DNA of 64,000 nt from an uncultured Gammaproteobacteria bacterium. GTDB lineage: Bacteria; Patescibacteriota; Patescibacteriia; UBA1558; 2-01-FULL-52-15. Made by a program: the position numbers and the translations under genes. Positions within the stretch are counted from its first letter, which is position 1, and each line of letters starts with the position of its first letter. Of the stretch, positions 1 through 64,000 are shown in pieces. Location: assembly GCA_964402565.1 (NCBI GenBank), contig CAYOCJ010000002.1:661-64660 (forward strand). Reading direction: 5' to 3'. The notes beneath the pieces were generated by a model, which saw only the letters and a list, made by a program, of their open reading frames with translations, ran no database searches and had not been told where the DNA came from.

Positions 1-1089
1 GGCGAATACCCAGAAGTACAAAAACCGCCTCACTCCCGTATCTCCGACATACTGACGAAGCATAATGATCCCGATGAGCACGAAGAGTACATCCCATGGA
101 TAGGCAAGCGTCGTATTATTCAGCCAGACTCCGGGAGAGAGCGTTCCGGGATGTGATTGGAATAAATACGCGAATGGCGTGAAGGATAACCCCAGAAAAG
201 CCTGAGCGCTCGAAACGGCGGCGGCTGGATTATAGGTAAGGAAGAGCGTTATGAAATGCAAAAAATAATTCAAGAGATAGTAACCGATCCGTTCATGCAT
301 CGTATGATACAGCGTAAAGACGCTCAGGTAGTCGAATCTACTCTTGGTCAATTGCGGCATGACGAGAGCCCCCATATGAGAAAGTAGGAGTATATGCTCC
401 TGTGACTGAACATAGACTAGCACTATAGGTACTGCGAGCAGAGCCGCGCAACCTATGATGCCAAACACTGATCGTATAGAAATTTGTTTTCTGAAAGACC
501 ACCAATAGCCAAGCAACATGAGCGGTACCCACAGCACTGATGCGCCATAGGTATAGAGCATCAAGGCGCACAGGATGCCGACACATATGATCTGCCAATC
601 TTTCGGATGCGCACGATGCTGCTCAAGTAGCACCAAAGTCCCCAAGCAGAGCGCTGGCGCAAGAAAAGCGTTAAATCCTATCGATGAAGCCATCACACTC
701 CATGGCCAGATGAGGCTATTAATGACTGCGATACAGGCGACGGTCCGGTTGACCCAGCGAGCTAATAGTATAGAGAGCAGCCACCAGCCACATACCTGTG
801 CTAGCAACACGATCATTCGAATAGCAATGAGCGGCTGCACTTTGCACCAGCGGATCAATGGCAATGCAAGATAGGCAAGTGTCACATTCTCTCCCCAACC
901 GAATCCAACGAACTGTACTGGAAGATACGAGAGGTGAATACGCGATGCTTCCTTAATCAACTCCAACTCATCGTCCAGGGCAGGGACCTGGGTAATGATC
1001 CAAAGACGGATACTCAGCGTCAGAATAAAAAAAGCTATGAGCACGATCAGCCCATAGACTTTGGGACGCGTGGGCTTGTCGAGGACCAT
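1..1089 (-). CDS. Partial CDS (3' end runs off the window): polytopic membrane protein, GT-C (PMT/ArnT-like) glycosyltransferase candidate
   Basis: Hand translation of the minus strand from ATG at 1087-1089 reads with no stop down to position 1. It begins MVLDKPTRPKVYGLIVLIAFFILTLSIRLWIITQVPALDDELELIKEASR and is followed by many hydrophobic segments. The R-x-W...DDE..L..EA pattern resembles the first-loop DE motif of GT39/GT83 enzymes. It is absent from the ORF track because there is no stop inside the window. Confidence 0.4.
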   Translation of the reverse strand, partial: MVLDKPTRPKVYGLIVLIAFFILTLSIRLWIITQVPALDDELELIKEASRIHLSYLPVQFVGFGWGENVTLAYLALPLIRWCKVQPLIAIRMIVLLAQVCGWWLLSILLARWVNRTVACIAVINSLIWPWSVMASSIGFNAFLAPALCLGTLVLLEQHRAHPKDWQIICVGILCALMLYTYGASVLWVPLMLLGYWWSFRKQISIRSVFGIIGCAALLAVPIVLVYVQSQEHILLLSHMGALVMPQLTKSRFDYLSVFTLYHTMHERIGYYLLNYFLHFITLFLTYNPAAAVSSAQAFLGLSFTPFAYLFQSHPGTLSPGVWLNNTTLAYPWDVLFVLIGIIMLRQYVGDTGVRRFLYFWVFA

Positions 1090-1096
1090 AGCCGAG

Positions 1097-1729
1097 CTAT
1101 GCCTTCACGGCATCATGCAGCTGTTGCAGTCGTTCGGCCACATGATCATTGTCGATGAAACTCCCGACCGCGAAGCGGCTTGCTCCAGCATTCATAAGCT
1201 GCTTGATACTTGTCGGTGTCACACCGCCATCGACCTCTATCTGAACCTCGGGATGCGCGCCGTGAAAGAGCGCGATGTGCTCGACGACATCATGGCGGAA
1301 CGGACTGCCATTGGCACCAGGCTCGACCGTCATGAACATCACGCCGGAACATTTACCAACGACCTTCGAGAGGAATTCGACCGGTGTGTCAGGATTGATC
1401 GCGGCGAAAGCCTTCTTACCCCAACTCAGTATGAGCGCCAATGCGTCATGCGTCCCTGATGATTCACAGTGGACGATGATACTTTCGACCCATGGCCTGT
1501 TCCATTGGGCGATAGCATACTTCTGCAGATCAACCATCAGATGCACTTCGAAATTGAGTGTAGTGTTCAGCGATTCGATCAATCGAGGATCCGCGATGCT
1601 TTCGCCGGCGATGAGCGAATTATCTATCACATCCAGTTGGGCAAGCTGAATATGCGGAGCTAATGCATGGATGCGATCAGTGAATGACTTGTTATCGCGT
1701 GCTAGTACTGAGGGCGCTATGGAGATCAT
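1097..1729 (-). CDS. rpe: Ribulose-phosphate 3-epimerase
   Basis: 210 aa. Motifs HLMVD, VDGGV and MTVEPG are typical of the RPE TIM-barrel. Confidence 0.85.
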   Translation of the reverse strand: MISIAPSVLARDNKSFTDRIHALAPHIQLAQLDVIDNSLIAGESIADPRLIESLNTTLNFEVHLMVDLQKYAIAQWNRPWVESIIVHCESSGTHDALALILSWGKKAFAAINPDTPVEFLSKVVGKCSGVMFMTVEPGANGSPFRHDVVEHIALFHGAHPEVQIEVDGGVTPTSIKQLMNAGASRFAVGSFIDNDHVAERLQQLHDAVKA

Positions 1730-2175
1730 CGTTCGATGCGTTGTATCTTCTTAATACGCCGGAGATGCCGTGATGCTTTCGATGGCTTGGTGGAAAGCCA
1801 TGCGGCGACGATACGCTTTGCCTTCTCGACGGCGGTTTCCCATGATGACAGGACCAGGACATTCGCATGATCATCCTCACGAGATTTTTTCGCAGAGAAG
1901 ATGGTCGTCACGAGAGCCGCGCGGATGCCTTTCACTTTATTCGCGGTGATGGCCATACCATGTCCGGAACCGCAGACCAAAATGCCCAGATCGCTCTCCC
2001 CTATTTTCCTCGCGACACGAAGCGCATAGTCAGGATAATCATCACCTTGGACATGATGCAAAGCTCCCAAATCCTTGAATGGGATTTTGTGCTTCTGTAG
2101 ATACGTCTTTAGCTCTTCTTTGAGCCAAAAACCATTATGGTCAGCGCCAAGATAGATCATGGAATTAGTATACAC
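1726..2175 (-). CDS. rpiB: Ribose-5-phosphate isomerase B (RpiB/LacAB family)
   Basis: Sequence IYLGADHNGF...VCGSGHGMAITANK. The true start may be the internal Met at 2160. It overlaps rpe by 4 nt. Confidence 0.85.
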   Translation of the reverse strand: MYTNSMIYLGADHNGFWLKEELKTYLQKHKIPFKDLGALHHVQGDDYPDYALRVARKIGESDLGILVCGSGHGMAITANKVKGIRAALVTTIFSAKKSREDDHANVLVLSSWETAVEKAKRIVAAWLSTKPSKASRHLRRIKKIQRIER

Positions 2176-2214
2176 GAGCTGTAAAAAGGTGTCTAAAGAC
2201 CATCGCAGCGAAAC

Positions 2215-4476
2215 TCAGCGGGACGACGGTATCTGGTATATCTGTATATACGGGCTACTCGAGACGAGGGGTAGCTTTTGCAGCACTTCGGCCAATCTAT
2301 AGTTCAAGTAGCTGAACACCGGATATGCATCGGGCGATCGCCGTATCTCCGAGGTAAAAGGAAGCAGAGTCGGCACAGCAATATGCGTCATACCATTCTG
2401 CTGCAAAGCAGTGATGAGGCTGTCTGTGGTAGAGTAGCGCATCGCATAGTCAAACCAATCATGATCATCCAGGTAATTATTAACATAGATATGTTGAGCA
2501 TTCCCATCGATAGCGGGATAGAAAGGATAGTTATCATTGGCCGCTATATTGAAAAGCACATAGTTCGAATCTTGTCGCTTCAATGCGTCAATCGTCTGAG
2601 CGACCTTGAATCCCTCTAGGTTATGTTGGCCCGCCAGATACTGCTGATCATTCGCGAGCATCAGTGTGGCATTCCGCACAGTTCCTGTGTGCAATGTCTG
2701 GACATAGGCGATCAGTAGTAAGAGCAACACCAGATAAGCCAGGCCACTATACTTGAGCTGGTCGAGATAATAAGCAAGCATCAGTACCAGCAGCGGAAAA
2801 AGAAAGTATAAGTAATGCAGCCAGCTCACCTGCATGAAATGCCATGCAAGATATGATGCTGTCGCAGCGAGAGCCAATTGTACAACAAAAGCATTCCGCT
2901 TCTTCAGAAGCGCGGCGGCACCAATAAGCAAGACTATCGGCCCCAGATAATCGACTGGCCAGCTACGCGTGACCAGGCTCGGCATCAGTAGCTGCGTCAG
3001 CCCACTCTGATCAATGTGTACTGTCAGATAATTCAGGGATTGCAATTCAGCGTAATAGTTCTTCTTTACAGCCGCGAACGCCTGACTGCTAGGCGCGGCG
3101 GCTTGCTGCGAGATCGAAAGAAATGGATACATGGGGCTGCCATACCGCAGCATATTGTATATACCCCATGGTGCGAAAGCTATGGCAGCGAAAAAACACA
3201 TAATAACAATGCCTCTTACTTTCTGCTTGATGGTGTCTGATTGAAAAAGTAGGAGCACTATAAGCGCCGGGATGAGAAGAAGAGCGCTATATTTTACCGC
3301 GAAGGCACTGCCTACAAAGAAGCCAGCGACAGCGAACGATCGACTGGAACGCTCATGACTCACAGTGAGTACAAGCGCTAGAGCTACGGTGGTGAACAAC
3401 AAGAGCAAAGCATCAGGACGGACGCTATAGAGCATGAAATCATTCATCAAGAGAATGGTGAGCAAGATACATGACCAGAAAGCTGCGCGCGGTTTCAAAC
3501 GCGAGACCGCGATACAAGCGAGAACGGCTGTCGTAAGTAAGAACAAATAGCTATTGAGTATCGCTATGGCCGGACGATACAGCTGCGCTATTGGAAGTAT
3601 CAGATAGGTGCTGGCAAAGGAGATTTGATTCACCGGAGAGATAAACTGCGTATAGCCACCATTCGTTAGGAATGTCAGCGGCACATTGAGATAGGTCTGC
3701 CAATCATCGAGCGAAAGGCTTGGATAGGTATAGTATCTGAACAGCAAGAGCGGCCCGAAGAGAACTGCAAGTAATCCTACTGTATACCACAGCGCTCGAG
3801 CATCTCCTATCTGTGATGACAAAGTGACCGTATGTATTTTTAACAGTAACGATTGCAGCCTAAGGCGATCCATCCAGATGAAATAGAGCGTGAGTACGGC
3901 GAGTATGATTGGAGCGATTGACAGTATGTGCAACAGGGAAAGAATAAAATATAGGAGTATGAGCATATACAAGCCGATGCCAAGCGTGACAAAAAATCCC
4001 ATCGCTCTATCTAATTCCAGACCGATCCTGCGTGTGGCCCGCAGACCGAGCGCATAGGCGAAGAGAGTAAGCCAAAGGTAGAGCAGATGCACTATACACA
4101 CATTGCATATGATGGCGACCACTCCTCCCACCATGGTATACAGATCACGTGAAACTGAACCGACTATCAATATATACAGATACACTGCTGCGTAGAATGA
4201 CACTGTATACGCGACACTGAAGCCGATCAATCGCCCTACATTGATCTTAATGGTTACGGCTCGATCCATCCCACGAAAGGCCGAACGAATGATCGCATAT
4301 AGTATCAAAAAAACGAGCAGCAACATCCCGATGCTGACGCAGATAACCTTGAATTGGAGCAGATCAGGTGGCCGCGCTCCACTCAATCCGAAGTACACAA
4401 TAAAAAAAACAAGCGCGACGCCAGCAAAAATGAACTCCTTGAAATCTTCTGGAGATAGACGGATCTTTCTCAACAT
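2215..4476 (-). CDS. Large polytopic membrane protein with C-terminal soluble domain (possible GT-C-type glycosyltransferase)
   Basis: 753 aa. About 14 hydrophobic helices in the N-terminal ~480 aa, then a ~250-aa hydrophilic domain. No diagnostic motif recognised. Confidence 0.35.
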   Translation of the reverse strand: MLRKIRLSPEDFKEFIFAGVALVFFIVYFGLSGARPPDLLQFKVICVSIGMLLLVFLILYAIIRSAFRGMDRAVTIKINVGRLIGFSVAYTVSFYAAVYLYILIVGSVSRDLYTMVGGVVAIICNVCIVHLLYLWLTLFAYALGLRATRRIGLELDRAMGFFVTLGIGLYMLILLYFILSLLHILSIAPIILAVLTLYFIWMDRLRLQSLLLKIHTVTLSSQIGDARALWYTVGLLAVLFGPLLLFRYYTYPSLSLDDWQTYLNVPLTFLTNGGYTQFISPVNQISFASTYLILPIAQLYRPAIAILNSYLFLLTTAVLACIAVSRLKPRAAFWSCILLTILLMNDFMLYSVRPDALLLLFTTVALALVLTVSHERSSRSFAVAGFFVGSAFAVKYSALLLIPALIVLLLFQSDTIKQKVRGIVIMCFFAAIAFAPWGIYNMLRYGSPMYPFLSISQQAAAPSSQAFAAVKKNYYAELQSLNYLTVHIDQSGLTQLLMPSLVTRSWPVDYLGPIVLLIGAAALLKKRNAFVVQLALAATASYLAWHFMQVSWLHYLYFLFPLLVLMLAYYLDQLKYSGLAYLVLLLLLIAYVQTLHTGTVRNATLMLANDQQYLAGQHNLEGFKVAQTIDALKRQDSNYVLFNIAANDNYPFYPAIDGNAQHIYVNNYLDDHDWFDYAMRYSTTDSLITALQQNGMTHIAVPTLLPFTSEIRRSPDAYPVFSYLNYRLAEVLQKLPLVSSSPYIQIYQIPSSR

Positions 4477-4483
4477 ACAAAGA

Positions 4484-5161
4484 CTAGTTCTCTACAACAC
4501 TTCTACGCCGAGCATGCTTCGCGCGCCACGCCGCTATGTTCCGATGATCGCCCGAAACCAATACCTTCGGTACGCGGTACTTTTTCAGATATACTTCCGG
4601 CTTCGTATAGTGCGGATGCTCTATATTCGTGGCGCCTTGGCGGAAATCAGCGAATGATTCATGCAGGATAGATTCTTCTTTACCGACCACACCCGGCAGC
4701 ATGCGCGCTACCGAATCAACGACGCATGCCGCTGCTAATTCACCGCCGGTCAAAACAAAATTACCAAGCGACAGCTTCTCATCAATGAAATGATCGATCC
4801 GCGCATCAATGGCCTCATAACGACCGGCAATAAGAATAAGTCTGTTGTATTTTGAAAGCCGTTTGACAGCCCGTTGATCGAAGGTCTTCCCGCGTGGCGT
4901 CAGTAAGATAACGCGCGTATCTTTTGCTCTACGTTTATAGAGAGCTTTGAGGGCACGATGCACGACATCCACGCGAATGACCATTCCTGCTCCACCGCCA
5001 TAGGGCGTATCGTCGACGCGATTATGTTTGTTCTGCGCCCACGCGCGAAGATCATAGTTAGTAATCTTGATCTTCTTATTGTTCTGAGCGCGACCAAGGA
5101 TGGAAGACTGATAGTATGTCTCCAGAGCATTCGGAAATAAACTTATAATATCAAAACGCAT
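4484..5161 (-). CDS. trmD: tRNA (guanine37-N1)-methyltransferase
   Basis: MRFDIISLFP...IAGRYEAIDARI...LSLGNFVLTGGE (SPOUT-knot motifs). Classic rpsP-KH-trmD neighbourhood. Confidence 0.9.
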   Translation of the reverse strand: MRFDIISLFPNALETYYQSSILGRAQNNKKIKITNYDLRAWAQNKHNRVDDTPYGGGAGMVIRVDVVHRALKALYKRRAKDTRVILLTPRGKTFDQRAVKRLSKYNRLILIAGRYEAIDARIDHFIDEKLSLGNFVLTGGELAAACVVDSVARMLPGVVGKEESILHESFADFRQGATNIEHPHYTKPEVYLKKYRVPKVLVSGDHRNIAAWRAKHARRRSVVEN

Positions 5162-5238
5162 ACGTGTAGTATACTATGGCCGGACACAAAAACAATGCCG
5201 CCCCGCACTACTGTGCGGGGCGGCCTGCTCTATATACC

Positions 5239-5589
5239 TTACAATTTGAGATCTGCGACTGCTTCATCGACGGATGACGCACGGTCCTGTCGTGGTTCGC
5301 GAGGCTCACGTGGTTCACGTCGCTCGCCCATTCGTTTTGAACCCTCTGGTTCGAAAATCTTCAGATTAACACGAGCATTATTCTTGGCGCCAATGACGCG
5401 AAGCAATGTTCGGAGGCTTCGTGCAGTCTGACCTTCACGGCCAATGATCTGGCCCATGTCGGTCGGATTCACCTTAAGGATTAAGAGAACACCCATCTCA
5501 TCGATCGTCCGCTCGACCTGTACGTCATTCGGGTTGTCAACCAACCGTTTGACAACGTACTCGAGGAACTCTTTGTCTTGTTCGGGCAT
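5239..5589 (-). CDS. KH-domain RNA-binding protein (YlqC/UPF0109-like)
   Basis: LILKVNPTDMGQIIGREGQTARSLRTLL carries the KH GxxG loop. Sits between rpsP and trmD. C-terminal PREPREPR repeats. Confidence 0.75.
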   Translation of the reverse strand: MPEQDKEFLEYVVKRLVDNPNDVQVERTIDEMGVLLILKVNPTDMGQIIGREGQTARSLRTLLRVIGAKNNARVNLKIFEPEGSKRMGERREPREPREPRQDRASSVDEAVADLKL

Positions 5590-5713
5590 CTGATTCGTAA
5601 CGTTAATACTTATGGTATAAGGTACTGCGCAGTAGTATCCGTATGACCTGTACGGGCATCACTGCGTGGTGACTTTAGTATAGCAAGTACTACTCCACTG
5701 TCAAAAAACGAGC

Positions 5714-6109
5714 TTAAGCAGCCGACGCCTGTTCTGTCGGGGCAGCTTCTTCTGAGGCTGGCGCCTCAGCAGCAGGAGCTGCGGGCTGATCCGCTTTTTC
5801 CTTCTCAGCCTTCTTCTCATCCAACTTGGCCTTGCGCTTCGTCGAAATATGAACGACTTTACGTCCAGCATCAGCTTGAATGATCTTATGCTTCAGGAGA
5901 AGATTATAGACCGTATCTGACGTGCCTGCGCCCAGCGTCAACCAATGGCTGATGCGATCAGCTTTCAGCACTGCCTCTTTCGTATGTGGATTATAGTGAC
6001 CAAGAAGCTCCAAGTAGTGGCCTTGGGTATCTTTCTGCTTCTCAGAAACTATGATGCGGAAGAATGGCTTCTTCCGTTTACCGACACGAGAAAATCGTAT
6101 TGTCAGCAT
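5714..6109 (-). CDS. rpsP: 30S ribosomal protein S16 with Ala/Pro/Glu-rich C-terminal tail
   Basis: MLTIRFSRVGKRKKPFFRIIV...HYLELLGHYNP is a textbook bS16 N-terminus. Confidence 0.9.
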   Translation of the reverse strand: MLTIRFSRVGKRKKPFFRIIVSEKQKDTQGHYLELLGHYNPHTKEAVLKADRISHWLTLGAGTSDTVYNLLLKHKIIQADAGRKVVHISTKRKAKLDEKKAEKEKADQPAAPAAEAPASEEAAPTEQASAA

Positions 6110-6376
6110 AGTAATTTATTACTGGTAATTCTCTCTTTTCACTTGCATCAAGTGCGCGCCGCATGAAAAGAATAATGTATCTTGTTGTACTTCTGGTTCG
6201 ACCGATGATTCGACTGTACCCACTGAGCAAAGGATTGTCATGAGTATATCGAAAGACCGAAGTTTCAGTATACTACCTGCTTTGACTCAGGCTGTCAACC
6301 CATTAAGGGTTTTAATTCTATATGCTAGCTAGCTATACAAAACACTAAGCCTCGTGTTATACTATAGCCATTCAGT

Positions 6377-7228
6377 ATGCAAAAAATCACGAAAGCTATC
6401 ATTGCTGTTGCTGGAGCTGGGACTCGCTTCCTGCCAGCGACAAAATCCATGCCTAAAGAGATGCTTCCGATCGTCGACCGACCGATTATTCAGTTGGTCG
6501 TTGAGGAATTGGTCGAGGCAGGCATTACTGACATCATACTCGTTACTAAATGGGACAAAAAGCCTCTCGAAGATTACTTCGACCGCAGCCTGGGGCTCGA
6601 ACAGGATCTGGCAAAAGCAAAGAAGACTGAGCTCTTAACTAAGGTCAAAAGGGTCTCTGAAATGGCGAATTTCATCTATATTCGGCAGAAAGGTCCCTAT
6701 GGCAATGGGACACCCGTGTTGTCTGCCGCGAGCCTTGTCGCCAATGAACCTTTCGTCTTCGCCTGGGGAGATGATCTGGTCAGATCGAAAGTATCTTTCA
6801 CGAAACAGATGATCGATGACTATAGCAAAACCGGCCATCTGATGATCGGAGTCCAGAAAGTGCCCAAGAAAGATGTGCATCGCTATGGCATCGTGAAACT
6901 ACATAAGAACAGCATGCAGCTTGCCGACATTGTCGAAAAACCATCCATCGAGGAAGCGCCATCACAATACGCGGACTTCGGCCGCATGATCCTGAATCAG
7001 GATATCATTTCAGTCTTGCAGAAAACGAGACTCGGCAAGGGCCGTGAACTGTGGATCGTCGACGCGATCCGTGGCTATATCAAGGCCGGCGGCGCGTTCT
7101 TCGCGAAAGCCATTACCAATGGTGAGTGGCTAACCACCGGAGATCCTCTGAACTTCATGAAAGCCTATCTCGAGTACGCCATGGACTATCCAGAGTTACG
7201 CGCCTATCTCAAAAAGAAAAAGTTCTAA
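6377..7228 (+). CDS. galU: UTP--glucose-1-phosphate uridylyltransferase
   Basis: KAIIAVAGAGTRFLPATKSMPKEMLPIVDRPIIQ, a GalU-type nucleotidyltransferase signature. Confidence 0.85.
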   Translation: MQKITKAIIAVAGAGTRFLPATKSMPKEMLPIVDRPIIQLVVEELVEAGITDIILVTKWDKKPLEDYFDRSLGLEQDLAKAKKTELLTKVKRVSEMANFIYIRQKGPYGNGTPVLSAASLVANEPFVFAWGDDLVRSKVSFTKQMIDDYSKTGHLMIGVQKVPKKDVHRYGIVKLHKNSMQLADIVEKPSIEEAPSQYADFGRMILNQDIISVLQKTRLGKGRELWIVDAIRGYIKAGGAFFAKAITNGEWLTTGDPLNFMKAYLEYAMDYPELRAYLKKKKF

Positions 7229-7240
7229 CAAACACAACAC

Positions 7241-8632
7241 ATGGATTCCAAATATATCCTAATTCCTGTCGCCATCGGGGGCCTCATCCTCGCGGTACTT
7301 GTATACTTTACGGTCGTCCAAATCACCAACAGCGGGAAAGCGAAAAACTATCCTCCGGTCGTCCTCCAGTATTGGGGCGTCAATGAAACACCCGAAGACA
7401 TCTCGCTCCTCACGAAAGCATATACAGCTCGCCATCCGAAGATCAGCATCAACTACCGAACATTCCGTGAGGATGAGTATAAGCAGAAATTGCTCGAGGC
7501 ATGGGCCTTGGGTCAGGGGCCGGATATGTTCATGATCCCTTCTACGAAGATCCGCGAATTCATGAAATTCATCACGCCGATGCCGGCGACCATGAACTCT
7601 CCGGTGCAATACCAAAAAGGTACCATCAAAAAAGAGACCGTCGATGAAGTTCGCGCCTACCCTGGGCTCACGCCAAGTGATATCAAAAATACCTTCCTCG
7701 ATGTTGTCTCGAATGACGTGGTCATTGACAACAAGATATGGGGACTTCCCTATAGCGTCGACACACTCTCGGTCTACTATAATCGTGAGATGCTGAAAAA
7801 CGCGAATATCCCACTTCCCGCCAAGAGCTGGGAAGAGTTGATCGCGCAAGCGCCCGCCATAACGAAGCTGGATTCCAATGACACTATTGTGCAGTCAGCT
7901 ATCGCGATGGGAACGACGAATAATATACCAACCGCCCTTGAGATCATCATCAACCTCATGATGCAGATAGGCGTGCATATCAGTGACGCTTCCGGTCCGC
8001 TCTTCCATACCAATCCAGACAGCCTGAAAGCTATTGATTTTTTCCTGACCTTTGCCCAAAAAGGTCTTTCAAATTACTCCTGGAACAAGGATCTCCCTGA
8101 TGCTTTTGATCAATTTACCTCAGGGAAATTGGCTTACTTCATCGGGTATCCTTACCACGCGAATCTCATTAAACAAGCTAATCCGCAGCTCGACTTCGAT
8201 GTCATACCGATGTTCCAGACAGCAGGGGCCGAAAATCCGCCAAGTTATGCGTCTTACTGGGTTACCGTGGTGACTAAACCTCGCGCCGGGGAATCTACCC
8301 AGAAATCCGAGCTTGCCTGGCAATATTTGCTTGAAAGCACGGCGAAAGATAATGTGAATACGTTCCTTACCAACCCAACCCATCCACGCACGACCGCGCT
8401 CCGAGCATTGGTCGATACCCAAAAATCCGATCTCTTCCTCGGCCCATTCGCTCAGAGTTTACTGAATAGCCAAAGCTGGTACCAAGGGTATAATTATGAT
8501 CTCGCGAAAAAATACTTCCTCGATATGATAAATAACCTCAGCACTACGACCCCTATGGGAGCTGCCGGGCCGCAACAATTCCTCAGTGCTGGCGCTGATC
8601 TCATACGACAAACCTATTCACCGACCGAATGA
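7241..8632 (+). CDS. Membrane-anchored extracellular solute-binding protein (ABC substrate-binding family 1-like)
   Basis: 463 aa. N-terminal TM/signal anchor followed by a periplasmic-binding-protein-like domain. Its stop overlaps the start of the next gene (ATGA). Confidence 0.45.
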   Translation: MDSKYILIPVAIGGLILAVLVYFTVVQITNSGKAKNYPPVVLQYWGVNETPEDISLLTKAYTARHPKISINYRTFREDEYKQKLLEAWALGQGPDMFMIPSTKIREFMKFITPMPATMNSPVQYQKGTIKKETVDEVRAYPGLTPSDIKNTFLDVVSNDVVIDNKIWGLPYSVDTLSVYYNREMLKNANIPLPAKSWEELIAQAPAITKLDSNDTIVQSAIAMGTTNNIPTALEIIINLMMQIGVHISDASGPLFHTNPDSLKAIDFFLTFAQKGLSNYSWNKDLPDAFDQFTSGKLAYFIGYPYHANLIKQANPQLDFDVIPMFQTAGAENPPSYASYWVTVVTKPRAGESTQKSELAWQYLLESTAKDNVNTFLTNPTHPRTTALRALVDTQKSDLFLGPFAQSLLNSQSWYQGYNYDLAKKYFLDMINNLSTTTPMGAAGPQQFLSAGADLIRQTYSPTE

Positions 8633-9321
8633 AATCATCGACTCGCCTCATGCTACTCTGTTGTATCGTCGTGAGCTTCGCGCTCAGCGCCGCATTGACC
8701 GCAGCGCAAGCTCAAACCAACCCCAATGCCATCCTTCGTGGAGAAGGAACGGCCGCAGGGATCGGCGCGGATGCGAATAACCCGGTCACGCTCGCTGACT
8801 GTACGAATACCGGCAACTGCAGCATCGAACATATACTGCTTCTCGCGAACAGCATCATACGCTGGGCAGTGGCGATCAGCGGATCGGTTGCTCTCCTCAT
8901 GTATGTCATCGGGGGCGTTTGGATGATCTTCTCACAGGGAAACTCGAGCCGGATCGAACACGGCAAAGATATTATCGTCGGCACCAGCATCTCGCTCATC
9001 TTCATTCTGGGAGGATGGCTCATTATTCAATTCGCTCTGCAGAGCGTGGGAGCGAAGAGTCAATTCCTCTTGAAACCGAACAACTGTGGTACGAGCGGTG
9101 AGTGCCCTTATGGACAAGTGTGCTCGAAGAATAAATGTGTCGAGCGCTGTGTCACTGACAAAGCCGAGAAAGATCCTGATCATCCATGGCAGTGTCAGGA
9201 TATGAACCAATGCGGCATAGCATCAGCGAATGACTGCTCAGCGCATTCCGGAAATTGCGCTCTCAATCTCTGCATCACACAACCAGCGAACATCGTCTGC
9301 TGCTGGAATCCGAATTTATAG
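8629..9321 (+). CDS. T4SS-pilin/TrbC-VirB2-like two-helix protein with Cys-rich C-terminal extension (paralog 1)
   Basis: Signal peptide, then helix-VIGGVWMIFSQGNSSRIEHGKD-helix, then a ~95-aa tail with 16 Cys. Confidence 0.5.
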   Translation: MKSSTRLMLLCCIVVSFALSAALTAAQAQTNPNAILRGEGTAAGIGADANNPVTLADCTNTGNCSIEHILLLANSIIRWAVAISGSVALLMYVIGGVWMIFSQGNSSRIEHGKDIIVGTSISLIFILGGWLIIQFALQSVGAKSQFLLKPNNCGTSGECPYGQVCSKNKCVERCVTDKAEKDPDHPWQCQDMNQCGIASANDCSAHSGNCALNLCITQPANIVCCWNPNL

Positions 9322-9353
9322 CATTTTTCCAAAAAAACAAGTACCATACATCT

Positions 9354-9797
9354 ATGCAATACAAAATAAAATCACGGACCATACTGTTCGGCATAGTGTT
9401 TGTGGCAATACTATCTCTGTCGTTGCTCTTCAGCGCTCAGAGTGTCCGAGCGCAAGGTTGCTATCCAAGTGATTTTGTCGGACCACTACCACCAGGCGCT
9501 GTACGTTGCGCTGCCACTGGTGGCGGAACTGGCATCCCCCTACAGAACCCTATCAACGCAACCAGCGTTCCTGAGCTGGTGAACTCAATAGTCAAAGCAA
9601 TCCTCGGTATGGTCGGTGCTCTCGCACTCTTCATGTTCGTCTATGGCGGTATGCTGTGGATGACTTCCGCTGGAAATGCTCAGCGGATCGAGAAAGGTAA
9701 AGAAACGTTGATCTGGGCGACCATAGGTCTGGTCATCATCTTCGCGAGCTATGCAATATTGAGCTTTATTTTCACCGCGCTCAGTGGGAAAAGCTAA
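9354..9797 (+). CDS. T4SS-pilin/TrbC-VirB2-like small membrane protein (paralog 2)
   Basis: Signal peptide; FVYGGMLWMTSAGNAQRIEKGKE lies between two hydrophobic helices. Start chosen at MQYKIKS rather than the upstream in-frame Met, which overlaps paralog 1. Confidence 0.5.
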   Translation: MQYKIKSRTILFGIVFVAILSLSLLFSAQSVRAQGCYPSDFVGPLPPGAVRCAATGGGTGIPLQNPINATSVPELVNSIVKAILGMVGALALFMFVYGGMLWMTSAGNAQRIEKGKETLIWATIGLVIIFASYAILSFIFTALSGKS

Positions 9798-9798
9798 C

Positions 9799-9826
9799 TT
9801 GCAAAATAAGCGTTTTGTGGTATAAT
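9799..9826 (+). promoter_or_regulatory. Sigma-70-type promoter with extended -10 (TTGCAA-16-TGgTATAAT)
   Basis: Read directly from the sequence. It is 57 bp upstream of the paralog-3 ATG. A GGGGGTG Shine-Dalgarno lies 6 nt before the ATG at 9884. Confidence 0.6.
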
Positions 9827-9883
9827 TGTCATAGTTCTTTCTGGCGTTTACCATCTTAAAGTAACATGAAAGGGGGTGAATAC

Positions 9884-10243
9884 ATGAAAAAACTACTCAC
9901 AAAGGCATATCGCGTGGCTTATCTAGCTCCTCTGGCCCTCGGTGCAACAGCCCACGCACAAGGAGTTTCCATTGACTTTCCAAGTTCATTCGCTGGTTTC
10001 AGTTCGCAAGACCTGAAGACCACGATCCAGAACATCATTCGGATCATCGTTGGTTTCCTTGGCATCATTACCATCTTGATTATTCTCGCTGGTGGCTTCA
10101 AATGGATGACCTCAGGCGGTAGCGAAGATAAGATCGGAGAAGCAAAGAAACTTATCAGCGCTGGCGTTGTCGGTCTCGTTGTTGTCCTCGCTGCTTACGC
10201 AATCGCAAGCTTCGTTGTCAACAGTCTGCAGAAAGCTGTCTAG
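9884..10243 (+). CDS. T4SS-pilin/TrbC-VirB2-like small membrane protein (paralog 3)
   Basis: MKKLLTK... signal peptide ...AGGFKWMTSGGSEDKIGEAKK... second helix. Start moved to the Met that has the Shine-Dalgarno. Confidence 0.55.
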   Translation: MKKLLTKAYRVAYLAPLALGATAHAQGVSIDFPSSFAGFSSQDLKTTIQNIIRIIVGFLGIITILIILAGGFKWMTSGGSEDKIGEAKKLISAGVVGLVVVLAAYAIASFVVNSLQKAV

Positions 10244-10264
10244 AAGCCTCAAGATACACAGAGC

Positions 10265-10300
10265 ACCAACCGCTGCGGTATTCCGCAGCGGTTGGTTTTT
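10265..10300 (+). terminator. Rho-independent terminator
   Basis: accaaccgctgcgg-tattc-ccgcagcggttggt followed by TTTTT. Confidence 0.7.
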
Positions 10301-10376
10301 ATATATTAGTGTTATGTCAGACCTAGAGACAACCATCTAGAGATACGCTTATACACTATCTCTATAATGATCCAAG

Positions 10377-10404
10377 TTGCAAAATAAGCGTTTTGTGGTA
10401 TAAT
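10377..10404 (+). promoter_or_regulatory. Duplicate copy of the extended -10 promoter
   Basis: Identical TTGCAA-16-TGgTATAAT, 578 bp downstream of the first copy. Confidence 0.6.
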
Positions 10405-10461
10405 TGTCATAGTTCTTTCTGGCGTTTACCATCTTAAAGTAACATGAAAGGGGGTGAATAC

Positions 10462-10821
10462 ATGAAAAAACTACTCACAAAGGCATATCGCGTGGCTTAT
10501 CTAGCTCCTCTGGCCCTCGGTGCAACAGCCCACGCACAAGGAGTTTCCATTGACTTTCCAAGTTCATTCGCTGGTTTCAGTTCGCAAGACCTGAAGACCA
10601 CGATCCAGAACATCATTCGGATCATCGTTGGTTTCCTTGGCATCATTACCATCTTGATTATTCTCGCTGGTGGCTTCAAATGGATGACCTCAGGCGGTAG
10701 CGAAGATAAGATCGGAGAAGCAAAGAAACTTATCAGCGCTGGCGTTGTCGGTCTCGTTGTTGTCCTCGCTGCTTACGCAATCGCAAGCTTCGTTGTCAAC
10801 TCATTACAGCAGGCCGTCTAA
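10462..10821 (+). CDS. T4SS-pilin/TrbC-VirB2-like small membrane protein (paralog 4, duplicate of paralog 3)
   Basis: Protein identical to paralog 3 except the C-terminal ...SLQQAV versus ...SLQKAV. Confidence 0.55.
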   Translation: MKKLLTKAYRVAYLAPLALGATAHAQGVSIDFPSSFAGFSSQDLKTTIQNIIRIIVGFLGIITILIILAGGFKWMTSGGSEDKIGEAKKLISAGVVGLVVVLAAYAIASFVVNSLQQAV

Positions 10822-10893
10822 TCTTTCTTACGACTTACAGTCTAAGCTATCCCTCCTCTTCTATGGGGAGGGGAAGTATATACTCTAAGATCC

Positions 10894-11301
10894 ATGCGAA
10901 AAATAATTACGCGTTCTATTCCCAGCACACTCAGTTTCTTATTTTTTTTTATTGTGGGGTCAAAAGCCCTCGCAGATGATCCGTTTGGACTCAAGGGAGC
11001 TGCGAGCGGCACCGGCGTTTCGACAGCAGAGCTAACGGGTCAGGGCTCTATCATTTCGGTCGTCATTTTCAATTTACTAGGTATAGTCGGCGTGATCTTC
11101 CTAATACTCATGATCTGGGGAGGGACCATGTGGATGACCTCAGGCGGTAATGAGAAGCGCGTCGGCACCGCGAAGAGCATACTCACGACCGCGGTCATAG
11201 GGCTGGTCATAGTGCTCATGGCCTATAGCATTACTTACTTCATCGTACAGAATCTAACAGCGGTACAAGGACCAGCAAGCGCTGGATCTGGCAGCCCTTA
11301 A
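10894..11301 (+). CDS. T4SS-pilin/TrbC-VirB2-like small membrane protein (paralog 5)
   Basis: IWGGTMWMTSGGNEKRVGTAKS lies between two hydrophobic helices. Gly/Ser/Ala tail. Confidence 0.5.
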   Translation: MRKIITRSIPSTLSFLFFFIVGSKALADDPFGLKGAASGTGVSTAELTGQGSIISVVIFNLLGIVGVIFLILMIWGGTMWMTSGGNEKRVGTAKSILTTAVIGLVIVLMAYSITYFIVQNLTAVQGPASAGSGSP

Positions 11302-11312
11302 CACAACCACCC

Positions 11313-11714
11313 ATGAAAAAAATATTTCAATATGTCTGGCTTCTTCTTCTCGGCTTACCAACACTCACACTTGCAGCAGTGCCACCAACGCTGCAAAATC
11401 TAGATCTCGTCGGCAAAGGAAGTGGCTACCAGCAAAGTGACATTAAGATGACCATCGTTGGTATCATACAAGTACTGCTTGGTTTTATTGGTATTGTCTT
11501 TTTCATACTCATCCTCTGGGGAGGTTTTCAATGGATGACCTCGGGGGGTAATGAGAAAAAAATAGAAGACGCCAAAAAACGCCTTACGAGCGCTACTATC
11601 GGTCTCGTTCTGGTGCTTATGTCATACGCCATAGCAAGATCTATCAACTTGTGGCTCGCAGCCGCAGTCGGTAATGGCGCTACTTCCAACGCAGCGGGCA
11701 GCGGCAGCCCTTAA
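11313..11714 (+). CDS. T4SS-pilin/TrbC-VirB2-like small membrane protein (paralog 6)
   Basis: Signal peptide; LWGGFQWMTSGGNEKKIEDAKK between helices. The tail ...NAAGSGSP matches paralog 5. Confidence 0.5.
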   Translation: MKKIFQYVWLLLLGLPTLTLAAVPPTLQNLDLVGKGSGYQQSDIKMTIVGIIQVLLGFIGIVFFILILWGGFQWMTSGGNEKKIEDAKKRLTSATIGLVLVLMSYAIARSINLWLAAAVGNGATSNAAGSGSP

Positions 11715-11742
11715 ATCCTAAAAATCATCGTATAACGAAAAA

Positions 11743-11772
11743 CTCCCTGGTCACCGTGAGGCGACCAGGGAG
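11743..11772. terminator. Stem-loop between convergent genes; better terminator for the minus-strand gene
   Basis: ctccctggtc-(10 nt)-gaccagggag. On the minus strand it is followed by TTTTTCGTT; on the plus strand the T-tract is weak. Confidence 0.5.
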
Positions 11773-11792
11773 TCCTGTTGCGATCGAACACA

Positions 11793-12440
11793 CTAGCTGA
11801 TGTCCCTACAATACGGGACGTTATCGTGTTGCTCCGGAAAGTAGCCGAAGACGAACGCGAAGTCAACGACCCGATTGCCGGGGCACACATGGTCTCGGCC
11901 GTACCAGTCGATGTCTTGCGATCCGGCATACTCGATCGTCATTCCGTGAGGCCCCGCCTTGTGCGCGATGAACTGGAAACTTCCGCCGGTCGTATACAGC
12001 TTGATCCAAGGACCAGGCGAACGCCTGCGAAGGGTCACGTCTTCGACGGCGCCGACAGGGAGCCAGCACGGATCGTTCGATGCTGGCTGTTCGATACGGT
12101 TCTCTGAGCCGTAACAGACCGAAACCATTGAGGTCAAGTAGGTGATCTCGAAGGGGAAGTAGTTGTCTACCACCCCAATCTGCTCCACCGTACCGTTCTC
12201 GCCGAGCTCCTTGAGCACCGGCTGTGGCCGCGGTTGCCCAGGGATCAACGAACTCGGCGACTGGGCCATGTAATGGACGCTCGGGCCTTCGCCGGCCGGG
12301 GGCAGCTGAACCTTGGAAGGCAACCACCGAGTGACCACGCTTCCATCGGGTTGCCGACGGGTCACGCAGCCGAAGCTGCCGAGGAGGAGGATGAAAACCA
12401 TCATGACCAGAGGGAAAAGAGACAGTTTTCTGGACCGCAC
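11793..12440 (-). CDS. Secreted hypothetical protein in a GC-rich patch
   Basis: 215 aa. N-terminal signal peptide (LSLFPLVMMVFILLLGSF). No recognised domain. Local G+C is clearly above the flanks. Confidence 0.45.
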   Translation of the reverse strand: MRSRKLSLFPLVMMVFILLLGSFGCVTRRQPDGSVVTRWLPSKVQLPPAGEGPSVHYMAQSPSSLIPGQPRPQPVLKELGENGTVEQIGVVDNYFPFEITYLTSMVSVCYGSENRIEQPASNDPCWLPVGAVEDVTLRRRSPGPWIKLYTTGGSFQFIAHKAGPHGMTIEYAGSQDIDWYGRDHVCPGNRVVDFAFVFGYFPEQHDNVPYCRDIS

Positions 12441-12611
12441 AGCGATCTCCTTCTTTAGGCCATAAGGCCTGATTGTTCGATCGTTTATTGTTCTGGTACG
12501 AAGGTGCTGCGTAATACTACTCAGACATCTTAACTATCTATTATACCTTTTATTGTATTTTTTGTCAATAGACTATCACCATCCCCTTTTTTGGGCTAAA
12601 ATGAGCACTAT

Positions 12612-14513
12612 ATGCTGGAGTTCAAACATACCAAAAAAATAGAACCACTATGGCTACTATGGTCAGCCATACTGTGCTATACGATCTTGTTCAGCATACT
12701 AGTCCTGTGGAAATACGCTCACTTCTACTATGACAATCTGGACCTGGCTATTTTCAATAATGTGTTCTGGAACACCTTGCATGGGCACTGGTTCCAGGCG
12801 AGCATACATCCGCCAAGCTACCTGGGTGACCACTTTTCGCCCTCCTTGTTTTTGCTCATGCCGTTCTATGCACTAGCGCCCACTCCTCAGACACTCCTCA
12901 TCCTGCAAACAGTAGCGCTTGGATTGTCAGCGCAACCCATCTATTTGATCAGTGAGTATATTGTTGGCAAGGAACGGAAATGGATGCCGCTGTTCATCAG
13001 CATGCTCTGGCTGGTGAATCCTCTGGTACATAATATGAATTTCTTTGAGTTCGAGCTTATGTCCTTTGCTGTGCTGGGGCTACTCTGGACGATCTGGGCC
13101 TATCTCAAAGAGAAACCAACCCTCTTCATCATTGCTTCTCTCTTCACTCTCGGCATGCGCGAAGACTTCGTCTGTATCTTTTTTGTATTCAGCATACTGG
13201 CCCTGCTGGATAAACGATCACTATTCTGGAAGCTCTATCCAATCCTTTCTTCGGCGGCATGGGGCATTCTTGCCTTCTGGACGATCAGTCTCTATGCGCC
13301 ACAGAATTCGTATAAATTTTTACGCTACTATGACTGGCTCGGGGGCACTACTCTCTGGTCCATCATCGCGAGTTTCGCCCTGCATCCGATCCAAGTACTC
13401 GCGCATCTCACCACCTGGTATAACCTGGAATTCGTGCTTGGGTTATTGTTCCCGTTCTTCTTCTTTGTCTCATTCCGGAATCGATACTCCCTGCTACTCA
13501 TTCCTCCTGCGGCGCAAATACTGCTGGCAGGTTTCGGAGGAAGCGGACTCATACTCGGCACCTACTATGCCGGTTACCTTGTTGCCATACTGTTCCTCTT
13601 ATTCGCGCTGCAGGTACGAGATTTCGACTTCACAAAACTTCCTGGATGGCTGCCGGTAGAACTCCGCTCACGACGCGTACTCTCTGCGATCATCGCTTGT
13701 GCCGCACTCTATGCTGCCGCGACCTATGGATCGATCTCGACCGCTCTTGCTTGGTGGCAGAAGCCGCATGAGCTAGTTGCTAAAGAGCATATGCTTGCTG
13801 CACTGCCTAGCGATGCTGCAGTCGCTACGACCTACTCCCTGCTACCGACCGTTTCTAGTCGACAGTATGTGTACTTATTCCCTTATGCCGCGATCGGTAA
13901 AAATCAATTCGCATTGAGTGAGTATGCGCTGCCGGAAAACACCGAGTATCTGCTTATTGATTGGGATGAAATGGTATTAGCGCAGATGCATTTCAGTCAA
14001 AACGCCGCTTTCAGTCCGTATGCAGATACGGTACCCAAAAATCTTCGAACTATACTATCTCAATTTTCTATCATTAGAGCAGAAGGTCCTATCTATGTAT
14101 TACAACGAGCTACTGATGCCGGCACAGTACAGCAGCTTGCCGCACTACGGCATACTTCTCAAACCGCGGACGCTGCAGCGACTATCACGCAAGTATCGCC
14201 AGATGCTGATCATATCGCCGTAACGATCGCTCTGCCGCAAAAGACAAACACCCAGAAATACTACTACCTTGAAGTGTCTGACGCTAGCGAAACATTCCGC
14301 CTACCGCTCGGGTACGATCTGTTTGGAATTGGCGAGCTCGACGGAGCGTCTACCGTACACATGCCTGTATTCATTGGTCCGGCCACGAAAAATATTATGC
14401 TGCGGCTCTATGCCTGGAGCAAAGGATCGATTGAGTTGAGCGGGATCAAGAGCATCCATCCGACGAGCGATGCCACAGAAATCAGTAGTTACAGTTACAA
14501 TACAACGCGATAG
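12612..14513 (+). CDS. Polytopic membrane protein (DUF2079-like / GT-C-like)
   Basis: 633 aa. N-terminal pattern YDNLDLAIFNNVFWNTLHGHWFQASIHPPSYLGDHFSP recalled as DUF2079-like. About 12 TM helices, then a soluble C-terminus. Confidence 0.4.
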   Translation: MLEFKHTKKIEPLWLLWSAILCYTILFSILVLWKYAHFYYDNLDLAIFNNVFWNTLHGHWFQASIHPPSYLGDHFSPSLFLLMPFYALAPTPQTLLILQTVALGLSAQPIYLISEYIVGKERKWMPLFISMLWLVNPLVHNMNFFEFELMSFAVLGLLWTIWAYLKEKPTLFIIASLFTLGMREDFVCIFFVFSILALLDKRSLFWKLYPILSSAAWGILAFWTISLYAPQNSYKFLRYYDWLGGTTLWSIIASFALHPIQVLAHLTTWYNLEFVLGLLFPFFFFVSFRNRYSLLLIPPAAQILLAGFGGSGLILGTYYAGYLVAILFLLFALQVRDFDFTKLPGWLPVELRSRRVLSAIIACAALYAAATYGSISTALAWWQKPHELVAKEHMLAALPSDAAVATTYSLLPTVSSRQYVYLFPYAAIGKNQFALSEYALPENTEYLLIDWDEMVLAQMHFSQNAAFSPYADTVPKNLRTILSQFSIIRAEGPIYVLQRATDAGTVQQLAALRHTSQTADAAATITQVSPDADHIAVTIALPQKTNTQKYYYLEVSDASETFRLPLGYDLFGIGELDGASTVHMPVFIGPATKNIMLRLYAWSKGSIELSGIKSIHPTSDATEISSYSYNTTR

Positions 14514-16147
14514 ACCGTGAGCGGCCCTGCGTTCATAACTTTCTTCACGAAAGGCGCTGTCTCAAGCCACTGCACTTCATGCCCTAACCGAAGTGAGCTA
14601 ACGACGATATAAGATATCGTCTCTTGTTGTAAAAAGTTCTTGCGCAACTCAAGACTCGCCGAGGTTTCCGGCTCTGAAAAGAACCAATCCATCTGCTGCT
14701 GTTTCAGCGGCGCCTGCGGTGTCTGATGATCATGTCCGCGAAAGACGAGCCGATTCAATTCGCTGGTGAGCGTGAACGATGTTTTCATGTCTGAAGTCAG
14801 CAGGTGATCATTCACCGTCGTTGCACCTCGCAGAAAATCTATCACCTGCTTCTCATCTGGCGTGATATAGTAGTAGCCATACCCATACGCGCTCGGTTCA
14901 AAATAGAGATTGATAACAAAATACAGACCAAGAGAACTGCCGAGCGCCACAGCAAGGATAAGCACGTAGATTACCCGAAGCCATTGCCTGTGTATCGCGC
15001 GGAAAAGGTAGCTGCATCCAGCATAGGCCGTTATCGCCAAAACAATATGCCAGCCATTGATGAAGCGCCTATTCACATCGAGCGGAAGATATAAGAGCAG
15101 CGGTATGATAGCGCACCAAATCAAGATCATCGCCCACCATGGATCATGCTTCTTCTGTGTGCCCATCATGAACAATCCCACGAGCGCTAAGGGTAGGAGC
15201 AATCCATATCCCCAGAGGTAGTTCGTTATGAGCGGCGAATACACCAGGTTCTGCTCATACCATGATCGCAAGACCGGCTCACTGAAAAGCGCGTAGAAAT
15301 TATAGGCAATAGTTATGAGCGCGGCGCAACCCAATAACATGAAACGCTTCAAGCTCAACCATGAGCCAGAAGTATAGATATGCCACACCGTCCATGAGCC
15401 TAAGACGGCGAAGACAATAGGCATATCATAGGGATGCATAGTACCGAGCACCAGTATGATGGCAGCGTTCACGCTATCCCAGAGCCAATTAACCTTCTCT
15501 CGATACCTGACAAAGATGAACGCGCTCGCGACTAAGGCGACCTGCGAAAAACTGAACAAAGGCGCTTGAGCGAAATTCAATAAGGTATTCCCCTCAGTAA
15601 CATACAGATCAACCGGCGAAAAGAAAAATTTTATCTGACTCGACGCCTGTAGGAGCCACGGATGCGTGATCAGATAGAGCCAGCCAAACCCTCCGGAAAA
15701 ATAGACGAAAAGACCGGCGATGACCCGCTCGACTTCATGAACAAAGAGCTGCGCCAAAAATAAATATAGCAGCCAGCAAAAGATAAGCGTGAAAAGAACT
15801 CGGTAGATCTGGTAAGCCGCATTGTTCGTCAGGTTGAACCAAGCCCCAGTCTGCCCTATCACATACCATACTGGCGAGAGCATACGTCCATGCTGCGGAT
15901 CGGTCGTATGCACATTGCGCATGAACAGTATCCCCTCCCTTCCCTGCTGTATCATATTCTTATAGACCATCTTGTCAGCAGCAGTGTAGGGATTCGCGCC
16001 AGTATACGCATACCCTGCCGGCGTATGCACGGCAAAGTTCAACTGTCCCATACTTGTGAGCAGCACGAATGTTACTGACGCTACACCATACAACCAATGC
16101 TCCCGCGTTACTCGCCTCACATACTGATAGGCTGATCGAATATTCAT
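14495..16147 (-). CDS. Polytopic membrane protein, GT-C-like (paralog B)
   Basis: 550 aa. Shares with the next ORF the N-terminal Y-x-YTGA...AAD-K-x-VY...MIQQG-x-EG-x-LFM-x-NVHT-x-x-PQ and C-terminal GH-x-HQT...MDWFF-x-EP-x-TS. Confidence 0.45.
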   Translation of the reverse strand: MNIRSAYQYVRRVTREHWLYGVASVTFVLLTSMGQLNFAVHTPAGYAYTGANPYTAADKMVYKNMIQQGREGILFMRNVHTTDPQHGRMLSPVWYVIGQTGAWFNLTNNAAYQIYRVLFTLIFCWLLYLFLAQLFVHEVERVIAGLFVYFSGGFGWLYLITHPWLLQASSQIKFFFSPVDLYVTEGNTLLNFAQAPLFSFSQVALVASAFIFVRYREKVNWLWDSVNAAIILVLGTMHPYDMPIVFAVLGSWTVWHIYTSGSWLSLKRFMLLGCAALITIAYNFYALFSEPVLRSWYEQNLVYSPLITNYLWGYGLLLPLALVGLFMMGTQKKHDPWWAMILIWCAIIPLLLYLPLDVNRRFINGWHIVLAITAYAGCSYLFRAIHRQWLRVIYVLILAVALGSSLGLYFVINLYFEPSAYGYGYYYITPDEKQVIDFLRGATTVNDHLLTSDMKTSFTLTSELNRLVFRGHDHQTPQAPLKQQQMDWFFSEPETSASLELRKNFLQQETISYIVVSSLRLGHEVQWLETAPFVKKVMNAGPLTVYRVVL

Positions 16148-17766
16148 GAACGTACCTTAAAAATTCTGACAGCGACCGAATCATAGACGCGCTGTACTCC
16201 TGGCAGTGTATCCAGCCAATCATACGAGGCTGTCATACTAGGTTTATAGATTATAATGCTGGTGATCTTGTTGTGAATGAGAAAATCCCTACGATTCGTA
16301 AAGGCTACTGATGTCTGAGGTTCGGCAAAGAACCAATCCATCTCATTCTTCTTCAGCTCATACTGTACCGTCTGATGCGCGTGCCCGACGAAGAGCCTCG
16401 TCGGCGCATATGCAGCTGAGAGTATGCCAATAAAACTAGTGCTCGGCAAGAGCACATCCTGATAGGTCAGCTGGTTGTGCAGCTGCGTCAAGGCATCGGT
16501 TATATACGGATCGAGATAGTAGTTATACTTCTCACTCAAGGTGGGCTGATAGAACAGCTGCTCAGCGATCTGATACAGCACTCCTGAAGAAAGCAGCATA
16601 GCACAGAAAATACCAACCGCGGCGCGTAGAGCAAAGGGTTTTACTGCACGCAGCAAATGCGTAAGCCCATACCAGCTAAGGAGACCCAAGGGTATCAACA
16701 AGGTATTCGCGAAACGCCGATTGATGGATGTCGGCTCATAGATCAATAGCAGTATCGCGAGCGCCCAAAACAAGACTAAGCGCCAATATTGGTCGTCCAA
16801 GGCTCGGTTACGCACCAAGTACCAAACACCGAGCAGCGCGAGCGGTCCAGTCATACCAATACCCCATAGATAATTACTGATGGAAGGCGAAAAGGCGATA
16901 TTCTGAGATAGCCAGCCAGATAATGCGGGCTCTCGAATAAGGCTGATGCCGTGGTAGATGCATGCTAGTGCCGCGCCCGTCACGAGTGGCCAGAGGCGAA
17001 TAACAATACTCGCGACGTCTTGTTGGAACACTTCGCTCAGAGCTAGAGCGGTAGTAACAATGATAAGCAGCGGTAGATCATAGGGATGCATCGCACCGAA
17101 GAGGGCAACGATGCACATGAGCGCCACACTCGACTTGAACGACCTCCGTTCTCGTAAAAACAAGAGCCACACTGCAAGTATCAACAGGTGTGAGAGTATG
17201 AATAGCGGCGACTGCAGCGTATTCGTGAAGGCGCTGAACTCTGTCACATACAGATCTATCGGTGTTTGATTAAAATGCTGCAACCAATGCACAGAGCTGT
17301 CGGCAATCTCAGGGTGAGCTATGAAATACAACCAGCCAAGGCCTGAGCTGAAAAGGACCAGGGCGAAAGCTCCGATCTGATCCCCTGTGTGAGCGAACAG
17401 TTTTCGGATAAAGCTATAGAGCAGCAATAAAAAACCAACTGTCGCTATCCAACGATAGAGATGATAGGCGAGCGGTATCGGCATATCGAGAAGTCGCGAA
17501 GTCATGCCGATAAGATACCAGTGCGGCGAGAAGAGTAGGCCGAGCTGCGGTTCGGACGTGTGCACATTCTGCATGAAGAGTCTGCCTTCCGCTCCCTGCT
17601 GTATCATCGAATAGTATACGAACTTATCAGCGACCGCTTCCAGGCCGGCGCCAGTATACTGATGCCCTGGCGGCGTTTCAAGATACAAACGTACAAAAAC
17701 GATATTCGTCGCAAGCAGAAAAAGCACTCCAATGCCGATGAACCATCGTTGCTTTCGTGTCTCCAT
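16144..17766 (-). CDS. Polytopic membrane protein, GT-C-like (paralog A), 4-nt overlap with paralog B
   Basis: 540 aa. Same conserved blocks as 14495-16147. The pair is a tandem duplication. Confidence 0.45.
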   Translation of the reverse strand: METRKQRWFIGIGVLFLLATNIVFVRLYLETPPGHQYTGAGLEAVADKFVYYSMIQQGAEGRLFMQNVHTSEPQLGLLFSPHWYLIGMTSRLLDMPIPLAYHLYRWIATVGFLLLLYSFIRKLFAHTGDQIGAFALVLFSSGLGWLYFIAHPEIADSSVHWLQHFNQTPIDLYVTEFSAFTNTLQSPLFILSHLLILAVWLLFLRERRSFKSSVALMCIVALFGAMHPYDLPLLIIVTTALALSEVFQQDVASIVIRLWPLVTGAALACIYHGISLIREPALSGWLSQNIAFSPSISNYLWGIGMTGPLALLGVWYLVRNRALDDQYWRLVLFWALAILLLIYEPTSINRRFANTLLIPLGLLSWYGLTHLLRAVKPFALRAAVGIFCAMLLSSGVLYQIAEQLFYQPTLSEKYNYYLDPYITDALTQLHNQLTYQDVLLPSTSFIGILSAAYAPTRLFVGHAHQTVQYELKKNEMDWFFAEPQTSVAFTNRRDFLIHNKITSIIIYKPSMTASYDWLDTLPGVQRVYDSVAVRIFKVRS

Positions 17767-17814
17767 ACTGAAAGTATTCTATCACAGCTCTGCCATCATA
17801 GACTATCATTGACG

Positions 17815-19413
17815 CTAGAGCGCTTGTGCTGGTGTGTATCGATAGAGCCACACCTCATCATCCTCATACACGAGCCTGAAATAAATGTTCGAGGCTACTG
17901 TTTTCTGAAATGCAGCATGGTCTTTATCAACCAGTACATAGCGGGCGTGAAAATCCTGGTCTACTACTTGTACCAAATTATCAGTGCTGCCATTCGCGGT
18001 AAGATCAGCCCATTCCGCATAGAGCTTCGGGCTATAGTTATACATGAATGTCGGATCAAGCCCTACGAGATAATAGTTCCTCTGATTATAGTAGAAAAGC
18101 ATCGGCCAATCATCCCAGTCACTCTGCAGCACGATTGTTTCCGGCAACGTGTTCTGCGCCAACCAGTTGGATACCTTCTGATACTGATGCAATGGGATAC
18201 CTTGCGCAACCTCAGCGCGTACTTGTTCGATACGACCCCATAGTCCAGCTCGCGGCAGGGCGACGAGCATGGCTATGACAACTAAGGCAACGATAGTGAG
18301 ATTCTGCTTCATTCGGCGATGCATATGCCAGGATCGCCACAGGTGTTCGAAGATATGATACTGGAACACGTCGGCCCATGCGGAAGATGCCGCAATGATC
18401 ATCGAAGGCGCCGCAAGCTCTATGTAGCGACGCGACTTATACATGAACACCGAGAACAAGAGCGTGAGAGCGAACAGTACCCAGGTACGAAATGTAATAC
18501 GTCGCACCTCAAGTATGATCAAGGTACAGAGTAGCGCGCCAGCAATGGCCGTCAGTCCTAAGTTATTTACGAATTCATATGGCGAGAGACTGCTCCACTC
18601 ACCACCGACATTCACCACACTTCCTTGATTAACGATAGCTATCTGCCAAATTTGCTGCCAGTAGAACCGCACATTGTGCGGCCAATACGGATTCACTATC
18701 AGGCCGACCAAAGACCCCCCGACCGTAGCGAGCACTGGCTTCAGCATCGGTATGCGGCGCAATCCCCGCAATCTACTCAAGAAGCGATGACGCCTGAAAC
18801 CTCGGGCTAAGAATACCCAATACCAAAAGGCGACGAAGCTATAGACAAAGGCAGCGACCCACGCCACGATCCATCCACCGTAGAGCCACACGAATATAGT
18901 ATTGAGCATGGCAAGCAGCCACCAACGCCGTTCGAATAAGCATATCAAAATACACAAGAGTAGTATCAGCGAAACACTGTTCGCTTTAACCAGACTCAGG
19001 CGAAAGAGGAACCCGCTTGAGAAGAATAGCGTCAGTGTCGCGAGCAGCGGACCGGCGAAACGTAACCTGCGCAAGGTCCCATAGAGTGTGACGAAAAAGG
19101 CGGCTCCGAACGCAGCGGTCGCGAGCTTTACCCCTAAGAGCGGATTGCCGAGTATGACGAACGGTATGAGCAATGCATGGTAGAGCAAATGATGATCCGT
19201 AAAATACATCCGCAGAGTCGTTGCCTGCATCCAGGGCATATCCTTCAAGATCACCCCGCGTGAAAGAAATTGCGCCATCGCGGCATGATAGAAGCCGTCT
19301 GGATCGCCCATCACCTGATTGTATTGAATATATACTGCTATCGCGAAAAATCCGACGAATAAAAAAAGGTAGTCGAGCCTCCTCGCCCGTATCGCTCGCC
19401 AGAGTTCACCCAT
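17815..19413 (-). CDS. Polytopic membrane protein, GT-C-like
   Basis: 532 aa. DPDGFYHAAMAQ in the first loop region. About 12 TM helices and a C-terminal soluble domain. Confidence 0.4.
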   Translation of the reverse strand: MGELWRAIRARRLDYLFLFVGFFAIAVYIQYNQVMGDPDGFYHAAMAQFLSRGVILKDMPWMQATTLRMYFTDHHLLYHALLIPFVILGNPLLGVKLATAAFGAAFFVTLYGTLRRLRFAGPLLATLTLFFSSGFLFRLSLVKANSVSLILLLCILICLFERRWWLLAMLNTIFVWLYGGWIVAWVAAFVYSFVAFWYWVFLARGFRRHRFLSRLRGLRRIPMLKPVLATVGGSLVGLIVNPYWPHNVRFYWQQIWQIAIVNQGSVVNVGGEWSSLSPYEFVNNLGLTAIAGALLCTLIILEVRRITFRTWVLFALTLLFSVFMYKSRRYIELAAPSMIIAASSAWADVFQYHIFEHLWRSWHMHRRMKQNLTIVALVVIAMLVALPRAGLWGRIEQVRAEVAQGIPLHQYQKVSNWLAQNTLPETIVLQSDWDDWPMLFYYNQRNYYLVGLDPTFMYNYSPKLYAEWADLTANGSTDNLVQVVDQDFHARYVLVDKDHAAFQKTVASNIYFRLVYEDDEVWLYRYTPAQAL

Positions 19414-19416
19414 AGT

Positions 19417-20448
19417 TTATGCTAAACGCTTCTTGAAATAATCAACCCACGGAATTGCAGCTGGATTTTTTTTCGCGAGAATACCAGAGTAAAAGGTAAA
19501 AAATCCACTGAATGACAACATCTTCAAACACTGCGCCACACGAGATCCATTGAATGAAATAGTTTTAGTGTTGAAACCTTGCTTCTCTATTACCTGACGA
19601 GTAATAGCAAGTCGCTTCCGCGTACGAGGCGTATATTCCTTTGACTCAAGAAACAGGAATGTCCAGTGTTTTCGGGCTTCTCTCAAACTGCCTAAACCTT
19701 CAAGTAGATGATGATTCAATTCTGACAAGAAAAAGGCGGGCGCGAATGCTTTGGCAGTTTCATTTAGCTGATTACTTATAACATGAGCATTGCCAACTAG
19801 GTGCTCTGCGGCAATAATCACAAATGACTGTCCGAGGAGTTCTTCCGCGAAACGAAATGGTACTGCGGTATCGATCGTCATGTGCTTGGTCGCGGCGATC
19901 AGATCCGGCGCGCTCGCTGCTAACAAGCCTTCTTTCTTCAGCACCTCATACATTGCCGTCATAGTATACCCGGTACCGATGCGCGGCTGCTTGGAAGGAT
20001 TATTATCAGGATGAAAAGTAAAGTGCGGTATGCGGAATTTCTTTGCAGCGGTACTAAGCGCTCCACCTTCGGCGATCACAAAGGAAGGCAATTTTCGTTC
20101 ACGAGCTTCCGAAAGGCAAGAAATGATTTCCTCAGTAGTACCTGAATAGCTACATAATAGTACCAGGGTGTTTTTATCAGCAAAGTGAGGGAGCGAGTAT
20201 CCGTTCACAATGACGAAAGGAACTTTGAGATAATGTTTATAGAGTGATCGTAGCACATCCGCTCCTAAAGCCGAGCCACCCATAGCGCAGACAACGACTG
20301 CATTCCAGCGACGTTTTGGAAGACTCGTTTTTTTAGGAAAGTCGCGATGTGCCTGCAGTATCTGTTCTTTCAATAGCGCGACTGAAAGTCCCACTTGCGA
20401 TTTATCGAGGCGCCGAATAAGTAATTCAATGGATTGTTTTTTTTGCAT
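19417..20448 (-). CDS. Bifunctional phosphoglucose/phosphomannose isomerase (SIS-domain, archaeal-type PGI/PMI)
   Basis: 343 aa. VVCAMGGSALGADV...LLCSYSGTTEE is an SIS fold of the PGI/PMI family. Confidence 0.7.
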   Translation of the reverse strand: MQKKQSIELLIRRLDKSQVGLSVALLKEQILQAHRDFPKKTSLPKRRWNAVVVCAMGGSALGADVLRSLYKHYLKVPFVIVNGYSLPHFADKNTLVLLCSYSGTTEEIISCLSEARERKLPSFVIAEGGALSTAAKKFRIPHFTFHPDNNPSKQPRIGTGYTMTAMYEVLKKEGLLAASAPDLIAATKHMTIDTAVPFRFAEELLGQSFVIIAAEHLVGNAHVISNQLNETAKAFAPAFFLSELNHHLLEGLGSLREARKHWTFLFLESKEYTPRTRKRLAITRQVIEKQGFNTKTISFNGSRVAQCLKMLSFSGFFTFYSGILAKKNPAAIPWVDYFKKRLA

Positions 20449-20512
20449 GCACTAACTGTATAAAAAAAATGAAAGCACGTCAAACTTTCATCCGCGTCTC
20501 ACTATGAGAACC

Positions 20513-21367
20513 TTACCCCAGCCTCGGTCCTACATATTTCTTTACTGCAAAACCAAGGATGAGGAGTATCGGTATAGCTGCGACTACATACCATTGCGCT
20601 CCTGTGGGAGTACTACTAACCACGCCCTGGATCACCCGCTCCGGCGGCGTAGTTGTTGGCAGCGTAGAAGCTCCTACCGCAGCAGGCGCTTTTGCGAGGA
20701 CCGCAATATGTTTAAGATCGGGCGCATACAGCACCGGATCATTCGCTTCATACTTCAAAAAGCCGCTGACTCGAATGCGCGAGCCTTTGGCCATGCTTTT
20801 GGGAAATAGCTTACCGCTCTGCATCAGGCGAATAGCCACTTGAGCATCACCTTGAGCCATGAGCAATGACTTCTGAGCATAGTGGGTTATCTGACCTTCG
20901 ACTTGAATCAATGAAAAAGCGTTATCCGGACTTATCTCAGATACGCTCATCTGAGTACTGCTCGGCATCGCGCCGGATGCAAGGGTTTGTATATTCGCTT
21001 TTGAAACGATCTTCAAGCGAGATGGATCATAGTCAGAGGAGAGAATACCTGTTGCTTCGACCGAACTTCCGAATGACATTTTCGGGAATGTTCCTTTCGC
21101 ACTATACAGTTCGATGATTTCATCGCTGCCAACTTGTATATATGCTTTCTGCTTATACAATGTATGCGGGGGTACGATGACAATGCCCCGCACTGTCTGA
21201 GAAGGCGGCACATTGATGGTGCTCTTCTTAGCTCGATGCTGCATAGTGTCTGTCGAGGTGGGCGTCGTCGAAAGAGTCTGAGCCGCCGCCAGTAATGGCA
21301 GTAGTAAGCTGATCACGATATACCAACCAGATGCAATGATGTATTTTGAAAAAAAGTTAAAGCGCAT
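20513..21367 (-). CDS. Secreted protein with two internally repeated beta-rich modules and C-terminal TM anchor
   Basis: Signal peptide MRFNFFSKYIIASGWYIVISLLLPLLAAA. Repeats around YIQVGSDEIIELYSAKGTFPK and AQVAIRLMQSGKLFPK. C-terminal WYVVAAIPILLILGFAV. Confidence 0.4.
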   Translation of the reverse strand: MRFNFFSKYIIASGWYIVISLLLPLLAAAQTLSTTPTSTDTMQHRAKKSTINVPPSQTVRGIVIVPPHTLYKQKAYIQVGSDEIIELYSAKGTFPKMSFGSSVEATGILSSDYDPSRLKIVSKANIQTLASGAMPSSTQMSVSEISPDNAFSLIQVEGQITHYAQKSLLMAQGDAQVAIRLMQSGKLFPKSMAKGSRIRVSGFLKYEANDPVLYAPDLKHIAVLAKAPAAVGASTLPTTTPPERVIQGVVSSTPTGAQWYVVAAIPILLILGFAVKKYVGPRLG

Positions 21368-21443
21368 AGTACTAGTACAACCATGTGGAGCGACACGGAA
21401 ACAGGGCATTGTTTAAAACCGCATCGCTCCACGTTGGTTCACA

Positions 21444-21872
21444 TTAAACTTCCTCGACCACTAACTCCTTTTCACCAGGACCTTCTTTCACAAACGCTGC
21501 TTCTGATGAGGAAGATTTCTTTGAACTGCCGTTATGCCCGAGCATGATGAGCTCATCAGCGATGACATCGGTACCATAACGCTTCTTACCTTCTGTATCC
21601 TGCCACTCACGATACTGGAGCCTGCCTTCCAGATAGACACGTGAGGCCTTATCAAGGTAGGTCGAGGCAATATCCGCGAGCTTGCCCCAGACAATAACCC
21701 GATGGAACTGGGTTGTATCATGCTTCTCCTTCGTCTTATAATCCCTCCACATATAGTTGGTCGCGACACTGAAACTCGCGACCTTCTGCCCAGAAGCGGT
21801 TTCCCGAAGCTGGGGCTTTTTTGTCAGACGCCCAATGAGCGTGACTTTATTCACATCCATATCACTATTCAA
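21444..21872 (-). CDS. ssb: Single-stranded DNA-binding protein
   Basis: VNKVTLIGRLTKKPQLRETASGQKVASFSVATN...RVIVWGKLA OB-fold. Acidic C-terminal tail. Confidence 0.85.
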   Translation of the reverse strand: MNSDMDVNKVTLIGRLTKKPQLRETASGQKVASFSVATNYMWRDYKTKEKHDTTQFHRVIVWGKLADIASTYLDKASRVYLEGRLQYREWQDTEGKKRYGTDVIADELIMLGHNGSSKKSSSSEAAFVKEGPGEKELVVEEV

Positions 21873-21958
21873 TTACAGCGCTGCCACGGATCGTCACCCA
21901 TGACATCGCCACTAATTAGCAAAAAAATGATCGCACAAGCGATCACCCGTTGTAGTAG

Positions 21959-21988
21959 TTGACAATTCAAAAACTGCAGTGGTACTAT
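21959..21988 (+). promoter_or_regulatory. Candidate sigma-70 promoter (TTGACA-18-TACTAT)
   Basis: Consensus -35, near-consensus -10. Precedes a short hairpin-rich transcript that ends at the terminator-like hairpin at 22038-22065. Confidence 0.35.
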
Positions 21989-22037
21989 ATCGGTGATGCC
22001 GTTCCACCAAATGTACGGCATCGAAATCGCTTTTCGC

Positions 22038-22065
22038 CAAAAGTCCCTTCGGGGATTTTTGGTTT
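22038..22065 (+). terminator. Terminator-like hairpin with UUCG tetraloop
   Basis: caaaagtccc-ttcg-gggatttttgg, followed by TTT. Confidence 0.4.
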
Positions 22066-22384
22066 ATCCAACAGTAGCATATTCCGAGCCGAGACCCAGG
22101 AAGCATCCACTGAAGACGAACCATCCCGTGAGAACTGTTAGTCACTTTTTCTTAAGCTGTCGACTGCTGCGGACGGCATACTCATTCACTCAGACTATTC
22201 CACCAAAGAATATTCTTTTTTTCATATCAACGAGACACTTCGACGGCTTATTTTTCTCTCAAGGTACTTACTGACCTAAGTATCCTAACAAAGACTCGCT
22301 CACAGTTCAATATTTTTCTGCAAACAAAAACGCCCACCGTGCACACTACGCACGGCAGGCAACTGTTTTCGTTCAAGGCAGGCC

Positions 22385-22909
22385 TTACGACCGTCTTTCC
22401 ACCGCAACTCGCGAGAAACGATACTCGGCCTTCTTGCGCTCCTGCAGCACCCGCACTTCGTGACGAAGCAGCAGCGCGGGGTGCTCTCGCTTCAGGGAAT
22501 GCACATCGATGAAGTGCAGATGCGTGACCAGAATTTCGGCGAGCGTCTCGAACGGATTGTTTCCGCCGGGATGCTGGGCGATCACGGCGTCGATCAGAGG
22601 ATTGTCCGTGTCGATGCCGTCCAGGCTGAACTGCGTGAAAAGGATGAAGATCCCTTTCGGGTACTTCGCCTTGAAACGCTGAGCGAAGGCCGTGCCGGAA
22701 CCGCCGTCGAGCAGACGCTCACCGGCGATCATACAGACCTCCTGGTTGTTCGCAAAAAACGAGATCTCGCTCATCGCGATGCCGAACTCGTCGTAAGCGT
22801 CAGTGAGATTGGTGTGCAGACGCTCGTCCTTGCGACGAAGTTTAGCAGCCAAGGCTTCCTTGAGGTGACCGCGACTATCAGGGCGACTCAAAACGACGCA
22901 GTAATACAC
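22385..22909 (-). CDS. Hypothetical protein, possibly nucleoside 2-deoxyribosyltransferase-like fold; first gene of the GC-rich island
   Basis: 174 aa. YYCVVLSRPDSRG...LLDGGSGTAFAQRF...KGIFILF loosely resembles the NDT/Rcl family from memory. The expected catalytic Glu after GTAF is Ala. Confidence 0.25.
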   Translation of the reverse strand: MYYCVVLSRPDSRGHLKEALAAKLRRKDERLHTNLTDAYDEFGIAMSEISFFANNQEVCMIAGERLLDGGSGTAFAQRFKAKYPKGIFILFTQFSLDGIDTDNPLIDAVIAQHPGGNNPFETLAEILVTHLHFIDVHSLKREHPALLLRHEVRVLQERKKAEYRFSRVAVERRS

Positions 22910-23050
22910 GTTTCTTCTCCTATGCCTTGAAAGGAAACATTAAATGAACCCGCGCCCTACTCGCACTATGCGAGCAGAACAAACTAAACACCTACTATAC
23001 ATAATCTACTTTAAAAAGTCAAGTACCAGAAAATTTCAACCTACTCAGCA

Positions 23051-23080
23051 AAAGCAAAAAGGTTAGCCATAGCTAACCTT
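23051..23080 (-). terminator. Rho-independent terminator closing the minus-strand pyrF-PRTase-microORF unit
   Basis: aaggttagc-cata-gctaacctt. On the minus strand it is followed by TTTTTGCTTTT. Confidence 0.6.
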
Positions 23081-23141
23081 TGCCTCCTCCGCAGCCTCCT
23101 ATTCTGCGGTTTGTTATGAGTGAATGAGCGGCCGCGCTCGC

Positions 23142-23267
23142 TCAGCGGCGACCGGAGTGCGGCCAGTAGTTATGATAGCAGGCTTTGACTTTGCGGCCTT
23201 GCTTGAAGTACTGACCGCCCTTACGCGCGCGTCTTCGACGCCGGCGGGCATTTCGGCTACTTGCCAT
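23142..23267 (-). CDS. 41-aa arginine-rich micro-protein, translationally coupled to the upstream PRTase gene
   Basis: MASSRNARRRRRARKGGQYFKQGRKVKACYHNYWPHSGRR. AGGAG lies 7-8 nt upstream of the ATG. The start overlaps the PRTase stop by 11 nt. Below the ORF-track size cut-off. Confidence 0.45.
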   Translation of the reverse strand: MASSRNARRRRRRARKGGQYFKQGRKVKACYHNYWPHSGRR

Positions 23268-24027
23268 GGGGAGTCTCCTGACCCGATGCGTTCATCGCTG
23301 TCATGAGTCGTTCCCAGTCGACCTTCGGCTTCCACACGATGTTGCCATCCCTGACGTCTTCCCAGACCTCGAGATCCTTCTGCCTGAACTGCGGCGAAGG
23401 AATGTGGATGACGGATCGAACGGGCAGATGATCGCCCAGAGGCGCCGAGGGCGGATGGTAGCAACTCATCTCCGAACGATTCAAGGCGCAGCCGATGGCG
23501 CAAACGGTGGCGCCGGAGGCCTGAACGAGGTTGATTAGCTGCTCAGTCGTGGAGAAGTTGTTACAGACATCTTCGATGATGACGACTCGATCGTCGGGAT
23601 CGAGTTCATGCCGCGCGATGACGAGCGAAGATTGCTCTCGCTCCGATCCCGGAGCAAGAACTTTCTTCTCTGCGAAGACGACACGAACGTCTTCGAAGAA
23701 GTCACCAAGCGCGAACGCAAGGCCGATGCCACCCATCGGAGCGCCGAGAAAGACAGAGATGTCCCCCTCCTGCTCCAATTGCAGCATCAGAAGTTGAGCG
23801 AAACGACGCAATGGCCGAGGGTACTGTTCGACCGCGGCGAAGTTGAAGTATACTTCGCCGACATAGTGCTTGTTCAAGTCAAGATCGTCCTGGTAAGTCC
23901 CCGCGTAACCGACGAGCGGGCCGAGGCGCTTACCATCAGCGTCTTTCGGGCACTGGTAGAAGCCACCGGCCGCTTTCCAGAGTTCGATCGGGTCGATGTG
24001 TGGCGGAATGTCACGACGAATGGTCAT
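23257..24027 (-). CDS. Type-I phosphoribosyltransferase, probably orotate PRTase-like, with atypical PRPP-binding loop
   Basis: 256 aa. VVIIEDVCNNFSTTEQ replaces the usual V-x-DV-x-TTGGT/S. Sits downstream of pyrF in the same operon. Confidence 0.45.
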   Translation of the reverse strand: MTIRRDIPPHIDPIELWKAAGGFYQCPKDADGKRLGPLVGYAGTYQDDLDLNKHYVGEVYFNFAAVEQYPRPLRRFAQLLMLQLEQEGDISVFLGAPMGGIGLAFALGDFFEDVRVVFAEKKVLAPGSEREQSSLVIARHELDPDDRVVIIEDVCNNFSTTEQLINLVQASGATVCAIGCALNRSEMSCYHPPSAPLGDHLPVRSVIHIPSPQFRQKDLEVWEDVRDGNIVWKPKVDWERLMTAMNASGQETPHGK

Positions 24028-24073
24028 GGTCCCTCCTTAGGGCAGAAAAAGTATTGGTGTGGGAAGCACGGAT

Positions 24074-24850
24074 TCAGACAGCCTGCGCTGCTTCAATCTC
24101 GGCAGCGATGGCGATCGCTGCCGCAACAGGATCCGCTGCTCCGGTGATGGGTCGTCCGATCACCAGATGCGTTGCTCCCGCTTTGATAGCCATAGCCGGC
24201 GTGCCAACCCGCTTCTGATCGTCGAGCGAAGTGCCTGCGGGTCTGATACCCGGATTCACGATGCAGAAGTCATCGCCGCAACTGCCGCGCACCATCTCTG
24301 TTTCCTTCGGAGAACAAATCACCCCGTTGAGCCCGCAGTCTTTGGCAAGAACTGCCAGATGGTTCACGATGGCGCTGAGCTTGACCTCCGCTATCTCCTG
24401 CCGCTGTTGCGGGCCCTGCATCCGATCCAGCGAGTCGACGAAGCCCAGGCGCTGCAAGGTGCCGTAATCCTGACTCGTCAGAAGCGTGACACCGAGAACC
24501 AAGGAGTGACTTCCAGTCTCCTGTGCAACCTCGCGCGCTGCTTGCGCAGCCGCGCGCATCATCTCCTCGCCGCCCAAACAATGAACATTGAGCATCGCGA
24601 CCCTCTTCTGCGCGATGACCCGCACTGTCGCTGCGACCGTGTTCGGGATGTCATTCTCCTTACCATCCAGGAAGATGTCGCCGCCGGCAGCGTGAACGAA
24701 ATCGATCGCTTGCGGAAGGCCGAATGCGGCCTGCATCTCACGGCCGATCTTGAAGTAGCCCACATGCGACGCCAGAGATTTGATGAGCGAGGTCGCTCGC
24801 TTCGGGTTGTCAACATCCAATGCCACGATAATCCGGTGCTTTGCCAGCAT
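24074..24850 (-). CDS. pyrF: Orotidine-5'-phosphate decarboxylase
   Basis: IIVALDV...YFKIGREM...DGKENDIPNTV...VIGRPI match the OMPdecase signature regions. Confidence 0.8.
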   Translation of the reverse strand: MLAKHRIIVALDVDNPKRATSLIKSLASHVGYFKIGREMQAAFGLPQAIDFVHAAGGDIFLDGKENDIPNTVAATVRVIAQKRVAMLNVHCLGGEEMMRAAAQAAREVAQETGSHSLVLGVTLLTSQDYGTLQRLGFVDSLDRMQGPQQRQEIAEVKLSAIVNHLAVLAKDCGLNGVICSPKETEMVRGSCGDDFCIVNPGIRPAGTSLDDQKRVGTPAMAIKAGATHLVIGRPITGAADPVAAAIAIAAEIEAAQAV

Positions 24851-25065
24851 GCTATCTGTCTCCTTTAGTGCGACCTAGTAGTCGCGACGATGTTGTTCGG
24901 CCAAAGAAAATTATCAATTCACTCAGTTTTCGAAGAACATACAAGCCAGGCCTCCTGGTCTGACTCGTCTATCTGCATACTAGATGATGTACTATAAAAA
25001 ACAAGACGATTCAAAACCCCACCGAGTCGGCCGAGCCTATGCTCAGCAAACCCGATGGGGCGTCC

Positions 25066-25395
25066 TTACCTCTTGAAGCGTGTTCGCGTGATGGGAATCA
25101 TAGGCGACTCCCAGACGCGCTTAGCGCTAGCTAACTTCCAACTGCCGTTGAGCAGATGACGAACTTCGGCTGCCCGATAGAAACGAAGAGCGACCGCTCC
25201 CTCAGGAAACTGCATCGCTGCAGGATCCGTCGTCTCCGTTACCTGAGCCTCGCCACACCGAAGCTTGTCAGTAGATTCCCCTTCAGCTTCTTCTGCTTCA
25301 GGGAAAAAGTACTCAACGTAGTTGAGCTCACGTTGAGCAATGGTTGGCTCTGCTGAATCATCTGCGTTCAGATTACCACTTGGATCTCCTAGCAT
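25066..25395 (-). CDS. Hypothetical acidic protein
   Basis: 109 aa, no recognised motif. Island context. Confidence 0.3.
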   Translation of the reverse strand: MLGDPSGNLNADDSAEPTIAQRELNYVEYFFPEAEEAEGESTDKLRCGEAQVTETTDPAAMQFPEGAVALRFYRAAEVRHLLNGSWKLASAKRVWESPMIPITRTRFKR

Positions 25396-25420
25396 GACTA
25401 TCTCCTCTCTGTCAGCGTGG

Positions 25421-26698
25421 TTATGCTGCTACCTCGCCGATGTCCAGACGGTACTGCATACCGTCGAAGTGAATCAAGGCAACCGCGGCGTAGGCGCGCG
25501 CACGGGCTTCGGCAAGTGTTGCGCCGACTGCAGTGACGTTCAGCACGCGACCACCATTGGTCCAGTACACACCCTTCTCGAGTCGGGTACCCGCGTGAAA
25601 TATCTCCACGCCAGGCACCTTCATGGCTTCTCGCAAGCCACTGATCGGCATCGACGGATACTCTGAGGACGGGCAGAGAGCACCCGGCACGCCGTAGCCC
25701 GCCGAAGCCAGCACCACGCACACGGCAGGTTCAGCGTTCCAGTGCAATGGAGTGGTGTCCAGGTTGTCGTCAGCGCATGACTCGAGAAGTAGCAAAAGAT
25801 CGCTCTCATTTCCAAGTCTGCGCATGAACACCTGCGCCTCAGGGTCGCCGAAGCGACAGTTGTACTCGATCACCATGATCCCTTCGGCAGTTACCATGAG
25901 TCCCGGGTACAAACAACCATCGAATGGAGTGCCAGCTTTCGCGAGCATCCGAAGTAGCGGATCGATAGCGACCTGCCTGACCTGCGCCAAGAAGGCATCG
26001 TCGATGTCGGGTACCGGAGAGTAGGCACCCATACCGCCGGTATTCCTGCCGTTGAGCGTTTTGTAATCACGTGCCCCCTGAAACATGAGGACTCGATTTC
26101 CACTGCAGAGCGCATGGGTAGACACCTCATGCCCCACGAGGAAATCTTCGATCAGGATGGCCTCTCTCGGGTTCTTCTGATAGTACCCTGAGAGAACTGC
26201 GATGCCCGCCGAATAGGAATGCACGGGCGTAGCGCCGGTACCTCGAGCGAGGCGATCCAGCTTGATCACGCACGGGAATGAGCGTCGACCCAGAATGTCG
26301 AGCGCCTCACTCATCGAATAGGCAACCTCGAAGGCCGCCGTAGGTATGCCCAGACGTTGCATCTGGCGCTTGGCGAACACCTTCGAGGATTCGACGCGCG
26401 CGGCCGCCTGAGTAGGCCCGACAATCCGGAGCTTGGCCGCGCGAAATGCGTCCGCGATCCCCGCGGCGAACACCACATCCGGACCAGGGACCGTGAGCTC
26501 GATGTGATGCTTCTTCGCGAATGCGACGATCCCAAGGATATCGTCCTGGGCGATGCCGGTATTCAAAACGCCCATCTCATGCGCATTACCGATCCCGGGT
26601 GAGCAGAACAGCTTCTTCTTGTGCGGCGATCCGCTCAACTTATGCAACAGCGACCCTTCACGGCCGCCGCTGCCGACGACCATGACATTGCGGCTCAT
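25421..26698 (-). CDS. purD: Phosphoribosylamine--glycine ligase (PurD-type ATP-grasp), somewhat divergent
   Basis: VMVVGSGGREGSLLHKL...GRNTGGMGA...EYNCRFGDPEAQ. The canonical ADGLAAGKG block is replaced by LDRLARGTG. Confidence 0.7.
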   Translation of the reverse strand: MSRNVMVVGSGGREGSLLHKLSGSPHKKKLFCSPGIGNAHEMGVLNTGIAQDDILGIVAFAKKHHIELTVPGPDVVFAAGIADAFRAAKLRIVGPTQAAARVESSKVFAKRQMQRLGIPTAAFEVAYSMSEALDILGRRSFPCVIKLDRLARGTGATPVHSYSAGIAVLSGYYQKNPREAILIEDFLVGHEVSTHALCSGNRVLMFQGARDYKTLNGRNTGGMGAYSPVPDIDDAFLAQVRQVAIDPLLRMLAKAGTPFDGCLYPGLMVTAEGIMVIEYNCRFGDPEAQVFMRRLGNESDLLLLLESCADDNLDTTPLHWNAEPAVCVVLASAGYGVPGALCPSSEYPSMPISGLREAMKVPGVEIFHAGTRLEKGVYWTNGGRVLNVTAVGATLAEARARAYAAVALIHFDGMQYRLDIGEVAA

Positions 26699-26725
26699 GC
26701 GATCCTCCCGCTGACAGCACTGCTG

Positions 26726-27073
26726 TCAGACTGATGAAGACTCTTGAATGTCCACCAAGATGATGAACTTACGAAAGCCACCGTTTTCCTTCTTCTTGCG
26801 TCGACGTTCGGCGCCGAGAAACTTCTTGTCGAATTTTTTTTCGAATTCGATCCGGAGCAGCCGCACGACGTCGAGAACATCAGCGTATTCCTTAGCATCG
26901 GGATTGTCATGGAGCTCGCGCGCTTCCTCACAGAGCTTTGCCACCACAAAACCCAGACGCTCCTCCGGCAAGGCCTCCCGCGTCACCGGGATACGCTGAT
27001 CTCTACGTATCCTATCGGGGATCTTATCTCGGACGAGTTTCGGATGCATCACATCAGTCAGGTTGCGCTTCAT
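26726..27073 (-). CDS. MazG/HisE-like nucleoside-triphosphate pyrophosphohydrolase
   Basis: HPKLVRDKIPDRI... is the hallmark KLVRDKIP motif of the all-alpha NTP-PPase family. Confidence 0.6.
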   Translation of the reverse strand: MKRNLTDVMHPKLVRDKIPDRIRRDQRIPVTREALPEERLGFVVAKLCEEARELHDNPDAKEYADVLDVVRLLRIEFEKKFDKKFLGAERRRKKKENGGFRKFIILVDIQESSSV

Positions 27074-27219
27074 GGGTAACCCTTCTCTACGTAGTTACAC
27101 GTGTTAATGAACTTCGCCAAAAAATCAGAAAAGCGGGAGTATTCCCGCCCTCCTACTATTAGGCAACTGACAGCCCAACCTTACTGAAAATAGCCTTATA
27201 ACGCAAGGCGTCTCGAGTA

Positions 27220-27981
27220 TCAGCTCCTCAGCTTATAACCGATTTTAAAAAGATACAGAGTGAACCAGATCATGGCAACTGTCATGATGACCAGCACACT
27301 CACCGCGAACACAGGAGCAACATCAGAGATGCTATAGAAACCATAGCGCATGCCGTTGATCATATAGAGCAGCGGATTATACACCGCTATCATCTGCGCG
27401 AGCTTCGGCAGCATTGTCGTCGAATAAAAAACGCCACCCAAAAAGCTCAATGGCGTTAGGAGGAAGGTGGGGATGATGCTGAGCTTTTCAAAATCATCCG
27501 CCCAGATGCCGATCACCAGTCCTATCAAAGAAAAGATCAGACAGACTAAGATACAAAATCCGATGAGAAAGAACGGATGATCAACGCGGAATGGTATGAA
27601 AAATAATGCCGTGCCGTAGAGGATTGTTCCGGTGATCATGGTACGAATGGTCGATGAAGCCACGAAGCCTAAGATAATTTCGCCATAGGACATTGGACTT
27701 ACCAAAATATCCGTCATCGTATTCATGAATTTCGTGAGCATAATGCCTGACGCAATGCCCTCGAATGCCGTCATAACCAAGTTCATCATGAGCAGTCCCG
27801 GCATGATGAATTCTCCATATCTTAGACCCTGCACTGAACCAATACGACTACCGATCGATGTGCTGAACACCGCGAAATACAGCACCGTCGTAATGACCGG
27901 CGTGGCGATCGTTTGCAGCGGCACGCGGATGAAGCGCACCAGCTCTTTCTTCATGAGTGTCTTGACGCCAATGAGATTCAT
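27220..27981 (-). CDS. ABC-2 type transporter permease
   Basis: 253 aa, six TM helices, ABC-2 architecture. Immediately downstream of the ATPase gene (1-nt gap). Confidence 0.7.
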   Translation of the reverse strand: MNLIGVKTLMKKELVRFIRVPLQTIATPVITTVLYFAVFSTSIGSRIGSVQGLRYGEFIMPGLLMMNLVMTAFEGIASGIMLTKFMNTMTDILVSPMSYGEIILGFVASSTIRTMITGTILYGTALFFIPFRVDHPFFLIGFCILVCLIFSLIGLVIGIWADDFEKLSIIPTFLLTPLSFLGGVFYSTTMLPKLAQMIAVYNPLLYMINGMRYGFYSISDVAPVFAVSVLVIMTVAMIWFTLYLFKIGYKLRS

Positions 27982-27982
27982 C

Positions 27983-28774
27983 TTATTTCACTCCTTTCTG
28001 TATCACCTCAAGGTATATATCCTGCAGCTTCGTGCCGTAGCGCTGCATCAATGTTTTCTTATCCTCGACTAATTGCAGCTCTCCTCCGCTGATAATGCCG
28101 ATGCGATCAGCCAAGTCTTCCGCTTCTTCGAGATAATGCGTAGTGAGAATGATCGTTTTCCCGAGTGACTTCATCTCACGTATCGTGTCCCACAAGTCAG
28201 CGCGCAACTCGACATCAACGCCAGCCGTTGGTTCATCCAGAAAAATGATCTCAGGATCGTGGATCAACGCTTTCGCTATCATGATCCGTCGCTTCATACC
28301 GCCAGATAAGAATCTTCCTGGCTGATCTTTTTTATCCCAGAAATGCAGTTTCTTCAGGATCTCTTCGACGCGTGCGTCAAGATCCGTTTTGCCATAGTAG
28401 CCGCCCTGATACTTAATCACTTCGAAAATTTTCAAAAAGAAATCGGTATTCACCTCTTGCTGCACCAAGCCGATCTTCGAACGCGTGAAGCGATAGTCTT
28501 TCTCAACATCTTTTCCTTGGACCAGAACTTCGCCTGAGGTTTTCCGCGTAAGACCAGCAATAATATTAATGATGGTAGTCTTGCCAGCGCCATTCGGCCC
28601 TAATAAAGCGAAAATCTCTCCTTTGTAAATATCCAGAGAGATGCCTTTCAATGCCTGAAAGCCATTCTTATACGTTTTCGTAACCTTGTCTAAATGTATC
28701 TCGATGGGAGAACTCATGTTCAAAGGATTGTACACTATAGCAAGCCTTTCTTCAAGACTATACTCGTCTTTCAT
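27983..28774 (-). CDS. ABC transporter ATP-binding protein
   Basis: Walker A LLGPNGAGKTT, signature LSGGMKRR, Walker B IIFLDEPTAGVD. Confidence 0.85.
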   Translation of the reverse strand: MKDEYSLEERLAIVYNPLNMSSPIEIHLDKVTKTYKNGFQALKGISLDIYKGEIFALLGPNGAGKTTIINIIAGLTRKTSGEVLVQGKDVEKDYRFTRSKIGLVQQEVNTDFFLKIFEVIKYQGGYYGKTDLDARVEEILKKLHFWDKKDQPGRFLSGGMKRRIMIAKALIHDPEIIFLDEPTAGVDVELRADLWDTIREMKSLGKTIILTTHYLEEAEDLADRIGIISGGELQLVEDKKTLMQRYGTKLQDIYLEVIQKGVK

Positions 28775-28859
28775 AAAAAATAGAATGAAAAAATGAAAAG
28801 GGGCCGGACGCGATGTTGCTTTAGTCTGTCCGACCCCTTGTTAGTTGATGCTCTGCCCC

Positions 28860-30143
28860 TCATTGCAGTAACTCGTGAAGTGTCCGCAGCTCAGCGGTGT
28901 CAGTGTCCAAATACTCACGGATCTGATTCATCGCTAATGTTTCAAGCTGGCGTATCCGTTCGCGGGAGAGATATAACTTCCGACCGATATCCTCGAGGGT
29001 CATCGGCGTACCACTGCTAATCCCGAAGCGCAAGTCGAGTATGTACCGATCCCGCGGTTCCTTGATCTGGTGCAGCAAGGCACGCACGCGCTCTCGGAAC
29101 TGCTGCTGCTCATACTGTTCCTCGCCATCGACAGCTTGCGGATCAGCAACAAGCATGTGGAAGTTTTGCTCATGCGAATCGTCGATGAAATCATCGAGGT
29201 TCATTGGCTCCTCGACGACCAGCATGAGCGACTCGACCTGACCCAAGGCCCACCGGAGCCGTTTCGCGACCTCGGCCGCTCTTTCCGTGCGACTCAAGCC
29301 ATCCGGCAGTTCGCGCAACACGCGCTGCATCTTCTTGATCTTCTCTTGCTTATGCACTGGAACACGGATGAGTCGTCCCTTGTCCGCGATGGCCCGCTCG
29401 ATCGACTGCTTGATCCACCAGTACGAGTACGTAGAGAACTTGTTGCCTCGCTTGTACTCGAACTTTTCGACGGCCTTCATGAGACCGACATTACCCTCCT
29501 GGATCAGGTCCATGAACGGAACGCCGTGCGTCAGGTACTTCTTCGCGATGTGAATGACCAGACGCAAGTTCGCGTGGATCATCTCATCCCGAGCAGCCCT
29601 GATGGCATTGAGGTGGCTCCGCGCCTCAGCAAAGACCTCGTCAGAGACCCGAGGCTCCCCATGGTAGAACCTGAGGCGTCCCACGAAACTCTCTATGTCA
29701 GTGAAACGCCACTCCTCATTCGCCATCTCGAACTCAGACTCCTTCTCGCAGAACGCGCGACAGTGCTCGGACAAACCGCCAGCCAAGAGCTGCAACTTGA
29801 CCCGATGCTCTCCGAGACGCGTGAACGTCTCCTGCTCCTTGTCATAGTCGATCAGACTGTGCCGGCTCATCTCGTGCAGATACTGCGTGAACGGGACCAC
29901 CGAGTAAGGATCCTTTTTCTTGAGCCTTGCCAGTGTTGCCTGCTGTTTAGAAGTCGAGCTCGGCTGACCCTTGGCCGATCGAGGCTTACGTTCAGCGATC
30001 GGCCTCAAAGCCCGAGACGGTTCTTCGATCACCGGATCAGTACCTGTATCGAGTTGCGCGTGAAGCTCTTCTGCCTCGCGCGCAAACTGAGCAGCCTCTG
30101 CCAACTCTTCGGGGCTCAACTCAATCTGTTTACGAGACATAAT
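28860..30143 (-). CDS. RNA polymerase sigma-70 factor (RpoD/HrdB-like)
   Basis: Region 2: ANLRLVIHIAKKY...DLIQEGNVGLMKAVEKFEYKRGNKFSTYSYWWIKQSI. Region 4: TLEDIGRKLYLSRERIRQLE. Start preferred at MIMSRKQ (AAGGGAGA Shine-Dalgarno); the track ORF start at 30329 would overlap the ParB-like gene. Confidence 0.8.
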   Translation of the reverse strand: MMSRKQIELSPEELAEAAQFAREAEELHAQLDTGTDPVIEEPSRALRPIAERKPRSAKGQPSSTSKQQATLARLKKKDPYSVVPFTQYLHEMSRHSLIDYDKEQETFTRLGEHRVKLQLLAGGLSEHCRAFCEKESEFEMANEEWRFTDIESFVGRLRFYHGEPRVSDEVFAEARSHLNAIRAARDEMIHANLRLVIHIAKKYLTHGVPFMDLIQEGNVGLMKAVEKFEYKRGNKFSTYSYWWIKQSIERAIADKGRLIRVPVHKQEKIKKMQRVLRELPDGLSRTERAAEVAKRLRWALGQVESLMLVVEEPMNLDDFIDDSHEQNFHMLVADPQAVDGEEQYEQQQFRERVRALLHQIKEPRDRYILDLRFGISSGTPMTLEDIGRKLYLSRERIRQLETLAMNQIREYLDTDTAELRTLHELLQ

Positions 30144-30187
30144 CATCTCCCTTGTGCCGCGTGTAGGAAGGAACGGGTGCGTACTGA

Positions 30188-31114
30188 CTACTTCAAATCC
30201 TGGATCTTCTTCATCAGACGGCCATAGATGATGGCCGCGTTCGCCGATGCTTTGAGCAACCGCCGATAGTCCATCTCCGGACGGTTCTCGAACATCTTCG
30301 CGAGCGCCACAGGAGTCATGGAGAGCCACAGCTGCGCATCAGCAGTAGATCTCCGATAGAACGTAGTAATCGACTTGTAGTCATCGCCGGGGGTACGAAT
30401 ACGCCTCGTACCATGTCGGTAGCCGGTCTTGTTCTGGAAACGGCGAACGGCGTGGCGCATATCGGATAAACGCATCTCGTCATGCACGGCCTTCACCGCC
30501 ATCTGATACTGCTTAGTCGCTGGCACCTTGGTCAGCTCGACCGCCATCAGAACGGGCAGCTCGCCCAACTTCGAGGATGAGGGCTCGATCATCGCCTGCA
30601 CCCGCTTATCCAGCTGGAGCAGCGGGATACGAGACTGTGTCACCCATGTGAGAGACTTGCCGAGCGTGGCCGCAACCTCCGGCCATGACATCTCATAGAT
30701 CTCAGCAAGCCGACGACAGGTCTCAGCATCCTCGAGGGCTGTATGCGGCTCGCGATGGTAGTTCGCGATCGCCGACCTGAGAAGCTGTTCTCTCGAATCC
30801 GTGACCGTTACCACTTCAGCGCGGAAGATCTTCGTGTCGGCCATCTTACAAGCGATGAAACGACGTTCACCATCGACCAGTTCGTAACGGTACACCTCGC
30901 CCGGAGGGAGTTCGATGACCATCCCCGGCGTGATCTGACGGTGCTTCTTGATACTCGTAGCAAGCTCGGCCAAACGTGCCTGGTTGAAATGTTTCCTGGG
31001 CTGTCCGACGAAATTACGGATCAATCCCAAGGGGATCTCGAGAACGACCCCGGACGAGGGAGCGGTCGGCTTGCGGACAGACTTCAGGCTCTTCGCAGCG
31101 GCCGGAGTGGTCAT
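30188..31114 (-). CDS. ParB/Sulfiredoxin-domain protein (ParB-like nuclease/partition-type N-terminal domain)
   Basis: 308 aa. IPLGLIRNFVGQPRKHF...YELVDGERRFIACKMA is ParB-box-II-like. Confidence 0.55.
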   Translation of the reverse strand: MTTPAAAKSLKSVRKPTAPSSGVVLEIPLGLIRNFVGQPRKHFNQARLAELATSIKKHRQITPGMVIELPPGEVYRYELVDGERRFIACKMADTKIFRAEVVTVTDSREQLLRSAIANYHREPHTALEDAETCRRLAEIYEMSWPEVAATLGKSLTWVTQSRIPLLQLDKRVQAMIEPSSSKLGELPVLMAVELTKVPATKQYQMAVKAVHDEMRLSDMRHAVRRFQNKTGYRHGTRRIRTPGDDYKSITTFYRRSTADAQLWLSMTPVALAKMFENRPEMDYRRLLKASANAAIIYGRLMKKIQDLK

Positions 31115-31249
31115 TCAGTCTCCTCCTTGATCAGCCATCTTGGCTGAGAAAAGAAACAATTAGTGTTAGAAATGAACGATCCGTAAATTTTACGGAATCT
31201 TGCACGATACTATCATAGGCGATAAAAAATGCAATCAGAAATCTTAGGA

Positions 31250-31990
31250 AAATAAAAGGGGGACCAACGAACGTTCTTGCGAACGCCCGAAGGTCCCCCA
31301 GGGACAGAAACTGCACAGGTTGACCTGTGCACCCACCGCTTGATGCGGTCTCACTATCGCCGGCCGGCGGACGTTCGCGCGACCTGGTAGGGTCGGCATT
31401 ACGCGCCCATCGCGTGGGGTTGAGTGGCGCTACAGAGGCCGCCGCTCGCTGCGATGAATGAGGTGAGGTTTGGGAGTCCTCACAAACGTAGGGTCGATCG
31501 GGTGCGGCTCACCATGGGGTCTTGTGCTGGCGCGGGCACGACCTGTTGGGAGGGAAGGATATAATCCTTGTGCTACCCGGTTGGTCTGCCGCATGTGCGA
31601 GCTCTACCCCCTCTTAGCAGAGGCAACTGTTGGTCTTTCGACCGTGATGATGTCAGCGACGCTGCGCGTCGAACGCGGGAACCGCGCCCCCCTTCTTGAC
31701 GTTTAGCTGCATCTTCGCATGCTCCTCTGCCGACCACCTGTCGGCTGACAGTTGTGGCGTCGAGCGCCTGTGTGCCGACCTACTGAACGCGGACCGTAAC
31801 CGCGCGTACGTCGACGTACATGCGCTTCAGGAAGTCGCGGAGGTCGGCTGAGTCTGGCCCGAGCCGGCGCCGACGGCCTTGGTCGTGGTCACGGAGTCGC
31901 TACGCAACTGGTCTTTCATGATGGTGTGGAAAAAATCTCCCGGACCGAGCCTCAAGCAGCACCTCTCTTCCTTGACCATGCCGAAACGTC
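31250..31990. other. GC-rich ~740-bp stretch without any long ORF, rich in stable hairpins; candidate structured ncRNA or gene remnant
   Basis: Examples: gggggacc...ggtccccc at 31256-31297; gagctctaccccctcttagcagaggc. Every frame is broken, which is unusual for GC-rich sequence. The longest ORFs are 78 and 61 aa. Confidence 0.3.
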
Positions 31991-32392
31991 CCATACGTCT
32001 ATCGATGGCCAAGAAAAGACTAACTTGCTCTATTCCTTATACTTTCCGTTAACAAGTAAGTATCGGCTGAGCTTGCTATCCTCAAGATGCTCGTCATTAC
32101 GAGTCTGGATAGCAGCTTTCATTAGACAGCATGGCTGCCTACTTGATACAAAATTAGCCTTTTCTTGGCCACTATTTCAAAGATAAAAAGATCAAAATAT
32201 GTAACAATCAAGTACTATATCAGGTTATTGAAAACCTGTCAAGTGGAACAAAAAATGATCTTGCGCCTATCACTATTTTTTCGTAAGGTAGCTCTGCATC
32301 CCACAGAAAGCCTAAGTGGGATTTCATGTCCTTTGACAGAACGAAACTACTTACCCCCACCGTACATCTCACGACTTGAGGAGGAATACACA

Positions 32393-35424
<3,032 letters not shown>

Positions 35425-35440
35425 TTTCGAAAAAAGCAGT

Positions 35441-35486
35441 AACCCCGCCCATCAAGCAGCGACTTGGTCGGCGGGGTTTTTTTATT
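35441..35486. terminator. Bidirectional rho-independent terminator
   Basis: aaccccgcc-(loop)-ggcggggtt with T-runs on both sides. Lies between convergent purA and the hydrolase gene. Confidence 0.65.
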
Positions 35487-36048
35487 CAATGACTGCCTGC
35501 AACACACTAGGCAATACCGTAATGCCATGTTCAGTGCTGAGATGGCCCTTTGCATGTTCGATGACAATCTTCGATTGAAGTTTCTCCGAAAAAATATCCT
35601 TATCTATCAATGGAACGAAGGGGTCGTCATCAGAAAAAATGGCAGTGTTTTCCTGAATATGCGCACGAACTTTTTCTAGGTTAATCGGTTGCTCAAGCCA
35701 GGGTTCAGCAATTCTTTCTTCGTCTTTTGTTTCTAAACCCTGCAAAGTAAACCAACCTGCGACAAAAACCGCTTTTGCAACTCTCACGTTCTCAGGCAGA
35801 CGCTCAAGGTATCTGAGTATTGCCTGACAACCAATACTATGTCCGATGAGATACGTTTTTTCGTCAAGATCACCAATGAGTTTACTCAAAAACGAAACCC
35901 ATGTTTCGATCACCGGAGTATCTGAATCCGGCATAGCCGGAACCTGCACTTCAAAACCACGCGACTCTAGTTCTTGTTTCAACCAAGGAAACCAGGCTTC
36001 CTCAGGATAACCTCCCCAACCATGAATAATGAAAGCTCTTTTTTTCAT
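35482..36048 (-). CDS. Serine hydrolase of the RBBP9/YdeN alpha/beta-hydrolase family
   Basis: AFIIHGWGGYPEEAWFPWL...LIGHSIGC (GxSxG). Confidence 0.65.
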   Translation of the reverse strand: MKKRAFIIHGWGGYPEEAWFPWLKQELESRGFEVQVPAMPDSDTPVIETWVSFLSKLIGDLDEKTYLIGHSIGCQAILRYLERLPENVRVAKAVFVAGWFTLQGLETKDEERIAEPWLEQPINLEKVRAHIQENTAIFSDDDPFVPLIDKDIFSEKLQSKIVIEHAKGHLSTEHGITVLPSVLQAVIE

Positions 36049-36054
36049 GAAGAG

Positions 36055-36474
36055 TTATTGCCAGAGGGCAAGTATCACTCCCATGATACACAAACTCACC
36101 AAATAATGCGCATTATTCAAAAGCCACAACTTCCATGATTTCTGTTCCCAGAGTACTGAACCGAGTGTCACCGGAGCCACGAAGCCGATCCAATTCCAGA
36201 AACCAGTTTGCAATCCAGCAGAAACACCACTCTCATGTAAGTAGGTTGCTGCGAAAATCAATGCATGGGACAAGACAAAAGCCATGATCAACGAGGCAAC
36301 TGCTTGTATGGCATAGAGCTTGCCCATATTCACCTTTGCTCCGGCCATGCTTTCTTTCGTAACCCCCATCAATGCCATCCATTGCTTTCCAAAGAGCGGA
36401 CCATACCACAGAGAACCAATAACCATACTGGCGACCGCAGCGACAATGACTGCAAGATAATTAACAGGGACCAT
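36055..36474 (-). CDS. DUF1761-like small membrane protein
   Basis: VIGSLWYGPLFGKQWMALMG is a family-typical N-terminus. Four TM segments. Confidence 0.5.
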   Translation of the reverse strand: MVPVNYLAVIVAAVASMVIGSLWYGPLFGKQWMALMGVTKESMAGAKVNMGKLYAIQAVASLIMAFVLSHALIFAATYLHESGVSAGLQTGFWNWIGFVAPVTLGSVLWEQKSWKLWLLNNAHYLVSLCIMGVILALWQ

Positions 36475-36593
36475 AGAGTATATAGTTAGTTTTTAGAAAA
36501 ACCTAGTACTAGTCTAGCACATTTTTTAGCGGTTGGTTGAGACCCTACTGGGCCGAAACCATGAGCGAACTACGCGAAGCGTAGTAAGTCGAA

Positions 36594-36677
36594 TGGTACC
36601 CGGGGCGGGACTCGAACCCGCAAGGCTTGCGCCAAAGGATTTTAAGTCCTTCGTGTATACCATTCCACCACCCGGGC
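36594..36677 (-). tRNA. tRNA-Leu (anticodon UAA), CCA encoded
   Basis: Hand-folded cloverleaf: 7-bp acceptor, anticodon stem aagga/tcctt with loop cTTAAaa, long variable arm, T-loop TTCGAGT, discriminator A. Confidence 0.8.
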
Positions 36678-36759
36678 AAGCGATACTACTGTAGCAATAC
36701 TTTTCATAAACGACAACAACCCTAGTACAGGGTTGTGTCTTGGACGAGTTCTCACTCGA

Positions 36760-36835
36760 TGGAGCGGGAGACGGGAATTGAACCCGCCGCCTCTTCCTTG
36801 GCAAGGAAGCGTTCTACCGATGAACTACTCCCGCT
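36760..36835 (-). tRNA. tRNA-Gly (anticodon GCC), CCA encoded
   Basis: Acceptor gcgggag/ctcccgc, anticodon loop tTGCCaa, T-loop TTCAATT, discriminator U. Confidence 0.8.
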
Positions 36836-36915
36836 CGAAAACTAACTACTGACTCTCACTACTCAAACATGCTTCTCAACCGATGTCACCCACGGGGTGA
36901 TCGCCCGGTGGGCGA

Positions 36916-36931
36916 AACTACTCCCGCTCGA
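36916..36931. repeat. 16-bp direct repeat of the tRNA-Gly 5' end (aactactcccgctcga), second copy
   Basis: Exact match to 36823-36838. Followed by an imperfect hairpin at 36886-36913. Confidence 0.6.
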
Positions 36932-36977
36932 TTTCAAAGCGTTACCACTATAGCAAGCTTTGAAAATAAATCAACCC

Positions 36978-37985
36978 TTATGCTCTCTGTAGTAACTCTT
37001 TTAGAAGTGAAATGCTTTTTTCAGCACGAACCAAATATTTTTGATCCTTCTTGCTTTTATCCAACATGTAAAAATAGGGCGTTACTATCAGTCCAGCATA
37101 TAGAAGATAAAAATGTGACGTACTTCGATCCAAGCGATCGCCAGCAACTGTGCGCACACCTTCTAAAAAAGCATCATACGACTCTTTCCCAGCAAAAGTG
37201 TATATATCATAGCCAACCCTGAAAATATCAACATTAAAGGCGCTGATTCTCCAATCATCCTTTGGAGGGTATGCATCTAGGAACCGAAGTTTATGATTCG
37301 TATAAATAAGATTTTCAGAGTTGCAATCTATCGACACGAAAAGGCTATCTTTTGTAATTAACCTAAAGTTATTTTTATTTTCTTCCAGTTCTCTGGATAA
37401 TATTGCCAAGGCCTTGTCAGCTAGATCTTTGGGGAAATCTTTTTCACTCAATGCCCATGTCTTTACGTCTTTCACTCTTTCACACATAAGTTCATACCAA
37501 TTAGCTTCTGTGGCAGGCAAAAACTTCTCTGGTAGCGCTAATTTAATTTTCGCGAAAGCCTCTCCCATAGACCTATACTCTGCTACTGACAAAGTATTCT
37601 GATACAAGACCTCGGTCAGTGTTCCCTGAATATCCTCCTTATGCATTATAATGACTAACTCATCATCGCCAGACTTCGGATTTACTAACTTCACTTTCCC
37701 ATCCTCAGCGATCGCCTGCTTGAGATCAATGTATACAGTGGGGTTTAAAAAATGATTAAACTCAAAGTCATTACGAATAAAATCTATTCTCGAATTCCCT
37801 CCTGACAAATCTTTCATGTCAGTGTTCCACCACTCATTGTCCCTCTTATAAAACTTAAGTACTCTGTTTTCTGTATCAAAAATGAAAACACGAGAGATGA
37901 CCGTTTCTATAACTGTTGGGGTAGAAGAAAAACCATCGACCATGCCGCGCTGAAGGAGAGTAGATAGTTGATTATTCATTTGCAT
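36978..37985 (-). CDS. Hypothetical protein with protein-kinase-like/APH-type fold features, low-GC
   Basis: 335 aa. VLKFYKRD (beta3-Lys-like), FVSIDCNSENLIY (HxDxxxxN-like catalytic loop), LRFLDAYP (DFG-like). Noticeably AT-rich. Confidence 0.3.
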   Translation of the reverse strand: MQMNNQLSTLLQRGMVDGFSSTPTVIETVISRVFIFDTENRVLKFYKRDNEWWNTDMKDLSGGNSRIDFIRNDFEFNHFLNPTVYIDLKQAIAEDGKVKLVNPKSGDDELVIIMHKEDIQGTLTEVLYQNTLSVAEYRSMGEAFAKIKLALPEKFLPATEANWYELMCERVKDVKTWALSEKDFPKDLADKALAILSRELEENKNNFRLITKDSLFVSIDCNSENLIYTNHKLRFLDAYPPKDDWRISAFNVDIFRVGYDIYTFAGKESYDAFLEGVRTVAGDRLDRSTSHFYLLYAGLIVTPYFYMLDKSKKDQKYLVRAEKSISLLKELLQRA

Positions 37986-38737
37986 TAATTGTCTCTCTGC
38001 TCAATCTCTCGCGTTGCTCTATTGAAAAGTACCTCTTTTTCAAACTCTCGAAACGAAACCTTCAATGAAATGATATCAGGGTTATCAGTTTGAAATGCAA
38101 CAATTTTTACCTGTTCGCCGAAAGCTGGAGCATTATACGCTCCGAGATTTTCTATACCAAAAACATCATTCACAATGTGCGTTACTACCTCAAAATGTGA
38201 AACCGCTAAAATCTGAGGGGTCGAATCCTCGCTTTGATTAACATCTGAAAGAATTGATCTTATAAGATACTCCAAAGAACGATACAACCGTTCTTTCTTC
38301 TTTGAGTGGGGCTCAATGATATCTGGACGGTTTTGATGCATCTCATGAGTATAGTGGTCCTTTGCAATCAACTCCTGATCAGAGCCCAACTCTTTGACGC
38401 GCTCCATAAACGCATCACGATCAGCAAATTTACTTTGTCCCAATGCGTTTATTGATCTTTTGATGCCAGCGGATAATTGCGCTCCTTCTGCAACAAAATC
38501 TAAGGTGCCCTCTGCGCGCGGTTTCGGAGAGTGAAGGAGCAACACTGGATCATCATCAGAAAAAAATCCTTCTTCCCTCAATTTCTTTCCAGTTTCTAGA
38601 GCACCAGCAACGCCTTTATCTGTTAAATCATGACCCTCGTCCTTATAGTTCGTCTCCTCATGCCTCATTAAAACAGCCCTAAATAAGGGCTTTGGCTCAT
38701 GCTCATTTTCACTGTGTTCTGGTCTCTCTCTATTCAT
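37985..38737 (-). CDS. Histidine-phosphatase superfamily protein (phosphoglycerate-mutase-like)
   Basis: RAVLMRHEETNY (RHG-type motif with E for G) and later ILAVSHFEVV (second catalytic His). Start overlaps the upstream gene by 1 nt. Confidence 0.45.
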   Translation of the reverse strand: MNRERPEHSENEHEPKPLFRAVLMRHEETNYKDEGHDLTDKGVAGALETGKKLREEGFFSDDDPVLLLHSPKPRAEGTLDFVAEGAQLSAGIKRSINALGQSKFADRDAFMERVKELGSDQELIAKDHYTHEMHQNRPDIIEPHSKKKERLYRSLEYLIRSILSDVNQSEDSTPQILAVSHFEVVTHIVNDVFGIENLGAYNAPAFGEQVKIVAFQTDNPDIISLKVSFREFEKEVLFNRATREIEQRDN

Positions 38738-38778
38738 ATCTTGGATAGTAACACAGCCACAGCTATGAGGGTAGTATT

Positions 38779-40059
38779 TTAACTAGCTAGTTTCTCTATC
38801 AGTACATCAATCACTTTCCTATTCGTCAAGGTCACTGCTACATAGCGCCGGAATTCTCTGGTCGTGAGATTCTTCAGGACCTCTTCATTCCCCGCATAAC
38901 TATCCCGCTGCTGCAGCAGCTCCGCTTCTATCTCGGGCTCAGTCGCCTGCAGCTTCAGCTCATCAGCCAAGATACGCAACACCAGTCCAGCTTTCGCGCG
39001 CAGGATCGCCTGCGGTTCGAATTCTTTCTCGATCTGCTCCTTGGTTTTCTTCATGCTCGACAAATACTTCTCCCACTCCATGCCGCGATGTTTCACATCA
39101 TCCTCGAGTTCATAGAGCATCTTTTCAACTTCAGAATGTACCATGTTCTCCGGAATGTCGGAGAAGGTGGCGCCCTTGACGATAGCTTCGACGATCTCTT
39201 GTTCGAGGCGATTCTTTTCCTTCTGCTCCTTCTCACTCTTCAGATTTTCTTTCAAGAGAGTGGCTAGCTCAGGATAGGATCGGCCCATCATCGACCGAGC
39301 CCATTCGTCATTCTTCTCGGGCAAGTTACGTTCATACACACCAAGCAATTCTACCTTGAAGGTCGCCTGTTTGCCGGCGAGCGATTCCTGAAAATATGGA
39401 TTAGGGAATGTCAGCATGAATTCCTTGGTAGCGCCTGCTGTCGCGCCAAGTATCTCTTCTTCGAAACCCGGGATCATAGAACCTTTGCCAAGGATCAAAG
39501 GATACTTCGTTCCGGTACCACCCTCGATAACCGCGCCATTATGCTTCACCTCGAAGTTCACTTCTACTTTATCACCATTCTGGGCAGCGCGCTGTACTAA
39601 TGCTTCCGTTGCCTGCATGCCACGTAGATTATCTATCATCTCTTCAACTTCAGCATCAGTGACGGTGATCTCCTTTTTCGCTACACGCACTTTCTGCCAC
39701 TCATTGAGCTTCACCTCTGGCAAAACGGAAACGATCGCCGTATACACAATGGGATTGCCCGGGGCCATTTTCTCGACATTAATCTGCGGCTGCCCCACCG
39801 AATCAATTTTTTGTTCCTTGAGAGCAGTCCACAAAGTCTGCGTCACGATATCTTGCAGCGCTTCTTCATACAAAGCCATGTCGCCATAGCGCTGTTTGAT
39901 GACATTGACCGGCGCTTTGCCCGGACGAAAACCCGGAATAGATGTTTTCTGTGAAAGCCGATCAGCCGCGCGCTTCAGATACGCCTCTGTCTCATCGACA
40001 GGGATCTCTATGGTCAGGGTTACCTGGCCTTTCACTTTATCACTTACTGTGGATTTCAT
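38779..40059 (-). CDS. tig: Trigger factor
   Basis: N-terminal ribosome-binding GFRPGKAP motif, central PPIase-like region, C-terminal arm. Confidence 0.85.
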   Translation of the reverse strand: MKSTVSDKVKGQVTLTIEIPVDETEAYLKRAADRLSQKTSIPGFRPGKAPVNVIKQRYGDMALYEEALQDIVTQTLWTALKEQKIDSVGQPQINVEKMAPGNPIVYTAIVSVLPEVKLNEWQKVRVAKKEITVTDAEVEEMIDNLRGMQATEALVQRAAQNGDKVEVNFEVKHNGAVIEGGTGTKYPLILGKGSMIPGFEEEILGATAGATKEFMLTFPNPYFQESLAGKQATFKVELLGVYERNLPEKNDEWARSMMGRSYPELATLLKENLKSEKEQKEKNRLEQEIVEAIVKGATFSDIPENMVHSEVEKMLYELEDDVKHRGMEWEKYLSSMKKTKEQIEKEFEPQAILRAKAGLVLRILADELKLQATEPEIEAELLQQRDSYAGNEEVLKNLTTREFRRYVAVTLTNRKVIDVLIEKLAS

Positions 40060-42107
40060 TATTTGAAGATGATGTAGATAAGGAGCAGCGCTACGATGTT
40101 CAAAATTTTGATCATCGGGTTGATAGCAGGGCCCGCAGTGTCCTTATAGGGATCACCGACCGTATCGCCGGTCACAGCAGCTTTATGCGCATCAGATCCT
40201 TTACCGCCGAAATTTCCTTGCTCAATATACTTCTTCGCATTATCCCAAGCGCCGCCGCCAGACGTCATAGACACCGCGAGGAATAATCCGGTCACGATAC
40301 TACCGATCAATGCTCCGCCCAACACCAGAGCGATGGTATTTCTGCCATCAGGCGCGAATGAGAACAGCAGAGCAATGATGACCGGCACCAGAACGGGGAT
40401 CAGCGCTGGAACGATCATCTGCTTGATAGCGCCCTTGGTAACAATGTCTACCGTACTAGAATAATCAGGTTTCTCCGTTCCTTGCATGATGCCCGGCTTG
40501 TCCTTGAATTGTTTGCGCACATCTTCGACGACCAAGCCTGCGACCTTACCGACTGCTTCCATAGAAAGCGCGCTGAATATGAACGGCAATAATCCTCCGA
40601 CGAATAATCCTATCAGGACCAAATGGTCGCTTAACAGGAAATTCGTCGAGATATTCCTATCCTGCAATTCGATGATATAGGCATTGAAGAGCACCAGGGT
40701 CGCGAGACCCGCTGAACCGATCGCATAGCCCTTGGTGACCGCCTTGGTCGTATTACCGACCGCGTCGAGCGGATCAGTAACCTCATCGCGGACCTGCTTA
40801 TCCATCTCGCTCATCTCTGCGATACCACCAGCGTTATCCGTGATAGGACCATACGCGTCGATCGTGACGATCATGCCGGCAAGCGACAACATACTCATCG
40901 CGGCGACTGCGACGCCGTAGATCCCCGCGAATGAAAAACTGACGAAGATACCGAGGACGATCGTCAGTACCGGCAATGCCGTTGCTTTCATACTGACCGC
41001 AAGGCCTGCGATAACATTGGTTCCATGTCCGGTTGTCGAAGCCTTCGCGATAGATTTAACTGGGCTGTATTTCGTGGAAGTATAATACTCAGTAATCACG
41101 ACCATAAGACCAGTAACAATCAGACCGACGAGCGCGGAAAAATAAATGTTCGAGGCGCTGATCGTCTTCAGATCAGTCATCAAATACTTCGTAGCAGGAT
41201 ACAAGAGCGCCGCCGAGATAATGCCCGACGCGATCAATCCTTTGTACAGCGCATTCATAATATTCTTTTTGGCGCCCAATCGTACGAAGAACAACCCAAT
41301 GATCGAAGCAATGATGCCGACCGCGCCAATGACGAGCGGGAAAATAACCGCGTTCGTATTATCTTTGAATGTCAGGAACGCGAGCAGCATGGCCGCGACC
41401 GACGTGACCGCATAGGTCTCGAAGAGGTCAGCCGCCATACCCGCGCAGTCACCCACATTGTCACCCACATTATCCGCAATGACCGCCGGATTCCGTGGAT
41501 CATCTTCCGGAATATTTGCTTCTACTTTACCCACCAGATCAGCACCGACATCAGCAGCCTTGGTGAAAATACCACCACCCAAACGCGCAAAAACCGAGAT
41601 CAAGCTACCGCCGAATGAGAGACCGACCAGTACTTTCGGGGAGAAAAACACCGGGTTTAGAAAATACAATCCTGTCACTCCAAAAAGTGCCAAGCCGGCG
41701 ACGAGAAAACCGGTTACGGCGCCGCCTTTGACCGCGACATCGAGCGCCGCGGCAAGGCCTGAGCGAGCAGCCTCAGCCGTACGCACATTGGCACGAACCG
41801 AGACATTCATACCGATGATACCCGCTGCAGCTGATAGCGCCGCGCCAATCAAGAACGCTATTGCGGTACCCCAGCTGATAGCAAATCCAACGATCAGGAA
41901 AAGCGGCGCGGCGATATACGCGATCGTAGTATACTGGCGTTTCAGATACGCTTTTGCTCCCTGCTGTATCGCTTTCGCGATTTCCTGCATGCGTTCATTA
42001 CCGGCAGATTTCTTGAAAATCATCTGCGCCAAGAATAAACCGTAAATAATAGCAATCGCAGCTGCAGCGAGCGACATAAGAACTACCATGGTGAGTTGTG
42101 GTGTCAT
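40059..42107 (-). CDS. hppA: Membrane-bound ion-translocating pyrophosphatase
   Basis: [29 protein letters not shown], about 16 TM helices. Confidence 0.9.
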
Positions 42108-42135
42108 AGTCTTTAGTTAGTACACTAGTAAAAAA

Positions 42136-43338
42136 TTATTCATTAGTTTCAGTTGCCGCTGCGGCTGCTGGCGTTTCGCCCTCAGTAGCAACTTCATCAG
42201 CTTGTATCGTGCCGTCTTCTTTCGCTATATCGATACGCATGCCAACCATCTTCGAAGCAAGACGCACATTCTGTCCGCCACGACCGATCGCGAGGGACAG
42301 CTGATCCTCTTTCACTTTGATAATAGCCGCCTTCTGCTCTTGATGCACGGTCACACTCATAACCTTCGCTGGCGCAATAGCGTTCTCTATCAACGTTTCG
42401 ATGCTGTCACTCCATTCCACGATATCAATCTTCTCGCCGCTCAATTCCTGAATGACGGTCTGCACGCGAGTGCCACGCTGTCCGACGCAGGAACCGACCG
42501 GATCGATATTCGCCTCTTCTGAAGCAACCGCTATCTTCGTCCGCTCGCCCGCTTCACGAGCAATGGCCTTGATGGTGACCAAGCCCGAACTGATCTCAGG
42601 CACTTCATGCGCGAAAAGTTTCGCTACCAATTGCTCAGACGAACGCGAAACGATTATTTGAGGTCCTTTCGCAGTCATGCCAACATTGAGCAACAACACT
42701 TTCATGCGGCGACCTGATTCATAGTGCTCTTTGCGCACCTGCTGTTCAGGCGGCATCACGGCCGTTGCCTGACCGATGTCGAACAGTACCATATACCCTT
42801 CTTGGCGCTGCACAGTCGCGACGAGCACTTCGCCTTCACGGTCCTTATACTCATTGAAAATCTTCTCACGCTCAGCTTCTCGTAAGCGCTGAATGATGAC
42901 CTGCTTCGCAGTTTGTGCTGCCATACGGCCATACTCTGCTGGTACGGTGAGACGCGTCTTCATCTGATCACCTACTTCGACGGTTTTCTTGATTGCCTTT
43001 GCGTCAGTGAGCATGATCTCGCTCTTCGGATTGAAACGCTTCACTTCCTGATCCTCCGGAATCTCTTCGCCGGCTTCTTTACGAACTTTCTGCTCTTCCA
43101 ATTGCTTTTCTAACTCTTCCAGATCTATATCAGGCACAACGGTTTTCACATCATAGACCTTCGAACCGCCATTCTCGGCGTCGAACTCAACTACGATATT
43201 CTGGCTCTTATCACCGAAATCTTTACGATAGGCGGCTGCCAAAGCTGCCTCGATCGTTGTGATAACCGAATCTATAGAGATGTTTTTCTCATCACAGACT
43301 TGGCGTATCGCTTGAATTATCTCATTACTATCTGCCAT
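42136..43338 (-). CDS. nusA: Transcription termination/antitermination factor NusA
   Basis: N-terminal domain, S1 (EGEVLVATVQRQEG), tandem KH domains. Confidence 0.85.
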   Translation of the reverse strand: MADSNEIIQAIRQVCDEKNISIDSVITTIEAALAAAYRKDFGDKSQNIVVEFDAENGGSKVYDVKTVVPDIDLEELEKQLEEQKVRKEAGEEIPEDQEVKRFNPKSEIMLTDAKAIKKTVEVGDQMKTRLTVPAEYGRMAAQTAKQVIIQRLREAEREKIFNEYKDREGEVLVATVQRQEGYMVLFDIGQATAVMPPEQQVRKEHYESGRRMKVLLLNVGMTAKGPQIIVSRSSEQLVAKLFAHEVPEISSGLVTIKAIAREAGERTKIAVASEEANIDPVGSCVGQRGTRVQTVIQELSGEKIDIVEWSDSIETLIENAIAPAKVMSVTVHQEQKAAIIKVKEDQLSLAIGRGGQNVRLASKMVGMRIDIAKEDGTIQADEVATEGETPAAAAATETNE

Positions 43339-43474
43339 AGACGACTCTTAGTCAATAAAAAGCGCTAGTTTTAAATAAACTAGCGTACTGGCACTATAGC
43401 GGTTTTTTCTGGAAAAAGCAAGAAACCTAGCCCCGTCTGCCTCAGCGCCCGGGAGCTTCTACATTTCTAAATAA

Positions 43475-44242
43475 TCATGAGCCATCCGGCGGCCCCTGAT
43501 CCTTCTTCTCCTCGTCATAGGGTAATGGCTCTTCATAGCGCGGCTTGAAGAAATAGAACCCTGCATAGCTTAGCCCTGCTATACCTAGCAGAACCATAAG
43601 CTCACGGCCTAAATCAGTGCCGAAGAATGGCATCGTGCTCGATGCGGTAGTAGCAAGCGGATTATTCTGTTTATTGAAAAACCAATCAAGTACCGAATTT
43701 GCATTCTGATTGTTCACAGCCTCAGGCTCAGTAGTAGTCGAGATCGAGCTTACTTTGGGCCGTGTGCCCTCAGGCAACAGCACCGTTGCTGGCTTGGGCG
43801 CTGGTACGACAAAACTAACTTCAGGAGACTCTGGGCTCCTCTCCTTTTCGCTGAGATTACGAGCGACCGTATAGACACTGTGCGTCCCGGGTGTCAACGG
43901 CAAGAACGGCCTATAGAAAAAATTGCCTATGTCGCTCGGATCAGTACGGAGTGTAGCGCGTCCGTTATACACACCGTCAATATACACATCCACTTTGGTT
44001 TGATTCCAACTTAAGCCAGTGATGAGCACCGACCGGGGCGAATAGAATCTTTTTTCAAAAGTCGGCTGGATGAGTGTCGGCGCAGGCACAAGGCAATCGA
44101 ATGGATTTCCGCAGGGGCGCTCACGCGCGAATACCGGATGCGCAGATAACAAAAAAAGGAGGGCACACCCTCCAATAGATATGCAGGACAAAAAACGTAG
44201 CCGGGGAATACGCATAGATATAGTCGCATTAAACCCTCCCAA
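43475..44242 (-). CDS. Secreted Ig-like/beta-sandwich protein with C-terminal TM anchor
   Basis: Signal peptide, Thr/Pro/Ser-rich linker, C-terminal LMVLLGIAGLSYAGFYFF. Confidence 0.35.
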   Translation of the reverse strand: MGGFNATISMRIPRLRFLSCISIGGCALLFLLSAHPVFARERPCGNPFDCLVPAPTLIQPTFEKRFYSPRSVLITGLSWNQTKVDVYIDGVYNGRATLRTDPSDIGNFFYRPFLPLTPGTHSVYTVARNLSEKERSPESPEVSFVVPAPKPATVLLPEGTRPKVSSISTTTEPEAVNNQNANSVLDWFFNKQNNPLATTASSTMPFFGTDLGRELMVLLGIAGLSYAGFYFFKPRYEEPLPYDEEKKDQGPPDGS

Positions 44243-44300
44243 CTACTAAGCGTCAACGAATACTTTGTGCATACCGAGTGGACAATGAGCGGGTACTTCC

Positions 44301-44690
44301 TTATGAAATCGTGTATATCTTGAGCATAACCCGCTGCTCCGTAACGACAACAGCACAGACTTGGATCCGGATCGCCCTATAGCTTTCCTTGCGCGATTCG
44401 AGAAAAGCCGCCGTTAACCTCATCAACCGAGCCTGTTTTGTGTGGCTAATGGATTCTTCAGGAAATCCGAAAGTCAATGATCGTCGTGTCTTTACTTCAA
44501 TACTATAGAGTACGCCATCCTTCGAACAAATAAGGTCCAGTTCCCCGGAGGAATATCTGACATTCCTGGCAACAATGCTATAACCCGATCTTCTGTAGTG
44601 CTTCGCCACCAGATCCTCGCCCCAGGCACCTAAACGTTGTTGTGCAGTTTTCACAAAAAGACAGTACCAAAAGTAATGCCCTGTTCTCAA
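44301..44690 (-). CDS. yraN: YraN-family (UPF0102) endonuclease
   Basis: GAWGEDLVAKHYRRSGYSIVARNVRYSSGELDLIC...IEVKTR. Confidence 0.75.
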   Translation of the reverse strand: MRTGHYFWYCLFVKTAQQRLGAWGEDLVAKHYRRSGYSIVARNVRYSSGELDLICSKDGVLYSIEVKTRRSLTFGFPEESISHTKQARLMRLTAAFLESRKESYRAIRIQVCAVVVTEQRVMLKIYTIS

Positions 44691-44702
44691 AGCTGCTTGA
44701 AA

Positions 44703-45110
44703 CTATTTCTTCTTATGCGGCAAATACTGCTCGAAGAAGGCCTTCTCATCCCTGGCGCGCAGCCTCTTCGGATACTTCCACATATGGAATACTGCGATGC
44801 GCAGGATCCACAGAGCGGAAAGTGCGACCCACACGAATATCAGCGCACGCATGCTCAGGAGATAGGCATTCTGCAGACGGAAAAAAGCAAGGATCAAGGA
44901 TACTAGACCAAAGGTAAGGCCCCATGCCATATATCGCTGCCAAAGATGTCGGCGTAAACCATCATGAGGATATCTGCGAGATATGAAGAAAGCCACCATG
45001 CTAAAGATAATAGCAGCCATCGACACCATCATTACCGGCTGCCAAAAAACACTATTGTAACTGCCCGGCTGCACTGAGAAAAGATAATTGAGATCAAACA
45101 GTTTATTCAT
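44703..45110 (-). CDS. Small integral membrane protein
   Basis: 135 aa, four hydrophobic helices, basic C-terminus. Confidence 0.4.
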   Translation of the reverse strand: MNKLFDLNYLFSVQPGSYNSVFWQPVMMVSMAAIIFSMVAFFISRRYPHDGLRRHLWQRYMAWGLTFGLVSLILAFFRLQNAYLLSMRALIFVWVALSALWILRIAVFHMWKYPKRLRARDEKAFFEQYLPHKKK

Positions 45111-45221
45111 AACAGAGGGTATTTAATCCTATTGGCCGACAAAAGTCAACGATATCCCTTTGACAAAAACTATACCCCCGATCTACAATGATCTTGTAGT
45201 CAGCTCGATACGTCGTCGTCT

Positions 45222-45340
45222 GATCCGCTCCCCCTCCTGTTGCGCCGGCGGTCGCCTACCGCCACACCAAGGGCCCCTCACGAATTTCCGTACGTGGGGG
45301 GCCCGCTACTTTTATTAAAAAATCCCCGCGGGATTTTTTT
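45222..45340 (+). ncRNA. Candidate small structured RNA ending in a bidirectional terminator
   Basis: GC-rich hairpins ggcggtcgcctaccgcc and gggcccctcacgaatttccgtacgtggggggccc. Then AAAAATCCCCGCGGGATTTTTTT (45313-45340), which also terminates the convergent methyltransferase gene. Confidence 0.25.
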
Positions 45341-45355
45341 ATGGTGAGCGTAAGG

Positions 45356-45919
45356 CTAAATCCTTGTAAAAACGATGCCAAAATGATACTGACCGGCTTG
45401 GAAAAACTTCTCCTCCATATACCCGAGCGGCGGCACGACCTCACGCAGATACTCAGGACGTACCCTATCGGCCGCAGGTGGTCCGAATGATACCGATACA
45501 TCATTCCAGTCCACGATCAGCAATTTACCACCCGGCTTTATCAAACGAGTTACTTCTTTCAAAATATCCGCGTGCTTCTTCGATTGAAATAACGTGTTCA
45601 CGAGAAGACCATGGTCCAGGCTTTGTTCAGGAATGGTCATAGCACCATAGATCTCCAGATCGCTCCATACTGTTTTTACATTATACAACCCCTGCAGCTT
45701 TGCTTTACCATCAACACTAGAAAGCACATTCTTCACGATATCGACAGCATAGACCTGACCATGCTCACCGACGAGACGTGCTGAAGCCAATACAAAAAAA
45801 CCGGCTCCGCCACAACCAAAATCAGCAACGATCTGATTCGGTCGTATGCCTAAATGGTCTTTCAGTATTGCGATAGGATTGAGCAGCTCATTCCCTCCTG
45901 AAACGATGGTGGTAGCCAT
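45356..45919 (-). CDS. Class I SAM-dependent methyltransferase
   Basis: VADFGCGGAGF (motif I) ... IKPGGKLLIVDW (post-motif II). Confidence 0.7.
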   Translation of the reverse strand: MATTIVSGGNELLNPIAILKDHLGIRPNQIVADFGCGGAGFFVLASARLVGEHGQVYAVDIVKNVLSSVDGKAKLQGLYNVKTVWSDLEIYGAMTIPEQSLDHGLLVNTLFQSKKHADILKEVTRLIKPGGKLLIVDWNDVSVSFGPPAADRVRPEYLREVVPPLGYMEEKFFQAGQYHFGIVFTRI

Positions 45920-45953
45920 ATAGCATAGTATACACTATTTGACCCTGCTAGGA

Positions 45954-47666
45954 CTAGTTAGTGACGGACGCATGATAGACGCGAAACGCTTCTGTGCCCG
46001 CATGATTTTTGATGCTAATCGGCTGTATACCATTATTGCGCATCTGCAGCTCGAGCGCTTCGCCATACCCGGTAATTCGATCCGGCATATTCGGCAATAC
46101 TGCATCAGTATTCTGTATGAAATACAGATCCGTGAAACCATTCTTCACATAATACTCCTGGCCCTCTTGTTTCAAAGTCGTCAAATATTTTTCAGCGGTA
46201 ATGATAGGCCACGCCGCATACAACGCCTGCCTATTCAATACCCAGAGCGAGGCAAGATTCGACATATTGTCATTATAGACAAACAGATACGCTGCAGGAC
46301 TTTCGCCTGCAGCCTGCGCCGCTGTGAGAGCCTTGCTCTTCACATCCTCAAGAAATGGGTAGGTATACGGAATAGTCAGTTTCGGATACTTGCCACGAAT
46401 AGTCTCGCTCAACCACTCATCGAGATCATTGTAGCCCCAGGCGTGCATATCCCAATGAATGCGTGAATAGCTGAGCACCTCTTGGCCGATCGGTTGATAC
46501 GGTATGGCTGAATTATAGGCATAGGCATATTCCCAGCCGAAGAACAGAAACAATATGACCAGAGCTGCATAAGATGCTTTTTGAACTATTGGAACATCGA
46601 GTACGGCGCTGAGTAGGTAACTTATCGCAATACATAACCAGGGGATAAGCATAGTCAGAAAACGCGGGGACGGGCCAATGGCTAGATACAATATAAGGTT
46701 CACTACTATACTACTGTTCAACAATACCAGGGAGCGTTTCTGTTCTGACTGAACACTGACAACTCGCGCGAGACACCAGAGCAGAGCACCCGCTGCGACC
46801 GAAATGAAAAGCCATGAGCCATACTGCCAAAGATTTACTGGTATGCCAGCGATGCGATCAGCGAGGCTACCGATATCTTTACCAGGTGTCACTGTCCAAT
46901 ATGGCACATGCTGCCCAAAGATATAAAATAGCTGAAAATCGAAATGCCCGAATGTCCGATACAAAAATATATTGTAGACAACAAAAGGGAGAGATAGCAC
47001 GAAGGCGCAGAACAATCCAAGATACAGCCACATGCTTCGAAAGACGCTCCGTTGATAGAGCACCAGATAGATACACAGCGGCACGGCGATGAACCCGACT
47101 GTATATTTCGAAAGAAGTCCTAACCCGAATGCTATGCCACAAGCTATATACCACCGCCTCTCATCTTGGGCTTGTAAGAAACAATAGACGCTCAGCAACA
47201 TGAAAAAAATGACTTGTGATTCTTGTACTGCGACACGTGCCACGTAGACCATGAGCACATTCGAAGCCATGAGCGCTGCCGCGATGAGCCCTGCTTTCTC
47301 TGAAAATAATTTCTTCGCTATCAAATACACCAGTGCTATAGAAGCGATGCCGAAAAAGGATGAGGGCAGACGAAGTCCCCAAAGATTCACGCCAACAAGT
47401 CCCATGGAGACATGCTGGACGAGGAAGACGAGCAGCGGATGATCATGGAAGGAGAGATGAACCCACCATGGTGCCGCAGCATTGAACAGCTGCAGTGTCG
47501 TTGGCTGCGCTACAGCAAAATCAAAATCTAGCATACCGATGGCGCGGAAGCCATAGAGCACCTCATCGGAAATAGCATCTCCTCTGCTCAACGCATAGAG
47601 ACGAAGAAAGGCGCCAGCTACTAGAACAGCCATAAGCAGGTAGGTCGTGCGAGAAGCTCGCTTCAT
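45954..47666 (-). CDS. GT-C glycosyltransferase of the PMT/ArnT (GT39/GT83) family
   Basis: LRLYALSRGDAISDEVLYGFRAIGM carries the DE motif in loop 1. About 12 TM helices and a C-terminal periplasmic-type domain. Confidence 0.65.
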   Translation of the reverse strand: MKRASRTTYLLMAVLVAGAFLRLYALSRGDAISDEVLYGFRAIGMLDFDFAVAQPTTLQLFNAAAPWWVHLSFHDHPLLVFLVQHVSMGLVGVNLWGLRLPSSFFGIASIALVYLIAKKLFSEKAGLIAAALMASNVLMVYVARVAVQESQVIFFMLLSVYCFLQAQDERRWYIACGIAFGLGLLSKYTVGFIAVPLCIYLVLYQRSVFRSMWLYLGLFCAFVLSLPFVVYNIFLYRTFGHFDFQLFYIFGQHVPYWTVTPGKDIGSLADRIAGIPVNLWQYGSWLFISVAAGALLWCLARVVSVQSEQKRSLVLLNSSIVVNLILYLAIGPSPRFLTMLIPWLCIAISYLLSAVLDVPIVQKASYAALVILFLFFGWEYAYAYNSAIPYQPIGQEVLSYSRIHWDMHAWGYNDLDEWLSETIRGKYPKLTIPYTYPFLEDVKSKALTAAQAAGESPAAYLFVYNDNMSNLASLWVLNRQALYAAWPIITAEKYLTTLKQEGQEYYVKNGFTDLYFIQNTDAVLPNMPDRITGYGEALELQMRNNGIQPISIKNHAGTEAFRVYHASVTN

Positions 47667-48223
47667 AGAGATATGAATGTTATACGATGAAGAAATAGTG
47701 GGCCGTACTGCTGTATCGCTGCGCGATGCGCTTCGGTGCCATAGCCCTTATGCTGAGCGAATCCATACTGAGGATACCTAGCGCCGAACGCGATCATCAT
47801 ATCATCTCTATACACTTTCGCGAGTATTGAAGCTGCCGCTATTTCAGGGAATTTAGATTCGCCGTGCGTATGGAACTCTATGTTCCGCGGGGGACTGGTA
47901 TACTGCTCGAAGCCGCCAACATGGTCTGCTCGGACGCGTGATGACCGAGGAAAAGCGAGCAATGCCAGATCGAAAGCCAATACATTCGCCGCTTGAATAC
48001 CACTACGATCGATCACATTATTACTTACGATACCATAGGACCATGCGCAGGACGTCTGCAATAACGGCATAAGAGCGCGGCGCTCGCTATCAGTTAACAG
48101 CTTTGAATCTTTCACCCGCTTGAAAGGAAATCGTCTCTCATTGACAATGCGCGCCGCGCAGGCAATAAGTGGGCCGGCCAGCGCTCCTCTCCCAACTTCA
48201 TCTACACCGATACTCCTAGACAT
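47663..48223 (-). CDS. rnhB: Ribonuclease HII
   Basis: IGVDEVGRGALAGPLI...DSK...GYGTEAH. Confidence 0.85.
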   Translation of the reverse strand: MSRSIGVDEVGRGALAGPLIACAARIVNERRFPFKRVKDSKLLTDSERRALMPLLQTSCAWSYGIVSNNVIDRSGIQAANVLAFDLALLAFPRSSRVRADHVGGFEQYTSPPRNIEFHTHGESKFPEIAAASILAKVYRDDMMIAFGARYPQYGFAQHKGYGTEAHRAAIQQYGPLFLHRITFISL

Positions 48224-48311
48224 TGCTTCAGCGTAGCGAAATGAAGGGAAAATGAAAAGCAGCCCCGCCTCAGCCGGTTGCCTGAGGCGGGGCTGCGCTG
48301 GTCAGCATCTA

Positions 48312-48533
48312 CTACTCCTCAGGCCAGATCTTTTTCCCTGTTTCATCATAAACCAAAATGGCATTCGTCGGGCAATTCTTCGCTGCCTGCAAGATCAACT
48401 CATCAGAATCGCCATTCTGTTTCTTGACGGTCGAGAATCCATCCTTATCTAATTCGAACGTATTGGTAGCGATAGCAACGCAGGATGCAATACTCGTGCA
48501 CAAATCTTTATCAACTGTTACTTTATACGCCAT
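48312..48533 (-). CDS. Small single-cluster ferredoxin
   Basis: 73 aa. DKDLCTSIASC ... NCP Cys spacing of mono-cluster Fe-S ferredoxins. Confidence 0.6.
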   Translation of the reverse strand: MAYKVTVDKDLCTSIASCVAIATNTFELDKDGFSTVKKQNGDSDELILQAAKNCPTNAILVYDETGKKIWPEE

Positions 48534-48600
48534 AGTACCTTAGTACCTTTTAACAAAGCCATTGTATCAGTAGCTCCTGGTAAAGTAAATGTCATCGCTC

Positions 48601-49431
48601 TTACTGCGAACTTTCTGTTCTTGGGAATGTCGCTGTGGTAAAGATCCCGGCGTCATAGAGCTCTTCCACAAGCTCAGTTTGATCAGGGTTCATCTGCAGC
48701 ATCTGTTCCTTCACCTTGTCTCCTGAGAACGCCTCCCTGCCACCGAACTTCTCGTTGATGCGGTGCAATGCGTCATACACGTCAGCCAGAGCGAGCATAC
48801 GTCCGCCGCTCTCTATTTTCTTCTTTGTGTCATCAGTATAGGGATGCAGCGGCTCTGGCACTTTCTCCGGGTATGGCCGTGATTGAAAGCGATGATGCAG
48901 CTTCACAATCTCAGCGGAAAAATCAAAGGTATCCCGCAAGAGCTCATAGCTCTTCAGGACATGCTCATCCATAGCGGCCGTATCATCAGCGGTCCAGCCC
49001 TCTGTTTTACTTAAGGTGGACAGAGGCACCATGCTTTTGCCAATATCATGCAATAGGCCGGCATACAAAAGTGCCTTCTCATCCATGTTCAAATGCTTGG
49101 CAATGCCTCGGGCCGCAAGGCCGACTCGGATAGAGTGATAGAATGTTTCTGTATGCTTCAACTCGAGGAGCTTCAAATACGCTAAGATTTTATCCTGCTG
49201 CTCTTGGCTAATCTGCAGCTCGCCAAAAGCCGTAGCAAGTCTCTCCTCGAGGGGAATCTCGGGATCCAAATAATCAACAAAGTACGGCTGTTGCGCCTCT
49301 CGATCATGCTCTATGTTCAAGACTCGAGCCTGTGCTTGCGCAGCCTCTGGTGGCAGCTCCTCCATGCCCATCGGAGCGTGTTCTGGGCTTTCTTGTGGTC
49401 GTGGTTCTATTCCGCTTACTTCTTTTTTCAT
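48601..49431 (-). CDS. HD-domain phosphohydrolase
   Basis: HSIRVG...LLHDIGK. Confidence 0.65.
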   Translation of the reverse strand: MKKEVSGIEPRPQESPEHAPMGMEELPPEAAQAQARVLNIEHDREAQQPYFVDYLDPEIPLEERLATAFGELQISQEQQDKILAYLKLLELKHTETFYHSIRVGLAARGIAKHLNMDEKALLYAGLLHDIGKSMVPLSTLSKTEGWTADDTAAMDEHVLKSYELLRDTFDFSAEIVKLHHRFQSRPYPEKVPEPLHPYTDDTKKKIESGGRMLALADVYDALHRINEKFGGREAFSGDKVKEQMLQMNPDQTELVEELYDAGIFTTATFPRTESSQ

Positions 49432-49480
49432 ACTCTCTACAGTAGAGATATCCTACCAAAACAGCGGCCAGCTGCACAGG

Positions 49481-50893
49481 TCACTCTATATCAAAGCTCT
49501 CCCCTGCTTTCGGCGTCACGACCTGCAGCGCAGGCATCCGCTCGTTCAATACTGCGGAGAATGCCGCTGCTTGCGGCATTTCTGTGTGTACCAGAAACAC
49601 TCTCTTAAGCCCTTTGATCTTCGAGACGAAATCATAGAGCCCTTGCTGATCCGCATGCGCGCTGAACTCACTGACCGTTATCACGCGAGCCCGCACAGCA
49701 TATGCTCGATCGTAGATCATAACCGGCGACACACCTTCCTGCAATTTCCTCCCCAGAGTATTTTCAGCTTGGAAACCGGTCAATATGATAACCGAGTCTG
49801 GGTTCGATACATTGTGTTCCAGATGATGCAGCACTTTACCTCCTTCGCACATCCCTGACGAAGCGATCACCATAAACGGCCCCGGCTTCGTATTGAGCGC
49901 TTTTGACTCTTCGGTGGTGCGTATCGTCATCAGATTGGTGAAGGCGAATGGCGATTCATGCTTGCTGCCGAAATCTGTCCATGTCTCCTGATCATAGTCC
50001 TCGGTATGCTTCATGAATACCTCCGTGATCTCATTACCAAGCGGACTATCCACATAGATAGGTATCACCGGTATTTCTCCAGCATCATAGAGTTTATGTA
50101 AGGTATAGAGTAGTTCCTGCGTGCGGCCGAGCGCAAATGCCGGCACGATGATCTTTCGCTTGTTCTTGACCGCGTCAGTGATAATTTCTTTCAGATGCAA
50201 ATCGACCTCGCTCATAGGCCGGTGCAGCTTATCACCATAGGTACATTCGATGAGTAAGGTTTCTATCTCTTCGGTCGGGACTTCTGGCTCACGAAGCAAG
50301 GGGACATTCGTATTCCCGAGATCGCCGGTGAATGCGATCCTCTTGGTCATACCGGCAACAGTGTTTTCAATAACAGTGATAGCTGAGCCCAAGATATGGC
50401 CTGCATCATAGAGCTTCACGCGGGTCTGCGGATTGAAGTTGAACCATATGTCACTCCCGCGAGAACATTCGATTGTTTTGAAATCAGCGCTGACCGCTTC
50501 GACATCATCGACTGAATAAAGAGGTGGTATCGGCGCTTCGCCACCCACAGGATTCTCCTGCATATACTGAAAATCATGCAGCTGCAATTTAGCAGAATCC
50601 AGCATGATAAGGCGAGCCAGGTCTGCTGTTGTCGATGTGGTATAGATCGAGCCTTGATACCCAGCCATCTTCAGCATCGGAAGCATGCCGCAATGGTCCG
50701 CATGCGCATGAGATAGCATGACCGCAGTAAGTGCTTTGGCGTCGAAAGGAAACTCCCGATTCAAGGCATCGGCTTCATGCCGCTTGCCTTGATGTAAACC
50801 ACAGTCAAGCAGCAGCCTCACTCCATCATCCGTGGTAATGAGATGTTTTGAGCCGGTGACTGCGCCTGCTGCGCCATAAAAGGTTATCTGCAT
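49481..50893 (-). CDS. MBL-fold beta-CASP ribonuclease (RNase J / CPSF-like)
   Basis: LSHAHADHCG (HxHxDH), beta-CASP region, 470 aa. Confidence 0.7.
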   Translation of the reverse strand: MQITFYGAAGAVTGSKHLITTDDGVRLLLDCGLHQGKRHEADALNREFPFDAKALTAVMLSHAHADHCGMLPMLKMAGYQGSIYTTSTTADLARLIMLDSAKLQLHDFQYMQENPVGGEAPIPPLYSVDDVEAVSADFKTIECSRGSDIWFNFNPQTRVKLYDAGHILGSAITVIENTVAGMTKRIAFTGDLGNTNVPLLREPEVPTEEIETLLIECTYGDKLHRPMSEVDLHLKEIITDAVKNKRKIIVPAFALGRTQELLYTLHKLYDAGEIPVIPIYVDSPLGNEITEVFMKHTEDYDQETWTDFGSKHESPFAFTNLMTIRTTEESKALNTKPGPFMVIASSGMCEGGKVLHHLEHNVSNPDSVIILTGFQAENTLGRKLQEGVSPVMIYDRAYAVRARVITVSEFSAHADQQGLYDFVSKIKGLKRVFLVHTEMPQAAAFSAVLNERMPALQVVTPKAGESFDIE

Positions 50894-50937
50894 GCAGCAA
50901 GTATAGTTAAAAATAAAGAATGCGCAACAGTAAAACT

Positions 50938-52188
50938 CTAACGCATCGCGTGTGCAATCCTCTCAATCGCGATCGCGAACGCCGCGGTCCGCAGATCAAC
51001 CTTTTCTACTTGAGCGCGTTCATAGATCGCCTCAAAGGCCGGGACAATATGTTTTCGCAATTCCTCCTGCACTTTCTCCTCAGTCCATTTCTCACCAGCT
51101 AAGTTCTGTTGCCATTCAAAACAAGAAACAATCACGCCGCCAGAATTAGCAAGTACATCGGGGATCACGACGATGCCTTTCTTGAACAATATTTGATCCG
51201 CTTCAGATGCTATCGGGCCATTAGCAAGTTCGAGTATATATCTTGCTCTAATATGATCAGCATTCTCGGCGGTGATCTGGTCTTCCAAAGCAGCTGGTAT
51301 CAAGATATCGACTTCGAGCTTCAATAGATCTTCCTGCGAGATATGCTTCAGGTCATTGAAATCTTGCACCGAGCCAGTCGCATCCTTATGCCCCGCAAGT
51401 TTCGGTATATCCAAGCCCTTCGGATCATAGATGCCACCCGATGAATCTGAAACTGCGACAACTTTGTAGCCCGCTTCACTCGCAAGCGCTGCCATATGCT
51501 TGCCTGCATTACCAAAACCCTGGATCGCTATCATTGCTCCTTGTGGAACATGCTGTTTTTGAGCGAATGCCTCAAGCACATAGTACCCCCCTTGCGCTGT
51601 CGAGTTACCGCGACCCAATGAGCCTCCAGTATCGATAGGTTTACCGGTGAATGTCGCGATGCCTTTCGGATCGCCGGTCAATCGTACATACTCATCTGCC
51701 ATCCATGCCATGATCTGCGGTGTGGTATAGACATCTGGCGCAGGCACATCGATCTGAGGTCCTAATACATGGTGAAAAGCCTTTACGAAGGCTCGTGCTA
51801 ATCTCTCTATTTCTCCTTCAGACAACTTTTTCGGATCAACGATGACGCCGCCTTTGCCTCCGCCCAAAGGAATATCTGCAACCGCGCATTTGATCGACAT
51901 CCAGAATCCAAGTGCTTTCACCTCGTTCAGATCAACGTTCGGATGAAAACGAATACCACCTTTATAGGGCCCACGCGCTGAATTATATTGCACCCGAAAT
52001 CCGGTGAATATTTTTTCTTCGCCAGAATCTAACGTCACTGGGATGGCAGCCTCGATATGTCGCTCTGGTTGCTGCAAGCGAGTAATAACTTTCTCATCGA
52101 CTTTCGCGATCTTTGCGGCGCGCGATAGCTGCTGCATGGCTGATTCAAAAGCGTTCATGGTTACACAGTAAATTCTTGATTGCTCCAC
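50938..52188 (-). CDS. Glutamate dehydrogenase (Glu/Leu/Phe/Val dehydrogenase family)
   Basis: DIPLGGGKGG, GFGNAGK Rossmann motif. Confidence 0.85.
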   Translation of the reverse strand: MEQSRIYCVTMNAFESAMQQLSRAAKIAKVDEKVITRLQQPERHIEAAIPVTLDSGEEKIFTGFRVQYNSARGPYKGGIRFHPNVDLNEVKALGFWMSIKCAVADIPLGGGKGGVIVDPKKLSEGEIERLARAFVKAFHHVLGPQIDVPAPDVYTTPQIMAWMADEYVRLTGDPKGIATFTGKPIDTGGSLGRGNSTAQGGYYVLEAFAQKQHVPQGAMIAIQGFGNAGKHMAALASEAGYKVVAVSDSSGGIYDPKGLDIPKLAGHKDATGSVQDFNDLKHISQEDLLKLEVDILIPAALEDQITAENADHIRARYILELANGPIASEADQILFKKGIVVIPDVLANSGGVIVSCFEWQQNLAGEKWTEEKVQEELRKHIVPAFEAIYERAQVEKVDLRTAAFAIAIERIAHAMR

Positions 52189-52796
52189 AAAGGCTTAAAG
52201 TCAATACCAGCCGGTTCAAGAAATTGTTTTGGCAAACGGTGATAGAGACCCGGTTCTTTCAGCGTTGCGTCGTGGACTGGAAAGCAAACTTTTGGCTTGA
52301 ATGTTTTTGCATAATCAATGGTGTTTCGCAGCGTACCCCATGGAGCCGTGACCGGTAACGCAAGCACAGGAGCTGAATTTTTCAATACATGATACGCATC
52401 TCCAGGATGATACAATGTTCCATCAAGCACATAGCCCGTATTGATCACCTCTGGAACTCCCTGATAAATGAATTCATGTTTACTACCATATGCTTCAATG
52501 GAAATATTTTTAAGAGTCATTGATCCGCCATCCTCGATTTGTTCAAATGGAATACCAAGCTCAGTGAGCAAAGCGCCAACCTCGTGATTTGTCACAAAAA
52601 TCGCATTGGGGTTTTTAATTCGAATTTGTTTAATCGAATCAACATCATAATGATCCGCATGAACATGCGTGATAATAACCGCATCAAGACCAGTCAGCTC
52701 GTTTTGCTCTTTACTGAAAACACCAGGGTCAAAAAGAAATCGAACACCCTTTGTCTCAACCACGATACAGCTGTGGCCTATTTTTTTAATGGTCAT
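52161..52796 (-). CDS. MBL-fold metal-dependent hydrolase
   Basis: VIITHVHADHYD. Confidence 0.65.
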   Translation of the reverse strand: MTIKKIGHSCIVVETKGVRFLFDPGVFSKEQNELTGLDAVIITHVHADHYDVDSIKQIRIKNPNAIFVTNHEVGALLTELGIPFEQIEDGGSMTLKNISIEAYGSKHEFIYQGVPEVINTGYVLDGTLYHPGDAYHVLKNSAPVLALPVTAPWGTLRNTIDYAKTFKPKVCFPVHDATLKEPGLYHRLPKQFLEPAGIDFKPLWSNQEFTV

Positions 52797-52800
52797 AGTA

Positions 52801-53523
52801 TTACTTCATCAATGTCGGCGCGTAGAATTTCCATCGATCGATACGAATCCTGTCTTCAGTCACGCCTTTTTCTTTCAAAATCTTTTCTGCAGCATCGATA
52901 AATGGCGGCGGTCCGCAAATATAAAATACTTGTTGGTAATCTTTGCCGGCAAACTCTTCGTCGAATAAAAACTCGCTCACAAGTCCCCTATGTACTTTCA
53001 GTTCAGGCGGCGCTTCAGTATAAAGAATGGTTGTCGTAAATTGCGGATACTGCTTTGGTAATTCCTCTAGTTCTTTTTGGTAGATAATCTCTTTTTCATT
53101 CAACACACTGAAGAGCAAATGCACGGCATTCTTCATTCCTTTGGTGAGCACGTGATCATAAATCGCCCGAAGAACTGAAATCCCAGTGCCGCCAGCAATT
53201 AACACAATATCTCTCGTATCAGTATCATCGAAAATAAATTTCCCAAATGGCCCCGATACCTGCACTGTATCTCCTGACTTCAGTGCCGGGACACAGGAGG
53301 AAACCATACCTTCAGGCATGATGCGGAACGTAAACATCATTTCGCGGATAGCGTCGCCACCGGCATTAGCCATAGAAAATAGCCTGCCGCCTTTTTTATC
53401 AGGCAGCATCGCTTCCCAGCGCATACACTGCCCCGTTTTGATGGATACCGGTTGCTCTAGCTCGATAACCACACTATACACTCGTGGCGTTTCTTGAATT
53501 ACTTTTTTAACTGTTGCTTTCAT
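52801..53523 (-). CDS. FAD/NAD(P)-binding oxidoreductase (ferredoxin-NADP-reductase-like module)
   Basis: GRLFSM (RxYS-type FAD site), IAGGTGISV (NAD site). No Fe-S cysteine tail. Confidence 0.6.
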   Translation of the reverse strand: MKATVKKVIQETPRVYSVVIELEQPVSIKTGQCMRWEAMLPDKKGGRLFSMANAGGDAIREMMFTFRIMPEGMVSSCVPALKSGDTVQVSGPFGKFIFDDTDTRDIVLIAGGTGISVLRAIYDHVLTKGMKNAVHLLFSVLNEKEIIYQKELEELPKQYPQFTTTILYTEAPPELKVHRGLVSEFLFDEEFAGKDYQQVFYICGPPPFIDAAEKILKEKGVTEDRIRIDRWKFYAPTLMK

Positions 53524-53690
53524 ATACTGTCTTGGTCATTCTGGTCATGAGCTTACATGAAGGTAAAGAGTCTCAAGTCTGCTTGCCTTCGGGGCACACG
53601 TCTCAAGCCCCGGCGCTCCGCGAGCGGCTTTCAACGTTTGCCCCTCGGCACTCATTCAACGTTAGAACAGTACGGATTACGGCGCCTCGA

Positions 53691-54617
53691 TTACTGTACA
53701 TTTGCATGCGTTTCACCCATGCCTTGTATCCAATGATAGACACTTTGTGCCGCGATAGAGCCTTCTGCTGCGGAGGTAATAAACTGCTTCAATTCTGTTG
53801 CGTTGGTTATGTCTCCTGCTGCATAGACGCCGGCAAGATTCGTCGCCTGCTTACGATCAACGATAATATACCCATGATCATTCGTCGCAACGCCGAGTTT
53901 TTTCGCAAGTTCAGACAATGGTAAATGCCCGATCTCAATAAATAGTCCGTCAAGATTTATCACACGACCAGTATCGAGCTTCAATTGCTTCACATGGTTG
54001 CCATCGCCGATAATCTCGACAATATTCGCCCTAGGAATTAATTCTACTTTTTCATGTTTCGAAACTTTCTCGACTGAAATAGGCTCAGCAGTCATCGTGT
54101 CTTTACGAAAAATGGTATAGAGCTTCGAGCCGTATTCCGCGAGAAACAGTGTCCCAAGCGCCGCGGAATCAGAACCTCCGGCAACCGCTAACACTTTATT
54201 TTTATACAAAGGCCCATCGCAAGTATAACAATAGTGCACTCCTCTGCCCGCATACTCTTCTTCACCAGGCACACCCAATTTTTTATGTTGCATACCATTG
54301 GCAAAAAGTATTGCCTTAGCTTCGTGACGTGCTCCATCCTCAAGAACCACTGCGTAACCGCCAGATGTTTTTTCAACAGACATAATCGTCGACTGAATCA
54401 TCGGTACTTGATACTGCTCGACATGCTTGATAAATTTCTGCATCAAATCATAGCCGCCGACACCTGGATCGCCGATCCAATTGTCGACTAGGTGCGCGAT
54501 GTTGCCTGTGCCACCAAATTCTTTCGCGATGATGGACACACTTAATTTAAAACGTGCGGCATATAACCCTGCGCCAAGGCCTGCTGCTCCGCCCCCTATG
54601 ATTATTAAATCCTGCAT
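53691..54617 (-). CDS. trxB: Thioredoxin-disulfide reductase
   Basis: IIIGGGAAGLGAG...CYTCDG redox-active disulfide...GDITN. Confidence 0.8.
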   Translation of the reverse strand: MQDLIIIGGGAAGLGAGLYAARFKLSVSIIAKEFGGTGNIAHLVDNWIGDPGVGGYDLMQKFIKHVEQYQVPMIQSTIMSVEKTSGGYAVVLEDGARHEAKAILFANGMQHKKLGVPGEEEYAGRGVHYCYTCDGPLYKNKVLAVAGGSDSAALGTLFLAEYGSKLYTIFRKDTMTAEPISVEKVSKHEKVELIPRANIVEIIGDGNHVKQLKLDTGRVINLDGLFIEIGHLPLSELAKKLGVATNDHGYIIVDRKQATNLAGVYAAGDITNATELKQFITSAAEGSIAAQSVYHWIQGMGETHANVQ

Positions 54618-54727
54618 TACTTTGTTACTTACAGATTAACTTTCTGCCCGATGAGAAGGTTACAGGCGCCGCGTCCGAACGAAGTGAGTGATGCAGGGCG
54701 CCGATGATGATGAGATCGTACATATGA

Positions 54728-55057
54728 CTAGACTCCGACCTGACGATTCAGCTTACTTAAAATAGAAGCCTTCGATTGCAATCCGATTGCCTGATCAACT
54801 GGTTTACCATCTTTGAAAATAATGATCGTAGGAATGCTGAACACCTGAAACTGCTGTGAAAGATTCGGATTCTCATCCACATTGGTCTTGCCAATCTTCA
54901 CCTGTGGCTTGCCAGCGAATTCTTTCGCAATATCTTCAACAATCGGTCCCTGCATCTTACAGGGGCCACACCATGGCGCCCAAAAATCTATCAACACAAC
55001 CCCTTTAGACTGCTCTACTTCGGTTGCAAAATTACTATCAGTAAATTCGACGGCCAT
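54728..55057 (-). CDS. trxA: Thioredoxin
   Basis: WAPWCGPCKM. Confidence 0.9.
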   Translation of the reverse strand: MAVEFTDSNFATEVEQSKGVVLIDFWAPWCGPCKMQGPIVEDIAKEFAGKPQVKIGKTNVDENPNLSQQFQVFSIPTIIIFKDGKPVDQAIGLQSKASILSKLNRQVGV

Positions 55058-55118
55058 ATATTTGAAAAGTTAATTAATAGGTTTCAATTATAGTTAAGCT
55101 CTATCTCTATGGCAAGTT

Positions 55119-55367
55119 CTAAGAGATCTTAAACAAAGTATCAACCAATTGAGCAACAGGCGCCGATGACTGATCTGACGGCAGACAACCTTTCACCTCT
55201 GCCTCAACTACTAGTTTTGCTAAAGATGAGAGTGATGAACGTACGGCAACGATCTGCTGAACTATGTCCTGGGCAGTTCGTTTATCATCATACATAGTCT
55301 CAAGGGCGGCAATTTGCCCAGCTATTCTATGTGTTCTGTCTAAAAACTGTTTATTATCACATTTCAT
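55119..55367 (-). CDS. CsoR/RcnR-family metal-sensing transcriptional repressor
   Basis: HRIAGQIAALETM...VRSSLSSLAKLVVE with candidate ligand Cys/His positions. Confidence 0.6.
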   Translation of the reverse strand: MKCDNKQFLDRTHRIAGQIAALETMYDDKRTAQDIVQQIVAVRSSLSSLAKLVVEAEVKGCLPSDQSSAPVAQLVDTLFKIS

Positions 55368-55430
55368 ATACTATATACCAGTATAGAGTATATAGATCAA
55401 TAAGTCAAATGATCCTACTATTTATAGCTA

Positions 55431-55459
55431 TTGACAAATACTTTATTAAATGTTAATAT
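55431..55459 (+). promoter_or_regulatory. Sigma-70 promoter (TTGACA-17-TAATAT)
   Basis: Read directly. Upstream of the small membrane ORF at 55513. Confidence 0.45.
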
Positions 55460-55512
55460 TATATATTAAGCTCTTCAAACTGCAGTTAACCCTCCTCTTA
55501 GGAGTCTAAGTC

Positions 55513-55827
55513 ATGCCCGAAAAGAAGAAGGCTTCTTTGTTCAGAAAGGTGGTGATGGGCTTTATCGTCTTCTCGTTTCTGCTCATCGCTTACCCGGCCT
55601 TGCTCATCATTCTTGCGAAAGGCCCCTCAGCCCTTCTGCAGAAGTACGGGTCGCATCAGCCCCTTTCCCCGCAGGCAGTCGGAGTCATCTTCGGCGCCCT
55701 GCCGAGCATGACGATCATCCTAGGCTTCTTTGCCATGGTACTCCTCGCTGTTTTCTGGGACCTGGCAAAGGCCTTCGTCGTCCTCTGCTACCGAATGGTG
55801 GTCCCGAAAGAAAACGGCGAACAATGA
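55513..55827 (+). CDS. Small membrane protein, hypothetical
   Basis: 104 aa, three hydrophobic segments, GGAG Shine-Dalgarno upstream. Confidence 0.4.
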   Translation: MPEKKKASLFRKVVMGFIVFSFLLIAYPALLIILAKGPSALLQKYGSHQPLSPQAVGVIFGALPSMTIILGFFAMVLLAVFWDLAKAFVVLCYRMVVPKENGEQ

Positions 55828-55934
55828 GAACTAGGCAAGAACACTGAAAGCCCGAAACGCATCAGCGGATCGGGCTTTCAAACTATATAGCATGTTCCGC
55901 GAGGAACTTTTTTTTAATATATCCAAAGTATAGC

Positions 55935-56009
55935 TGGTGCCCCTGGAGGGAATTGAACCCCCATCTCATCCTTAGGACGGATTTGCTCTATCCGTTGAGC
56001 TACAAGGGC
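55935..56009 (-). tRNA. tRNA-Arg (anticodon CCU), CCA encoded
   Basis: Acceptor gcccttg/caggggc, D-arm gctc-aacggata-gagc, anticodon loop gtCCTaa, T-loop TTCAATT. Confidence 0.7.
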
Positions 56010-56197
56010 TTATGTTTTTGTTCCTTGTGGAACATTCCAAAGGATTTATTAAAATTAAATATAGATATTTATTTTATATTAGCTAATTAAATGCGTCATA
56101 AAATAAATCATACCTACATACATTGACCCTGAGTCAACTAAAAAGCATTACAATAGTATATGAGGGCTATTTTTTTGTCTATCTAAAGGAATTAGTT

Positions 56198-56226
56198 TTG
56201 ACATTTACCTAGAAACTAACTACTAT
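56198..56226 (+). promoter_or_regulatory. Sigma-70 promoter (TTGACA-17-TACTAT) for the bactofilin-DAGK operon
   Basis: Read directly. 35 nt upstream of the ATG at 56262. Confidence 0.45.
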
Positions 56227-56261
56227 TCAAGCGTTAAAACTTAATGTTAACCTGAAAAACT

Positions 56262-56693
56262 ATGGCTATGTTTAGCAATAATCCACGGGAGGGCTCGCAG
56301 GGCGCTGCTACAGAAACATTTATAGGACCTTCGGTAAAAATGGAAGGTAATTTCTCTGGTGATGGCGATGTTGTTATTGAGGGTATTTTAGTCGGGACTT
56401 TAGCCACAAAAGGGGATGTTCGTATTGGTCAACAGGCTCTTATTGAGGCTGAGATTAGGGCAAAAAATGCTCAAATCGCAGGAAAGGTGAAGGGAAATTT
56501 GAATATATCTGGATTACTCAAGCTCGCGGGAACAGCTGTTATTCAGGGCGATGTCAAAACTCAGGCAATAGGAATAGAAGAGGGCGCAGTCCTGAATGGT
56601 AAGGTCAATATGAGCAAAGAAAAGATGGCTAAAGAAGGTACCGCGGCTGAGCGCCCGTCCACAGAAGAGCATACTGAGAAGAGCAAGGCTTAA
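56262..56693 (+). CDS. Bactofilin (DUF583) cytoskeletal protein
   Basis: Repetitive beta-helix pattern G-x-V-x-I-x-G / GKVKGNLNISG. Confidence 0.7.
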   Translation: MAMFSNNPREGSQGAATETFIGPSVKMEGNFSGDGDVVIEGILVGTLATKGDVRIGQQALIEAEIRAKNAQIAGKVKGNLNISGLLKLAGTAVIQGDVKTQAIGIEEGAVLNGKVNMSKEKMAKEGTAAERPSTEEHTEKSKA

Positions 56694-56700
56694 TTACTGA

Positions 56701-57483
56701 TTGCTGCTCTCTGCGGCAGCTCTTCTTCTACCTGCTATGTATCTCTACATCTATGACTCATTGCTGAGTCATCAAAAATACAGCTCATTCCTCACGAATG
56801 TCGAGCGTCGTTGTACTGATCTTGGTATCAATGGAAAAATAGTTCGACTGACCATTTTGAAGAATATCAAAGAAGTGGTGACCGATGCTGTGAAGCGAGG
56901 CGTTACGACGATTGTTGCGGTTGGCGATGATCAAACGTTTGCAAAAATTATCAATACCATAGCGCCGCTCGATGTAACACTCGGACTCATTCCTTCAGAC
57001 AATTCGAGTCGGATCGCTCGCGTCTTGGGTATTCCCCCAAAAGAATTGGCCTGCGACGTAATCGCGGGACGCATCGTGAAAAAACTCGATCTGGGAAGAA
57101 TCAACAATTATTATTTCTTGAATGCCGCGGAAATAACAAATGCGAAGGTTCAGATAACATGCAATGGTTATTCGCTGGCGCCTCTCACCGAGTTAAACAC
57201 GGTTCGTATCTGCAATGTAGGCTCCTATGGCGGTCCGATCCGTTCAAACCCAATGGATGGCAGACTAGAAGCTATTATCACCCCGATACAGGGCGGCTGG
57301 CTTTCAAAAAAAGAATTGCAACCAACCGTGTTGCCTTTCACGAAGATACGCATCCAGGCAACAGGGGAGGATGTTGTATCCATCCTTACTGACGAGCAGA
57401 TCATATTAAAAACACCTGCTGATGTAGAAATAGCGCCTGGGAAACTCAAGGTTATCGTCGGGACGAATAGAATGTTTGAATAA
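56701..57483 (+). CDS. DAGK-catalytic-domain lipid kinase (YegS/BmrU-like), divergent
   Basis: TTIVAVGDDQTF where GGDGT is expected. LGLIPSDNSSRIARVLGIP. Confidence 0.5.
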   Translation: MLLSAAALLLPAMYLYIYDSLLSHQKYSSFLTNVERRCTDLGINGKIVRLTILKNIKEVVTDAVKRGVTTIVAVGDDQTFAKIINTIAPLDVTLGLIPSDNSSRIARVLGIPPKELACDVIAGRIVKKLDLGRINNYYFLNAAEITNAKVQITCNGYSLAPLTELNTVRICNVGSYGGPIRSNPMDGRLEAIITPIQGGWLSKKELQPTVLPFTKIRIQATGEDVVSILTDEQIILKTPADVEIAPGKLKVIVGTNRMFE

Positions 57484-57516
57484 ATAGTCCCATCTCATGA
57501 AAACAGAGTAGCCGAA

Positions 57517-57545
57517 ACCGCCCTCCTGCAGTGCAGGAGGGCGGT
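57517..57545. terminator. Strong palindromic hairpin between convergent genes
   Basis: accgccctcctgca-g-tgcaggagggcggt. Confidence 0.45.
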
Positions 57546-57573
57546 GTATATACATACTCACTGTTAGCACCCA

Positions 57574-58263
57574 CTAAGCGGTTTTTTTCCTGAACATCCA
57601 CATCTGCTGGAGTACTGAGAAAAAAGTAGTCGAGAACCAATAGAGTGCCAGGCCGGCCGGAAAACGAGATCCAATAATAACAGTCATTACCGGCATCATA
57701 TAGAGCATCTGGGAATTCATGGCTGAAGTCATGGAACCGGCCTTTTTATTCTTGGCCATAAGCATTTTCGTCTGCCAGAATTGGGCGAGCCCTGCCATGA
57801 GCGCGAGTATAAGATTCGGCTTCAAAAGATCAAGGAAGCCAAAAGCGAAGGTGCTCAAAGAGCCTGGACTCGCTATACCCGGGTACAGCAGTTCGAAGCT
57901 TTGATTCTTGAGACCATGTATAAACACCTGATAGACAGCGATGAGTATCGGTAGCTGTATCAAGAGCGGCAAACAGGAAGAAAAAGGATTTATTTTCTCT
58001 TGCTTATACAACTGCATCATCTCCGTACCAAGCTTTTCGCGATCATCCTTATACCTCTCTTTCAACTCTTCAACTTTCGGCTGTATGGTCTGCAGCGCTT
58101 TCTGGGATATGATGGCGCGCCGGTTCAGTGGATACAGCACCAACTTGATGATCAGCGTCAGCACGATGATAGTAACACCCAGGTCATGACCTGGGATGGT
58201 GTTATACAAAAAGATCAATAGGTTAAAAAGTGGCTTGTATAATACTTCGGTATAAATAAACAT
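57574..58263 (-). CDS. yidC: Membrane protein insertase YidC (short form)
   Basis: LGVTIIVLTLIIKLVLYPL...LPLLIQLPILIAVY. Confidence 0.85.
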   Translation of the reverse strand: MFIYTEVLYKPLFNLLIFLYNTIPGHDLGVTIIVLTLIIKLVLYPLNRRAIISQKALQTIQPKVEELKERYKDDREKLGTEMMQLYKQEKINPFSSCLPLLIQLPILIAVYQVFIHGLKNQSFELLYPGIASPGSLSTFAFGFLDLLKPNLILALMAGLAQFWQTKMLMAKNKKAGSMTSAMNSQMLYMMPVMTVIIGSRFPAGLALYWFSTTFFSVLQQMWMFRKKTA

Positions 58264-58272
58264 ACTGTGGTG

Positions 58273-58536
58273 TTAGGTTATAGGGTCAATGCCGCCTGTA
58301 TTCCAGGGATTACAGCGAATAATACGGTAGACGCCCTTCAGACTGCCTCGTACTATACCATACCGTTCGATAGCTTGGTATGTATATTCTGAGCAGGTTG
58401 GATGAAAACGGCAATAACCATGTGGGAAAAGGGCCGCAACTATGCCTGTATCCGGAGATACCGTCCTCTGATAGAGCCGTATCAGCTGCAGAACAGCTCT
58501 GCGTGGAAGTAGGAGCACGCTAGTACTTATAGCCAT
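58273..58536 (-). CDS. yidD: Membrane protein insertion efficiency factor YidD
   Basis: CRFHPTCSEY. Confidence 0.85.
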   Translation of the reverse strand: MAISTSVLLLPRRAVLQLIRLYQRTVSPDTGIVAALFPHGYCRFHPTCSEYTYQAIERYGIVRGSLKGVYRIIRCNPWNTGGIDPIT

Positions 58537-58877
58537 AGGCGAGACTTTGTGAGTAAGGCTTCGACTTCTTGTTTCAAAGCTTGAAAATCAAGCTGCCGTG
58601 CCTGGGGACGCGCAATGATCAAGACTTCAAGGCCTGTTTTTAATTGAGGAAGTTCTGCCCGGATAATTTCTCGAAGCCTTCTGCGCAATAAGTTGCGCTC
58701 AACTGCCTTCTTGCTCACCTTTGTGGAGACTACGAAGGCAAAACGGGTTGGCAGTGAGCGATCTGTTCCTTGTGGAGCAATGCGAAAGGTCAATGAAGTA
58801 CCAAAAAAAGGTTGCCCAATGCGCGCAAGCCTCTTAAATACCGGATCACCGCGCAAACGATGAGCACGGGAAAGCAT
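58527..58877 (-). CDS. rnpA: Ribonuclease P protein component
   Basis: FAFVVSTKVSKKAVERNLLRRRLRE. Confidence 0.85.
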   Translation of the reverse strand: MLSRAHRLRGDPVFKRLARIGQPFFGTSLTFRIAPQGTDRSLPTRFAFVVSTKVSKKAVERNLLRRRLREIIRAELPQLKTGLEVLIIARPQARQLDFQALKQEVEALLTKSRLWL

Positions 58878-58883
58878 ACAGAC

Positions 58884-59024
58884 TTAGACTGTTAGTTTTT
58901 TTCGTCCCTTGGCTTTTCTGCGACGAATAACCTTGCGGCCACCGGCGGTCGCCATACGAGCCCTAAATCCATGCGCTCGCACACGCTTTCGTTTTTTCGG
59001 TTGATAGGTTCGTTTTGTTGCCAT
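58884..59024 (-). CDS. rpmH: 50S ribosomal protein L34
   Basis: Hand translation: [46 protein letters not shown]. Below the track cut-off. Confidence 0.9.
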
Positions 59025-59169
59025 AGATACTAGAAAAAAGTATCACATATACCTTGCTTTGTAAATGCATAGGTCGCGGAGTGTACTAGTACAATGATTT
59101 TTGAGCAGCATTGCCACAAGTAGAGGGCTGGACAGAATAAAAAATATGAGGTACTACGACATACACAGA

Positions 59170-59178
59170 TTATCAACA
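59170..59178. promoter_or_regulatory. DnaA-box-like 9-mer TTATCAACA in the rpmH/dnaA divergent intergenic region
   Basis: 8/9 match to TTATCCACA. Confidence 0.35.
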
Positions 59179-59259
59179 GTATGTGCACGATAAGGGCGTT
59201 TCTGTGAATATCCTTTTGTGCTATTCTAGGACCTATCAAAAGCTTGTATACAAAAACCC

Positions 59260-60636
59260 ATGGATACTAATCAACTCTGGCACGCTGTTCTCGGTGAGCT
59301 CGAGATATTGATAAGCAAGGTCAACTTCACGACCTGGTTCAAGAACACTTTTATAATCGAACATGGTCCGCGTGAAACAGTGATCGGGGTGCCCAACGCT
59401 TTTACCAAGGCTTGGTTGGAAAAAAAATATAATGACCAGATAGCGACTGCCATAGGGAATATCACTGGTGAGAAAAATTTGACTATTTCGTATCGCGTCT
59501 CCGCAAAACAAGAGGGTGAGAAACCATCACCGAGCTCAGGACAAAAAACAGCTAAACACACTCCATCTGCTGAGGCACCTTTCCCGCTTGATCGCTCTGA
59601 TTCTGAGAATGGGAAGCTTGGTTTGAACCAAAAATATACCTTCGATACCTTTATCGTTGGCTCTGGTAATGAGCTGGCCCATGCGGCAGCAAAGGCTGTT
59701 GTCACAAGGCCGGGGGAAATTTATAACCCGCTCTTTATCTATGGCGGCGTTGGCCTCGGCAAGACGCACTTAATCCAGGCTGTCGGGAATCATTTTGCAA
59801 GTACGAACCCAAAGCTAAAGGTGCTCTACGTAAATAGCGAGCGGTTCACGAATGATTTCGTAAGCGCCATCAAACAAGGAACGACTGAGAAATTTAAGAA
59901 GACCTACCGATCGGTCGATGTATTATTGATTGATGATATACAATTCATCGCCGGCAAAGAACAGACCCAAGAGGAATTTTTCCACACTTTCAACGCCCTG
60001 CACCAAACAAACAAGCAGATCGTTCTGAGTTCAGATAGGCCTCCAAAATCAATACCTTCTATTGAAAACCGGCTTGTTTCAAGATTTGAGTGGGGGATGA
60101 TAGCTGATATCAGCGCGCCCGACCTTGAGACTCGCATCGCTATTCTTGAATCAAAGTGCCAAGAACGAGGTCTCTTATTAGACCCTGATATCATTAGGTC
60201 GATCGCTGAAACCGTTTCTGAAAATATTCGTGAGCTTGAGGGCGCTTTAAATAGAATCGTGGCCTACCATCAACTTTCTAATTCAACGCCAACAAAAGAA
60301 TCCACCAAAACACTCTTGGTTTCCACGAGCTCAAAGCCTCAAAAAGGCGGTCTGACCAGTAAAAAGCTCATTCAGCTGGTCGCCGACTTCTTTGACATAT
60401 CACTGAAAGATCTGGCCGGGCCGGTTAGAAGAAAAGAGCTGGTCATACCTCGACAGATCACGATGTATTTATTGCGCGAAGAAATGTCCTGTTCATATCC
60501 GCATATTGGCCAGCAGCTTGGTGGCAGGGATCACACAACCGCCATGCACGCTTGCGGTAAGATAGAAGAGTATTTGAATTCGAATGAAAAAATTAGGAAT
60601 GATGTGGCCCTGCTGCGTCAAAAAATGTATGAGTAA
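59260..60636 (+). CDS. dnaA: Chromosomal replication initiator DnaA
   Basis: GGVGLGKTHL Walker A. C-terminal DNA-binding signature ...ITMYLLREEM...GGRDHTTAMHA. Confidence 0.9.
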   Translation: MDTNQLWHAVLGELEILISKVNFTTWFKNTFIIEHGPRETVIGVPNAFTKAWLEKKYNDQIATAIGNITGEKNLTISYRVSAKQEGEKPSPSSGQKTAKHTPSAEAPFPLDRSDSENGKLGLNQKYTFDTFIVGSGNELAHAAAKAVVTRPGEIYNPLFIYGGVGLGKTHLIQAVGNHFASTNPKLKVLYVNSERFTNDFVSAIKQGTTEKFKKTYRSVDVLLIDDIQFIAGKEQTQEEFFHTFNALHQTNKQIVLSSDRPPKSIPSIENRLVSRFEWGMIADISAPDLETRIAILESKCQERGLLLDPDIIRSIAETVSENIRELEGALNRIVAYHQLSNSTPTKESTKTLLVSTSSKPQKGGLTSKKLIQLVADFFDISLKDLAGPVRRKELVIPRQITMYLLREEMSCSYPHIGQQLGGRDHTTAMHACGKIEEYLNSNEKIRNDVALLRQKMYE

Positions 60637-60718
60637 AAAATGTGTTTAACTGTTTCTCATATTCTGAATATCTAAACCTTATACACAAAAACAAAAAACT
60701 TACTTTTTTCTTCACCCA

Positions 60719-60866
60719 AACATCCACAACAACATACCCAGCCTCATCCAAAATTTGTACACACACAGCACCTCATTTTTTACTACATAATCAAGCCAAA
60801 ACCCACCCCCCAACACTTACCCACCTATCCACACACCCTATTATTATAACTATCAATAGTATATAA
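60719..60866. promoter_or_regulatory. Candidate oriC segment in the dnaA-dnaN spacer: DnaA boxes plus AT-rich element
   Basis: aCATCCACA (60719-60727), cTATCCACA (60825-60833), then the AT-rich run ttattataactatcaatagtatataaaa. Confidence 0.4.
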
Positions 60867-60885
60867 AACCCCTAATAAGAGTTGT

Positions 60886-61992
60886 ATGAAATTAACCTGC
60901 ACACAAGAAAATTTTTCCAGAGGATTAAATATTGTCGCGCGATTAAGTGATAAAAACACAAACCTGCCCATTTTAAATAATGTGCTTTTGCAGGCAAGAA
61001 AAGATGGTTTACTGTTGGTTTCAACAAACTTAGAGATAGGCATAAAAACAAAGGTGCGTGGTAAGATCGAGTCTGAGGGAGACTTTACGGTACAAGCGAA
61101 GCTTCTCTCCGAATTTGTTAACACATTGAAAAAAGAGAATGTCGAGGTTGAGTTGGTGGACAAAACACTGCACTTACGCGGCGAGAACCACCAAACAACT
61201 ATTCGTGGCCTTGAATCATCCGACTTTCCGGTAATCCCAGAGGTAGAGGCAAAAACCACAATCACCCTGCCAACAGCAACACTCATCGAGGCGCTTAATC
61301 AAACTGTTTTCGCGGTGTCAAACGACGAGTCTCGGCCAGAACTCACTGGTGTGTATATCATCCTTGAAGACAAACACTGTATATTTGTGGCGACAGACGG
61401 CTATCGCCTCGTTGAAAAAAAGGTTTCGCTCGCAACAAAAACCCCACATCCCCGAGCAATAATCATTCCCTCAAAGACATTGCAGGAGTTAGTTCGAGTG
61501 TTGCCGCTCTCGGAAGAGGAAAATACAACAATCACCATCAATGATACCCAGATACTTTTTGTATGTGGCCAAACACAACTAGTTTCCCGCATTATCACCG
61601 GCGACTATCCGGACTATAAACAAATAATCCCAACCACATTCAAGAATATCGTGGAGTTCAAGGTATATGATATGGCGCAGGCGATCAAAACAACCTCTCT
61701 GTTTTGTAAGCAAGGTATCAATGACGTACGAATCTCTCTCGACAAGCGCTTCTCAGACATTGCCATCAACGCTGAGAACAGTACATTCGGCAAGAACATT
61801 TCGAATGTGCCAAGTTTGGTCAAAGAACAGGAGCTTGATATAGTTTTTAACTATAAATTTTTACTTGATGGTCTCGCGCATATTTCAAGCGACCGCGCGA
61901 CACTAAGGACCAATGAGCCAACCACGCCCGCCGTACTTACTGCGCCGAAGGAGGATGGGTTTGTGTATGTCATCATGCCCATTAAACAGTAG
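60886..61992 (+). CDS. dnaN: DNA polymerase III beta sliding clamp
   Basis: MKLTCTQENFSRGLNIVARL... with three-domain length and order. Confidence 0.85.
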   Translation: MKLTCTQENFSRGLNIVARLSDKNTNLPILNNVLLQARKDGLLLVSTNLEIGIKTKVRGKIESEGDFTVQAKLLSEFVNTLKKENVEVELVDKTLHLRGENHQTTIRGLESSDFPVIPEVEAKTTITLPTATLIEALNQTVFAVSNDESRPELTGVYIILEDKHCIFVATDGYRLVEKKVSLATKTPHPRAIIIPSKTLQELVRVLPLSEEENTTITINDTQILFVCGQTQLVSRIITGDYPDYKQIIPTTFKNIVEFKVYDMAQAIKTTSLFCKQGINDVRISLDKRFSDIAINAENSTFGKNISNVPSLVKEQELDIVFNYKFLLDGLAHISSDRATLRTNEPTTPAVLTAPKEDGFVYVIMPIKQ

Positions 61993-62702
61993 TGGCTGTG
62001 CTCGACGCAAAAACACTGGTAGTGATACCAACCTATAATGAGCGCGGAGCACTCCCGATCCTTATCGATGCGCTCAGGGGGCTGCCCTTGGATATACTCG
62101 TCATTGATGACGGGTCCCTCGATGGTACGGGGGAGTATATGCGGGAACAGTGCGCGCAGCACCCGTCGATACATCTTGTGCAGAGAGGCTCTAAACAAGG
62201 GCTTGGAAGCGCCTATCGTGATGGTTTTCGCTGGGCGCTCGAGCGGGGATATGATATCGTCGTCCAAATGGACGCTGATGGATCTCATGACCCTCATGCC
62301 CTGCGGGGGCTGCTAGAAAAAGCGCAGGACGCTGAGCTGGTCATTGGTAGTCGTTATGTCAAAGGCGGTTCCATTTCTCATTGGTCATACTTTCGTTTGC
62401 TAGTAAGCCGTATAGCGAACATATATATTAACGCCATCCTTCGCTTCAAAGATCCGCAGTATCATATTAAAGACTCGACCAGCGGCTATAAGATCTGGAA
62501 AACTTCTTTGCTTGAGCGCATTGGTATAACAGCTACACGATCAGATGGGTATGCTTTTCAAATAGAAACAAGCTGGGCAGCTGTGAAAGCGCATGCGCGG
62601 ATTGAGGAGGTCGCTATTACCTTTCGAGATAGGACGATCGGGGCTTCGAAGATCGGCCGCTCGAATATCCTCGATACACTTCTCTTGCCCTGGCGCCTCT
62701 AA
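61992..62702 (+). CDS. GT2 glycosyltransferase, polyprenol-phosphate mannose/glucose synthase (DPM1-like)
   Basis: VVIPTYNERGAL...LVIDDGSLDGT...QMDADGSHDP. Confidence 0.7.
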   Translation: MAVLDAKTLVVIPTYNERGALPILIDALRGLPLDILVIDDGSLDGTGEYMREQCAQHPSIHLVQRGSKQGLGSAYRDGFRWALERGYDIVVQMDADGSHDPHALRGLLEKAQDAELVIGSRYVKGGSISHWSYFRLLVSRIANIYINAILRFKDPQYHIKDSTSGYKIWKTSLLERIGITATRSDGYAFQIETSWAAVKAHARIEEVAITFRDRTIGASKIGRSNILDTLLLPWRL

Positions 62703-62878
62703 ATTTTTGTAAAAGAAAAGCGCACCCCCCCCGTGTGGAGATGCGCCGTAGCCGAATTCTTCTGGCAAGGACGATAGGCATATCTGCCTCCAAAAAAAGG
62801 AGGGCGCGAGAACCGTGAGGTCCCCGCGCCCTGAAGACCGCGCTTGCGCGCGGGCTGGTTGTGGGAAGGAAGGTACGG

Positions 62879-63607
62879 CTAGAAAGCCGCCGGCGGGTCG
62901 ACCGCCGCCATCTTGAGGCCGTAGCCGCAACAGCCACGGCAACCGGTGTCGCAGTCGATGACGCTGCAACTCGTCCCGGTCGGGTCGGTGATGCAGATCT
63001 CCACCACGGTGAGGCACGTGCCCCGAGGACCGCAGCTGCCGTTCAGCTGCGCGTACTTGTTGGGGTCGATCTCCTGGCCCTTCCCGACGTTCCCGACGAG
63101 GGATGCGTTGGTCGGGTTGTTGCCGACGGTCGAAACCGGGCTTGGCGCCGGCGTTGCCAGCTGGTGGATCATGGTCGCGTTGATCCTGTCGATTTCGCGG
63201 CCTGCTCCGATCTGCGCGAGGTGAGCCTGCAAGGCGGTATTGATGTATCCGGTCACGTCGGATGCCTTGGCCGTTCTTGCCTCGGCGGCGAATCTGCCGA
63301 CGACGGCGTTCAGATGGTCCAGGTTGTCGTTGATCCAGACCTGCGTGGCTTCGTGCTTCGCGACCTTCTCGAGGTCCAGTGTCGGCTGGTTGGTCGCCGA
63401 GTCGATGGGTGGCGGGCTGATCAGCCGGCCGGTGTCGGTCACGTAGATCGAGATCTCGTTCTGCATCGGCGTAAGCGGAGCGTTCAGTCTCCCGTTGTGG
63501 GTCAGACTGACCGGGGGTGACGCGGACTTCTGCGCCGCGAACGAGGCGGGGGTCATGGCGGCGAACGCGATCAAGCCGAGGACGAGAGACGGTCTGTTCT
63601 TCATCAT
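62879..63607 (-). CDS. Secreted hypothetical protein with Cys-rich C-terminus, GC-rich patch
   Basis: Signal peptide MMKNRPSLVLGLIAFAAMTPASFAA. C-terminal CGPRGTCLTVVEICITDPTGTSCSVIDCDTGCRGCCGYG. Confidence 0.4.
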   Translation of the reverse strand: MMKNRPSLVLGLIAFAAMTPASFAAQKSASPPVSLTHNGRLNAPLTPMQNEISIYVTDTGRLISPPPIDSATNQPTLDLEKVAKHEATQVWINDNLDHLNAVVGRFAAEARTAKASDVTGYINTALQAHLAQIGAGREIDRINATMIHQLATPAPSPVSTVGNNPTNASLVGNVGKGQEIDPNKYAQLNGSCGPRGTCLTVVEICITDPTGTSCSVIDCDTGCRGCCGYGLKMAAVDPPAAF

Positions 63608-63652
63608 TCCAGACTCCTTCTTTCGAAGTGACCCTCCTCCTGGAGAGGTCGG

Positions 63653-64000
63653 TTATTGGGACGCGGTCAGCAGTGGCCGCACGAGCTCGTTGAGCTTAGC
63701 GGTGCGGTCGTCGATCGACGCGTTGGGGTGTTCGGCTTCGAAGTTCTTGAAAGCGACGAGAGCCTCGTCGTAGCGTGGTGTCTTCATCGCTTGCTCAAGC
63801 TTCGGGAAGTCGGGGTCGTTGTGATTGACGGAGATGTTGCCTTCGGCACCCGGACAGAACCGGACGAGGGGGAGAGCGGTGCGTTTCGCTCCGCTCAACT
63901 GCATCGCCATGAGGGCGACTTGCTGGTTGTCTGCCTGCAGGCTCGCGAGCTGGTCTCGAAGACCATGTTTCTGGAGTACGTCTGCGACGCGCTGCCGCAA
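63653..64000 (-). CDS. Hypothetical protein, N-terminus truncated by window edge
   Basis: ORF runs to the last base of the window. GC-rich. Confidence 0.3.
   Translation of the reverse strand: MRQRVADVLQKHGLRDQLASLQADNQQVALMAMQLSGAKRTALPLVRFCPGAEGNISVNHNDPDFPKLEQAMKTPRYDEALVAFKNFEAEHPNASIDDRTAKLNELVRPLLTASQ

What the first reader, a model, noticed from the sequence alone, without database searches (positions are those of the whole stretch)
7241..11775. Solute-binding-like lipoprotein followed by six tandem T4SS-pilin-like (WMTSGG) paralogs
Six consecutive small ORFs share the same architecture: signal peptide, hydrophobic helix, the conserved loop G-G-(F/T/M)-x-W-M-T-S-(G/A)-G-(N/S)-(E/A)-x-(K/R), second hydrophobic helix. 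This is the topology of TrbC/VirB2 conjugative pilins and of the T4SS-pilin family reported as expanded in CPR bacteria. The first paralog overlaps the stop of a 463-aa membrane-anchored solute-binding-like gene (ATGA), so the array is probably co-transcribed with it. No VirB4, VirB6 or VirD4 genes are adjacent. A pilin paralog array coupled to a binding protein and with no secretion ATPase nearby could be a surface-filament or attachment module rather than a conjugation system.
Basis: partly seen in the sequence, partly recalled or inferred. Interest (0 to 1): 0.7.

Follow-up and report, generated by a model that had tools for sequence, protein, structure and literature searches.

The report
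Sugar-binding protein coupled to pilin-gene array
A tiny uncultured bacterium of the candidate phyla radiation carries six tandem genes for secretion-system-type pilins, a gene array already described in this group, and they sit directly behind a sugar-binding surface protein in a pairing that recurs in about 80 related species and that I found in no paper.

Summary
Window 7241-11775 encodes a membrane-anchored family-1 solute-binding protein (SBP), whose stop overlaps (ATGA) the first of six tandem small genes. Five of the six pass the Pfam T4SS_pilin (PF18895) cutoff. The first is a sub-threshold variant with a cysteine-rich C-terminal tail. All six have a signal peptide and two hydrophobic helices. 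The one AlphaFold model made of a canonical member shows a helical hairpin.

Corrections: this SBP has no cysteine, so it is not a lipoprotein. The WMTSGG loop fits five genes, not six. Genes 3 and 4 are a recent perfect duplication that includes their promoter.

VirB2-like pilin arrays in Patescibacteria are already published, so the array itself is a known kind. The SBP partnership appears to be new. In 80 of 81 related loci a pilin gene starts directly after the SBP ortholog, usually overlapping it or within 30 nt. The array members are position-specific orthologs, not variable cassettes. Recurrent neighbours are envelope-glycan genes. T4SS genes are not among them.

No VirB4, VirB6 or VirD4 lies in the 64 kb window, but the genomes of two relatives with the same gene order encode VirB4 elsewhere. 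Independence from a T4SS is therefore not shown. The role of the SBP is inferred, not shown.

The parts
6377..7228 (+). galU-like sugar-1-phosphate nucleotidyltransferase (NTP_transferase). It lies 12 nt upstream of the SBP and is probably the first gene of the transcription unit.
   Evidence: ORF. PF00483 is assigned to the identical gene in L001. A homolog sits directly upstream on the same strand in 49 of 75 related loci. A weak promoter-like site lies at 6334-6363.
7241..8632 (+). Membrane-anchored family-1 (MalE/sugar-type) solute-binding protein, 463 aa, with one N-terminal TM segment (residues 8-26) and no cysteine.
   Evidence: SBP_bac_1 70 bits, SBP_bac_8 65 bits. The closest solved structures are sugar or oligosaccharide SBPs, E 3e-10 to 1e-4. 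TM segment and 0 Cys. Lipobox in 64/108 homologs but not here.
8629..9321 (+). Pilin p1: a variant pilin (loop GGVWMIFSQGNSS) with a roughly 90-aa C-terminal tail carrying 12 Cys. Its start overlaps the SBP stop (ATGA).
   Evidence: PF18895 24.8 bits, E 2.4e-5, below the 26.6 cutoff. The core is highly conserved in its own orthologs. Cys-rich tails (3-19 Cys) occur in about half of the SBP-adjacent pilins in relatives. The AF2 model is poor, pLDDT 59.
9354..9797 (+). Pilin p2, 147 aa, the best family match. The mature N-terminus carries 2 Cys.
   Evidence: PF18895 50.7 bits; TrbC 22.4 bits. NF045849 37.3 bits, below the cutoff of 40. Position-2 orthologs are 75-83% identical in L008/L009/L002.
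9799..9826 (+). Promoter-like site TTGCAA-16-TATAAT with an extended -10 TG, upstream of p3. An identical copy lies at 10377-10404.
   Evidence: The orthologous position in L002 has TTGCTA-16-TATAAT with TG at 8515-8542.
9866..10243 (+). Pilin p3 copy A. The likely start is ATG 9884, after the SD sequence AAAGGGGGTGA, giving 119 aa. Inferred to be the major subunit.
   Evidence: PF18895 40.0 bits; TrbC 26.8 bits. Most conserved member: 82-86% identical to position-3 orthologs in L009 and L002, against 58-61% for the SBP. It has its own promoter and terminator.
10265..10296 (+). Intrinsic terminator after p3 copy A: a 14-bp GC-rich stem followed by UUUUUAUAU.
   Evidence: Fold -29.9 kcal/mol, z = -6.9.
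10444..10821 (+). Pilin p3 copy B (likely start 10462), a recent tandem duplicate of copy A with one amino-acid difference (K to Q near the C-terminus).
   Evidence: 424 nt are 100% identical, 9799-10222 against 10377-10800. Protein sequences. Close relatives have a single copy.
10894..11301 (+). Pilin p4 (fifth gene), 135 aa, with a Ser/Gly/Ala/Pro-rich C-terminal tail ending in GSGSP.
   Evidence: PF18895 29.9 bits. Orthologous to position 4 in L009/L002/L012, 45-58% identical. Alignment.
11313..11714 (+). Pilin p5 (sixth gene), 133 aa, with a C-terminal tail ending in GSGSP.
   Evidence: PF18895 34.6 bits. AF2 model pLDDT 77 with helices 44-75 and 81-120, about 90 in that region. Orthologous to position 5 in L009/L002/L012. 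Orthologs carry similar S/T/G/P-rich tails.
11743..11772 (.). 10-bp-stem hairpin between the convergent genes p5 (+) and a 215-aa gene (-). On the minus strand it is followed by UUUUU, so it is a likely terminator for that gene and possibly bidirectional.
   Evidence: Sequence. Folds of -31.4 (+) and -34.9 (-) kcal/mol, z = -5.6 and -6.1.
12612..14513 (+). DUF2079 polytopic membrane protein, a conserved downstream neighbour of the array (context, not part of the array).
   Evidence: PF09852 163 bits. Present downstream in 30 related loci.
14495..19413 (-). Three polytopic membrane proteins with no Pfam match (550, 540 and 532 aa), conserved neighbours on the opposite strand (context).
   Evidence: No Pfam match. 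7-9 TM-like segments. The 550- and 540-aa proteins are paralogs. The 532-aa family recurs in 20 loci and matches the 522-aa family of the second locus architecture (hhalign probability 98.7%). Similarity to PMT_2-like proteins is weak, probability 68-81%.

Best explanation
This is a chromosomal gene set of a Komeilibacteria-like (class ABY1) Patescibacterium. It supplies the subunits of a VirB2/TrbC-type pilus-like polymer together with a dedicated sugar-type binding protein.

Shown:
- Each small gene encodes a pre-protein with a Sec-type signal peptide (AxA site) and two hydrophobic segments. The one canonical member modelled (gene 6) folds as a two-helix hairpin.
- The inter-helix loop (GG-x-x-WMTSGGN...AK) is the most conserved part of the protein. 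The mature N-terminus and the C-terminal tails are variable.
- The set has five fixed members. p1 has a Cys-rich tail and is translationally coupled to the SBP. p2 follows. p3 has its own promoter and terminator, is the most conserved member and is duplicated here. p4 and p5 have Ser/Gly/Pro-rich tails. The members are position-specific orthologs across related genomes.
- The SBP-pilin gene pair is nearly invariant across about 80 species.

Inferred:
- p3 is the major subunit and the others are minor or adaptor subunits.
- Polymerisation uses the monoderm-type T4SS (VirB4, VirB6, VirB3) encoded elsewhere in the genome.
- The membrane-anchored SBP works with p1 at the cell surface as the ligand-binding (glycan or oligosaccharide) component of the structure.
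- The whole serves host contact or capture of host-derived material, not conjugation.
For: Family assignment: five of six genes are above the PF18895 cutoff. TrbC hits are sub-threshold but have significant E-values (6e-6). Hits to the Mycoplasma-ICE pilin-like model are below its cutoff.

Structure: hairpin model for gene 6 with pLDDT about 90 in the helices. Signal peptide plus two hydrophobic segments in all six.

Conservation: among 419 pilins, G83 and G91 are 98% conserved, W86 79%, T88 75% and K100 73%. The mature N-terminal segment carries about 0.5-1.2 bits per column.

Orthology by position: w1 matches p1, w2 matches p2 (57-83% identity in L008, L009, L002, L012), w3/w4 match p3 (78-86% in L009, L002, L012), w5 matches p4 and w6 matches p5. 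The SBP is 52-64% identical in the same loci.

p3 expression signals: promoter conserved in L002; strong terminator.

SBP-pilin pair: 80 of 81 loci. The first pilin ATG overlaps or lies within 30 nt of the SBP stop in 70 of 79 loci, and 21 of these have the ATGA overlap. The pair also holds for divergent SBPs in L005, L006, L007 and L089 at 26-38% identity. Meanwhile the upstream and downstream neighbours change between two locus architectures.

T4SS link: VirB4 is present in the genomes of L002 and L010. TrbL_3 genes follow the array in L007.

Literature: an essential array of six VirB2-like pilins in Southlakia (PMC10633639; PMC12857230). 441 arrays in 383 assemblies, mostly without a relaxase (PMC12102498). 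T4SS pilins are among the most highly expressed secreted genes in Paceibacteria (PMC10936435).

The locus is core chromosome: it is flanked by rpsP, trmD and pgi, its GC matches the surroundings, and no integrase or relaxase was seen.
Against: - No T4SS component lies in the 64-kb window or within 8 kb in 83 of 84 loci.
- I could not search the rest of this genome, so VirB4 is inferred from relatives.
- Fold searches give only generic helical hairpins. No solved pilin is retrieved by sequence or by fold.
- No pilus of this type has been seen in any Patescibacterium (the review calls it a possibility).
- Nothing here shows physical contact between the SBP and p1. No SBP-pilin fusion was found.
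- The recurrent neighbours are glycan-assembly genes, which fits an envelope role equally well.
- 'p3 is the major subunit' rests on promoter and terminator consensus matches and on sequence conservation only.
Confidence: 0.5

Rival explanations
1. One reading: a self-contained surface-filament or attachment module made of the SBP and the pilin paralogs. It would assemble without any T4SS ATPase and would be unrelated to secretion.
For: No VirB4, VirB6 or VirD4 lies in the window. None is among the recurrent neighbour families of 84 loci. The SBP-pilin pair is conserved on its own.
Against: To my knowledge, no VirB2/TrbC-type pilin is known to polymerise without VirB4 and VirB6. Genomes of syntenic relatives encode VirB4. 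L007 has VirB6-like TrbL_3 genes right after the array. Separation of pilin genes from virB4 is common in the phylum.
Confidence: 0.15
2. Not a filament. The pilin-like two-helix proteins stay in the membrane and act with the SBP in envelope-glycan assembly or protein glycosylation. They could be substrates (via the S/G/P-rich tails or the Cys-rich tail) or scaffolds for the neighbouring GT-C-like, Wzx, Wzy_C and GalU enzymes. Alternatively they form an unconventional SBP-dependent membrane complex.
For: Recurrent neighbours are galU (55 loci), a Wzy_C O-antigen-ligase-like gene (29), a Polysacc_synt flippase (26), DUF2079 (30), GT2 (15) and PMT_2-like or unknown polytopic proteins. The SBP has no ABC permease partner nearby. 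The tails of p4 and p5 and of their orthologs are Ser/Thr/Gly/Pro-rich. From my own knowledge, orphan SBP-fold proteins can act in glycolipid biosynthesis, for example mycobacterial LpqW.
Against: The proteins are homologous to pilins. The glycan genes are less consistently linked than the pilins are: galU is upstream in 49 of 75 loci and DUF2079 is present in 30 of about 84. The similarity of the polytopic neighbours to PMT_2 is weak. No precedent is known for VirB2-like proteins in glycan assembly.
Confidence: 0.2
3. The adjacency is inherited gene order with no functional coupling. The SBP is an ordinary (orphan) nutrient-binding protein that happens to sit upstream of a pilin array.
For: All loci come from one part of the phylum, mostly ABY1 by record titles. 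Two divergent SBP relatives (L088, L090) have no pilin next to them.
Against: The pair survives while both flanks change between architectures A and B. It holds down to 26-27% SBP identity. Start and stop overlap or lie within 30 nt in 70 of 79 loci. No ABC importer genes accompany the SBP.
Confidence: 0.1
4. The paralog array is a variation cassette for antigenic or host-range switching, as proposed for Bartonella and Anaplasma VirB2 paralogs and suggested for Patescibacteria.
For: The paralogs are only 28-35% identical to each other. The exposed N-terminal segment is the most variable part. The published survey suggests this idea.
Against: Members are position-specific orthologs. p2 and p3 are more conserved between the closest related loci (75-86% in L009 and L002) than the SBP, galU or DUF2079. 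That indicates fixed, non-redundant roles. The only recent change is a dosage-type duplication of p3.
Confidence: 0.05

Closest known systems
Essential VirB2-like pilin array of Candidatus Southlakia epibionticum ML1 (Saccharimonadia), SEML1_0006-0019 T4SS cluster (Wang et al. 2023, PMC10633639; reviewed in PMC12857230)
   Same: Patescibacterial chromosome. About six tandem, sequence-divergent, structurally similar VirB2-like pilin genes. No relaxase. A non-conjugative role is proposed.
   Different: There the array lies inside the T4SS cluster, beside VirB4- and VirB6-like genes. Here it is detached (no T4SS gene in 64 kb), is headed by an SBP and a Cys-rich-tail pilin, and lies among envelope-glycan genes. 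Essentiality has not been tested here.
VirB2 arrays across Patescibacteria (Quinonero-Coronel et al. 2025, PMC12102498): 441 arrays of 2-11 PF04956/PF18895 genes in 383 assemblies
   Same: The same Pfam family and tandem organisation. Low identity among paralogs (they report a mean of 25% and a maximum of 54%; here 28-35%). Often in the origin-proximal part of the chromosome (here about 48 kb from dnaA).
   Different: That survey was centred on virB4 neighbourhoods. Its main text does not contain the terms 'solute-binding' or 'substrate-binding'. It reports arrays as most abundant in Microgenomatia and Saccharimonadia, whereas this one is from ABY1. Here two members are 99% identical (a recent duplication), and orthology by position is shown.
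TrbC/VirB2 conjugative pilins of Gram-negative T4SS (Pfam PF04956; e.g. Agrobacterium VirB2, RP4 TrbC)
   Same: Signal peptide plus two hydrophobic helices joined by a short conserved loop. Sub-threshold but significant PF04956 hits (E 6e-6).
   Different: Below the family cutoff. Monoderm host. No adjacent VirB3, VirB4, VirB5 or VirB6. Multiple fixed paralogs. The tails (Cys-rich, S/G/P-rich) are not features of classical VirB2. Processing or cyclisation is unknown.
Mbov_0395-family pilin-like conjugal transfer proteins of Mycoplasma ICEs (NCBIfam NF045849)
   Same: Small two-helix pilin-like proteins of wall-less or monoderm bacteria. Best NCBIfam match for genes 2-6 (25.8-37.3 bits).
   Different: All scores are below the cutoff of 40. 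Those proteins are single genes inside mobile conjugative elements. This is a core-chromosome array with an SBP.
Archaeal bindosome of Sulfolobus (Bas system), in which sugar-binding proteins are assembled at the surface with pilin-like proteins (from my own knowledge; not tested here)
   Same: Conceptual parallel only: sugar-type SBPs genetically and functionally tied to small pilin-like proteins at the surface of a cell without an outer membrane.
   Different: The bindosome uses type IV (class III signal peptide) pilin-like proteins and a type IV pilus ATPase. Here the pilins are VirB2-type with Sec signal peptides. No homology is implied.

Membership tests
Pfam PF18895 T4SS_pilin | Whole-protein score at or above the gathering cutoff (26.6 bits) | tested here: met
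   Genes 2-6 score 50.7, 40.0, 40.0, 29.9 and 34.6 bits. Precomputed PF18895 hits exist for the orthologs.
Pfam PF18895 T4SS_pilin | The same cutoff applied to gene 1 (8629-9321) | tested here: not met
   24.8 bits, E 2.4e-5. Gene 1 is homologous, but it forms a distinct, well-conserved subfamily with a variant loop and a Cys-rich tail.
Pfam PF18895 T4SS_pilin | Signal peptide followed by two long hydrophobic helices forming a hairpin | tested here: met
   Hydropathy and AxA sites in all six genes. AF2 model of gene 6: helices 44-75 and 81-120, pLDDT about 90 in that region.
TrbC/VirB2 pilin family (Pfam PF04956) | Score at or above the gathering cutoff (27.9 bits) | tested here: not met
   Best 26.8 bits (genes 3 and 4; E 6e-6) and 22.4 bits (gene 2). 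No hit for genes 1, 5 and 6.
TrbC/VirB2 pilin family (Pfam PF04956) | Encoded with the T4SS assembly genes (VirB3, VirB4, VirB6 and so on) | tested here: not met
   None among the window ORFs scanned. None among the recurrent neighbours of 84 loci, except TrbL_3 in L007.
TrbC/VirB2 pilin family (Pfam PF04956) | Polymerises into an extracellular pilus in a VirB4-dependent way; pilin processing or cyclisation | not testable with these tools
   Needs microscopy, biochemistry or genetics. Fold searches return only generic helical hairpins.
Patescibacterial VirB2-like pilin arrays (PMC12102498; PMC10633639) | Two or more PF18895/PF04956 genes in tandem on a Patescibacterial chromosome | tested here: met
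   Six tandem genes. The SBP and pilin homologs are named Komeilibacteria or Patescibacteria by their sources.
Patescibacterial VirB2-like pilin arrays (PMC12102498; PMC10633639) | Divergent paralogs (reported mean 25% and maximum 54% identity) | tested here: met
   28-35% identity to gene 2. Exception: genes 3 and 4 differ by 1 of 125 residues, a recent duplication.
Patescibacterial VirB2-like pilin arrays (PMC12102498; PMC10633639) | A VirB4-type T4SS in the same genome | not testable with these tools
   Only the 64-kb window of this genome is available. The syntenic relatives GCA_001818395.1 and GCA_001818365.1 are listed as VirB4-positive.
Family-1 ABC-importer solute-binding proteins (Pfam SBP_bac_1 / SBP_bac_8) | Profile score above the cutoff, with a MalE-like fold signature | tested here: met
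   70 and 65 bits. PDB sequence matches to sugar or oligosaccharide SBPs. Conserved GPD-x-F and many invariant aromatic residues.
Family-1 ABC-importer solute-binding proteins (Pfam SBP_bac_1 / SBP_bac_8) | Lipoprotein anchoring (lipobox cysteine), as the finding's title states | tested here: not met
   0 Cys in this protein and a single TM segment at residues 8-26. A lipobox is present in 64 of 108 homologs.
Family-1 ABC-importer solute-binding proteins (Pfam SBP_bac_1 / SBP_bac_8) | Encoded next to cognate ABC permease and ATPase genes | tested here: not met
   The only ABC system in the window is an ABC-2 exporter pair at 27220-28774. No permease or ATPase is among the recurrent neighbours.
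NCBIfam NF045849 Mbov_0395 pilin-like conjugal transfer protein | Score at or above the cutoff of 40 bits | tested here: not met
   37.3, 33.0, 33.0, 25.8 and 32.6 bits for genes 2-6. No hit for gene 1.

The most novel reading that the evidence does not exclude
In ABY1-type Patescibacteria the T4SS-type pilin set is one half of a two-part surface device. The other half is a sugar-binding receptor. The SBP is tethered through the Cys-rich-tail pilin p1 to a VirB2-like polymer or channel, and it captures a host-derived or self-made glycan at that structure. That would make it a bindosome-like uptake or recognition organelle. It might involve O-glycosylated pilin tails made by the neighbouring GT-C, Wzy_C and GalU genes. 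This would be the first ligand-binding partner assigned to a VirB2-type pilus. It would give direct support to the published speculation that the Patescibacterial T4SS and pilus serve uptake from the host.
Probability: 0.2. Interest if true: 0.8.

Novelty: new variant of a known kind. Interest (0 to 1): 0.5.

Why it matters
What the essential T4SS and its VirB2-like pilin arrays do in Patescibacteria is an open question. The only experimental system shows essentiality, and reviews speculate about a pilus used to exchange signals or take up material from the host.

A near-invariant, translationally coupled partnership between a sugar-type binding protein and the first pilin of the array, seen in about 80 species, gives a concrete and testable handle. 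The SBP can be expressed and screened for ligands. The SBP-p1 pair can be modelled and tested for binding.

The fixed five-member composition predicts a heteromeric structure with defined roles, not interchangeable variants. p3 carries its own promoter, and p1 and p4/p5 carry distinctive tails.

The locus also shows that pilin sets can lie far from the T4SS cluster, among envelope-glycan genes. Surveys centred on virB4 neighbourhoods would miss such sets.

If the coupling is only historical, this is one more member of an already described class.

Tried and rejected
2. A profile of gene 6 and its homologs against PDB sequences retrieved no pilin.
3. The afdb50 fold library was not available.
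I treat this as a lead only.
5. An apparent SBP-pilin fusion ORF in L071 is an artefact of a run of N. No SBP domain occurs in the 150 best pilin-family representatives. There is therefore no Rosetta-stone evidence.
6. The AF2 model of gene 1 is too poor (pLDDT 59) to interpret the Cys-rich tail. Pfam and NCBIfam hits to Cys-repeat families are insignificant.
7. I tried to reach the rest of this genome to look for VirB4. The exact-protein look-up returned only a 4.2-kb Logan contig, the look-up for gene 1 found nothing, and cluster members carry no accession. The genome is not among the 80 best loci the GTDB scan returned (best hit 64% identity).
8. The first genome scan, with a 24-sequence SBP alignment, failed for lack of conserved stretches. 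It was repeated with nine closer sequences.
9. I tested whether the three unknown polytopic neighbours are VirB6/TrbL-like. They have no Pfam hit and no similarity to the L007 TrbL_3 proteins. There are only weak hhalign links to PMT_2-like proteins.
10. I considered a mobile element or ICE and rejected it. The flanks are housekeeping genes, the GC is uniform, there is no integrase or relaxase, and synteny is conserved.

Full report
**1. What is in the sequence**

Between 7241 and 11775 the + strand carries seven genes.
- The first is a 463-aa protein that matches the family-1 solute-binding profiles: SBP_bac_1 70 bits and SBP_bac_8 65 bits, against cutoffs of 26-27. Its closest solved relatives are sugar and oligosaccharide binding proteins, E 3e-10 to 1e-4.
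- It has one N-terminal hydrophobic segment (residues 8-26) and no cysteine. It is therefore anchored by an uncleaved signal-anchor, not a lipid. 64 of 108 homologs carry a G[LFI][GS]C lipobox at the same place.
- Its stop overlaps the ATG of the next gene by four bases (ATGA, 8629-8632).
- Six small genes follow: 8629-9321, 9354-9797, 9866-10243, 10444-10821, 10894-11301 and 11313-11714.
- Five of them pass the Pfam T4SS_pilin (PF18895) cutoff of 26.6 bits (50.7, 40.0, 40.0, 29.9, 34.6). The first scores 24.8 bits (E 2.4e-5). Genes 2, 3 and 4 also give sub-threshold TrbC/VirB2 hits, up to 26.8 bits against 27.9, E 6e-6.
- NCBIfam's nearest model is the Mycoplasma-ICE 'Mbov_0395 pilin-like' family, below its cutoff.
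- An HMM built from the six genes finds exactly these six in all six-frame ORFs of the window.

All six have a signal-peptide-like N-terminus with an AxA site and two hydrophobic segments. The AlphaFold2 model of gene 6 (26-sequence alignment, mean pLDDT 77) has two long helices, residues 44-75 and 81-120. They are joined by the SGGNE turn, with pLDDT about 90 in that region.

**2. Corrections to the observation**

- The loop motif fits genes 2-6. Gene 1 has a variant (GGVWMIFSQGNSS) and a roughly 90-residue C-terminal tail with 12 cysteines.
- Genes 3 and 4 are not old paralogs. A 578-bp tandem duplication makes 9799-10222 and 10377-10800 identical over 424 nt, and the proteins differ at one residue.
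- The identical block begins with a promoter-like site (TTGCAA, 16 nt, TATAAT, preceded by TG). It contains a strong Shine-Dalgarno sequence (AAAGGGGGTGA) in front of the second ATG (9884 / 10462), which is the likelier start.
- Copy A is followed by a strong terminator at 10265-10296 (-29.9 kcal/mol, z -6.9).
- The hairpin that closes the finding (11743-11772) sits between convergent genes. Its U-run is on the minus-strand side.
- The region therefore probably forms three transcription units: galU-SBP-p1-p2, p3, and p3'-p4-p5. This is inferred from sequence signals only.

**3. Where it comes from and what surrounds it**

- Sources name the SBP homologs Candidatus Komeilibacteria or Patescibacteria. 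The published genome table places Komeilibacteria assemblies in GTDB class ABY1.
- The window is core chromosome. Identified genes include rpsP, trmD, galU, pgi, purD, a sigma-70 factor, parB, guaB, purA, tig, nusA, an H+-pyrophosphatase, gdh, yidC, dnaA and dnaN.
- None of the roughly 55 larger ORFs scanned has a VirB4, VirB6/TrbL, VirD4 or relaxase domain. The only ABC system is an ABC-2 exporter pair at 27220-28774. 'No secretion ATPase nearby' is true for this window.

**4. Comparison with related loci**

- Contexts of SBP homologs show the same order in Komeilibacteria (58% and 49% SBP identity): galU, SBP, a 214-223-aa pilin-like gene, four pilins, a small minus-strand gene, DUF2079, and large polytopic proteins.
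- A scan of one genome per GTDB species found 487 relatives of the SBP. The best 80 loci were kept.
- With the window's pilin HMM, 80 of the 81 loci that have at least 500 nt downstream carry a pilin ORF directly after the SBP. These 81 include the metagenome contigs. The median is five pilin ORFs downstream and the maximum twelve.
- The first ATG of that pilin overlaps the SBP stop in 33 of 79 loci (21 with the same 4-nt overlap). It lies 0-30 nt after the stop in 37 more.
- The pair also holds for divergent SBPs at 26-38% identity (L005, L006, L007, L089).
- Two other divergent relatives next to VanW genes have no pilin (L088, L090). This marks the edge of the association and shows that the HMM is not promiscuous.
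- The flanks differ between two architectures. One is galU-SBP-pilins-DUF2079. The other is SMC-SBP-one pilin, then an HTH_25/Glucodextran_B gene, a methyltransferase and PMT_2-like genes, then a second block of five or six pilins. The SBP-pilin junction stays constant in both, which argues against simple inherited gene order.

**5. The array is a fixed set, not a cassette library**

- Best reciprocal matches follow position. In L009, L002 and L012, window gene 1 matches position 1, gene 2 position 2, genes 3 and 4 position 3, gene 5 position 4 and gene 6 position 5.
- In L009 and L002, positions 2 and 3 are more conserved (77-86% identity) than the SBP (58-61%), galU or DUF2079. Positions 1, 4 and 5 are less conserved, 42-58%.
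- The promoter in front of position 3 is also present in L002.
- Position-1 pilins form their own subfamily with a very conserved core. In about half of the loci they carry a Cys-rich tail of 3-19 cysteines.
- Across 419 pilins the most conserved columns are the two glycines (98%) and the W-M-T-S-x-G-N...A-K loop between the helices. The mature N-terminal segment is the least conserved.
- From my own knowledge of solved F- and T-pilus structures, the inter-helix loop lines the lumen and both termini face outward. The pattern here would then mean a conserved interior and a diversified exterior, with the tails of p1, p4 and p5 displayed outside. That mapping is inference.

**6. What is already known**

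- VirB2-like pilin arrays in Patescibacteria are published. Wang et al. 2023 found a series of essential predicted pilins inside the T4SS cluster of Southlakia epibionticum, with no recognisable coupling protein or relaxase.
- Quinonero-Coronel et al. 2025 searched 3,035 genomes with PF04956 and PF18895. They found pilins in 1,948 VirB4-positive assemblies, near virB4 in 1,135 of them. They also found 441 arrays of 2-11 genes, and they suggested host-range versatility.
- A 2025 review calls a T4SS pilus in these monoderms an intriguing possibility and speculates about uptake from the host.
- Metatranscriptomics puts T4SS pilins among the most highly expressed secreted genes of some Paceibacteria.
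- My profile search of 1.84 billion cluster representatives found 83,343 family members at E <= 0.001, so the family is very large.
- None of these papers mentions a solute- or substrate-binding protein with the pilins, judged by term searches of the two main texts. Two full-text searches for the combination found nothing relevant. That is absence within the searched library, not proof of novelty.

**7. Relation to a T4SS**

- I could not reach the rest of this genome.
- The two named Komeilibacteria assemblies that share the synteny, GCA_001818395.1 (L002) and GCA_001818365.1 (L010), are listed as VirB4-positive.
- For ABY1 the survey reports T4SS loci next to comF, recG and radA. None of these is in this window.
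- In L007 two VirB6-like TrbL_3 genes follow the SBP-pilin array. No other locus has them.
- The simplest reading is that the pilin set is encoded apart from the machine that assembles it. This is inferred.

**8. Neighbourhood theme**

Clustering 886 neighbour genes from the loci and annotating representatives gives these recurrent families:
- galU (55 loci)
- an HTH_25/Glucodextran_B protein (42)
- DUF2079 (30)
- a Wzy_C O-antigen-ligase-like protein (29)
- a Polysacc_synt flippase (26)
- RecA (25)
- FtsK (20)
- SMC (18)
- a GT2 glycosyltransferase (15)
- several polytopic membrane families without a Pfam match

The 532-aa window protein belongs to the same family as a 522-aa protein of the second architecture (hhalign probability 98.7%). 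Links to PMT_2-like proteins are weak, probability 68-81%. The locus thus sits among envelope-glycan genes. Together with the Ser/Gly/Pro-rich tails of p4, p5 and their orthologs, this leaves open that the pilins are glycosylated or that the SBP handles a glycan. It is suggestive only.

**9. Verdict**

The pilin-family identity is secure. The array as such is a new member of a published class. The variant features are:
- the near-invariant, translationally coupled SBP partner
- the Cys-rich-tail first pilin
- the fixed five-member composition with a separately promoted, here duplicated, third member
- the detachment from T4SS genes, in a glycan-gene neighbourhood

My preferred mechanism is a T4SS-assembled heteromeric pilus-like structure with an SBP as its ligand-binding accessory. 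It is about 50% likely as a whole. The weakest links are T4SS dependence and any physical tie between the SBP and p1. The main alternatives are a membrane or glycan-assembly role, T4SS independence, and adjacency without function. Tests for each are listed under next steps.

Noticed in passing
window 9799-10222 and 10377-10800: A perfect 424-nt tandem duplication carries the promoter, the ribosome-binding site and nearly the whole third pilin gene. The copies diverge only in the last ~20 nt of the coding sequence, and only copy A has a terminator. Close relatives have one copy. An independent Logan assembly breaks at this repeat: its contig ends after gene 2.
   Followed up: yes
window 62700-64000: GC jumps to 0.586, against 0.43-0.46 just upstream. 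The ORFs here (62861-63520 on + and 62879-63607 on -) have no Pfam match. This could be foreign DNA or an assembly join right after dnaN and a GT2 gene.
   Followed up: partly
window 22000-36000: A block of higher GC (0.51-0.575) holds purD, a sigma-70 factor, parB, guaB and purA. It is compositionally distinct from the 0.43-0.50 of most of the window.
   Followed up: no
window 14495-19413 (- strand): Three polytopic membrane proteins of about 540 aa have no Pfam match. The 550- and 540-aa proteins are paralogs (E about 1e-100). The 532-aa protein belongs to a family found on the opposite strand next to pilin arrays in at least 36 loci of both architectures. Their relation to PMT_2-type glycosyltransferases is only weak.
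   Followed up: partly
protein library hits P0119-P0268: Many family representatives contain 2-17 pilin domains in one predicted protein, for example 1775 aa with 17 matched stretches. These could be true polyproteins or fused gene calls. I did not resolve which.
   Followed up: no
window 6377-7228 compared with L002/L009 and L017/L021/L033/L035: The window's galU is 72-73% identical to the galU of loci whose SBP is only 37-43% identical. It is only 38-45% identical to the galU of the closest SBP relatives. This suggests two galU types, or a replacement at the left edge of the locus.
   Followed up: partly
L007 11463-17350: In one divergent Patescibacterial contig the SBP and four-pilin array is followed by a 750-aa unknown protein and two large TrbL_3 (VirB6-like) proteins. 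This is the only locus where T4SS genes abut the SBP-pilin set.
   Followed up: partly
L088 and L090: A sister group of the SBP (23-27% identity) lies next to VanW/PG_binding_4 genes and has no pilin neighbour. In both loci small unknown genes sit between groES and groEL.
   Followed up: partly
window 55000-62000: The cumulative GC skew reaches its minimum at about 56 kb, next to yidC, dnaA and dnaN, which fits the replication origin. The galU-SBP-pilin genes on the + strand would then be transcribed head-on to the leftward fork, unlike most genes on that side.
   Followed up: no
L071 3194-5101: An apparent 636-aa SBP-pilin fusion ORF is caused by a run of masked or unknown bases (N) bridging the two genes. 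It is not a real fusion.
   Followed up: yes

What the first reader, a model, noticed from the sequence alone, without database searches (positions are those of the whole stretch)
9799..10821. Perfect 578-bp tandem duplication of promoter plus pilin-like gene; copies differ only in the last six codons
Units 9799-10225 and 10377-10803 are identical by eye, including the consensus extended -10 promoter TTGCAA-16-TGgTATAAT, the GGGGGTG Shine-Dalgarno and the whole ORF. The final codons differ at several synonymous sites (agt ctg cag aaa gct gtc tag versus tca tta cag cag gcc gtc taa), with one K/Q change and unrelated 3'UTRs. Only the first copy has a canonical terminator. This points to a recent duplication, or ongoing gene conversion with a sharp recombination boundary inside the 3' end of the gene. 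Copy-number variation of the most strongly promoted pilin paralog is a plausible dosage or phase mechanism.
Basis: seen in the sequence. Interest (0 to 1): 0.6.

Follow-up and report, generated by a model that had tools for sequence, protein, structure and literature searches.

The report
Mosaic tandem duplicate of pilin gene
An uncultured ultra-small (CPR, Komeilibacteria-like) bacterium carries two side-by-side copies of a secretion-pilus subunit gene. The copies are letter-for-letter identical from the promoter to codon 113 but have unrelated 3' ends, which is an ordinary product of duplication plus recombination in a surface-protein gene family.

Summary
The repeat is real. Window 9799-10222 equals 10377-10800 exactly (424 bp, offset 578). 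Nine of the next 21 nt differ, and the downstream spacers are unrelated. It is therefore not a "perfect 578-bp duplication".

Both genes (9884-10243 and 10462-10821) belong to Pfam PF18895, the VirB2-like "T4SS pilin" family. They sit in a six-gene pilin array on a housekeeping stretch of a Komeilibacteria-like chromosome.

Eight related lineages keep the same synteny, promoter, ribosome-binding site and copy-2-type downstream hairpin, but each has only one copy. The novel material is therefore one repeat unit plus 10223-10376, which holds tail A and a strong terminator.

An independent short-read assembly of the same organism (Logan, SRR12313479, 0 mismatches) breaks exactly k-1 = 30 nt inside both outer repeat edges. 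The raw reads therefore contain two left and two right contexts for the repeat.

All nine differences fall in the last 21 of 445 positions (P about 2e-13), and the two tails are more diverged than the gene is from its nearest ortholog. This requires non-reciprocal recombination, most likely gene conversion, rather than a fresh whole-unit duplication.

Similar identical tracts between neighbouring pilin paralogs occur in 16 of the other 162 loci surveyed. The dosage and phase-variation ideas remain untested. Interest is modest.

The parts
8650..9321 (+). Pilin-like gene 1 of the array. It has a PF18895-like core and a Cys-rich C-terminal extension.
   Evidence: One search gives PF18895 24.8 bits, just below the cut-off. 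Logan's gene call is L160 3067-3738. Orthologs occupy the same position in L001, L004, L163 and L165.
9354..9797 (+). Pilin gene 2. Its stop codon TAA (9795-9797) lies 1 nt before the repeat starts.
   Evidence: One search gives PF18895 50 bits. Logan's gene call is L160 3771-4214.
9799..10222 (+). Repeat unit R, copy 1: promoter, 5' leader, ribosome-binding site and codons 1-113.
   Evidence: One search shows a 424-bp exact run at offset 578.
9799..9826 (+). Promoter-like site of copy 1: TTGCAA-16-TATAAT with a TG extension.
   Evidence: The site is conserved upstream of the single-copy orthologs.
9884..10243 (+). Pilin-3 gene, copy 1 (119 aa, ending ...NSLQKAV, TAG stop). The last 21 nt (10223-10243) form tail A.
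   Evidence: (P0121).
10244..10376 (+). Spacer A. This is unique sequence with no homolog in the window or in any fetched locus.
10265..10301 (+). Intrinsic terminator after copy 1: 14-bp stem, 4-nt loop, then TTTTT.
   Evidence: One search gives an MFE of -29.9 kcal/mol (centroid hairpin -29.2), z = -6.6.
10377..10800 (+). Repeat unit R, copy 2. Its promoter-like site is at 10377-10404.
10462..10821 (+). Pilin-3 gene, copy 2 (119 aa, ending ...NSLQQAV, TAA stop). The last 21 nt (10801-10821) form tail B.
   Evidence: (P0122).
10822..10893 (+). Spacer B, the ancestral downstream context. It holds a hairpin without a T-run (inner stem 10850-10873) and is directly followed by the ATG of pilin 4.
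   Evidence: It is homologous to the downstream spacers of L001, L004, L082, L083, L161, L163, L164 and L165.
10894..11301 (+). Pilin gene 4.
   Evidence: (PF18895 29.9 bits).
11313..11714 (+). Pilin gene 5.
   Evidence: (PF18895 34.6 bits).

Best explanation
The feature is a genuine, lineage-specific tandem pair of the 'pilin-3' gene. Pilin-3 is the one member of a conserved five-gene VirB2-like (PF18895) pilin array that has its own strong promoter. The host is a Komeilibacteria-like CPR bacterium.

The two copies are mosaics. A 424-bp tract from the -35 hexamer to codon 113 has been made identical very recently by non-reciprocal homologous recombination, that is, gene conversion or an equivalent unequal exchange. 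The last six codons, the stop codon and the 3' flanks have separate and much older histories.

Copy 1 keeps the ancestral upstream neighbour (pilin 2), but it ends in a non-orthologous tail and a strong intrinsic terminator. It is therefore an insulated single-gene transcription unit. Copy 2 keeps the ancestral tail, hairpin and read-through context into pilins 4 and 5.

The inferred consequences, which are not shown, are these. Template for this pilin roughly doubles without raising pilins 4 and 5. Two isoforms are made that differ only at residue 117 (K/Q). The 424-bp direct repeat can expand or collapse by RecA-type unequal crossing-over.
For: Shown directly:
- The 424-bp tract is exactly identical and all 9 differences lie in the last 21 nt, P = 1.7e-13.
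- Both genes match PF18895 above its cut-off. The AF2 model has a signal helix plus a confident alpha-hairpin, H44-75/H81-118.
- Eight related lineages have one copy in the same position. Six of them show the full flanking synteny S16 - NTP-transferase - SBP - pilins 1-5 - reverse gene - DUF2079: L001, L004 (the same sequence as L080 and L081), L163, L164, L165. L082, L083 and L161 are short contigs that show only the pilin-2 end, one copy, and the spacer-B-type downstream.
- All orthologs conserve the promoter, the ribosome-binding site, a TCN Ser codon and TAA stop in the tail, and a spacer-B-type downstream region. Tail A (AGT...TAG) and spacer A match none of them.
- Tails A and B differ from the nearest ortholog's tail (L161) at 4 and 5 non-overlapping positions. 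Their mutual 9/21 differences exceed the gene-wide 14.5% divergence from L161. The tails are therefore at least as old as that species split, while R shows 0/424 differences.
- Logan contigs from run SRR12313479 match the window with 0 mismatches. One ends at 9828 and the other starts at 10771, exactly 30 nt (k-1) inside the two outer R edges. This is the signature of a repeat with two left and two right contexts in the reads. Logan assemblies of the single-copy relatives run straight through.
- Both proteins are in an NCBI record on a 512,989-bp contig.
- There is family-level precedent. In 17 of 163 loci, pilin paralogs share at least 80% core identity. Several are 96-100% identical in the core but unrelated in the N-terminal and upstream regions. 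In L045 and L112 the paralogs are 99% and 96% identical within each genome but 70-74% between genomes.
Against: - No read-level data were available, so the copy number (2 or more) and the absolute identity of the two R units are unverified. Bubble-popping by the assembler could hide a few SNPs.
- The donor of tail A and spacer A was not found. The dispersed paralog P0017 of the same organism has a different tail and flank.
- 21 nt is a small sample for dating the tails.
- An old tandem duplication followed by conversion does not on its own explain why spacer A retains no similarity to spacer B, when orthologous spacers remain alignable across species. A further replacement or insertion event is needed.
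- The expression consequences rest on motif scans and folding only.
Confidence: 0.62

Rival explanations
1. The duplication is very recent, and the 3' end of copy 1 was replaced afterwards. A recombination with DNA from another strain, species or unseen paralog, whose pilin gene is followed by a canonical terminator, swapped in tail A and spacer A. In this reading no conversion of R was needed.
For: R shows 0/424 differences. Tail A encodes a homologous pilin C-terminus (SLQKAV, the same peptide as the nearest ortholog L161), but with an AGT Ser codon and a TAG stop that no ortholog has. Spacer A is foreign to all eight orthologous loci. A distant paralog, L005, uses AGC CTG ... GCT GT followed by a T-run terminator.
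Against: No donor was found in the window, in 165 fetched loci or in viral contigs. This scenario needs two events whose boundaries coincide with the end of R. It is still a non-reciprocal recombination among pilin homologs, so it differs from the best explanation only in the order of events.
Confidence: 0.22
2. The feature is an assembly artefact. Either two strain variants of a single-copy locus were threaded in tandem, or two somewhat diverged paralogs were made artificially identical by consensus or bubble-popping.
For: The source is a metagenome-derived genome. Short-read assemblers cannot count copies of a 424-bp repeat reliably, and the Logan contigs stop at the repeat. No second full-length assembly across the region could be retrieved.
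Against: The Logan contig L160 ends 30 nt into R. This means the first k-mers of R have two different predecessors in the reads, which a tail-only strain polymorphism would not produce. The unique 154-bp segment made of tail A and spacer A is flanked by R on both sides in the assembled path, and it contains no k-mer-scale repeat that could cause a false join. Both protein variants are recorded in an NCBI assembly on a 513-kb contig.
Confidence: 0.07
3. This is a selected copy-number switch. The direct repeat is maintained because expansion and collapse by unequal crossing-over tunes the dose of the major pilin, or toggles between the K and Q isoforms, within the population.
For: A 424-bp perfect direct repeat is an efficient substrate for homologous recombination (established knowledge). 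The duplicated gene carries the only strong promoter in the array. The single amino-acid difference falls at the most variable of 94 mature-protein positions. Copy number differs between lineages, 1 versus 2. L138 has a 2.5-unit array.
Against: There is no evidence of within-population heterogeneity. Eight relatives manage with one copy. Any tandem duplicate has these properties without being selected for switching.
Confidence: 0.09

Closest known systems
VirB2-like pilin arrays of Patescibacteria/CPR (PF18895/PF04956), as surveyed in PMC12102498
   Same: The Pfam family is the same. The layout is also the same: an array of small, same-strand pilin genes, each with a signal peptide and two hydrophobic helices, in a CPR genome. 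That survey found 441 arrays of 2-11 genes in 383 assemblies.
   Different: The survey reports high divergence within arrays, with a mean of 25% and a maximum of 54% amino-acid identity. Here two members are 99.2% identical in protein and 100% identical over 424 nt including the promoter. No VirB4 or VirB6 gene was seen among the window ORFs scanned.
Tandem amplification, diversification and concerted evolution of trwL (a virB2 homolog) in the Bartonella Trw type IV secretion locus (Nystedt et al. 2008, as cited in PMC2883598)
   Same: Both involve tandem copies of a T4SS pilin gene whose number varies between related lineages. In both, recombination among copies obscures orthology, and variation is concentrated in surface-exposed parts.
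   Different: Bartonella has 5-8 diverged copies inside a complete T4SS operon of a diderm pathogen, and their role in adhesion to erythrocytes has been demonstrated. Here there are two near-identical copies in an uncultured CPR bacterium with no functional data. Each copy has its own promoter.
Gene conversion between duplicated bacterial genes, for example tufA/tufB in enterobacteria (own knowledge, not tested here)
   Same: Both show identical tracts with sharp edges between paralogs, flanked by unrelated sequence.
   Different: The tuf copies are dispersed housekeeping genes. Here the copies are adjacent and the tract includes the promoter.
Pilin antigenic variation by pilE/pilS cassettes in Neisseria (own knowledge)
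   Same: Both involve non-reciprocal recombination among pilin gene copies.
   Different: Neisseria pilin is a type IV pilus subunit, an unrelated family. It uses silent promoterless cassettes and a dedicated G4-dependent mechanism, and the variable region is what gets transferred. Here both copies are complete and carry promoters, and it is the conserved part that is homogenised.

Membership tests
Pfam PF18895 (T4SS_pilin) | HMM score above the curated gathering threshold | tested here: met
   both copies score 40.1 bits against a 26.6 cut-off, E = 3.8e-10, covering profile positions 3-71 of 71. All 120 listed homologs carry PF18895.
Pfam PF04956 (TrbC/VirB2 pilin) | HMM score above the gathering threshold | tested here: not met
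   26.6 bits against a 27.9 cut-off, so narrowly below. Precomputed annotations list PF04956 for many homologs.
VirB2-type conjugative/T4SS pilins | Cleavable signal peptide followed by two hydrophobic helices that form a hairpin with a short basic loop | tested here: met
   The sequence begins MKKLL...ATAHA|QG. The AF2 model has H3-22, then H44-75 and H81-118 with pLDDT above 90.
VirB2-type conjugative/T4SS pilins | Structural or sequence similarity to solved VirB2/TraA pilins | tested here: inconclusive
   The PDB profile search found only chance hits with E at least 0.25. Foldseek against the PDB gave a best E of 0.63, all generic helical hairpins.
VirB2-type conjugative/T4SS pilins | Genetic linkage to T4SS machinery (VirB4, VirB6 and others) | tested here: not met
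   Twenty of the larger window ORFs were scanned with Pfam and are housekeeping, glycosyltransferase or unknown genes. None is VirB4, VirB6 or VirD4. Not every ORF was scanned, and the rest of the 513-kb contig was not seen. Linkage is also absent in many Patescibacteria.
VirB2-type conjugative/T4SS pilins | Polymerises into an extracellular pilus | not testable with these tools
   This needs microscopy or biochemistry.
Tandem gene family under concerted evolution (gene conversion) | Paralogs within a genome are more alike than orthologs between genomes | tested here: met
   The copies are 100% identical over 339 coding nt, against 85.5% to the nearest ortholog L161 and 72% to the dispersed paralog P0017.
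Tandem gene family under concerted evolution (gene conversion) | Mosaic structure: an identical tract with sharp boundaries next to diverged or unrelated flanks | tested here: met
   Differences are 0/424 in the tract against 9/21 in the tails, P = 1.7e-13. The flanks are unalignable.
Tandem gene family under concerted evolution (gene conversion) | The duplication predates the homogenised tract, for example shown by two-copy relatives | tested here: inconclusive
   Tail divergence suggests an old split, but all eight relatives have a single copy.
Phase-variable or copy-number-variable locus | Heterogeneous copy number within one population | not testable with these tools
   No reads were available. 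Logan contigs only show branching at the repeat edges.
Diversity-generating retroelement target (TR/VR pair) | Mismatches confined to adenines of one repeat, with a reverse transcriptase nearby | tested here: not met
   At the nine mismatches, copy 1 has A,G,T,C,G,A,A,T,G and copy 2 has T,C,A,T,A,C,G,C,A, so there is no adenine bias. No reverse-transcriptase domain was found among the scanned ORFs.

The most novel reading that the evidence does not exclude
In CPR pilin arrays, recurrent gene conversion keeps the membrane and assembly core of neighbouring VirB2-like paralogs identical, so that they can co-polymerise. Selection preserves different exposed ends. Here that is the C-terminal tail, where the K/Q difference sits at the most variable residue of the family. 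Elsewhere it is the N-terminal domains. This would be a constant-core, variable-tip system for making mixed or alternative pili that match different host surfaces. The duplicated promoter-bearing unit with its added terminator would allow one isoform to be dosed independently.
Probability: 0.12. Interest if true: 0.55.

Novelty: new member of a known kind. Interest (0 to 1): 0.3.

Why it matters
VirB2-like pilin arrays are a hallmark of CPR/Patescibacteria, and in Southlakia epibionticum they are reported to be essential for epibiotic growth (cited in PMC12102498). The published survey describes array members as highly diverged, with at most 54% identity.

This locus, together with 16 of the other 162 loci surveyed here, shows that neighbouring members can also be homogenised by recombination, sometimes completely and including the promoter. 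That matters in three ways:
- Orthology and paralogy assignment in these arrays can be misled.
- Short-read MAGs will tend to break or collapse at such sites.
- It offers a concrete case for testing whether pilin dose or C-terminal variants affect host attachment.

It is not a new mechanism.

Tried and rejected
- Exact-protein look-ups of both copies, in 119-aa and 125-aa versions, found nothing in the contig index. The proteins do exist as NCBI cluster members P0121 and P0122.
- Scans of genome contigs and metagenome contigs returned no hit above 86% identity, so no second full assembly of this species was obtained.
- A BLAST search for the origin of tail A and spacer A in the window and in all fetched loci found no hit. 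An exact search for the terminator in viral contigs gave 0 hits.
- The spacers do not align with each other.
- The dispersed paralog P0017 was tested as a donor of tail A and rejected, because its tail and flank are different.
- A DGR explanation was rejected on the mismatch pattern.
- A PDB sequence-profile search and a Foldseek search gave only non-specific helical-hairpin matches.
- My first pairwise-identity survey used free end gaps and produced meaningless 100% values. It was discarded and replaced by the ungapped core comparison.
- I tested the idea that conversion tracts always stop before the C-terminal tail. It holds for the window, L045 and L112. It fails for L015, L051 and L138, where the tails are identical, and for L034, where they differ at one residue. 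It is therefore not a rule.

Full report
**Observation**

A base-by-base comparison at offset 578 shows a single uninterrupted identical run, 9799-10222 = 10377-10800, 424 bp long. The title's "perfect 578-bp tandem duplication" is imprecise, because 578 bp is the period and 154 bp of each period (10223-10376) is unique.

The run begins at the first base of a promoter-like site, TTGCAA-16-TATAAT with a TG extension. It includes the leader, the GAAAGGGGGTGAATAC ribosome-binding region and codons 1-113 of a 119-codon ORF (ATG at 9884 and 10462).

The last six sense codons plus the stop differ at 9 of 21 nt: AGT CTG CAG AAA GCT GTC TAG against TCA TTA CAG CAG GCC GTC TAA. This gives one amino-acid change, K117Q.

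The spacers that follow, 10244-10376 and 10822-10893, are unalignable. Copy 1 is followed by a canonical intrinsic terminator (14-bp stem at 10265-10296 plus a T-run; structure of about -29 to -30 kcal/mol, z = -6.6). Copy 2 is followed by a hairpin without a T-run.

The probability that all nine differences fall in the last 21 of 445 positions by chance is 1.7e-13.

**What the genes are**

Both copies match Pfam PF18895 (T4SS_pilin) at 40.1 bits against a cut-off of 26.6. They fall just short of the PF04956 (TrbC/VirB2) cut-off.

Together with four neighbours (8650-9321, 9354-9797, 10894-11301, 11313-11714) they form a same-strand array of six PF18895 genes.

An AlphaFold2 model built on 57 homologs gives a signal helix, a low-confidence linker and a confident two-helix hairpin, H44-75/H81-118. 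Searches of solved structures by sequence or fold give nothing specific. Family membership therefore rests on the HMM and the architecture.

The surrounding 64 kb is ordinary chromosome. It encodes S16, a nucleotidyl transferase, a solute-binding protein, DUF2079, PMT-type glycosyltransferases, purine-synthesis genes, a sigma-70 factor, trigger factor, NusA and an H+-pyrophosphatase. No T4SS machinery was found among the ORFs scanned.

The closest relatives are Candidatus Komeilibacteria MAGs.

**Comparative evidence**

Eight related lineages have exactly one pilin-3 gene in this position.
- L001, L004 (the same sequence as L080 and L081), L163, L164 and L165 show the full context: S16 - NTP-transferase - SBP - pilins 1 to 5 - a reverse-strand gene - DUF2079.
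- L082, L083 and L161 are short contigs that show only the end of pilin 2, a single copy, and the spacer-B-type downstream region.

All of them conserve four features:
- the promoter (TTGCAA or a close variant, about 16-17 nt, then TGnTATAAT);
- the ribosome-binding region;
- a TCN Ser codon and a TAA stop in the tail;
- a downstream spacer of the copy-2 type, running from an "…ACAGTCTAGACTA…" motif through a GC-rich hairpin to "…CTCTAA…ATGCG", which includes the pilin-4 start.

Copy 1 therefore has the ancestral left context and copy 2 has the ancestral right context. The added material is one R unit plus tail A and spacer A (10223-10376).

Tail A is homologous to a pilin C-terminus. It encodes SLQKAV, the same peptide as the nearest ortholog L161. 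It is written with an AGT Ser codon and a TAG stop that no ortholog uses. Spacer A matches nothing in the window, in 165 fetched loci or in viral contigs.

Tails A and B differ from the L161 tail at 4 and 5 non-overlapping positions. Their mutual divergence (9/21) exceeds the largest divergence in any 21-nt window between this gene and L161 (maximum 8, mean 3.1; gene-wide identity 85.5%).

The 3' ends therefore have separate histories at least as old as that species split, while the 424-bp tract has no differences at all. A single fresh duplication cannot produce this pattern. A non-reciprocal recombination among pilin homologs is required in every scenario I could construct.

**Is it an assembly artefact?**

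The neighbouring proteins are found, with identical sequence, on two Logan contigs assembled independently from run SRR12313479.
- Contig _1078161 equals window 5584-9828.
- Contig _268230 starts at window 10771.
- Both match the window with 0 mismatches.

These ends lie exactly 30 nt (k-1 for k = 31) inside the left edge of R copy 1 and the right edge of R copy 2. A de Bruijn graph gives this result when a repeat has two distinct predecessors and two distinct successors. A polymorphism restricted to the tail would not create the left-hand branch.

Logan assemblies of the single-copy relatives run straight through the locus.

Both protein variants (P0121 and P0122) are recorded from NCBI on a 512,989-bp contig.

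The tandem arrangement is therefore very likely real. Two points cannot be verified without reads: the exact copy number, and whether a few true SNPs inside R were smoothed away.

**Family context**

I collected 965 PF18895-like ORFs in 163 loci, including the window.

In 17 loci, at least one pair of paralogs shares 80% or more nucleotide identity over the 210-nt core. In L015, L034, L045, L112, L051, L057 and L138 the core is 96-100% identical. For all of these except the L057 pair and copies 2-3 of L138, the first 90 coding nt and the upstream 60 nt are at background similarity.

In L045 and L112 the two adjacent paralogs are 99% and 96% identical within each genome but only 70-74% identical between genomes. 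This is the classical signature of concerted evolution.

Only the window and L138 (a 2.5-unit array with period 709) show identity over the whole gene plus its upstream region.

The 2025 survey of Patescibacteria T4SS genes describes 441 VirB2 arrays with a mean of 25% and a maximum of 54% amino-acid identity within arrays (PMC12102498). Near-identical members and conversion tracts were not noted there.

The closest described analogue is the tandem amplification, diversification and concerted evolution of trwL (a virB2 homolog) in Bartonella (Nystedt et al. 2008, cited in PMC2883598).

**Mechanism**

Shown:
- The pair is tandem and lineage-specific.
- The identical tract is bounded by non-homologous flanks.
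- Copy 1 ends in a strong terminator.
- Copy 2 keeps the ancestral hairpin and the immediately following pilin-4 start.
- The only protein difference (K117Q) lies at the most variable of 94 mature-protein columns among 20 close homologs, with 9 residue types and 2.84 bits of entropy.

Inferred:
- The tract was homogenised by gene conversion between two copies. This is my preferred reading, at about 0.6.
- Alternatively, a fresh duplicate had its 3' end replaced by recombination with an unseen homolog (about 0.2).
- Copy 1 is a monocistronic unit that raises pilin-3 dose without raising pilins 4 and 5.
- The direct repeat can expand or collapse by homologous recombination.

**Verdict**

The explanation is a familiar evolutionary process, tandem duplication plus gene conversion in a surface-protein gene family, in a clade where it had not been pointed out. 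It is a new member of a known kind and of modest interest.

Noticed in passing
L045 2885-3130 vs 3483-3728; L112 4837-5073 vs 5435-5671; L034 9767-10279 vs 10389-10934; L015 7314-7742 vs 7768-8181; L051; L057: In several other CPR genomes, adjacent PF18895 paralogs share a 96-100% identical C-terminal core. In most of these pairs the N-terminal domains and upstream regions are unrelated; the L057 pair is an exception, at 92% identity over the first 90 nt. In L045 and L112 the within-genome identity (99% and 96%) far exceeds the between-genome identity (70-74%). This is concerted evolution that the published survey did not describe; it reports a maximum of 54% identity within arrays.
   Followed up: partly
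L138 5955-7698: This is a 2.5-unit perfect tandem array (period 709) of a 244-aa pilin with a Cys-rich N-terminal domain, in a JGI metagenome contig. The first unit has a different N-terminal half.
   Followed up: partly
L162 4142-4498 (Logan SRR12313479, same organism/run): A dispersed third paralog of the duplicated pilin (P0017; 84% amino-acid and 72% nucleotide identity) sits between two class-II aminoacyl-tRNA-synthetase genes. L002 and L003 appear to be its orthologs in other Komeilibacteria. Its tail and flank differ from tail A, so it is not the donor.
   Followed up: partly
L006 7698-9344: A pilin domain is fused to a C-terminal extension of more than 430 residues rich in Gly, Pro and Thr. 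Another pilin gene follows directly. It may be a tip or adhesin-type pilin.
   Followed up: no
window 12540-12568 (-): A perfect 12/12 sigma-70 consensus promoter (TTGACA-17-TATAAT) lies about 100 nt upstream of the reverse-strand 215-aa gene 11793-12440. That gene has no Pfam match and is a conserved neighbour of the pilin array in all syntenic loci.
   Followed up: no
window 14495-19413 (-): Three consecutive large ORFs (550, 540 and 532 aa) have no Pfam match. They lie next to DUF2079 (12612-14513), and PMT_2 glycosyltransferase-like ORFs lie further off in the window (2215-4476, 45954-47666). The first is conserved next to the array in relatives. They may be envelope glycosylation machinery.
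   Followed up: no
window 8650-9321: The first gene of the array has a pilin core followed by a Cys-rich tail of about 95 residues (…CGTSGECPYGQVCSKNKCVERC…CCWNPNL). This tail is conserved in the orthologous arrays.
   Followed up: no
window 5584: The independent Logan contig L160 starts at window 5584, just downstream of the S16 gene. This is another graph break, so a repeat or strain variant may lie there.
   Followed up: no

What the first reader, a model, noticed from the sequence alone, without database searches (positions are those of the whole stretch)
12612..19413. Four consecutive large polytopic GT-C-like membrane proteins, including a tandem paralog pair with 4-nt overlap
12612-14513 (+) is followed on the minus strand by 14495-16147, 16144-17766 and 17815-19413. 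The middle two share long conserved blocks at the N-terminus (AAD-K-x-VY...MIQQG-x-EG-x-LFM-x-NVHT) and C-terminus (GH-x-HQT...MDWFF-x-EP). The next gene is a bifunctional PGI/PMI (mannose-6-P supply). Elsewhere in the window are a GT39/ArnT-type enzyme (45954-47666), a partial GT-C (1-1089), a 753-aa membrane protein and a DPM1-like GT2 next to dnaN. Together this looks like an expanded lipid-linked-sugar-dependent protein or glycan mannosylation system with unknown targets. The secreted and pilin-like proteins of this window are candidates.
Basis: partly seen in the sequence, partly recalled or inferred. Interest (0 to 1): 0.55.

Follow-up and report, generated by a model that had tools for sequence, protein, structure and literature searches.

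The report
Cluster of unannotated membrane glycosyltransferases in Patescibacteria
Four adjacent large membrane proteins in this ultra-small (Komeilibacteria-like) bacterium are very probably lipid-sugar-dependent glycosyltransferases, three of them from families no database names, in a gene block kept across many Patescibacteria; which surface molecule they glycosylate is unknown.

Summary
Four polytopic ORFs sit at the stated coordinates. The middle two are full-length paralogs (35% identity, E 5e-107) joined by an ATGA overlap.

P1 (12612-14513) is Pfam DUF2079. P2, P3 and P4 match no Pfam, NCBIfam or PDB sequence. AlphaFold models of P3 and P4 (pLDDT 92) match only GT-C glycosyltransferases: AftA, STT3/PglB/AglB, DPY19, ArnT. 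Each has a basic N-terminus, TM1 and a long first outer loop with conserved Asp. Profile comparisons link the P2/P3 family, the P4 family and DUF2079.

The P2/P3 family is large (8,728 50%-identity clusters). The P4 family occurs in at least 573 species, nearly all Patescibacteria.

Related genomes keep the order PGI > P4 > [GT2] > [P2/P3] > < DUF2079 < VirB2-like pilin array < SBP < GalU. One genome fuses the DPMS-like GT2 to a P2/P3-family protein.

Best reading: several polyprenyl-phosphate-hexose-dependent GT-C enzymes build or decorate a surface glycoconjugate.

Mannose is not established. The neighbouring nucleotidyltransferase is GalU-like, which points to UDP-glucose.

The acceptor is unresolved: pilin-like proteins or a wall or lipid glycopolymer. 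Synteny here also includes housekeeping genes, so adjacency is weak evidence.

The parts
12612..14513 (+). P1, 633 aa, DUF2079-family GT-C-like membrane protein with a ~250-aa C-terminal extracytoplasmic tail
   Evidence: Pfam PF09852 E 1.6e-47, 163 bits against a 28.2 cut-off. Basic N-terminus, TM1, 63-aa first loop with YYDNLD; D44, D73 and H74 conserved in 40-41 of 41 relatives. DUF2079 profile vs the P4-family profile: hhalign 83.7%, E 8e-6 over about 390 residues.
14495..16147 (-). P2, 550 aa, downstream member of the tandem paralog pair (unannotated GT-C family 'P2/P3')
   Evidence: 35% identical to P3, E 5e-107. No Pfam or NCBIfam match. Keeps all invariant columns of alignment A1. Has its own orthologs in two other Komeilibacteria loci.
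16144..17766 (-). P3, 540 aa, upstream member of the pair; ATGA overlap with P2
   Evidence: AF2 model pLDDT 91.6, pTM 0.90. All 18 Foldseek PDB matches with E up to 0.01 are GT-C: AftA 1.3e-8, STT3, DPY19, PglB, AglB, ArnT, AftB. D47 in the first loop is nearly invariant; R105, G142, G144, P187, F189, W334, P345 and H462 are invariant. The family has 8,728 50%-identity clusters at E<=1e-3.
17815..19413 (-). P4, 532 aa, Patescibacteria-wide unannotated GT-C family
   Evidence: AF2 model pLDDT 92.3, pTM 0.92. The 17 best Foldseek matches are STT3/PglB/AglB and DPY19 (E 2e-9 and weaker, TM 0.52-0.65), followed by ALG9/12, AftD, AftA, AftB, PimE, Pmt, Emb. Invariant D37-P38-D39, H43, D73, H79, R138, E272-W273, R329, E332, W433-D434, D453. 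hhalign to the P2/P3 family: 97%, E 8e-11. At least 573 species genomes carry a relative.
19417..20448 (-). PGI/PMI-type sugar-phosphate isomerase, last gene of the P2-P3-P4 transcription direction
   Evidence: bact-PGI_C E 3.5e-20 plus SIS. Best NCBIfam matches are bifunctional PGI/PMI models, below cut-off. Found next to P4 in 51 of 80 related loci.
6377..7228 (+). GalU-like UTP-glucose-1-phosphate uridylyltransferase, outer end of the conserved block
   Evidence: TIGR01099 GalU E 4.5e-81, 272 bits against a 327 cut-off. Found at the same end of the block in 19 of 58 loci with enough flank.
7241..8632 (+). Extracellular solute-binding protein (SBP_bac_1/8) preceding the pilin array
   Evidence: Conserved in this position in 35 of 58 loci.
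8629..11714 (+). Array of six VirB2-like 'T4SS_pilin' genes (8629-9321, 9255-9797, 9866-10243, 10444-10821, 10894-11301, 11313-11714); candidate acceptors only
   Evidence: PF18895 matches. A pilin array lies downstream of P4 in 44 of 58 loci. The labelled gene next to it is DUF2079 in 33 loci and a P4 copy in 8.
11793..12440 (-). 215-aa secreted or lipoprotein-like protein between the pilin array and P1, no family
   Evidence: No Pfam or NCBIfam match. Signal peptide ending in Cys (sequence). A gene of similar size and position occurs in L001 and L005, and a 228-aa lipoprotein-like cluster in 7 loci.
61992..62702 (+). 236-aa GT2, dolichol/polyprenyl-phosphate hexose synthase-like; probable maker of the lipid-linked donor
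   Evidence: Glycos_transf_2 E 1.2e-25. Best solved relative is P. furiosus Dol-P-Man synthase 5mlz, E 8.4e-27 over residues 7-230, followed by ArnC. NCBIfam matches AglJ and PpgS. Relatives lie between P4 and the P2/P3 genes in 31 of 80 loci.
45954..47666 (-). 570-aa PMT_2/PMT-type GT-C elsewhere in the window
   Evidence: PMT_2 E 1e-30, PMT E 1e-16. hhalign to the P2/P3 profile 76% (E 2e-5) and to the DUF2079 profile 68%.
2215..4476 (-). 753-aa polytopic protein with a PMT_2 domain
   Evidence: PMT_2 E 1.4e-11, 45 bits against a 26.1 cut-off. LIC_10190 family match E 1e-9, below cut-off.

Best explanation
P1-P4 are four catalytically competent GT-C(A)-fold glycosyltransferases from three families: DUF2079, an unnamed 'P2/P3' family and an unnamed 'P4' family. 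The likely pathway runs as follows. A cytoplasmic hexose-phosphate pool (PGI/PMI-type isomerase, GalU-like uridylyltransferase) yields an NDP-hexose. A DPMS/GtrB-like GT2 loads the hexose onto polyprenyl phosphate. The lipid-sugar reaches the outer leaflet by an unidentified flippase. Each GT-C then transfers one sugar to an extracytoplasmic acceptor, using the conserved Asp residues of the first outer loop. Several GT-Cs in a row, in numbers and types that vary between lineages, imply successive or alternative steps that build or decorate one lineage-variable cell-surface glycoconjugate. The P2/P3 pair is an old tandem duplication that is translationally coupled, so the two have different linkage or acceptor specificity or work together. 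Shown: gene structure, paralogy, fold, conserved motifs, locus conservation, the GT2 fusion. Inferred: donor type, single-sugar transfer, sequential action. Unknown: sugar identity and acceptor.
For: Fold: AF2 models reach pLDDT 91.6 and 92.3. Every significant PDB match is a GT-C enzyme. Transporter matches have probability 0.10 or less. Anatomy: a K/R-rich N-terminus, TM1, then a 45-79-aa first loop with conserved acidic residues in all four proteins. Family links: P2/P3 vs P4 97%, DUF2079 vs P4 83.7% with aligned D-H motifs, PMT_2 protein vs P2/P3 76%. Donor: the window GT2 resembles Dol-P-Man synthase (E 8e-27) and ArnC. GT2 genes sit between P4 and the P2/P3 genes in 31 of 80 loci. P0235 is a GT2::P2/P3-family fusion located between a P4-sized gene with no family match and DUF2079, and its GT2 domain best matches DPMS and ArnC. 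Other family members are fused to or flanked by YfhO GT-Cs. Locus: the order PGI-P4-[GT2]-[P2/P3]-DUF2079 recurs across Komeili-, Kerfeld-, Falkow-, Buchanan-, Nomura- and Parcubacteria. The GT-C inserts vary and include GT87-like genes in 30 loci, PTPS_related and PMT_2. P2 and P3 each have orthologs in other Komeilibacteria, and the family has duplicated independently elsewhere.
Against: There is no biochemical evidence. No flippase (GtrA, SMR or MATE) was found in the window. In this genome the GT2 lies about 42 kb from the cluster, next to dnaN, so its link rests on other genomes. The block also conserves YebC (60 loci) and RuvC (52 loci), so gene order is deeply inherited in this group and neighbourhood evidence is weak. 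The PGI/PMI-type isomerase is probably the organism's general glycolytic isomerase. P1 and P2 were not modelled.
Confidence: 0.6

Rival explanations
1. Acceptor hypothesis A: the GT-Cs O-glycosylate secreted or membrane proteins encoded alongside them. The main candidates are the VirB2-like 'T4SS_pilin' proteins, whose N-terminal segments and G/S/T/P-rich C-terminal tails face outward. The SBP or the lipoprotein are further candidates. TfpW with type IV pilins and PMT with lipoproteins are precedents.
For: A pilin array lies downstream of P4 in 44 of 58 loci with enough flank. The labelled gene next to the array is a GT-C in 42 of 44 cases (DUF2079 33, P4 copy 8, P2/P3 1). When DUF2079 is absent, a second P4 copy takes its place. 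84 of 212 pilin ORFs have tails of 10 or more residues, and those tails are enriched in G, T, S, N and P. Two window pilins end in ...GPASAGSGSP and ...NGATSNAAGSGSP. The best fold matches of P4 are protein-modifying enzymes: STT3, PglB, DPY19.
Against: The same block conserves unrelated housekeeping genes. Many P4 loci have no pilins within 10 kb. P2/P3-family members outside the CPR sit with YfhO and no pilins. There is no glycoproteomic evidence. Fold similarity does not separate protein from glycan acceptors, since AftA is the top match for P3.
Confidence: 0.3
2. Acceptor hypothesis B: the GT-Cs assemble or decorate a non-protein envelope glycopolymer outside the membrane. This could be teichoic-acid-like, a lipoglycan or a wall polysaccharide. 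Precedents are mycobacterial LM/LAM/arabinan (GT87, Aft, Emb) and YfhO- or Gtr-type three-component decoration.
For: The top PDB match for P3 is AftA. GT87-like GT-Cs occur in 30 related loci. P2/P3-family proteins are fused to or flanked by YfhO. The GT-C content varies between lineages in the manner of O-antigen or teichoic-acid modification loci. An ABC-2 exporter pair (TagGH/Wzm-Wzt type) is present at 27220-28774. Three-component systems are a documented general route (PMC11127046, PMC7389260).
Against: No polymer-backbone synthesis genes lie in or beside the cluster. The ABC-2 pair is 8 kb away and its linkage was not tested. No such polymer is known for these lineages.
Confidence: 0.35
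3. P4 is a divergent oligosaccharyltransferase that transfers a pre-assembled glycan en bloc from polyprenyl-diphosphate to protein. The other GT-Cs would extend that lipid-linked glycan on the outer face, as ALG3/9/12/6/8/10 and STT3 do in the ER.
For: The ten best fold matches of P4 are all STT3 (E 2e-9 to 1.5e-7, TM 0.60-0.65). PglB and AglB follow within the top 17, together with DPY19. P4 has an invariant D-x-D in loop 1, an invariant Glu (E272) in a later outer loop, and an invariant W-D in 'SDWDxWP' just after the first strand of the C-terminal domain. The C-terminal domain of the related P2/P3 profile weakly matches the WWDYG-containing chain 3vu0 (E 0.079; hhalign 31%).
Against: There is no Pfam STT3 match at E<=1 and no PDB sequence match. 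The direct P4 profile vs 3vu0 comparison gives 1.7% and does not align W-D with WWDYG. DPY19, ALG9/12 and AftD score almost as well. No phosphoglycosyltransferase, Wzx or PglK genes lie in the locus. The locus GT2 is of the monophosphate-sugar synthase type.
Confidence: 0.12
4. The proteins are not enzymes. They would be transporters or structural membrane proteins that merely resemble GT-C.
For: P2-P4 match no curated family. One weak PDB sequence match is to a glycerol facilitator (E 0.075).
Against: That match is not significant. Foldseek transporter matches have probability 0.10 or less and TM about 0.1, against probability 1.00 for GT-C enzymes. Charged residues in the first loop are invariant across hundreds of relatives. 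A fusion to a GT2 exists.
Confidence: 0.03

Closest known systems
Three-component extracytoplasmic glycosylation systems (GtrA/GtrB/Gtr*, CsbB/GtcA/YfhO, GT136 system; PMC11127046, PMC7389260)
   Same: A DPMS/GtrB-like GT2 is paired with GT-C enzymes acting outside the membrane. GT2 and GT-C are adjacent, and in one case fused, in homologous loci. YfhO is a neighbour or fusion partner of the P2/P3 family.
   Different: No flippase gene was found. There are four to seven GT-Cs instead of one. The GT-Cs belong to families not covered by Pfam or NCBIfam. The acceptor polymer is unknown. In this genome the GT2 is not in the cluster.
Oligosaccharyltransferases STT3/PglB/AglB (GT66)
   Same: They are the best structural matches of P4 and among the best of P3. 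They share the GT-C(A) membrane core and a small mixed alpha/beta C-terminal outer domain. P4 has a D-x-D in loop 1.
   Different: There is no sequence-level membership. No WWDYG motif is present. The C-terminal domain is much smaller (about 120-130 aa). No lipid-diphosphate-oligosaccharide assembly genes lie nearby.
Mycobacterial GT-C cascade (AftA/AftB/AftD, Emb, PimE/GT87)
   Same: AftA is the top match for P3. Several GT-Cs act in series from polyprenyl-monophosphate sugars. GT87-like genes occur in 30 homologous loci.
   Different: There is no sequence membership. The organisms are not Actinobacteria. Pentofuranose donor genes (PRPP-based) were not seen.
Pfam DUF2079 (PF09852)
   Same: P1 is a clear member (163 bits).
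   Different: The family has no characterised member and no solved structure. What is new here is its profile link to the P4 family and its fixed position beside VirB2-like arrays.
PMT / ArnT-type enzymes (GT39/GT83, Pfam PMT, PMT_2)
   Same: The fold class is the same. The window's own PMT_2 protein links by profile to the P2/P3 and DUF2079 families.
   Different: P2-P4 give no PMT or PMT_2 match at E<=1. They lack the PMT MIR domain.
TfpW, the GT-C pilin arabinosyltransferase encoded next to pilA in Pseudomonas aeruginosa (from memory, not tested)
   Same: A GT-C gene lies directly beside pilin genes.
   Different: TfpW acts on type IV pilins, whereas the array here is VirB2-like. No homology was shown.

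Membership tests
GT-C glycosyltransferase superfamily (fold level) | Polytopic membrane core structurally similar to solved GT-C enzymes | tested here: met
   P3: all 18 PDB matches with E up to 0.01 are GT-C. P4: the top 36 are GT-C or the related PIG-U. Models have pLDDT of about 92. P2 is assigned by 35% identity to P3. P1 is assigned only by Pfam DUF2079 and hhalign to P4 at 83.7%.
GT-C glycosyltransferase superfamily (fold level) | Cytoplasmic N-terminus, TM1, then a long first extracytoplasmic loop carrying conserved acidic catalytic residue(s) | tested here: met
   All four have K/R-rich N-termini and first loops of 45-79 aa. Conserved residues: D47 in P3 and its counterpart in P2; D37, D39 and D73 in P4; D44 and D73 in P1. 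The 3D position in a pocket was not checked.
GT-C glycosyltransferase superfamily (fold level) | Uses a lipid-phosphate-linked sugar donor | not testable with these tools
   Indirect evidence only: a DPMS-like GT2 in the window, GT2 genes in 31 of 80 loci, and a GT2 fusion.
Pfam DUF2079 (PF09852) | Score above the gathering cut-off | tested here: met
   P1 scores 163.1 bits against 28.2. P2-P4 give no match.
PMT / PMT_2 / GT87 / YfhO / STT3 (Pfam models for GT39, GT83, GT87, YfhO, GT66) | HMM match for P2, P3 or P4 | tested here: not met
   No Pfam family at E<=1 and no meaningful NCBIfam match. Seven more distant P2/P3-family members also gave no significant Pfam match.
Oligosaccharyltransferase (GT66) | WWDYG motif at the start of the C-terminal domain | tested here: not met
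   P3 has no such motif. P4 has an invariant SDWDxWP, but the direct profile comparison with the WWDYG-containing chain 3vu0 is not significant and does not align the motifs.
Oligosaccharyltransferase (GT66) | D-x-D in the first external loop | tested here: met
   P4 has D37-P38-D39, invariant in 47 sequences. This feature is also common to other GT-C families, so it does not discriminate.
Three-component glycosylation system | Polyprenyl-phosphate sugar synthase (GT2 of GtrB/DPMS type) | tested here: met
   The protein at 61992-62702 matches 5mlz at E 8.4e-27 and ArnC at about 1e-7. It is not adjacent in this window, but relatives are adjacent or fused in related loci.
Three-component glycosylation system | Dedicated small flippase (GtrA, GtcA, SMR or MATE) | tested here: not met
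   The small multi-TM ORFs of the window are DUF1761 or have no significant match. No GtrA, SMR or MATE protein was found. Only this 64-kb window was searched.
Three-component glycosylation system | GT-C transferase acting on an extracytoplasmic acceptor | tested here: inconclusive
   The GT-C fold is met. Activity and acceptor were not tested.

The most novel reading that the evidence does not exclude
The block encodes an ER-lumen-like glycosylation pathway in Patescibacteria. A lipid-linked glycan would be extended on the outer face by DUF2079, P2/P3 and GT87-type GT-Cs using polyprenyl-P-hexose. The STT3-like P4 enzyme, a previously unrecognised bacterial branch related to oligosaccharyltransferases, would then transfer it to surface proteins such as the essential VirB2-like array proteins that CPR cells are thought to use at the host interface.
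Probability: 0.1. Interest if true: 0.85.

Novelty: new variant of a known kind. Interest (0 to 1): 0.5.

Why it matters
Patescibacteria are tiny, mostly episymbiotic bacteria, and their surface is what meets the host. Their glycosylation is essentially unexplored: the searched literature holds nothing on DUF2079, on GT-C enzymes in this group, or on oligosaccharyltransferases in Parcubacteria. Here a genome whose largest known contig is only about 513 kb has, in 64 kb, six recognisable GT-C proteins and possibly a seventh.

Two of the families are invisible to Pfam and NCBIfam. One of them has about 8,700 50%-identity clusters across bacteria. The other occurs in at least 573 species genomes, nearly all of them Patescibacteria.

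Naming these families, and recognising a conserved yet variable 'GT-C hotspot' beside the VirB2-like arrays, gives concrete genes and residues to test. It would improve annotation of thousands of 'hypothetical proteins'. It also offers a handle on surface variation and host recognition in the CPR.

Tried and rejected
**Family searches for P2-P4.** Pfam and NCBIfam returned nothing for P2-P4. The only hits were noise, PetL and TcpD at E around 0.1.

**PDB sequence searches.** Single-sequence and profile searches gave nothing significant.

**Transporter reading.** Rejected. The glycerol facilitator hit (E 0.075) is not significant, and Foldseek transporter hits have probability 0.10 or less.

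**Word-index homolog search.** It badly undercounts the P2/P3 family, giving 21-22 hits against 8,728 in the exhaustive search. The family is not rare.

**Mannose-specific reading.** Not adopted. The only support is a PGI/PMI-type isomerase below the NCBIfam cut-offs, while the conserved nucleotidyltransferase is GalU-like.

**WWDYG equivalence in P4.** The transitive, by-eye alignment looked attractive, but the direct comparison is not significant and places the motif elsewhere. I treat this as inconclusive.

**Flippase search.** None was found in the window.

**Partial ORF 1-1089.** There is no family match and no profile link. The GT-C call is left unverified.

**Neighbourhood as proof of pilin targeting.** Down-weighted after YebC and RuvC turned out to be conserved in the same block.

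**Names for family members.** Cluster look-up gave only 'hypothetical protein', one of them from Armatimonadota.

**Literature.** No hits for DUF2079, for GT-C with Patescibacteria, or for oligosaccharyltransferase with Parcubacteria.

Full report
**Observation**

P2 and P3 align over their whole length at 35% identity (E 5e-107). The P3 stop and P2 start share ATGA. P1 and P2 converge and overlap by 19 nt. The gene after P4 (19417-20448) has bact-PGI_C and SIS domains. Its best NCBIfam matches are bifunctional PGI/PMI models, all below cut-off.

The window looks like a Patescibacteria (CPR) genome. It holds an array of PF18895 'T4SS_pilin' genes, SSB, dnaA-dnaN and small housekeeping operons. 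The closest relatives of P3 and P4 that carry a name are Candidatus Komeilibacteria proteins.

**Family assignment**

P1 is a clear DUF2079 member (163 bits). P2, P3 and P4 match nothing in Pfam at E<=1 and nothing meaningful in NCBIfam. They have no PDB relative by sequence or by profile.

The word-index search found only 21 relatives of P3. The exhaustive profile search found 8,728 50%-identity clusters at E<=1e-3, of which 4,059 are at E<=1e-30. This is therefore a large family that is simply unannotated. The few members that carry a name are 'hypothetical protein', one of them from Armatimonadota.

P4 has 319 relatives in the protein search, all without Pfam domains. The named ones are Komeili-, Parcu-, Buchanan- and Peregrinibacteria or 'Patescibacteria group'. 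At least 573 species-representative genomes encode a P4 relative.

**Fold**

AlphaFold2 models built with family alignments are confident: P3 has pLDDT 91.6 and pTM 0.90, P4 has pLDDT 92.3 and pTM 0.92.

- For P3, all 18 PDB matches with E up to 0.01 are GT-C enzymes: AftA 1.3e-8, yeast and human STT3, DPY19, PglB, AglB, ArnT and AftB. Unrelated transporters follow at probability 0.10 or less.
- For P4, the 17 best matches are STT3, PglB or AglB, together with DPY19 (E 2e-9 and weaker, query TM 0.52-0.65). ALG12/ALG9, AftD, AftA, AftB, PimE, Pmt1/2 and Emb follow.

Both models show the GT-C(A) layout. TM1 is followed by a long outer loop with two short helices, then a helical bundle and a small alpha/beta C-terminal domain.

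**Conserved residues and topology**

All four proteins start with a K/R-rich segment followed by TM1 and a first loop of 45-79 residues.

- P2/P3 family: D47 in AADKxVY is nearly invariant. R105, G142, G144, P187, F189, W334, P345 and H462 are invariant across 22 sequences that fall to 21% identity.
- P4 family: D37-P38-D39, H43, D73, H79, R138, E272-W273, R329, E332, W433-D434 and D453 are invariant in 47 sequences.
- DUF2079 relatives taken from the fetched loci: D44, D73-H74, E146, R183-E184-D185 and K235 are conserved in 40-41 of 41.

Profile-profile comparison ties the families together. P2/P3 vs P4 gives 97% (E 8e-11) over about 400 columns. DUF2079 vs P4 gives 83.7% (E 8e-6) and aligns DUF2079 'SYLGDHF' with P4 'FTDHH'. 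The window's PMT_2 protein vs P2/P3 gives 76%.

**Donor side**

The 236-aa GT2 after dnaN (61992-62702) is most similar to Pyrococcus Dol-P-Man synthase (5mlz, E 8.4e-27 over the whole catalytic domain). ArnC follows in the PDB search, and AglJ and PpgS in NCBIfam. All of these are polyprenyl-phosphate glycosyltransferases.

The nucleotidyltransferase at 6377-7228 is GalU-like (E 4.5e-81). UDP-glucose is therefore at least as likely a precursor as GDP-mannose, and 'mannosylation' is not established.

No GtrA-, SMR- or MATE-type flippase was found in the window.

**Comparative context**

A Komeilibacteria contig with only about 40% protein identity has the same order: PGI, P4, two P2/P3 paralogs, convergent DUF2079, a small unknown gene, four pilin genes, SBP and NTP_transferase. 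A Parcubacteria genome keeps P4, convergent DUF2079, the pilins, SBP and NTP_transferase. Another contig has PGI, P4, a methyltransferase, GT87, GT2, three more large membrane proteins and a second GT2.

I labelled ORFs in 80 species-level loci using profiles of the window's proteins.

| Gene near P4 | Loci (of 80) |
|---|---|
| PGI | 51 |
| pilin genes | 46 |
| P2/P3 family | 42 |
| DUF2079 | 41 |
| SBP | 36 |
| GT2 | 31 |

The canonical order is PGI > P4 > [GT2 x0-3] > [P2/P3 x0-2] > < DUF2079 < pilins < SBP < GalU.

Among the 58 loci with at least 8 kb downstream of P4, 44 have a pilin array. The labelled gene next to the array is DUF2079 in 33 and a P4 copy in 8.

Further GT-C types occupy the same slot: GT87-like in 30 loci, plus PTPS_related and PMT_2. 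PAP2, Wzy_C, GH15 and methyltransferase genes also occur there. The slot behaves as a variable GT-C hotspot between conserved flanks.

One groundwater contig carries a single 790-aa protein (P0235) whose N-terminal GT2 is fused to a P2/P3-family domain. It lies between a 567-aa gene in the P4 position, which has no family match and was not itself compared with P4, and DUF2079. The GT2 half best matches DPMS and ArnC. This fusion is the strongest single argument that the GT2 product is the donor for this family.

Outside the CPR, family members are fused to YfhO (1,352 and 1,391 aa) or alternate with YfhO genes.

**The paralog pair**

In a neighbour-joining tree, P2 groups with the second copy and P3 with the first copy in two other Komeilibacteria loci. 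The duplication therefore predates those lineages, and gene order has been kept. Other lineages duplicated the family independently.

Both copies keep every invariant residue, so neither looks like a pseudo-enzyme. Different linkage or acceptor specificity, or a heterodimer as in Pmt1-Pmt2 or EmbA-EmbB, are both possible. Neither was tested.

**Mechanism and its limits**

The best-supported model runs as follows. A hexose phosphate is converted to an NDP-hexose. The DPMS-like GT2 makes polyprenyl-P-hexose. This is flipped to the outer leaflet. Several GT-Cs then each add a sugar to an extracytoplasmic acceptor, producing a lineage-variable surface glycoconjugate.

The acceptor is open. The pilin-array adjacency favours protein O-glycosylation, especially because a second P4 copy replaces DUF2079 beside the array. 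Many array proteins also have short tails rich in G, S, T, P and N. However, YebC (60 loci) and RuvC (52 loci) are conserved in the same block. Gene order here is deeply inherited, and adjacency alone is weak evidence.

The case for a non-protein glycopolymer is about as good. It rests on the AftA, GT87 and YfhO affinities, the variable GT-C content, and an ABC-2 exporter pair at 27220-28774.

**The OST-like reading**

The fold matches of P4, its D-x-D, an invariant Glu in a later loop, and 'SDWDxWP' after the first strand of the C-terminal domain all recall oligosaccharyltransferases. The P2/P3 profile weakly matches the WWDYG-containing chain 3vu0 (E 0.079).

Direct comparisons do not hold up. 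P2/P3 vs 3vu0 gives 31%. P4 vs 3vu0 gives 1.7%, with the motifs out of register. There is also no STT3 HMM match. I keep this as the most novel reading that the evidence does not exclude, at about 10%.

**Novelty and verdict**

The kind of system is known: GT-C enzymes fed by a GT2 polyprenyl-phosphate sugar synthase (PMC11127046, PMC7389260). What appears new is the following.

- Two GT-C families are absent from Pfam and NCBIfam.
- These families have a profile-level link to DUF2079.
- A conserved yet variable multi-GT-C block lies next to the VirB2-like arrays, which were described for CPR in bioRxiv 10.1101/2025.01.22.634366.

I found no literature on any of this. Its interpretation is right about fold and mechanism class, unproven about mannose, and only suggestive about targets.

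Noticed in passing
window 9796-10821: Recent tandem duplication of a pilin gene. The 125-aa ORFs at 9866-10243 and 10444-10821 differ by one residue (K122Q). At least 300 nt are 100% identical, with a 578-nt period that starts upstream of the start codon.
   Followed up: partly
window 8629-9321; L005 13669-14322, L012, L058, L059 and others: In many related genomes the first gene of the pilin array (215-245 aa) carries a long Cys-rich extracellular C-terminal domain. The other array members have short tails rich in G, S, T, P and N. This may be a tip or adhesin-like subunit.
   Followed up: partly
window 27220-28774 (-): ABC-2 membrane protein plus ABC ATPase pair, of the type used to export teichoic acids or O-antigens (TagGH/Wzm-Wzt-like). 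It may export a glycopolymer that the GT-Cs decorate. Linkage was not tested.
   Followed up: no
L005 17268-17605; L012 20370-21575: Wzy_C (O-antigen ligase / PglL-type) genes lie just beyond the GalU end of the conserved block in two Parcubacteria-type loci. The same family includes pilin O-oligosaccharyltransferases.
   Followed up: no
L007-L086 (30 loci), e.g. L048 11578-12885: A GT87-like GT-C of about 435 aa recurs between P4 and DUF2079 in related genomes but is absent from this window. PTPS_related, PAP2 and GH15 genes also appear there.
   Followed up: partly
window 62000-64000 and 22000-35000: G+C rises to 0.586 in the last 2 kb, where overlapping ORFs (62861-63520 +, 62879-63607 -) have no family match. 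It is 0.51-0.58 across 22-36 kb, against 0.43-0.51 in most of the rest of the window. Either the composition is heterogeneous or foreign segments are present.
   Followed up: no
window 59260-62702: dnaA and dnaN mark the replication-origin region, and the DPMS-like GT2 gene starts right at the dnaN stop. The CPR T4SS preprint notes origin-proximal placement as a possible way to raise expression.
   Followed up: no
L007-L086 upstream of PGI: YebC/TACO1 (60 loci) and RuvC (52 loci) lie upstream of PGI-P4 in most related genomes but not in this window, where an unknown 298-aa secreted protein and SSB follow PGI. A local rearrangement has occurred in this lineage.
   Followed up: partly
window 44703-45110 (-) and 45356-47666 (-): The PMT_2/PMT-type GT-C is followed by a class I methyltransferase gene. 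After a 245-nt gap comes a 135-aa three-TM protein with no family. Methyltransferase genes also accompany P4 in other loci (L005, L006).
   Followed up: no
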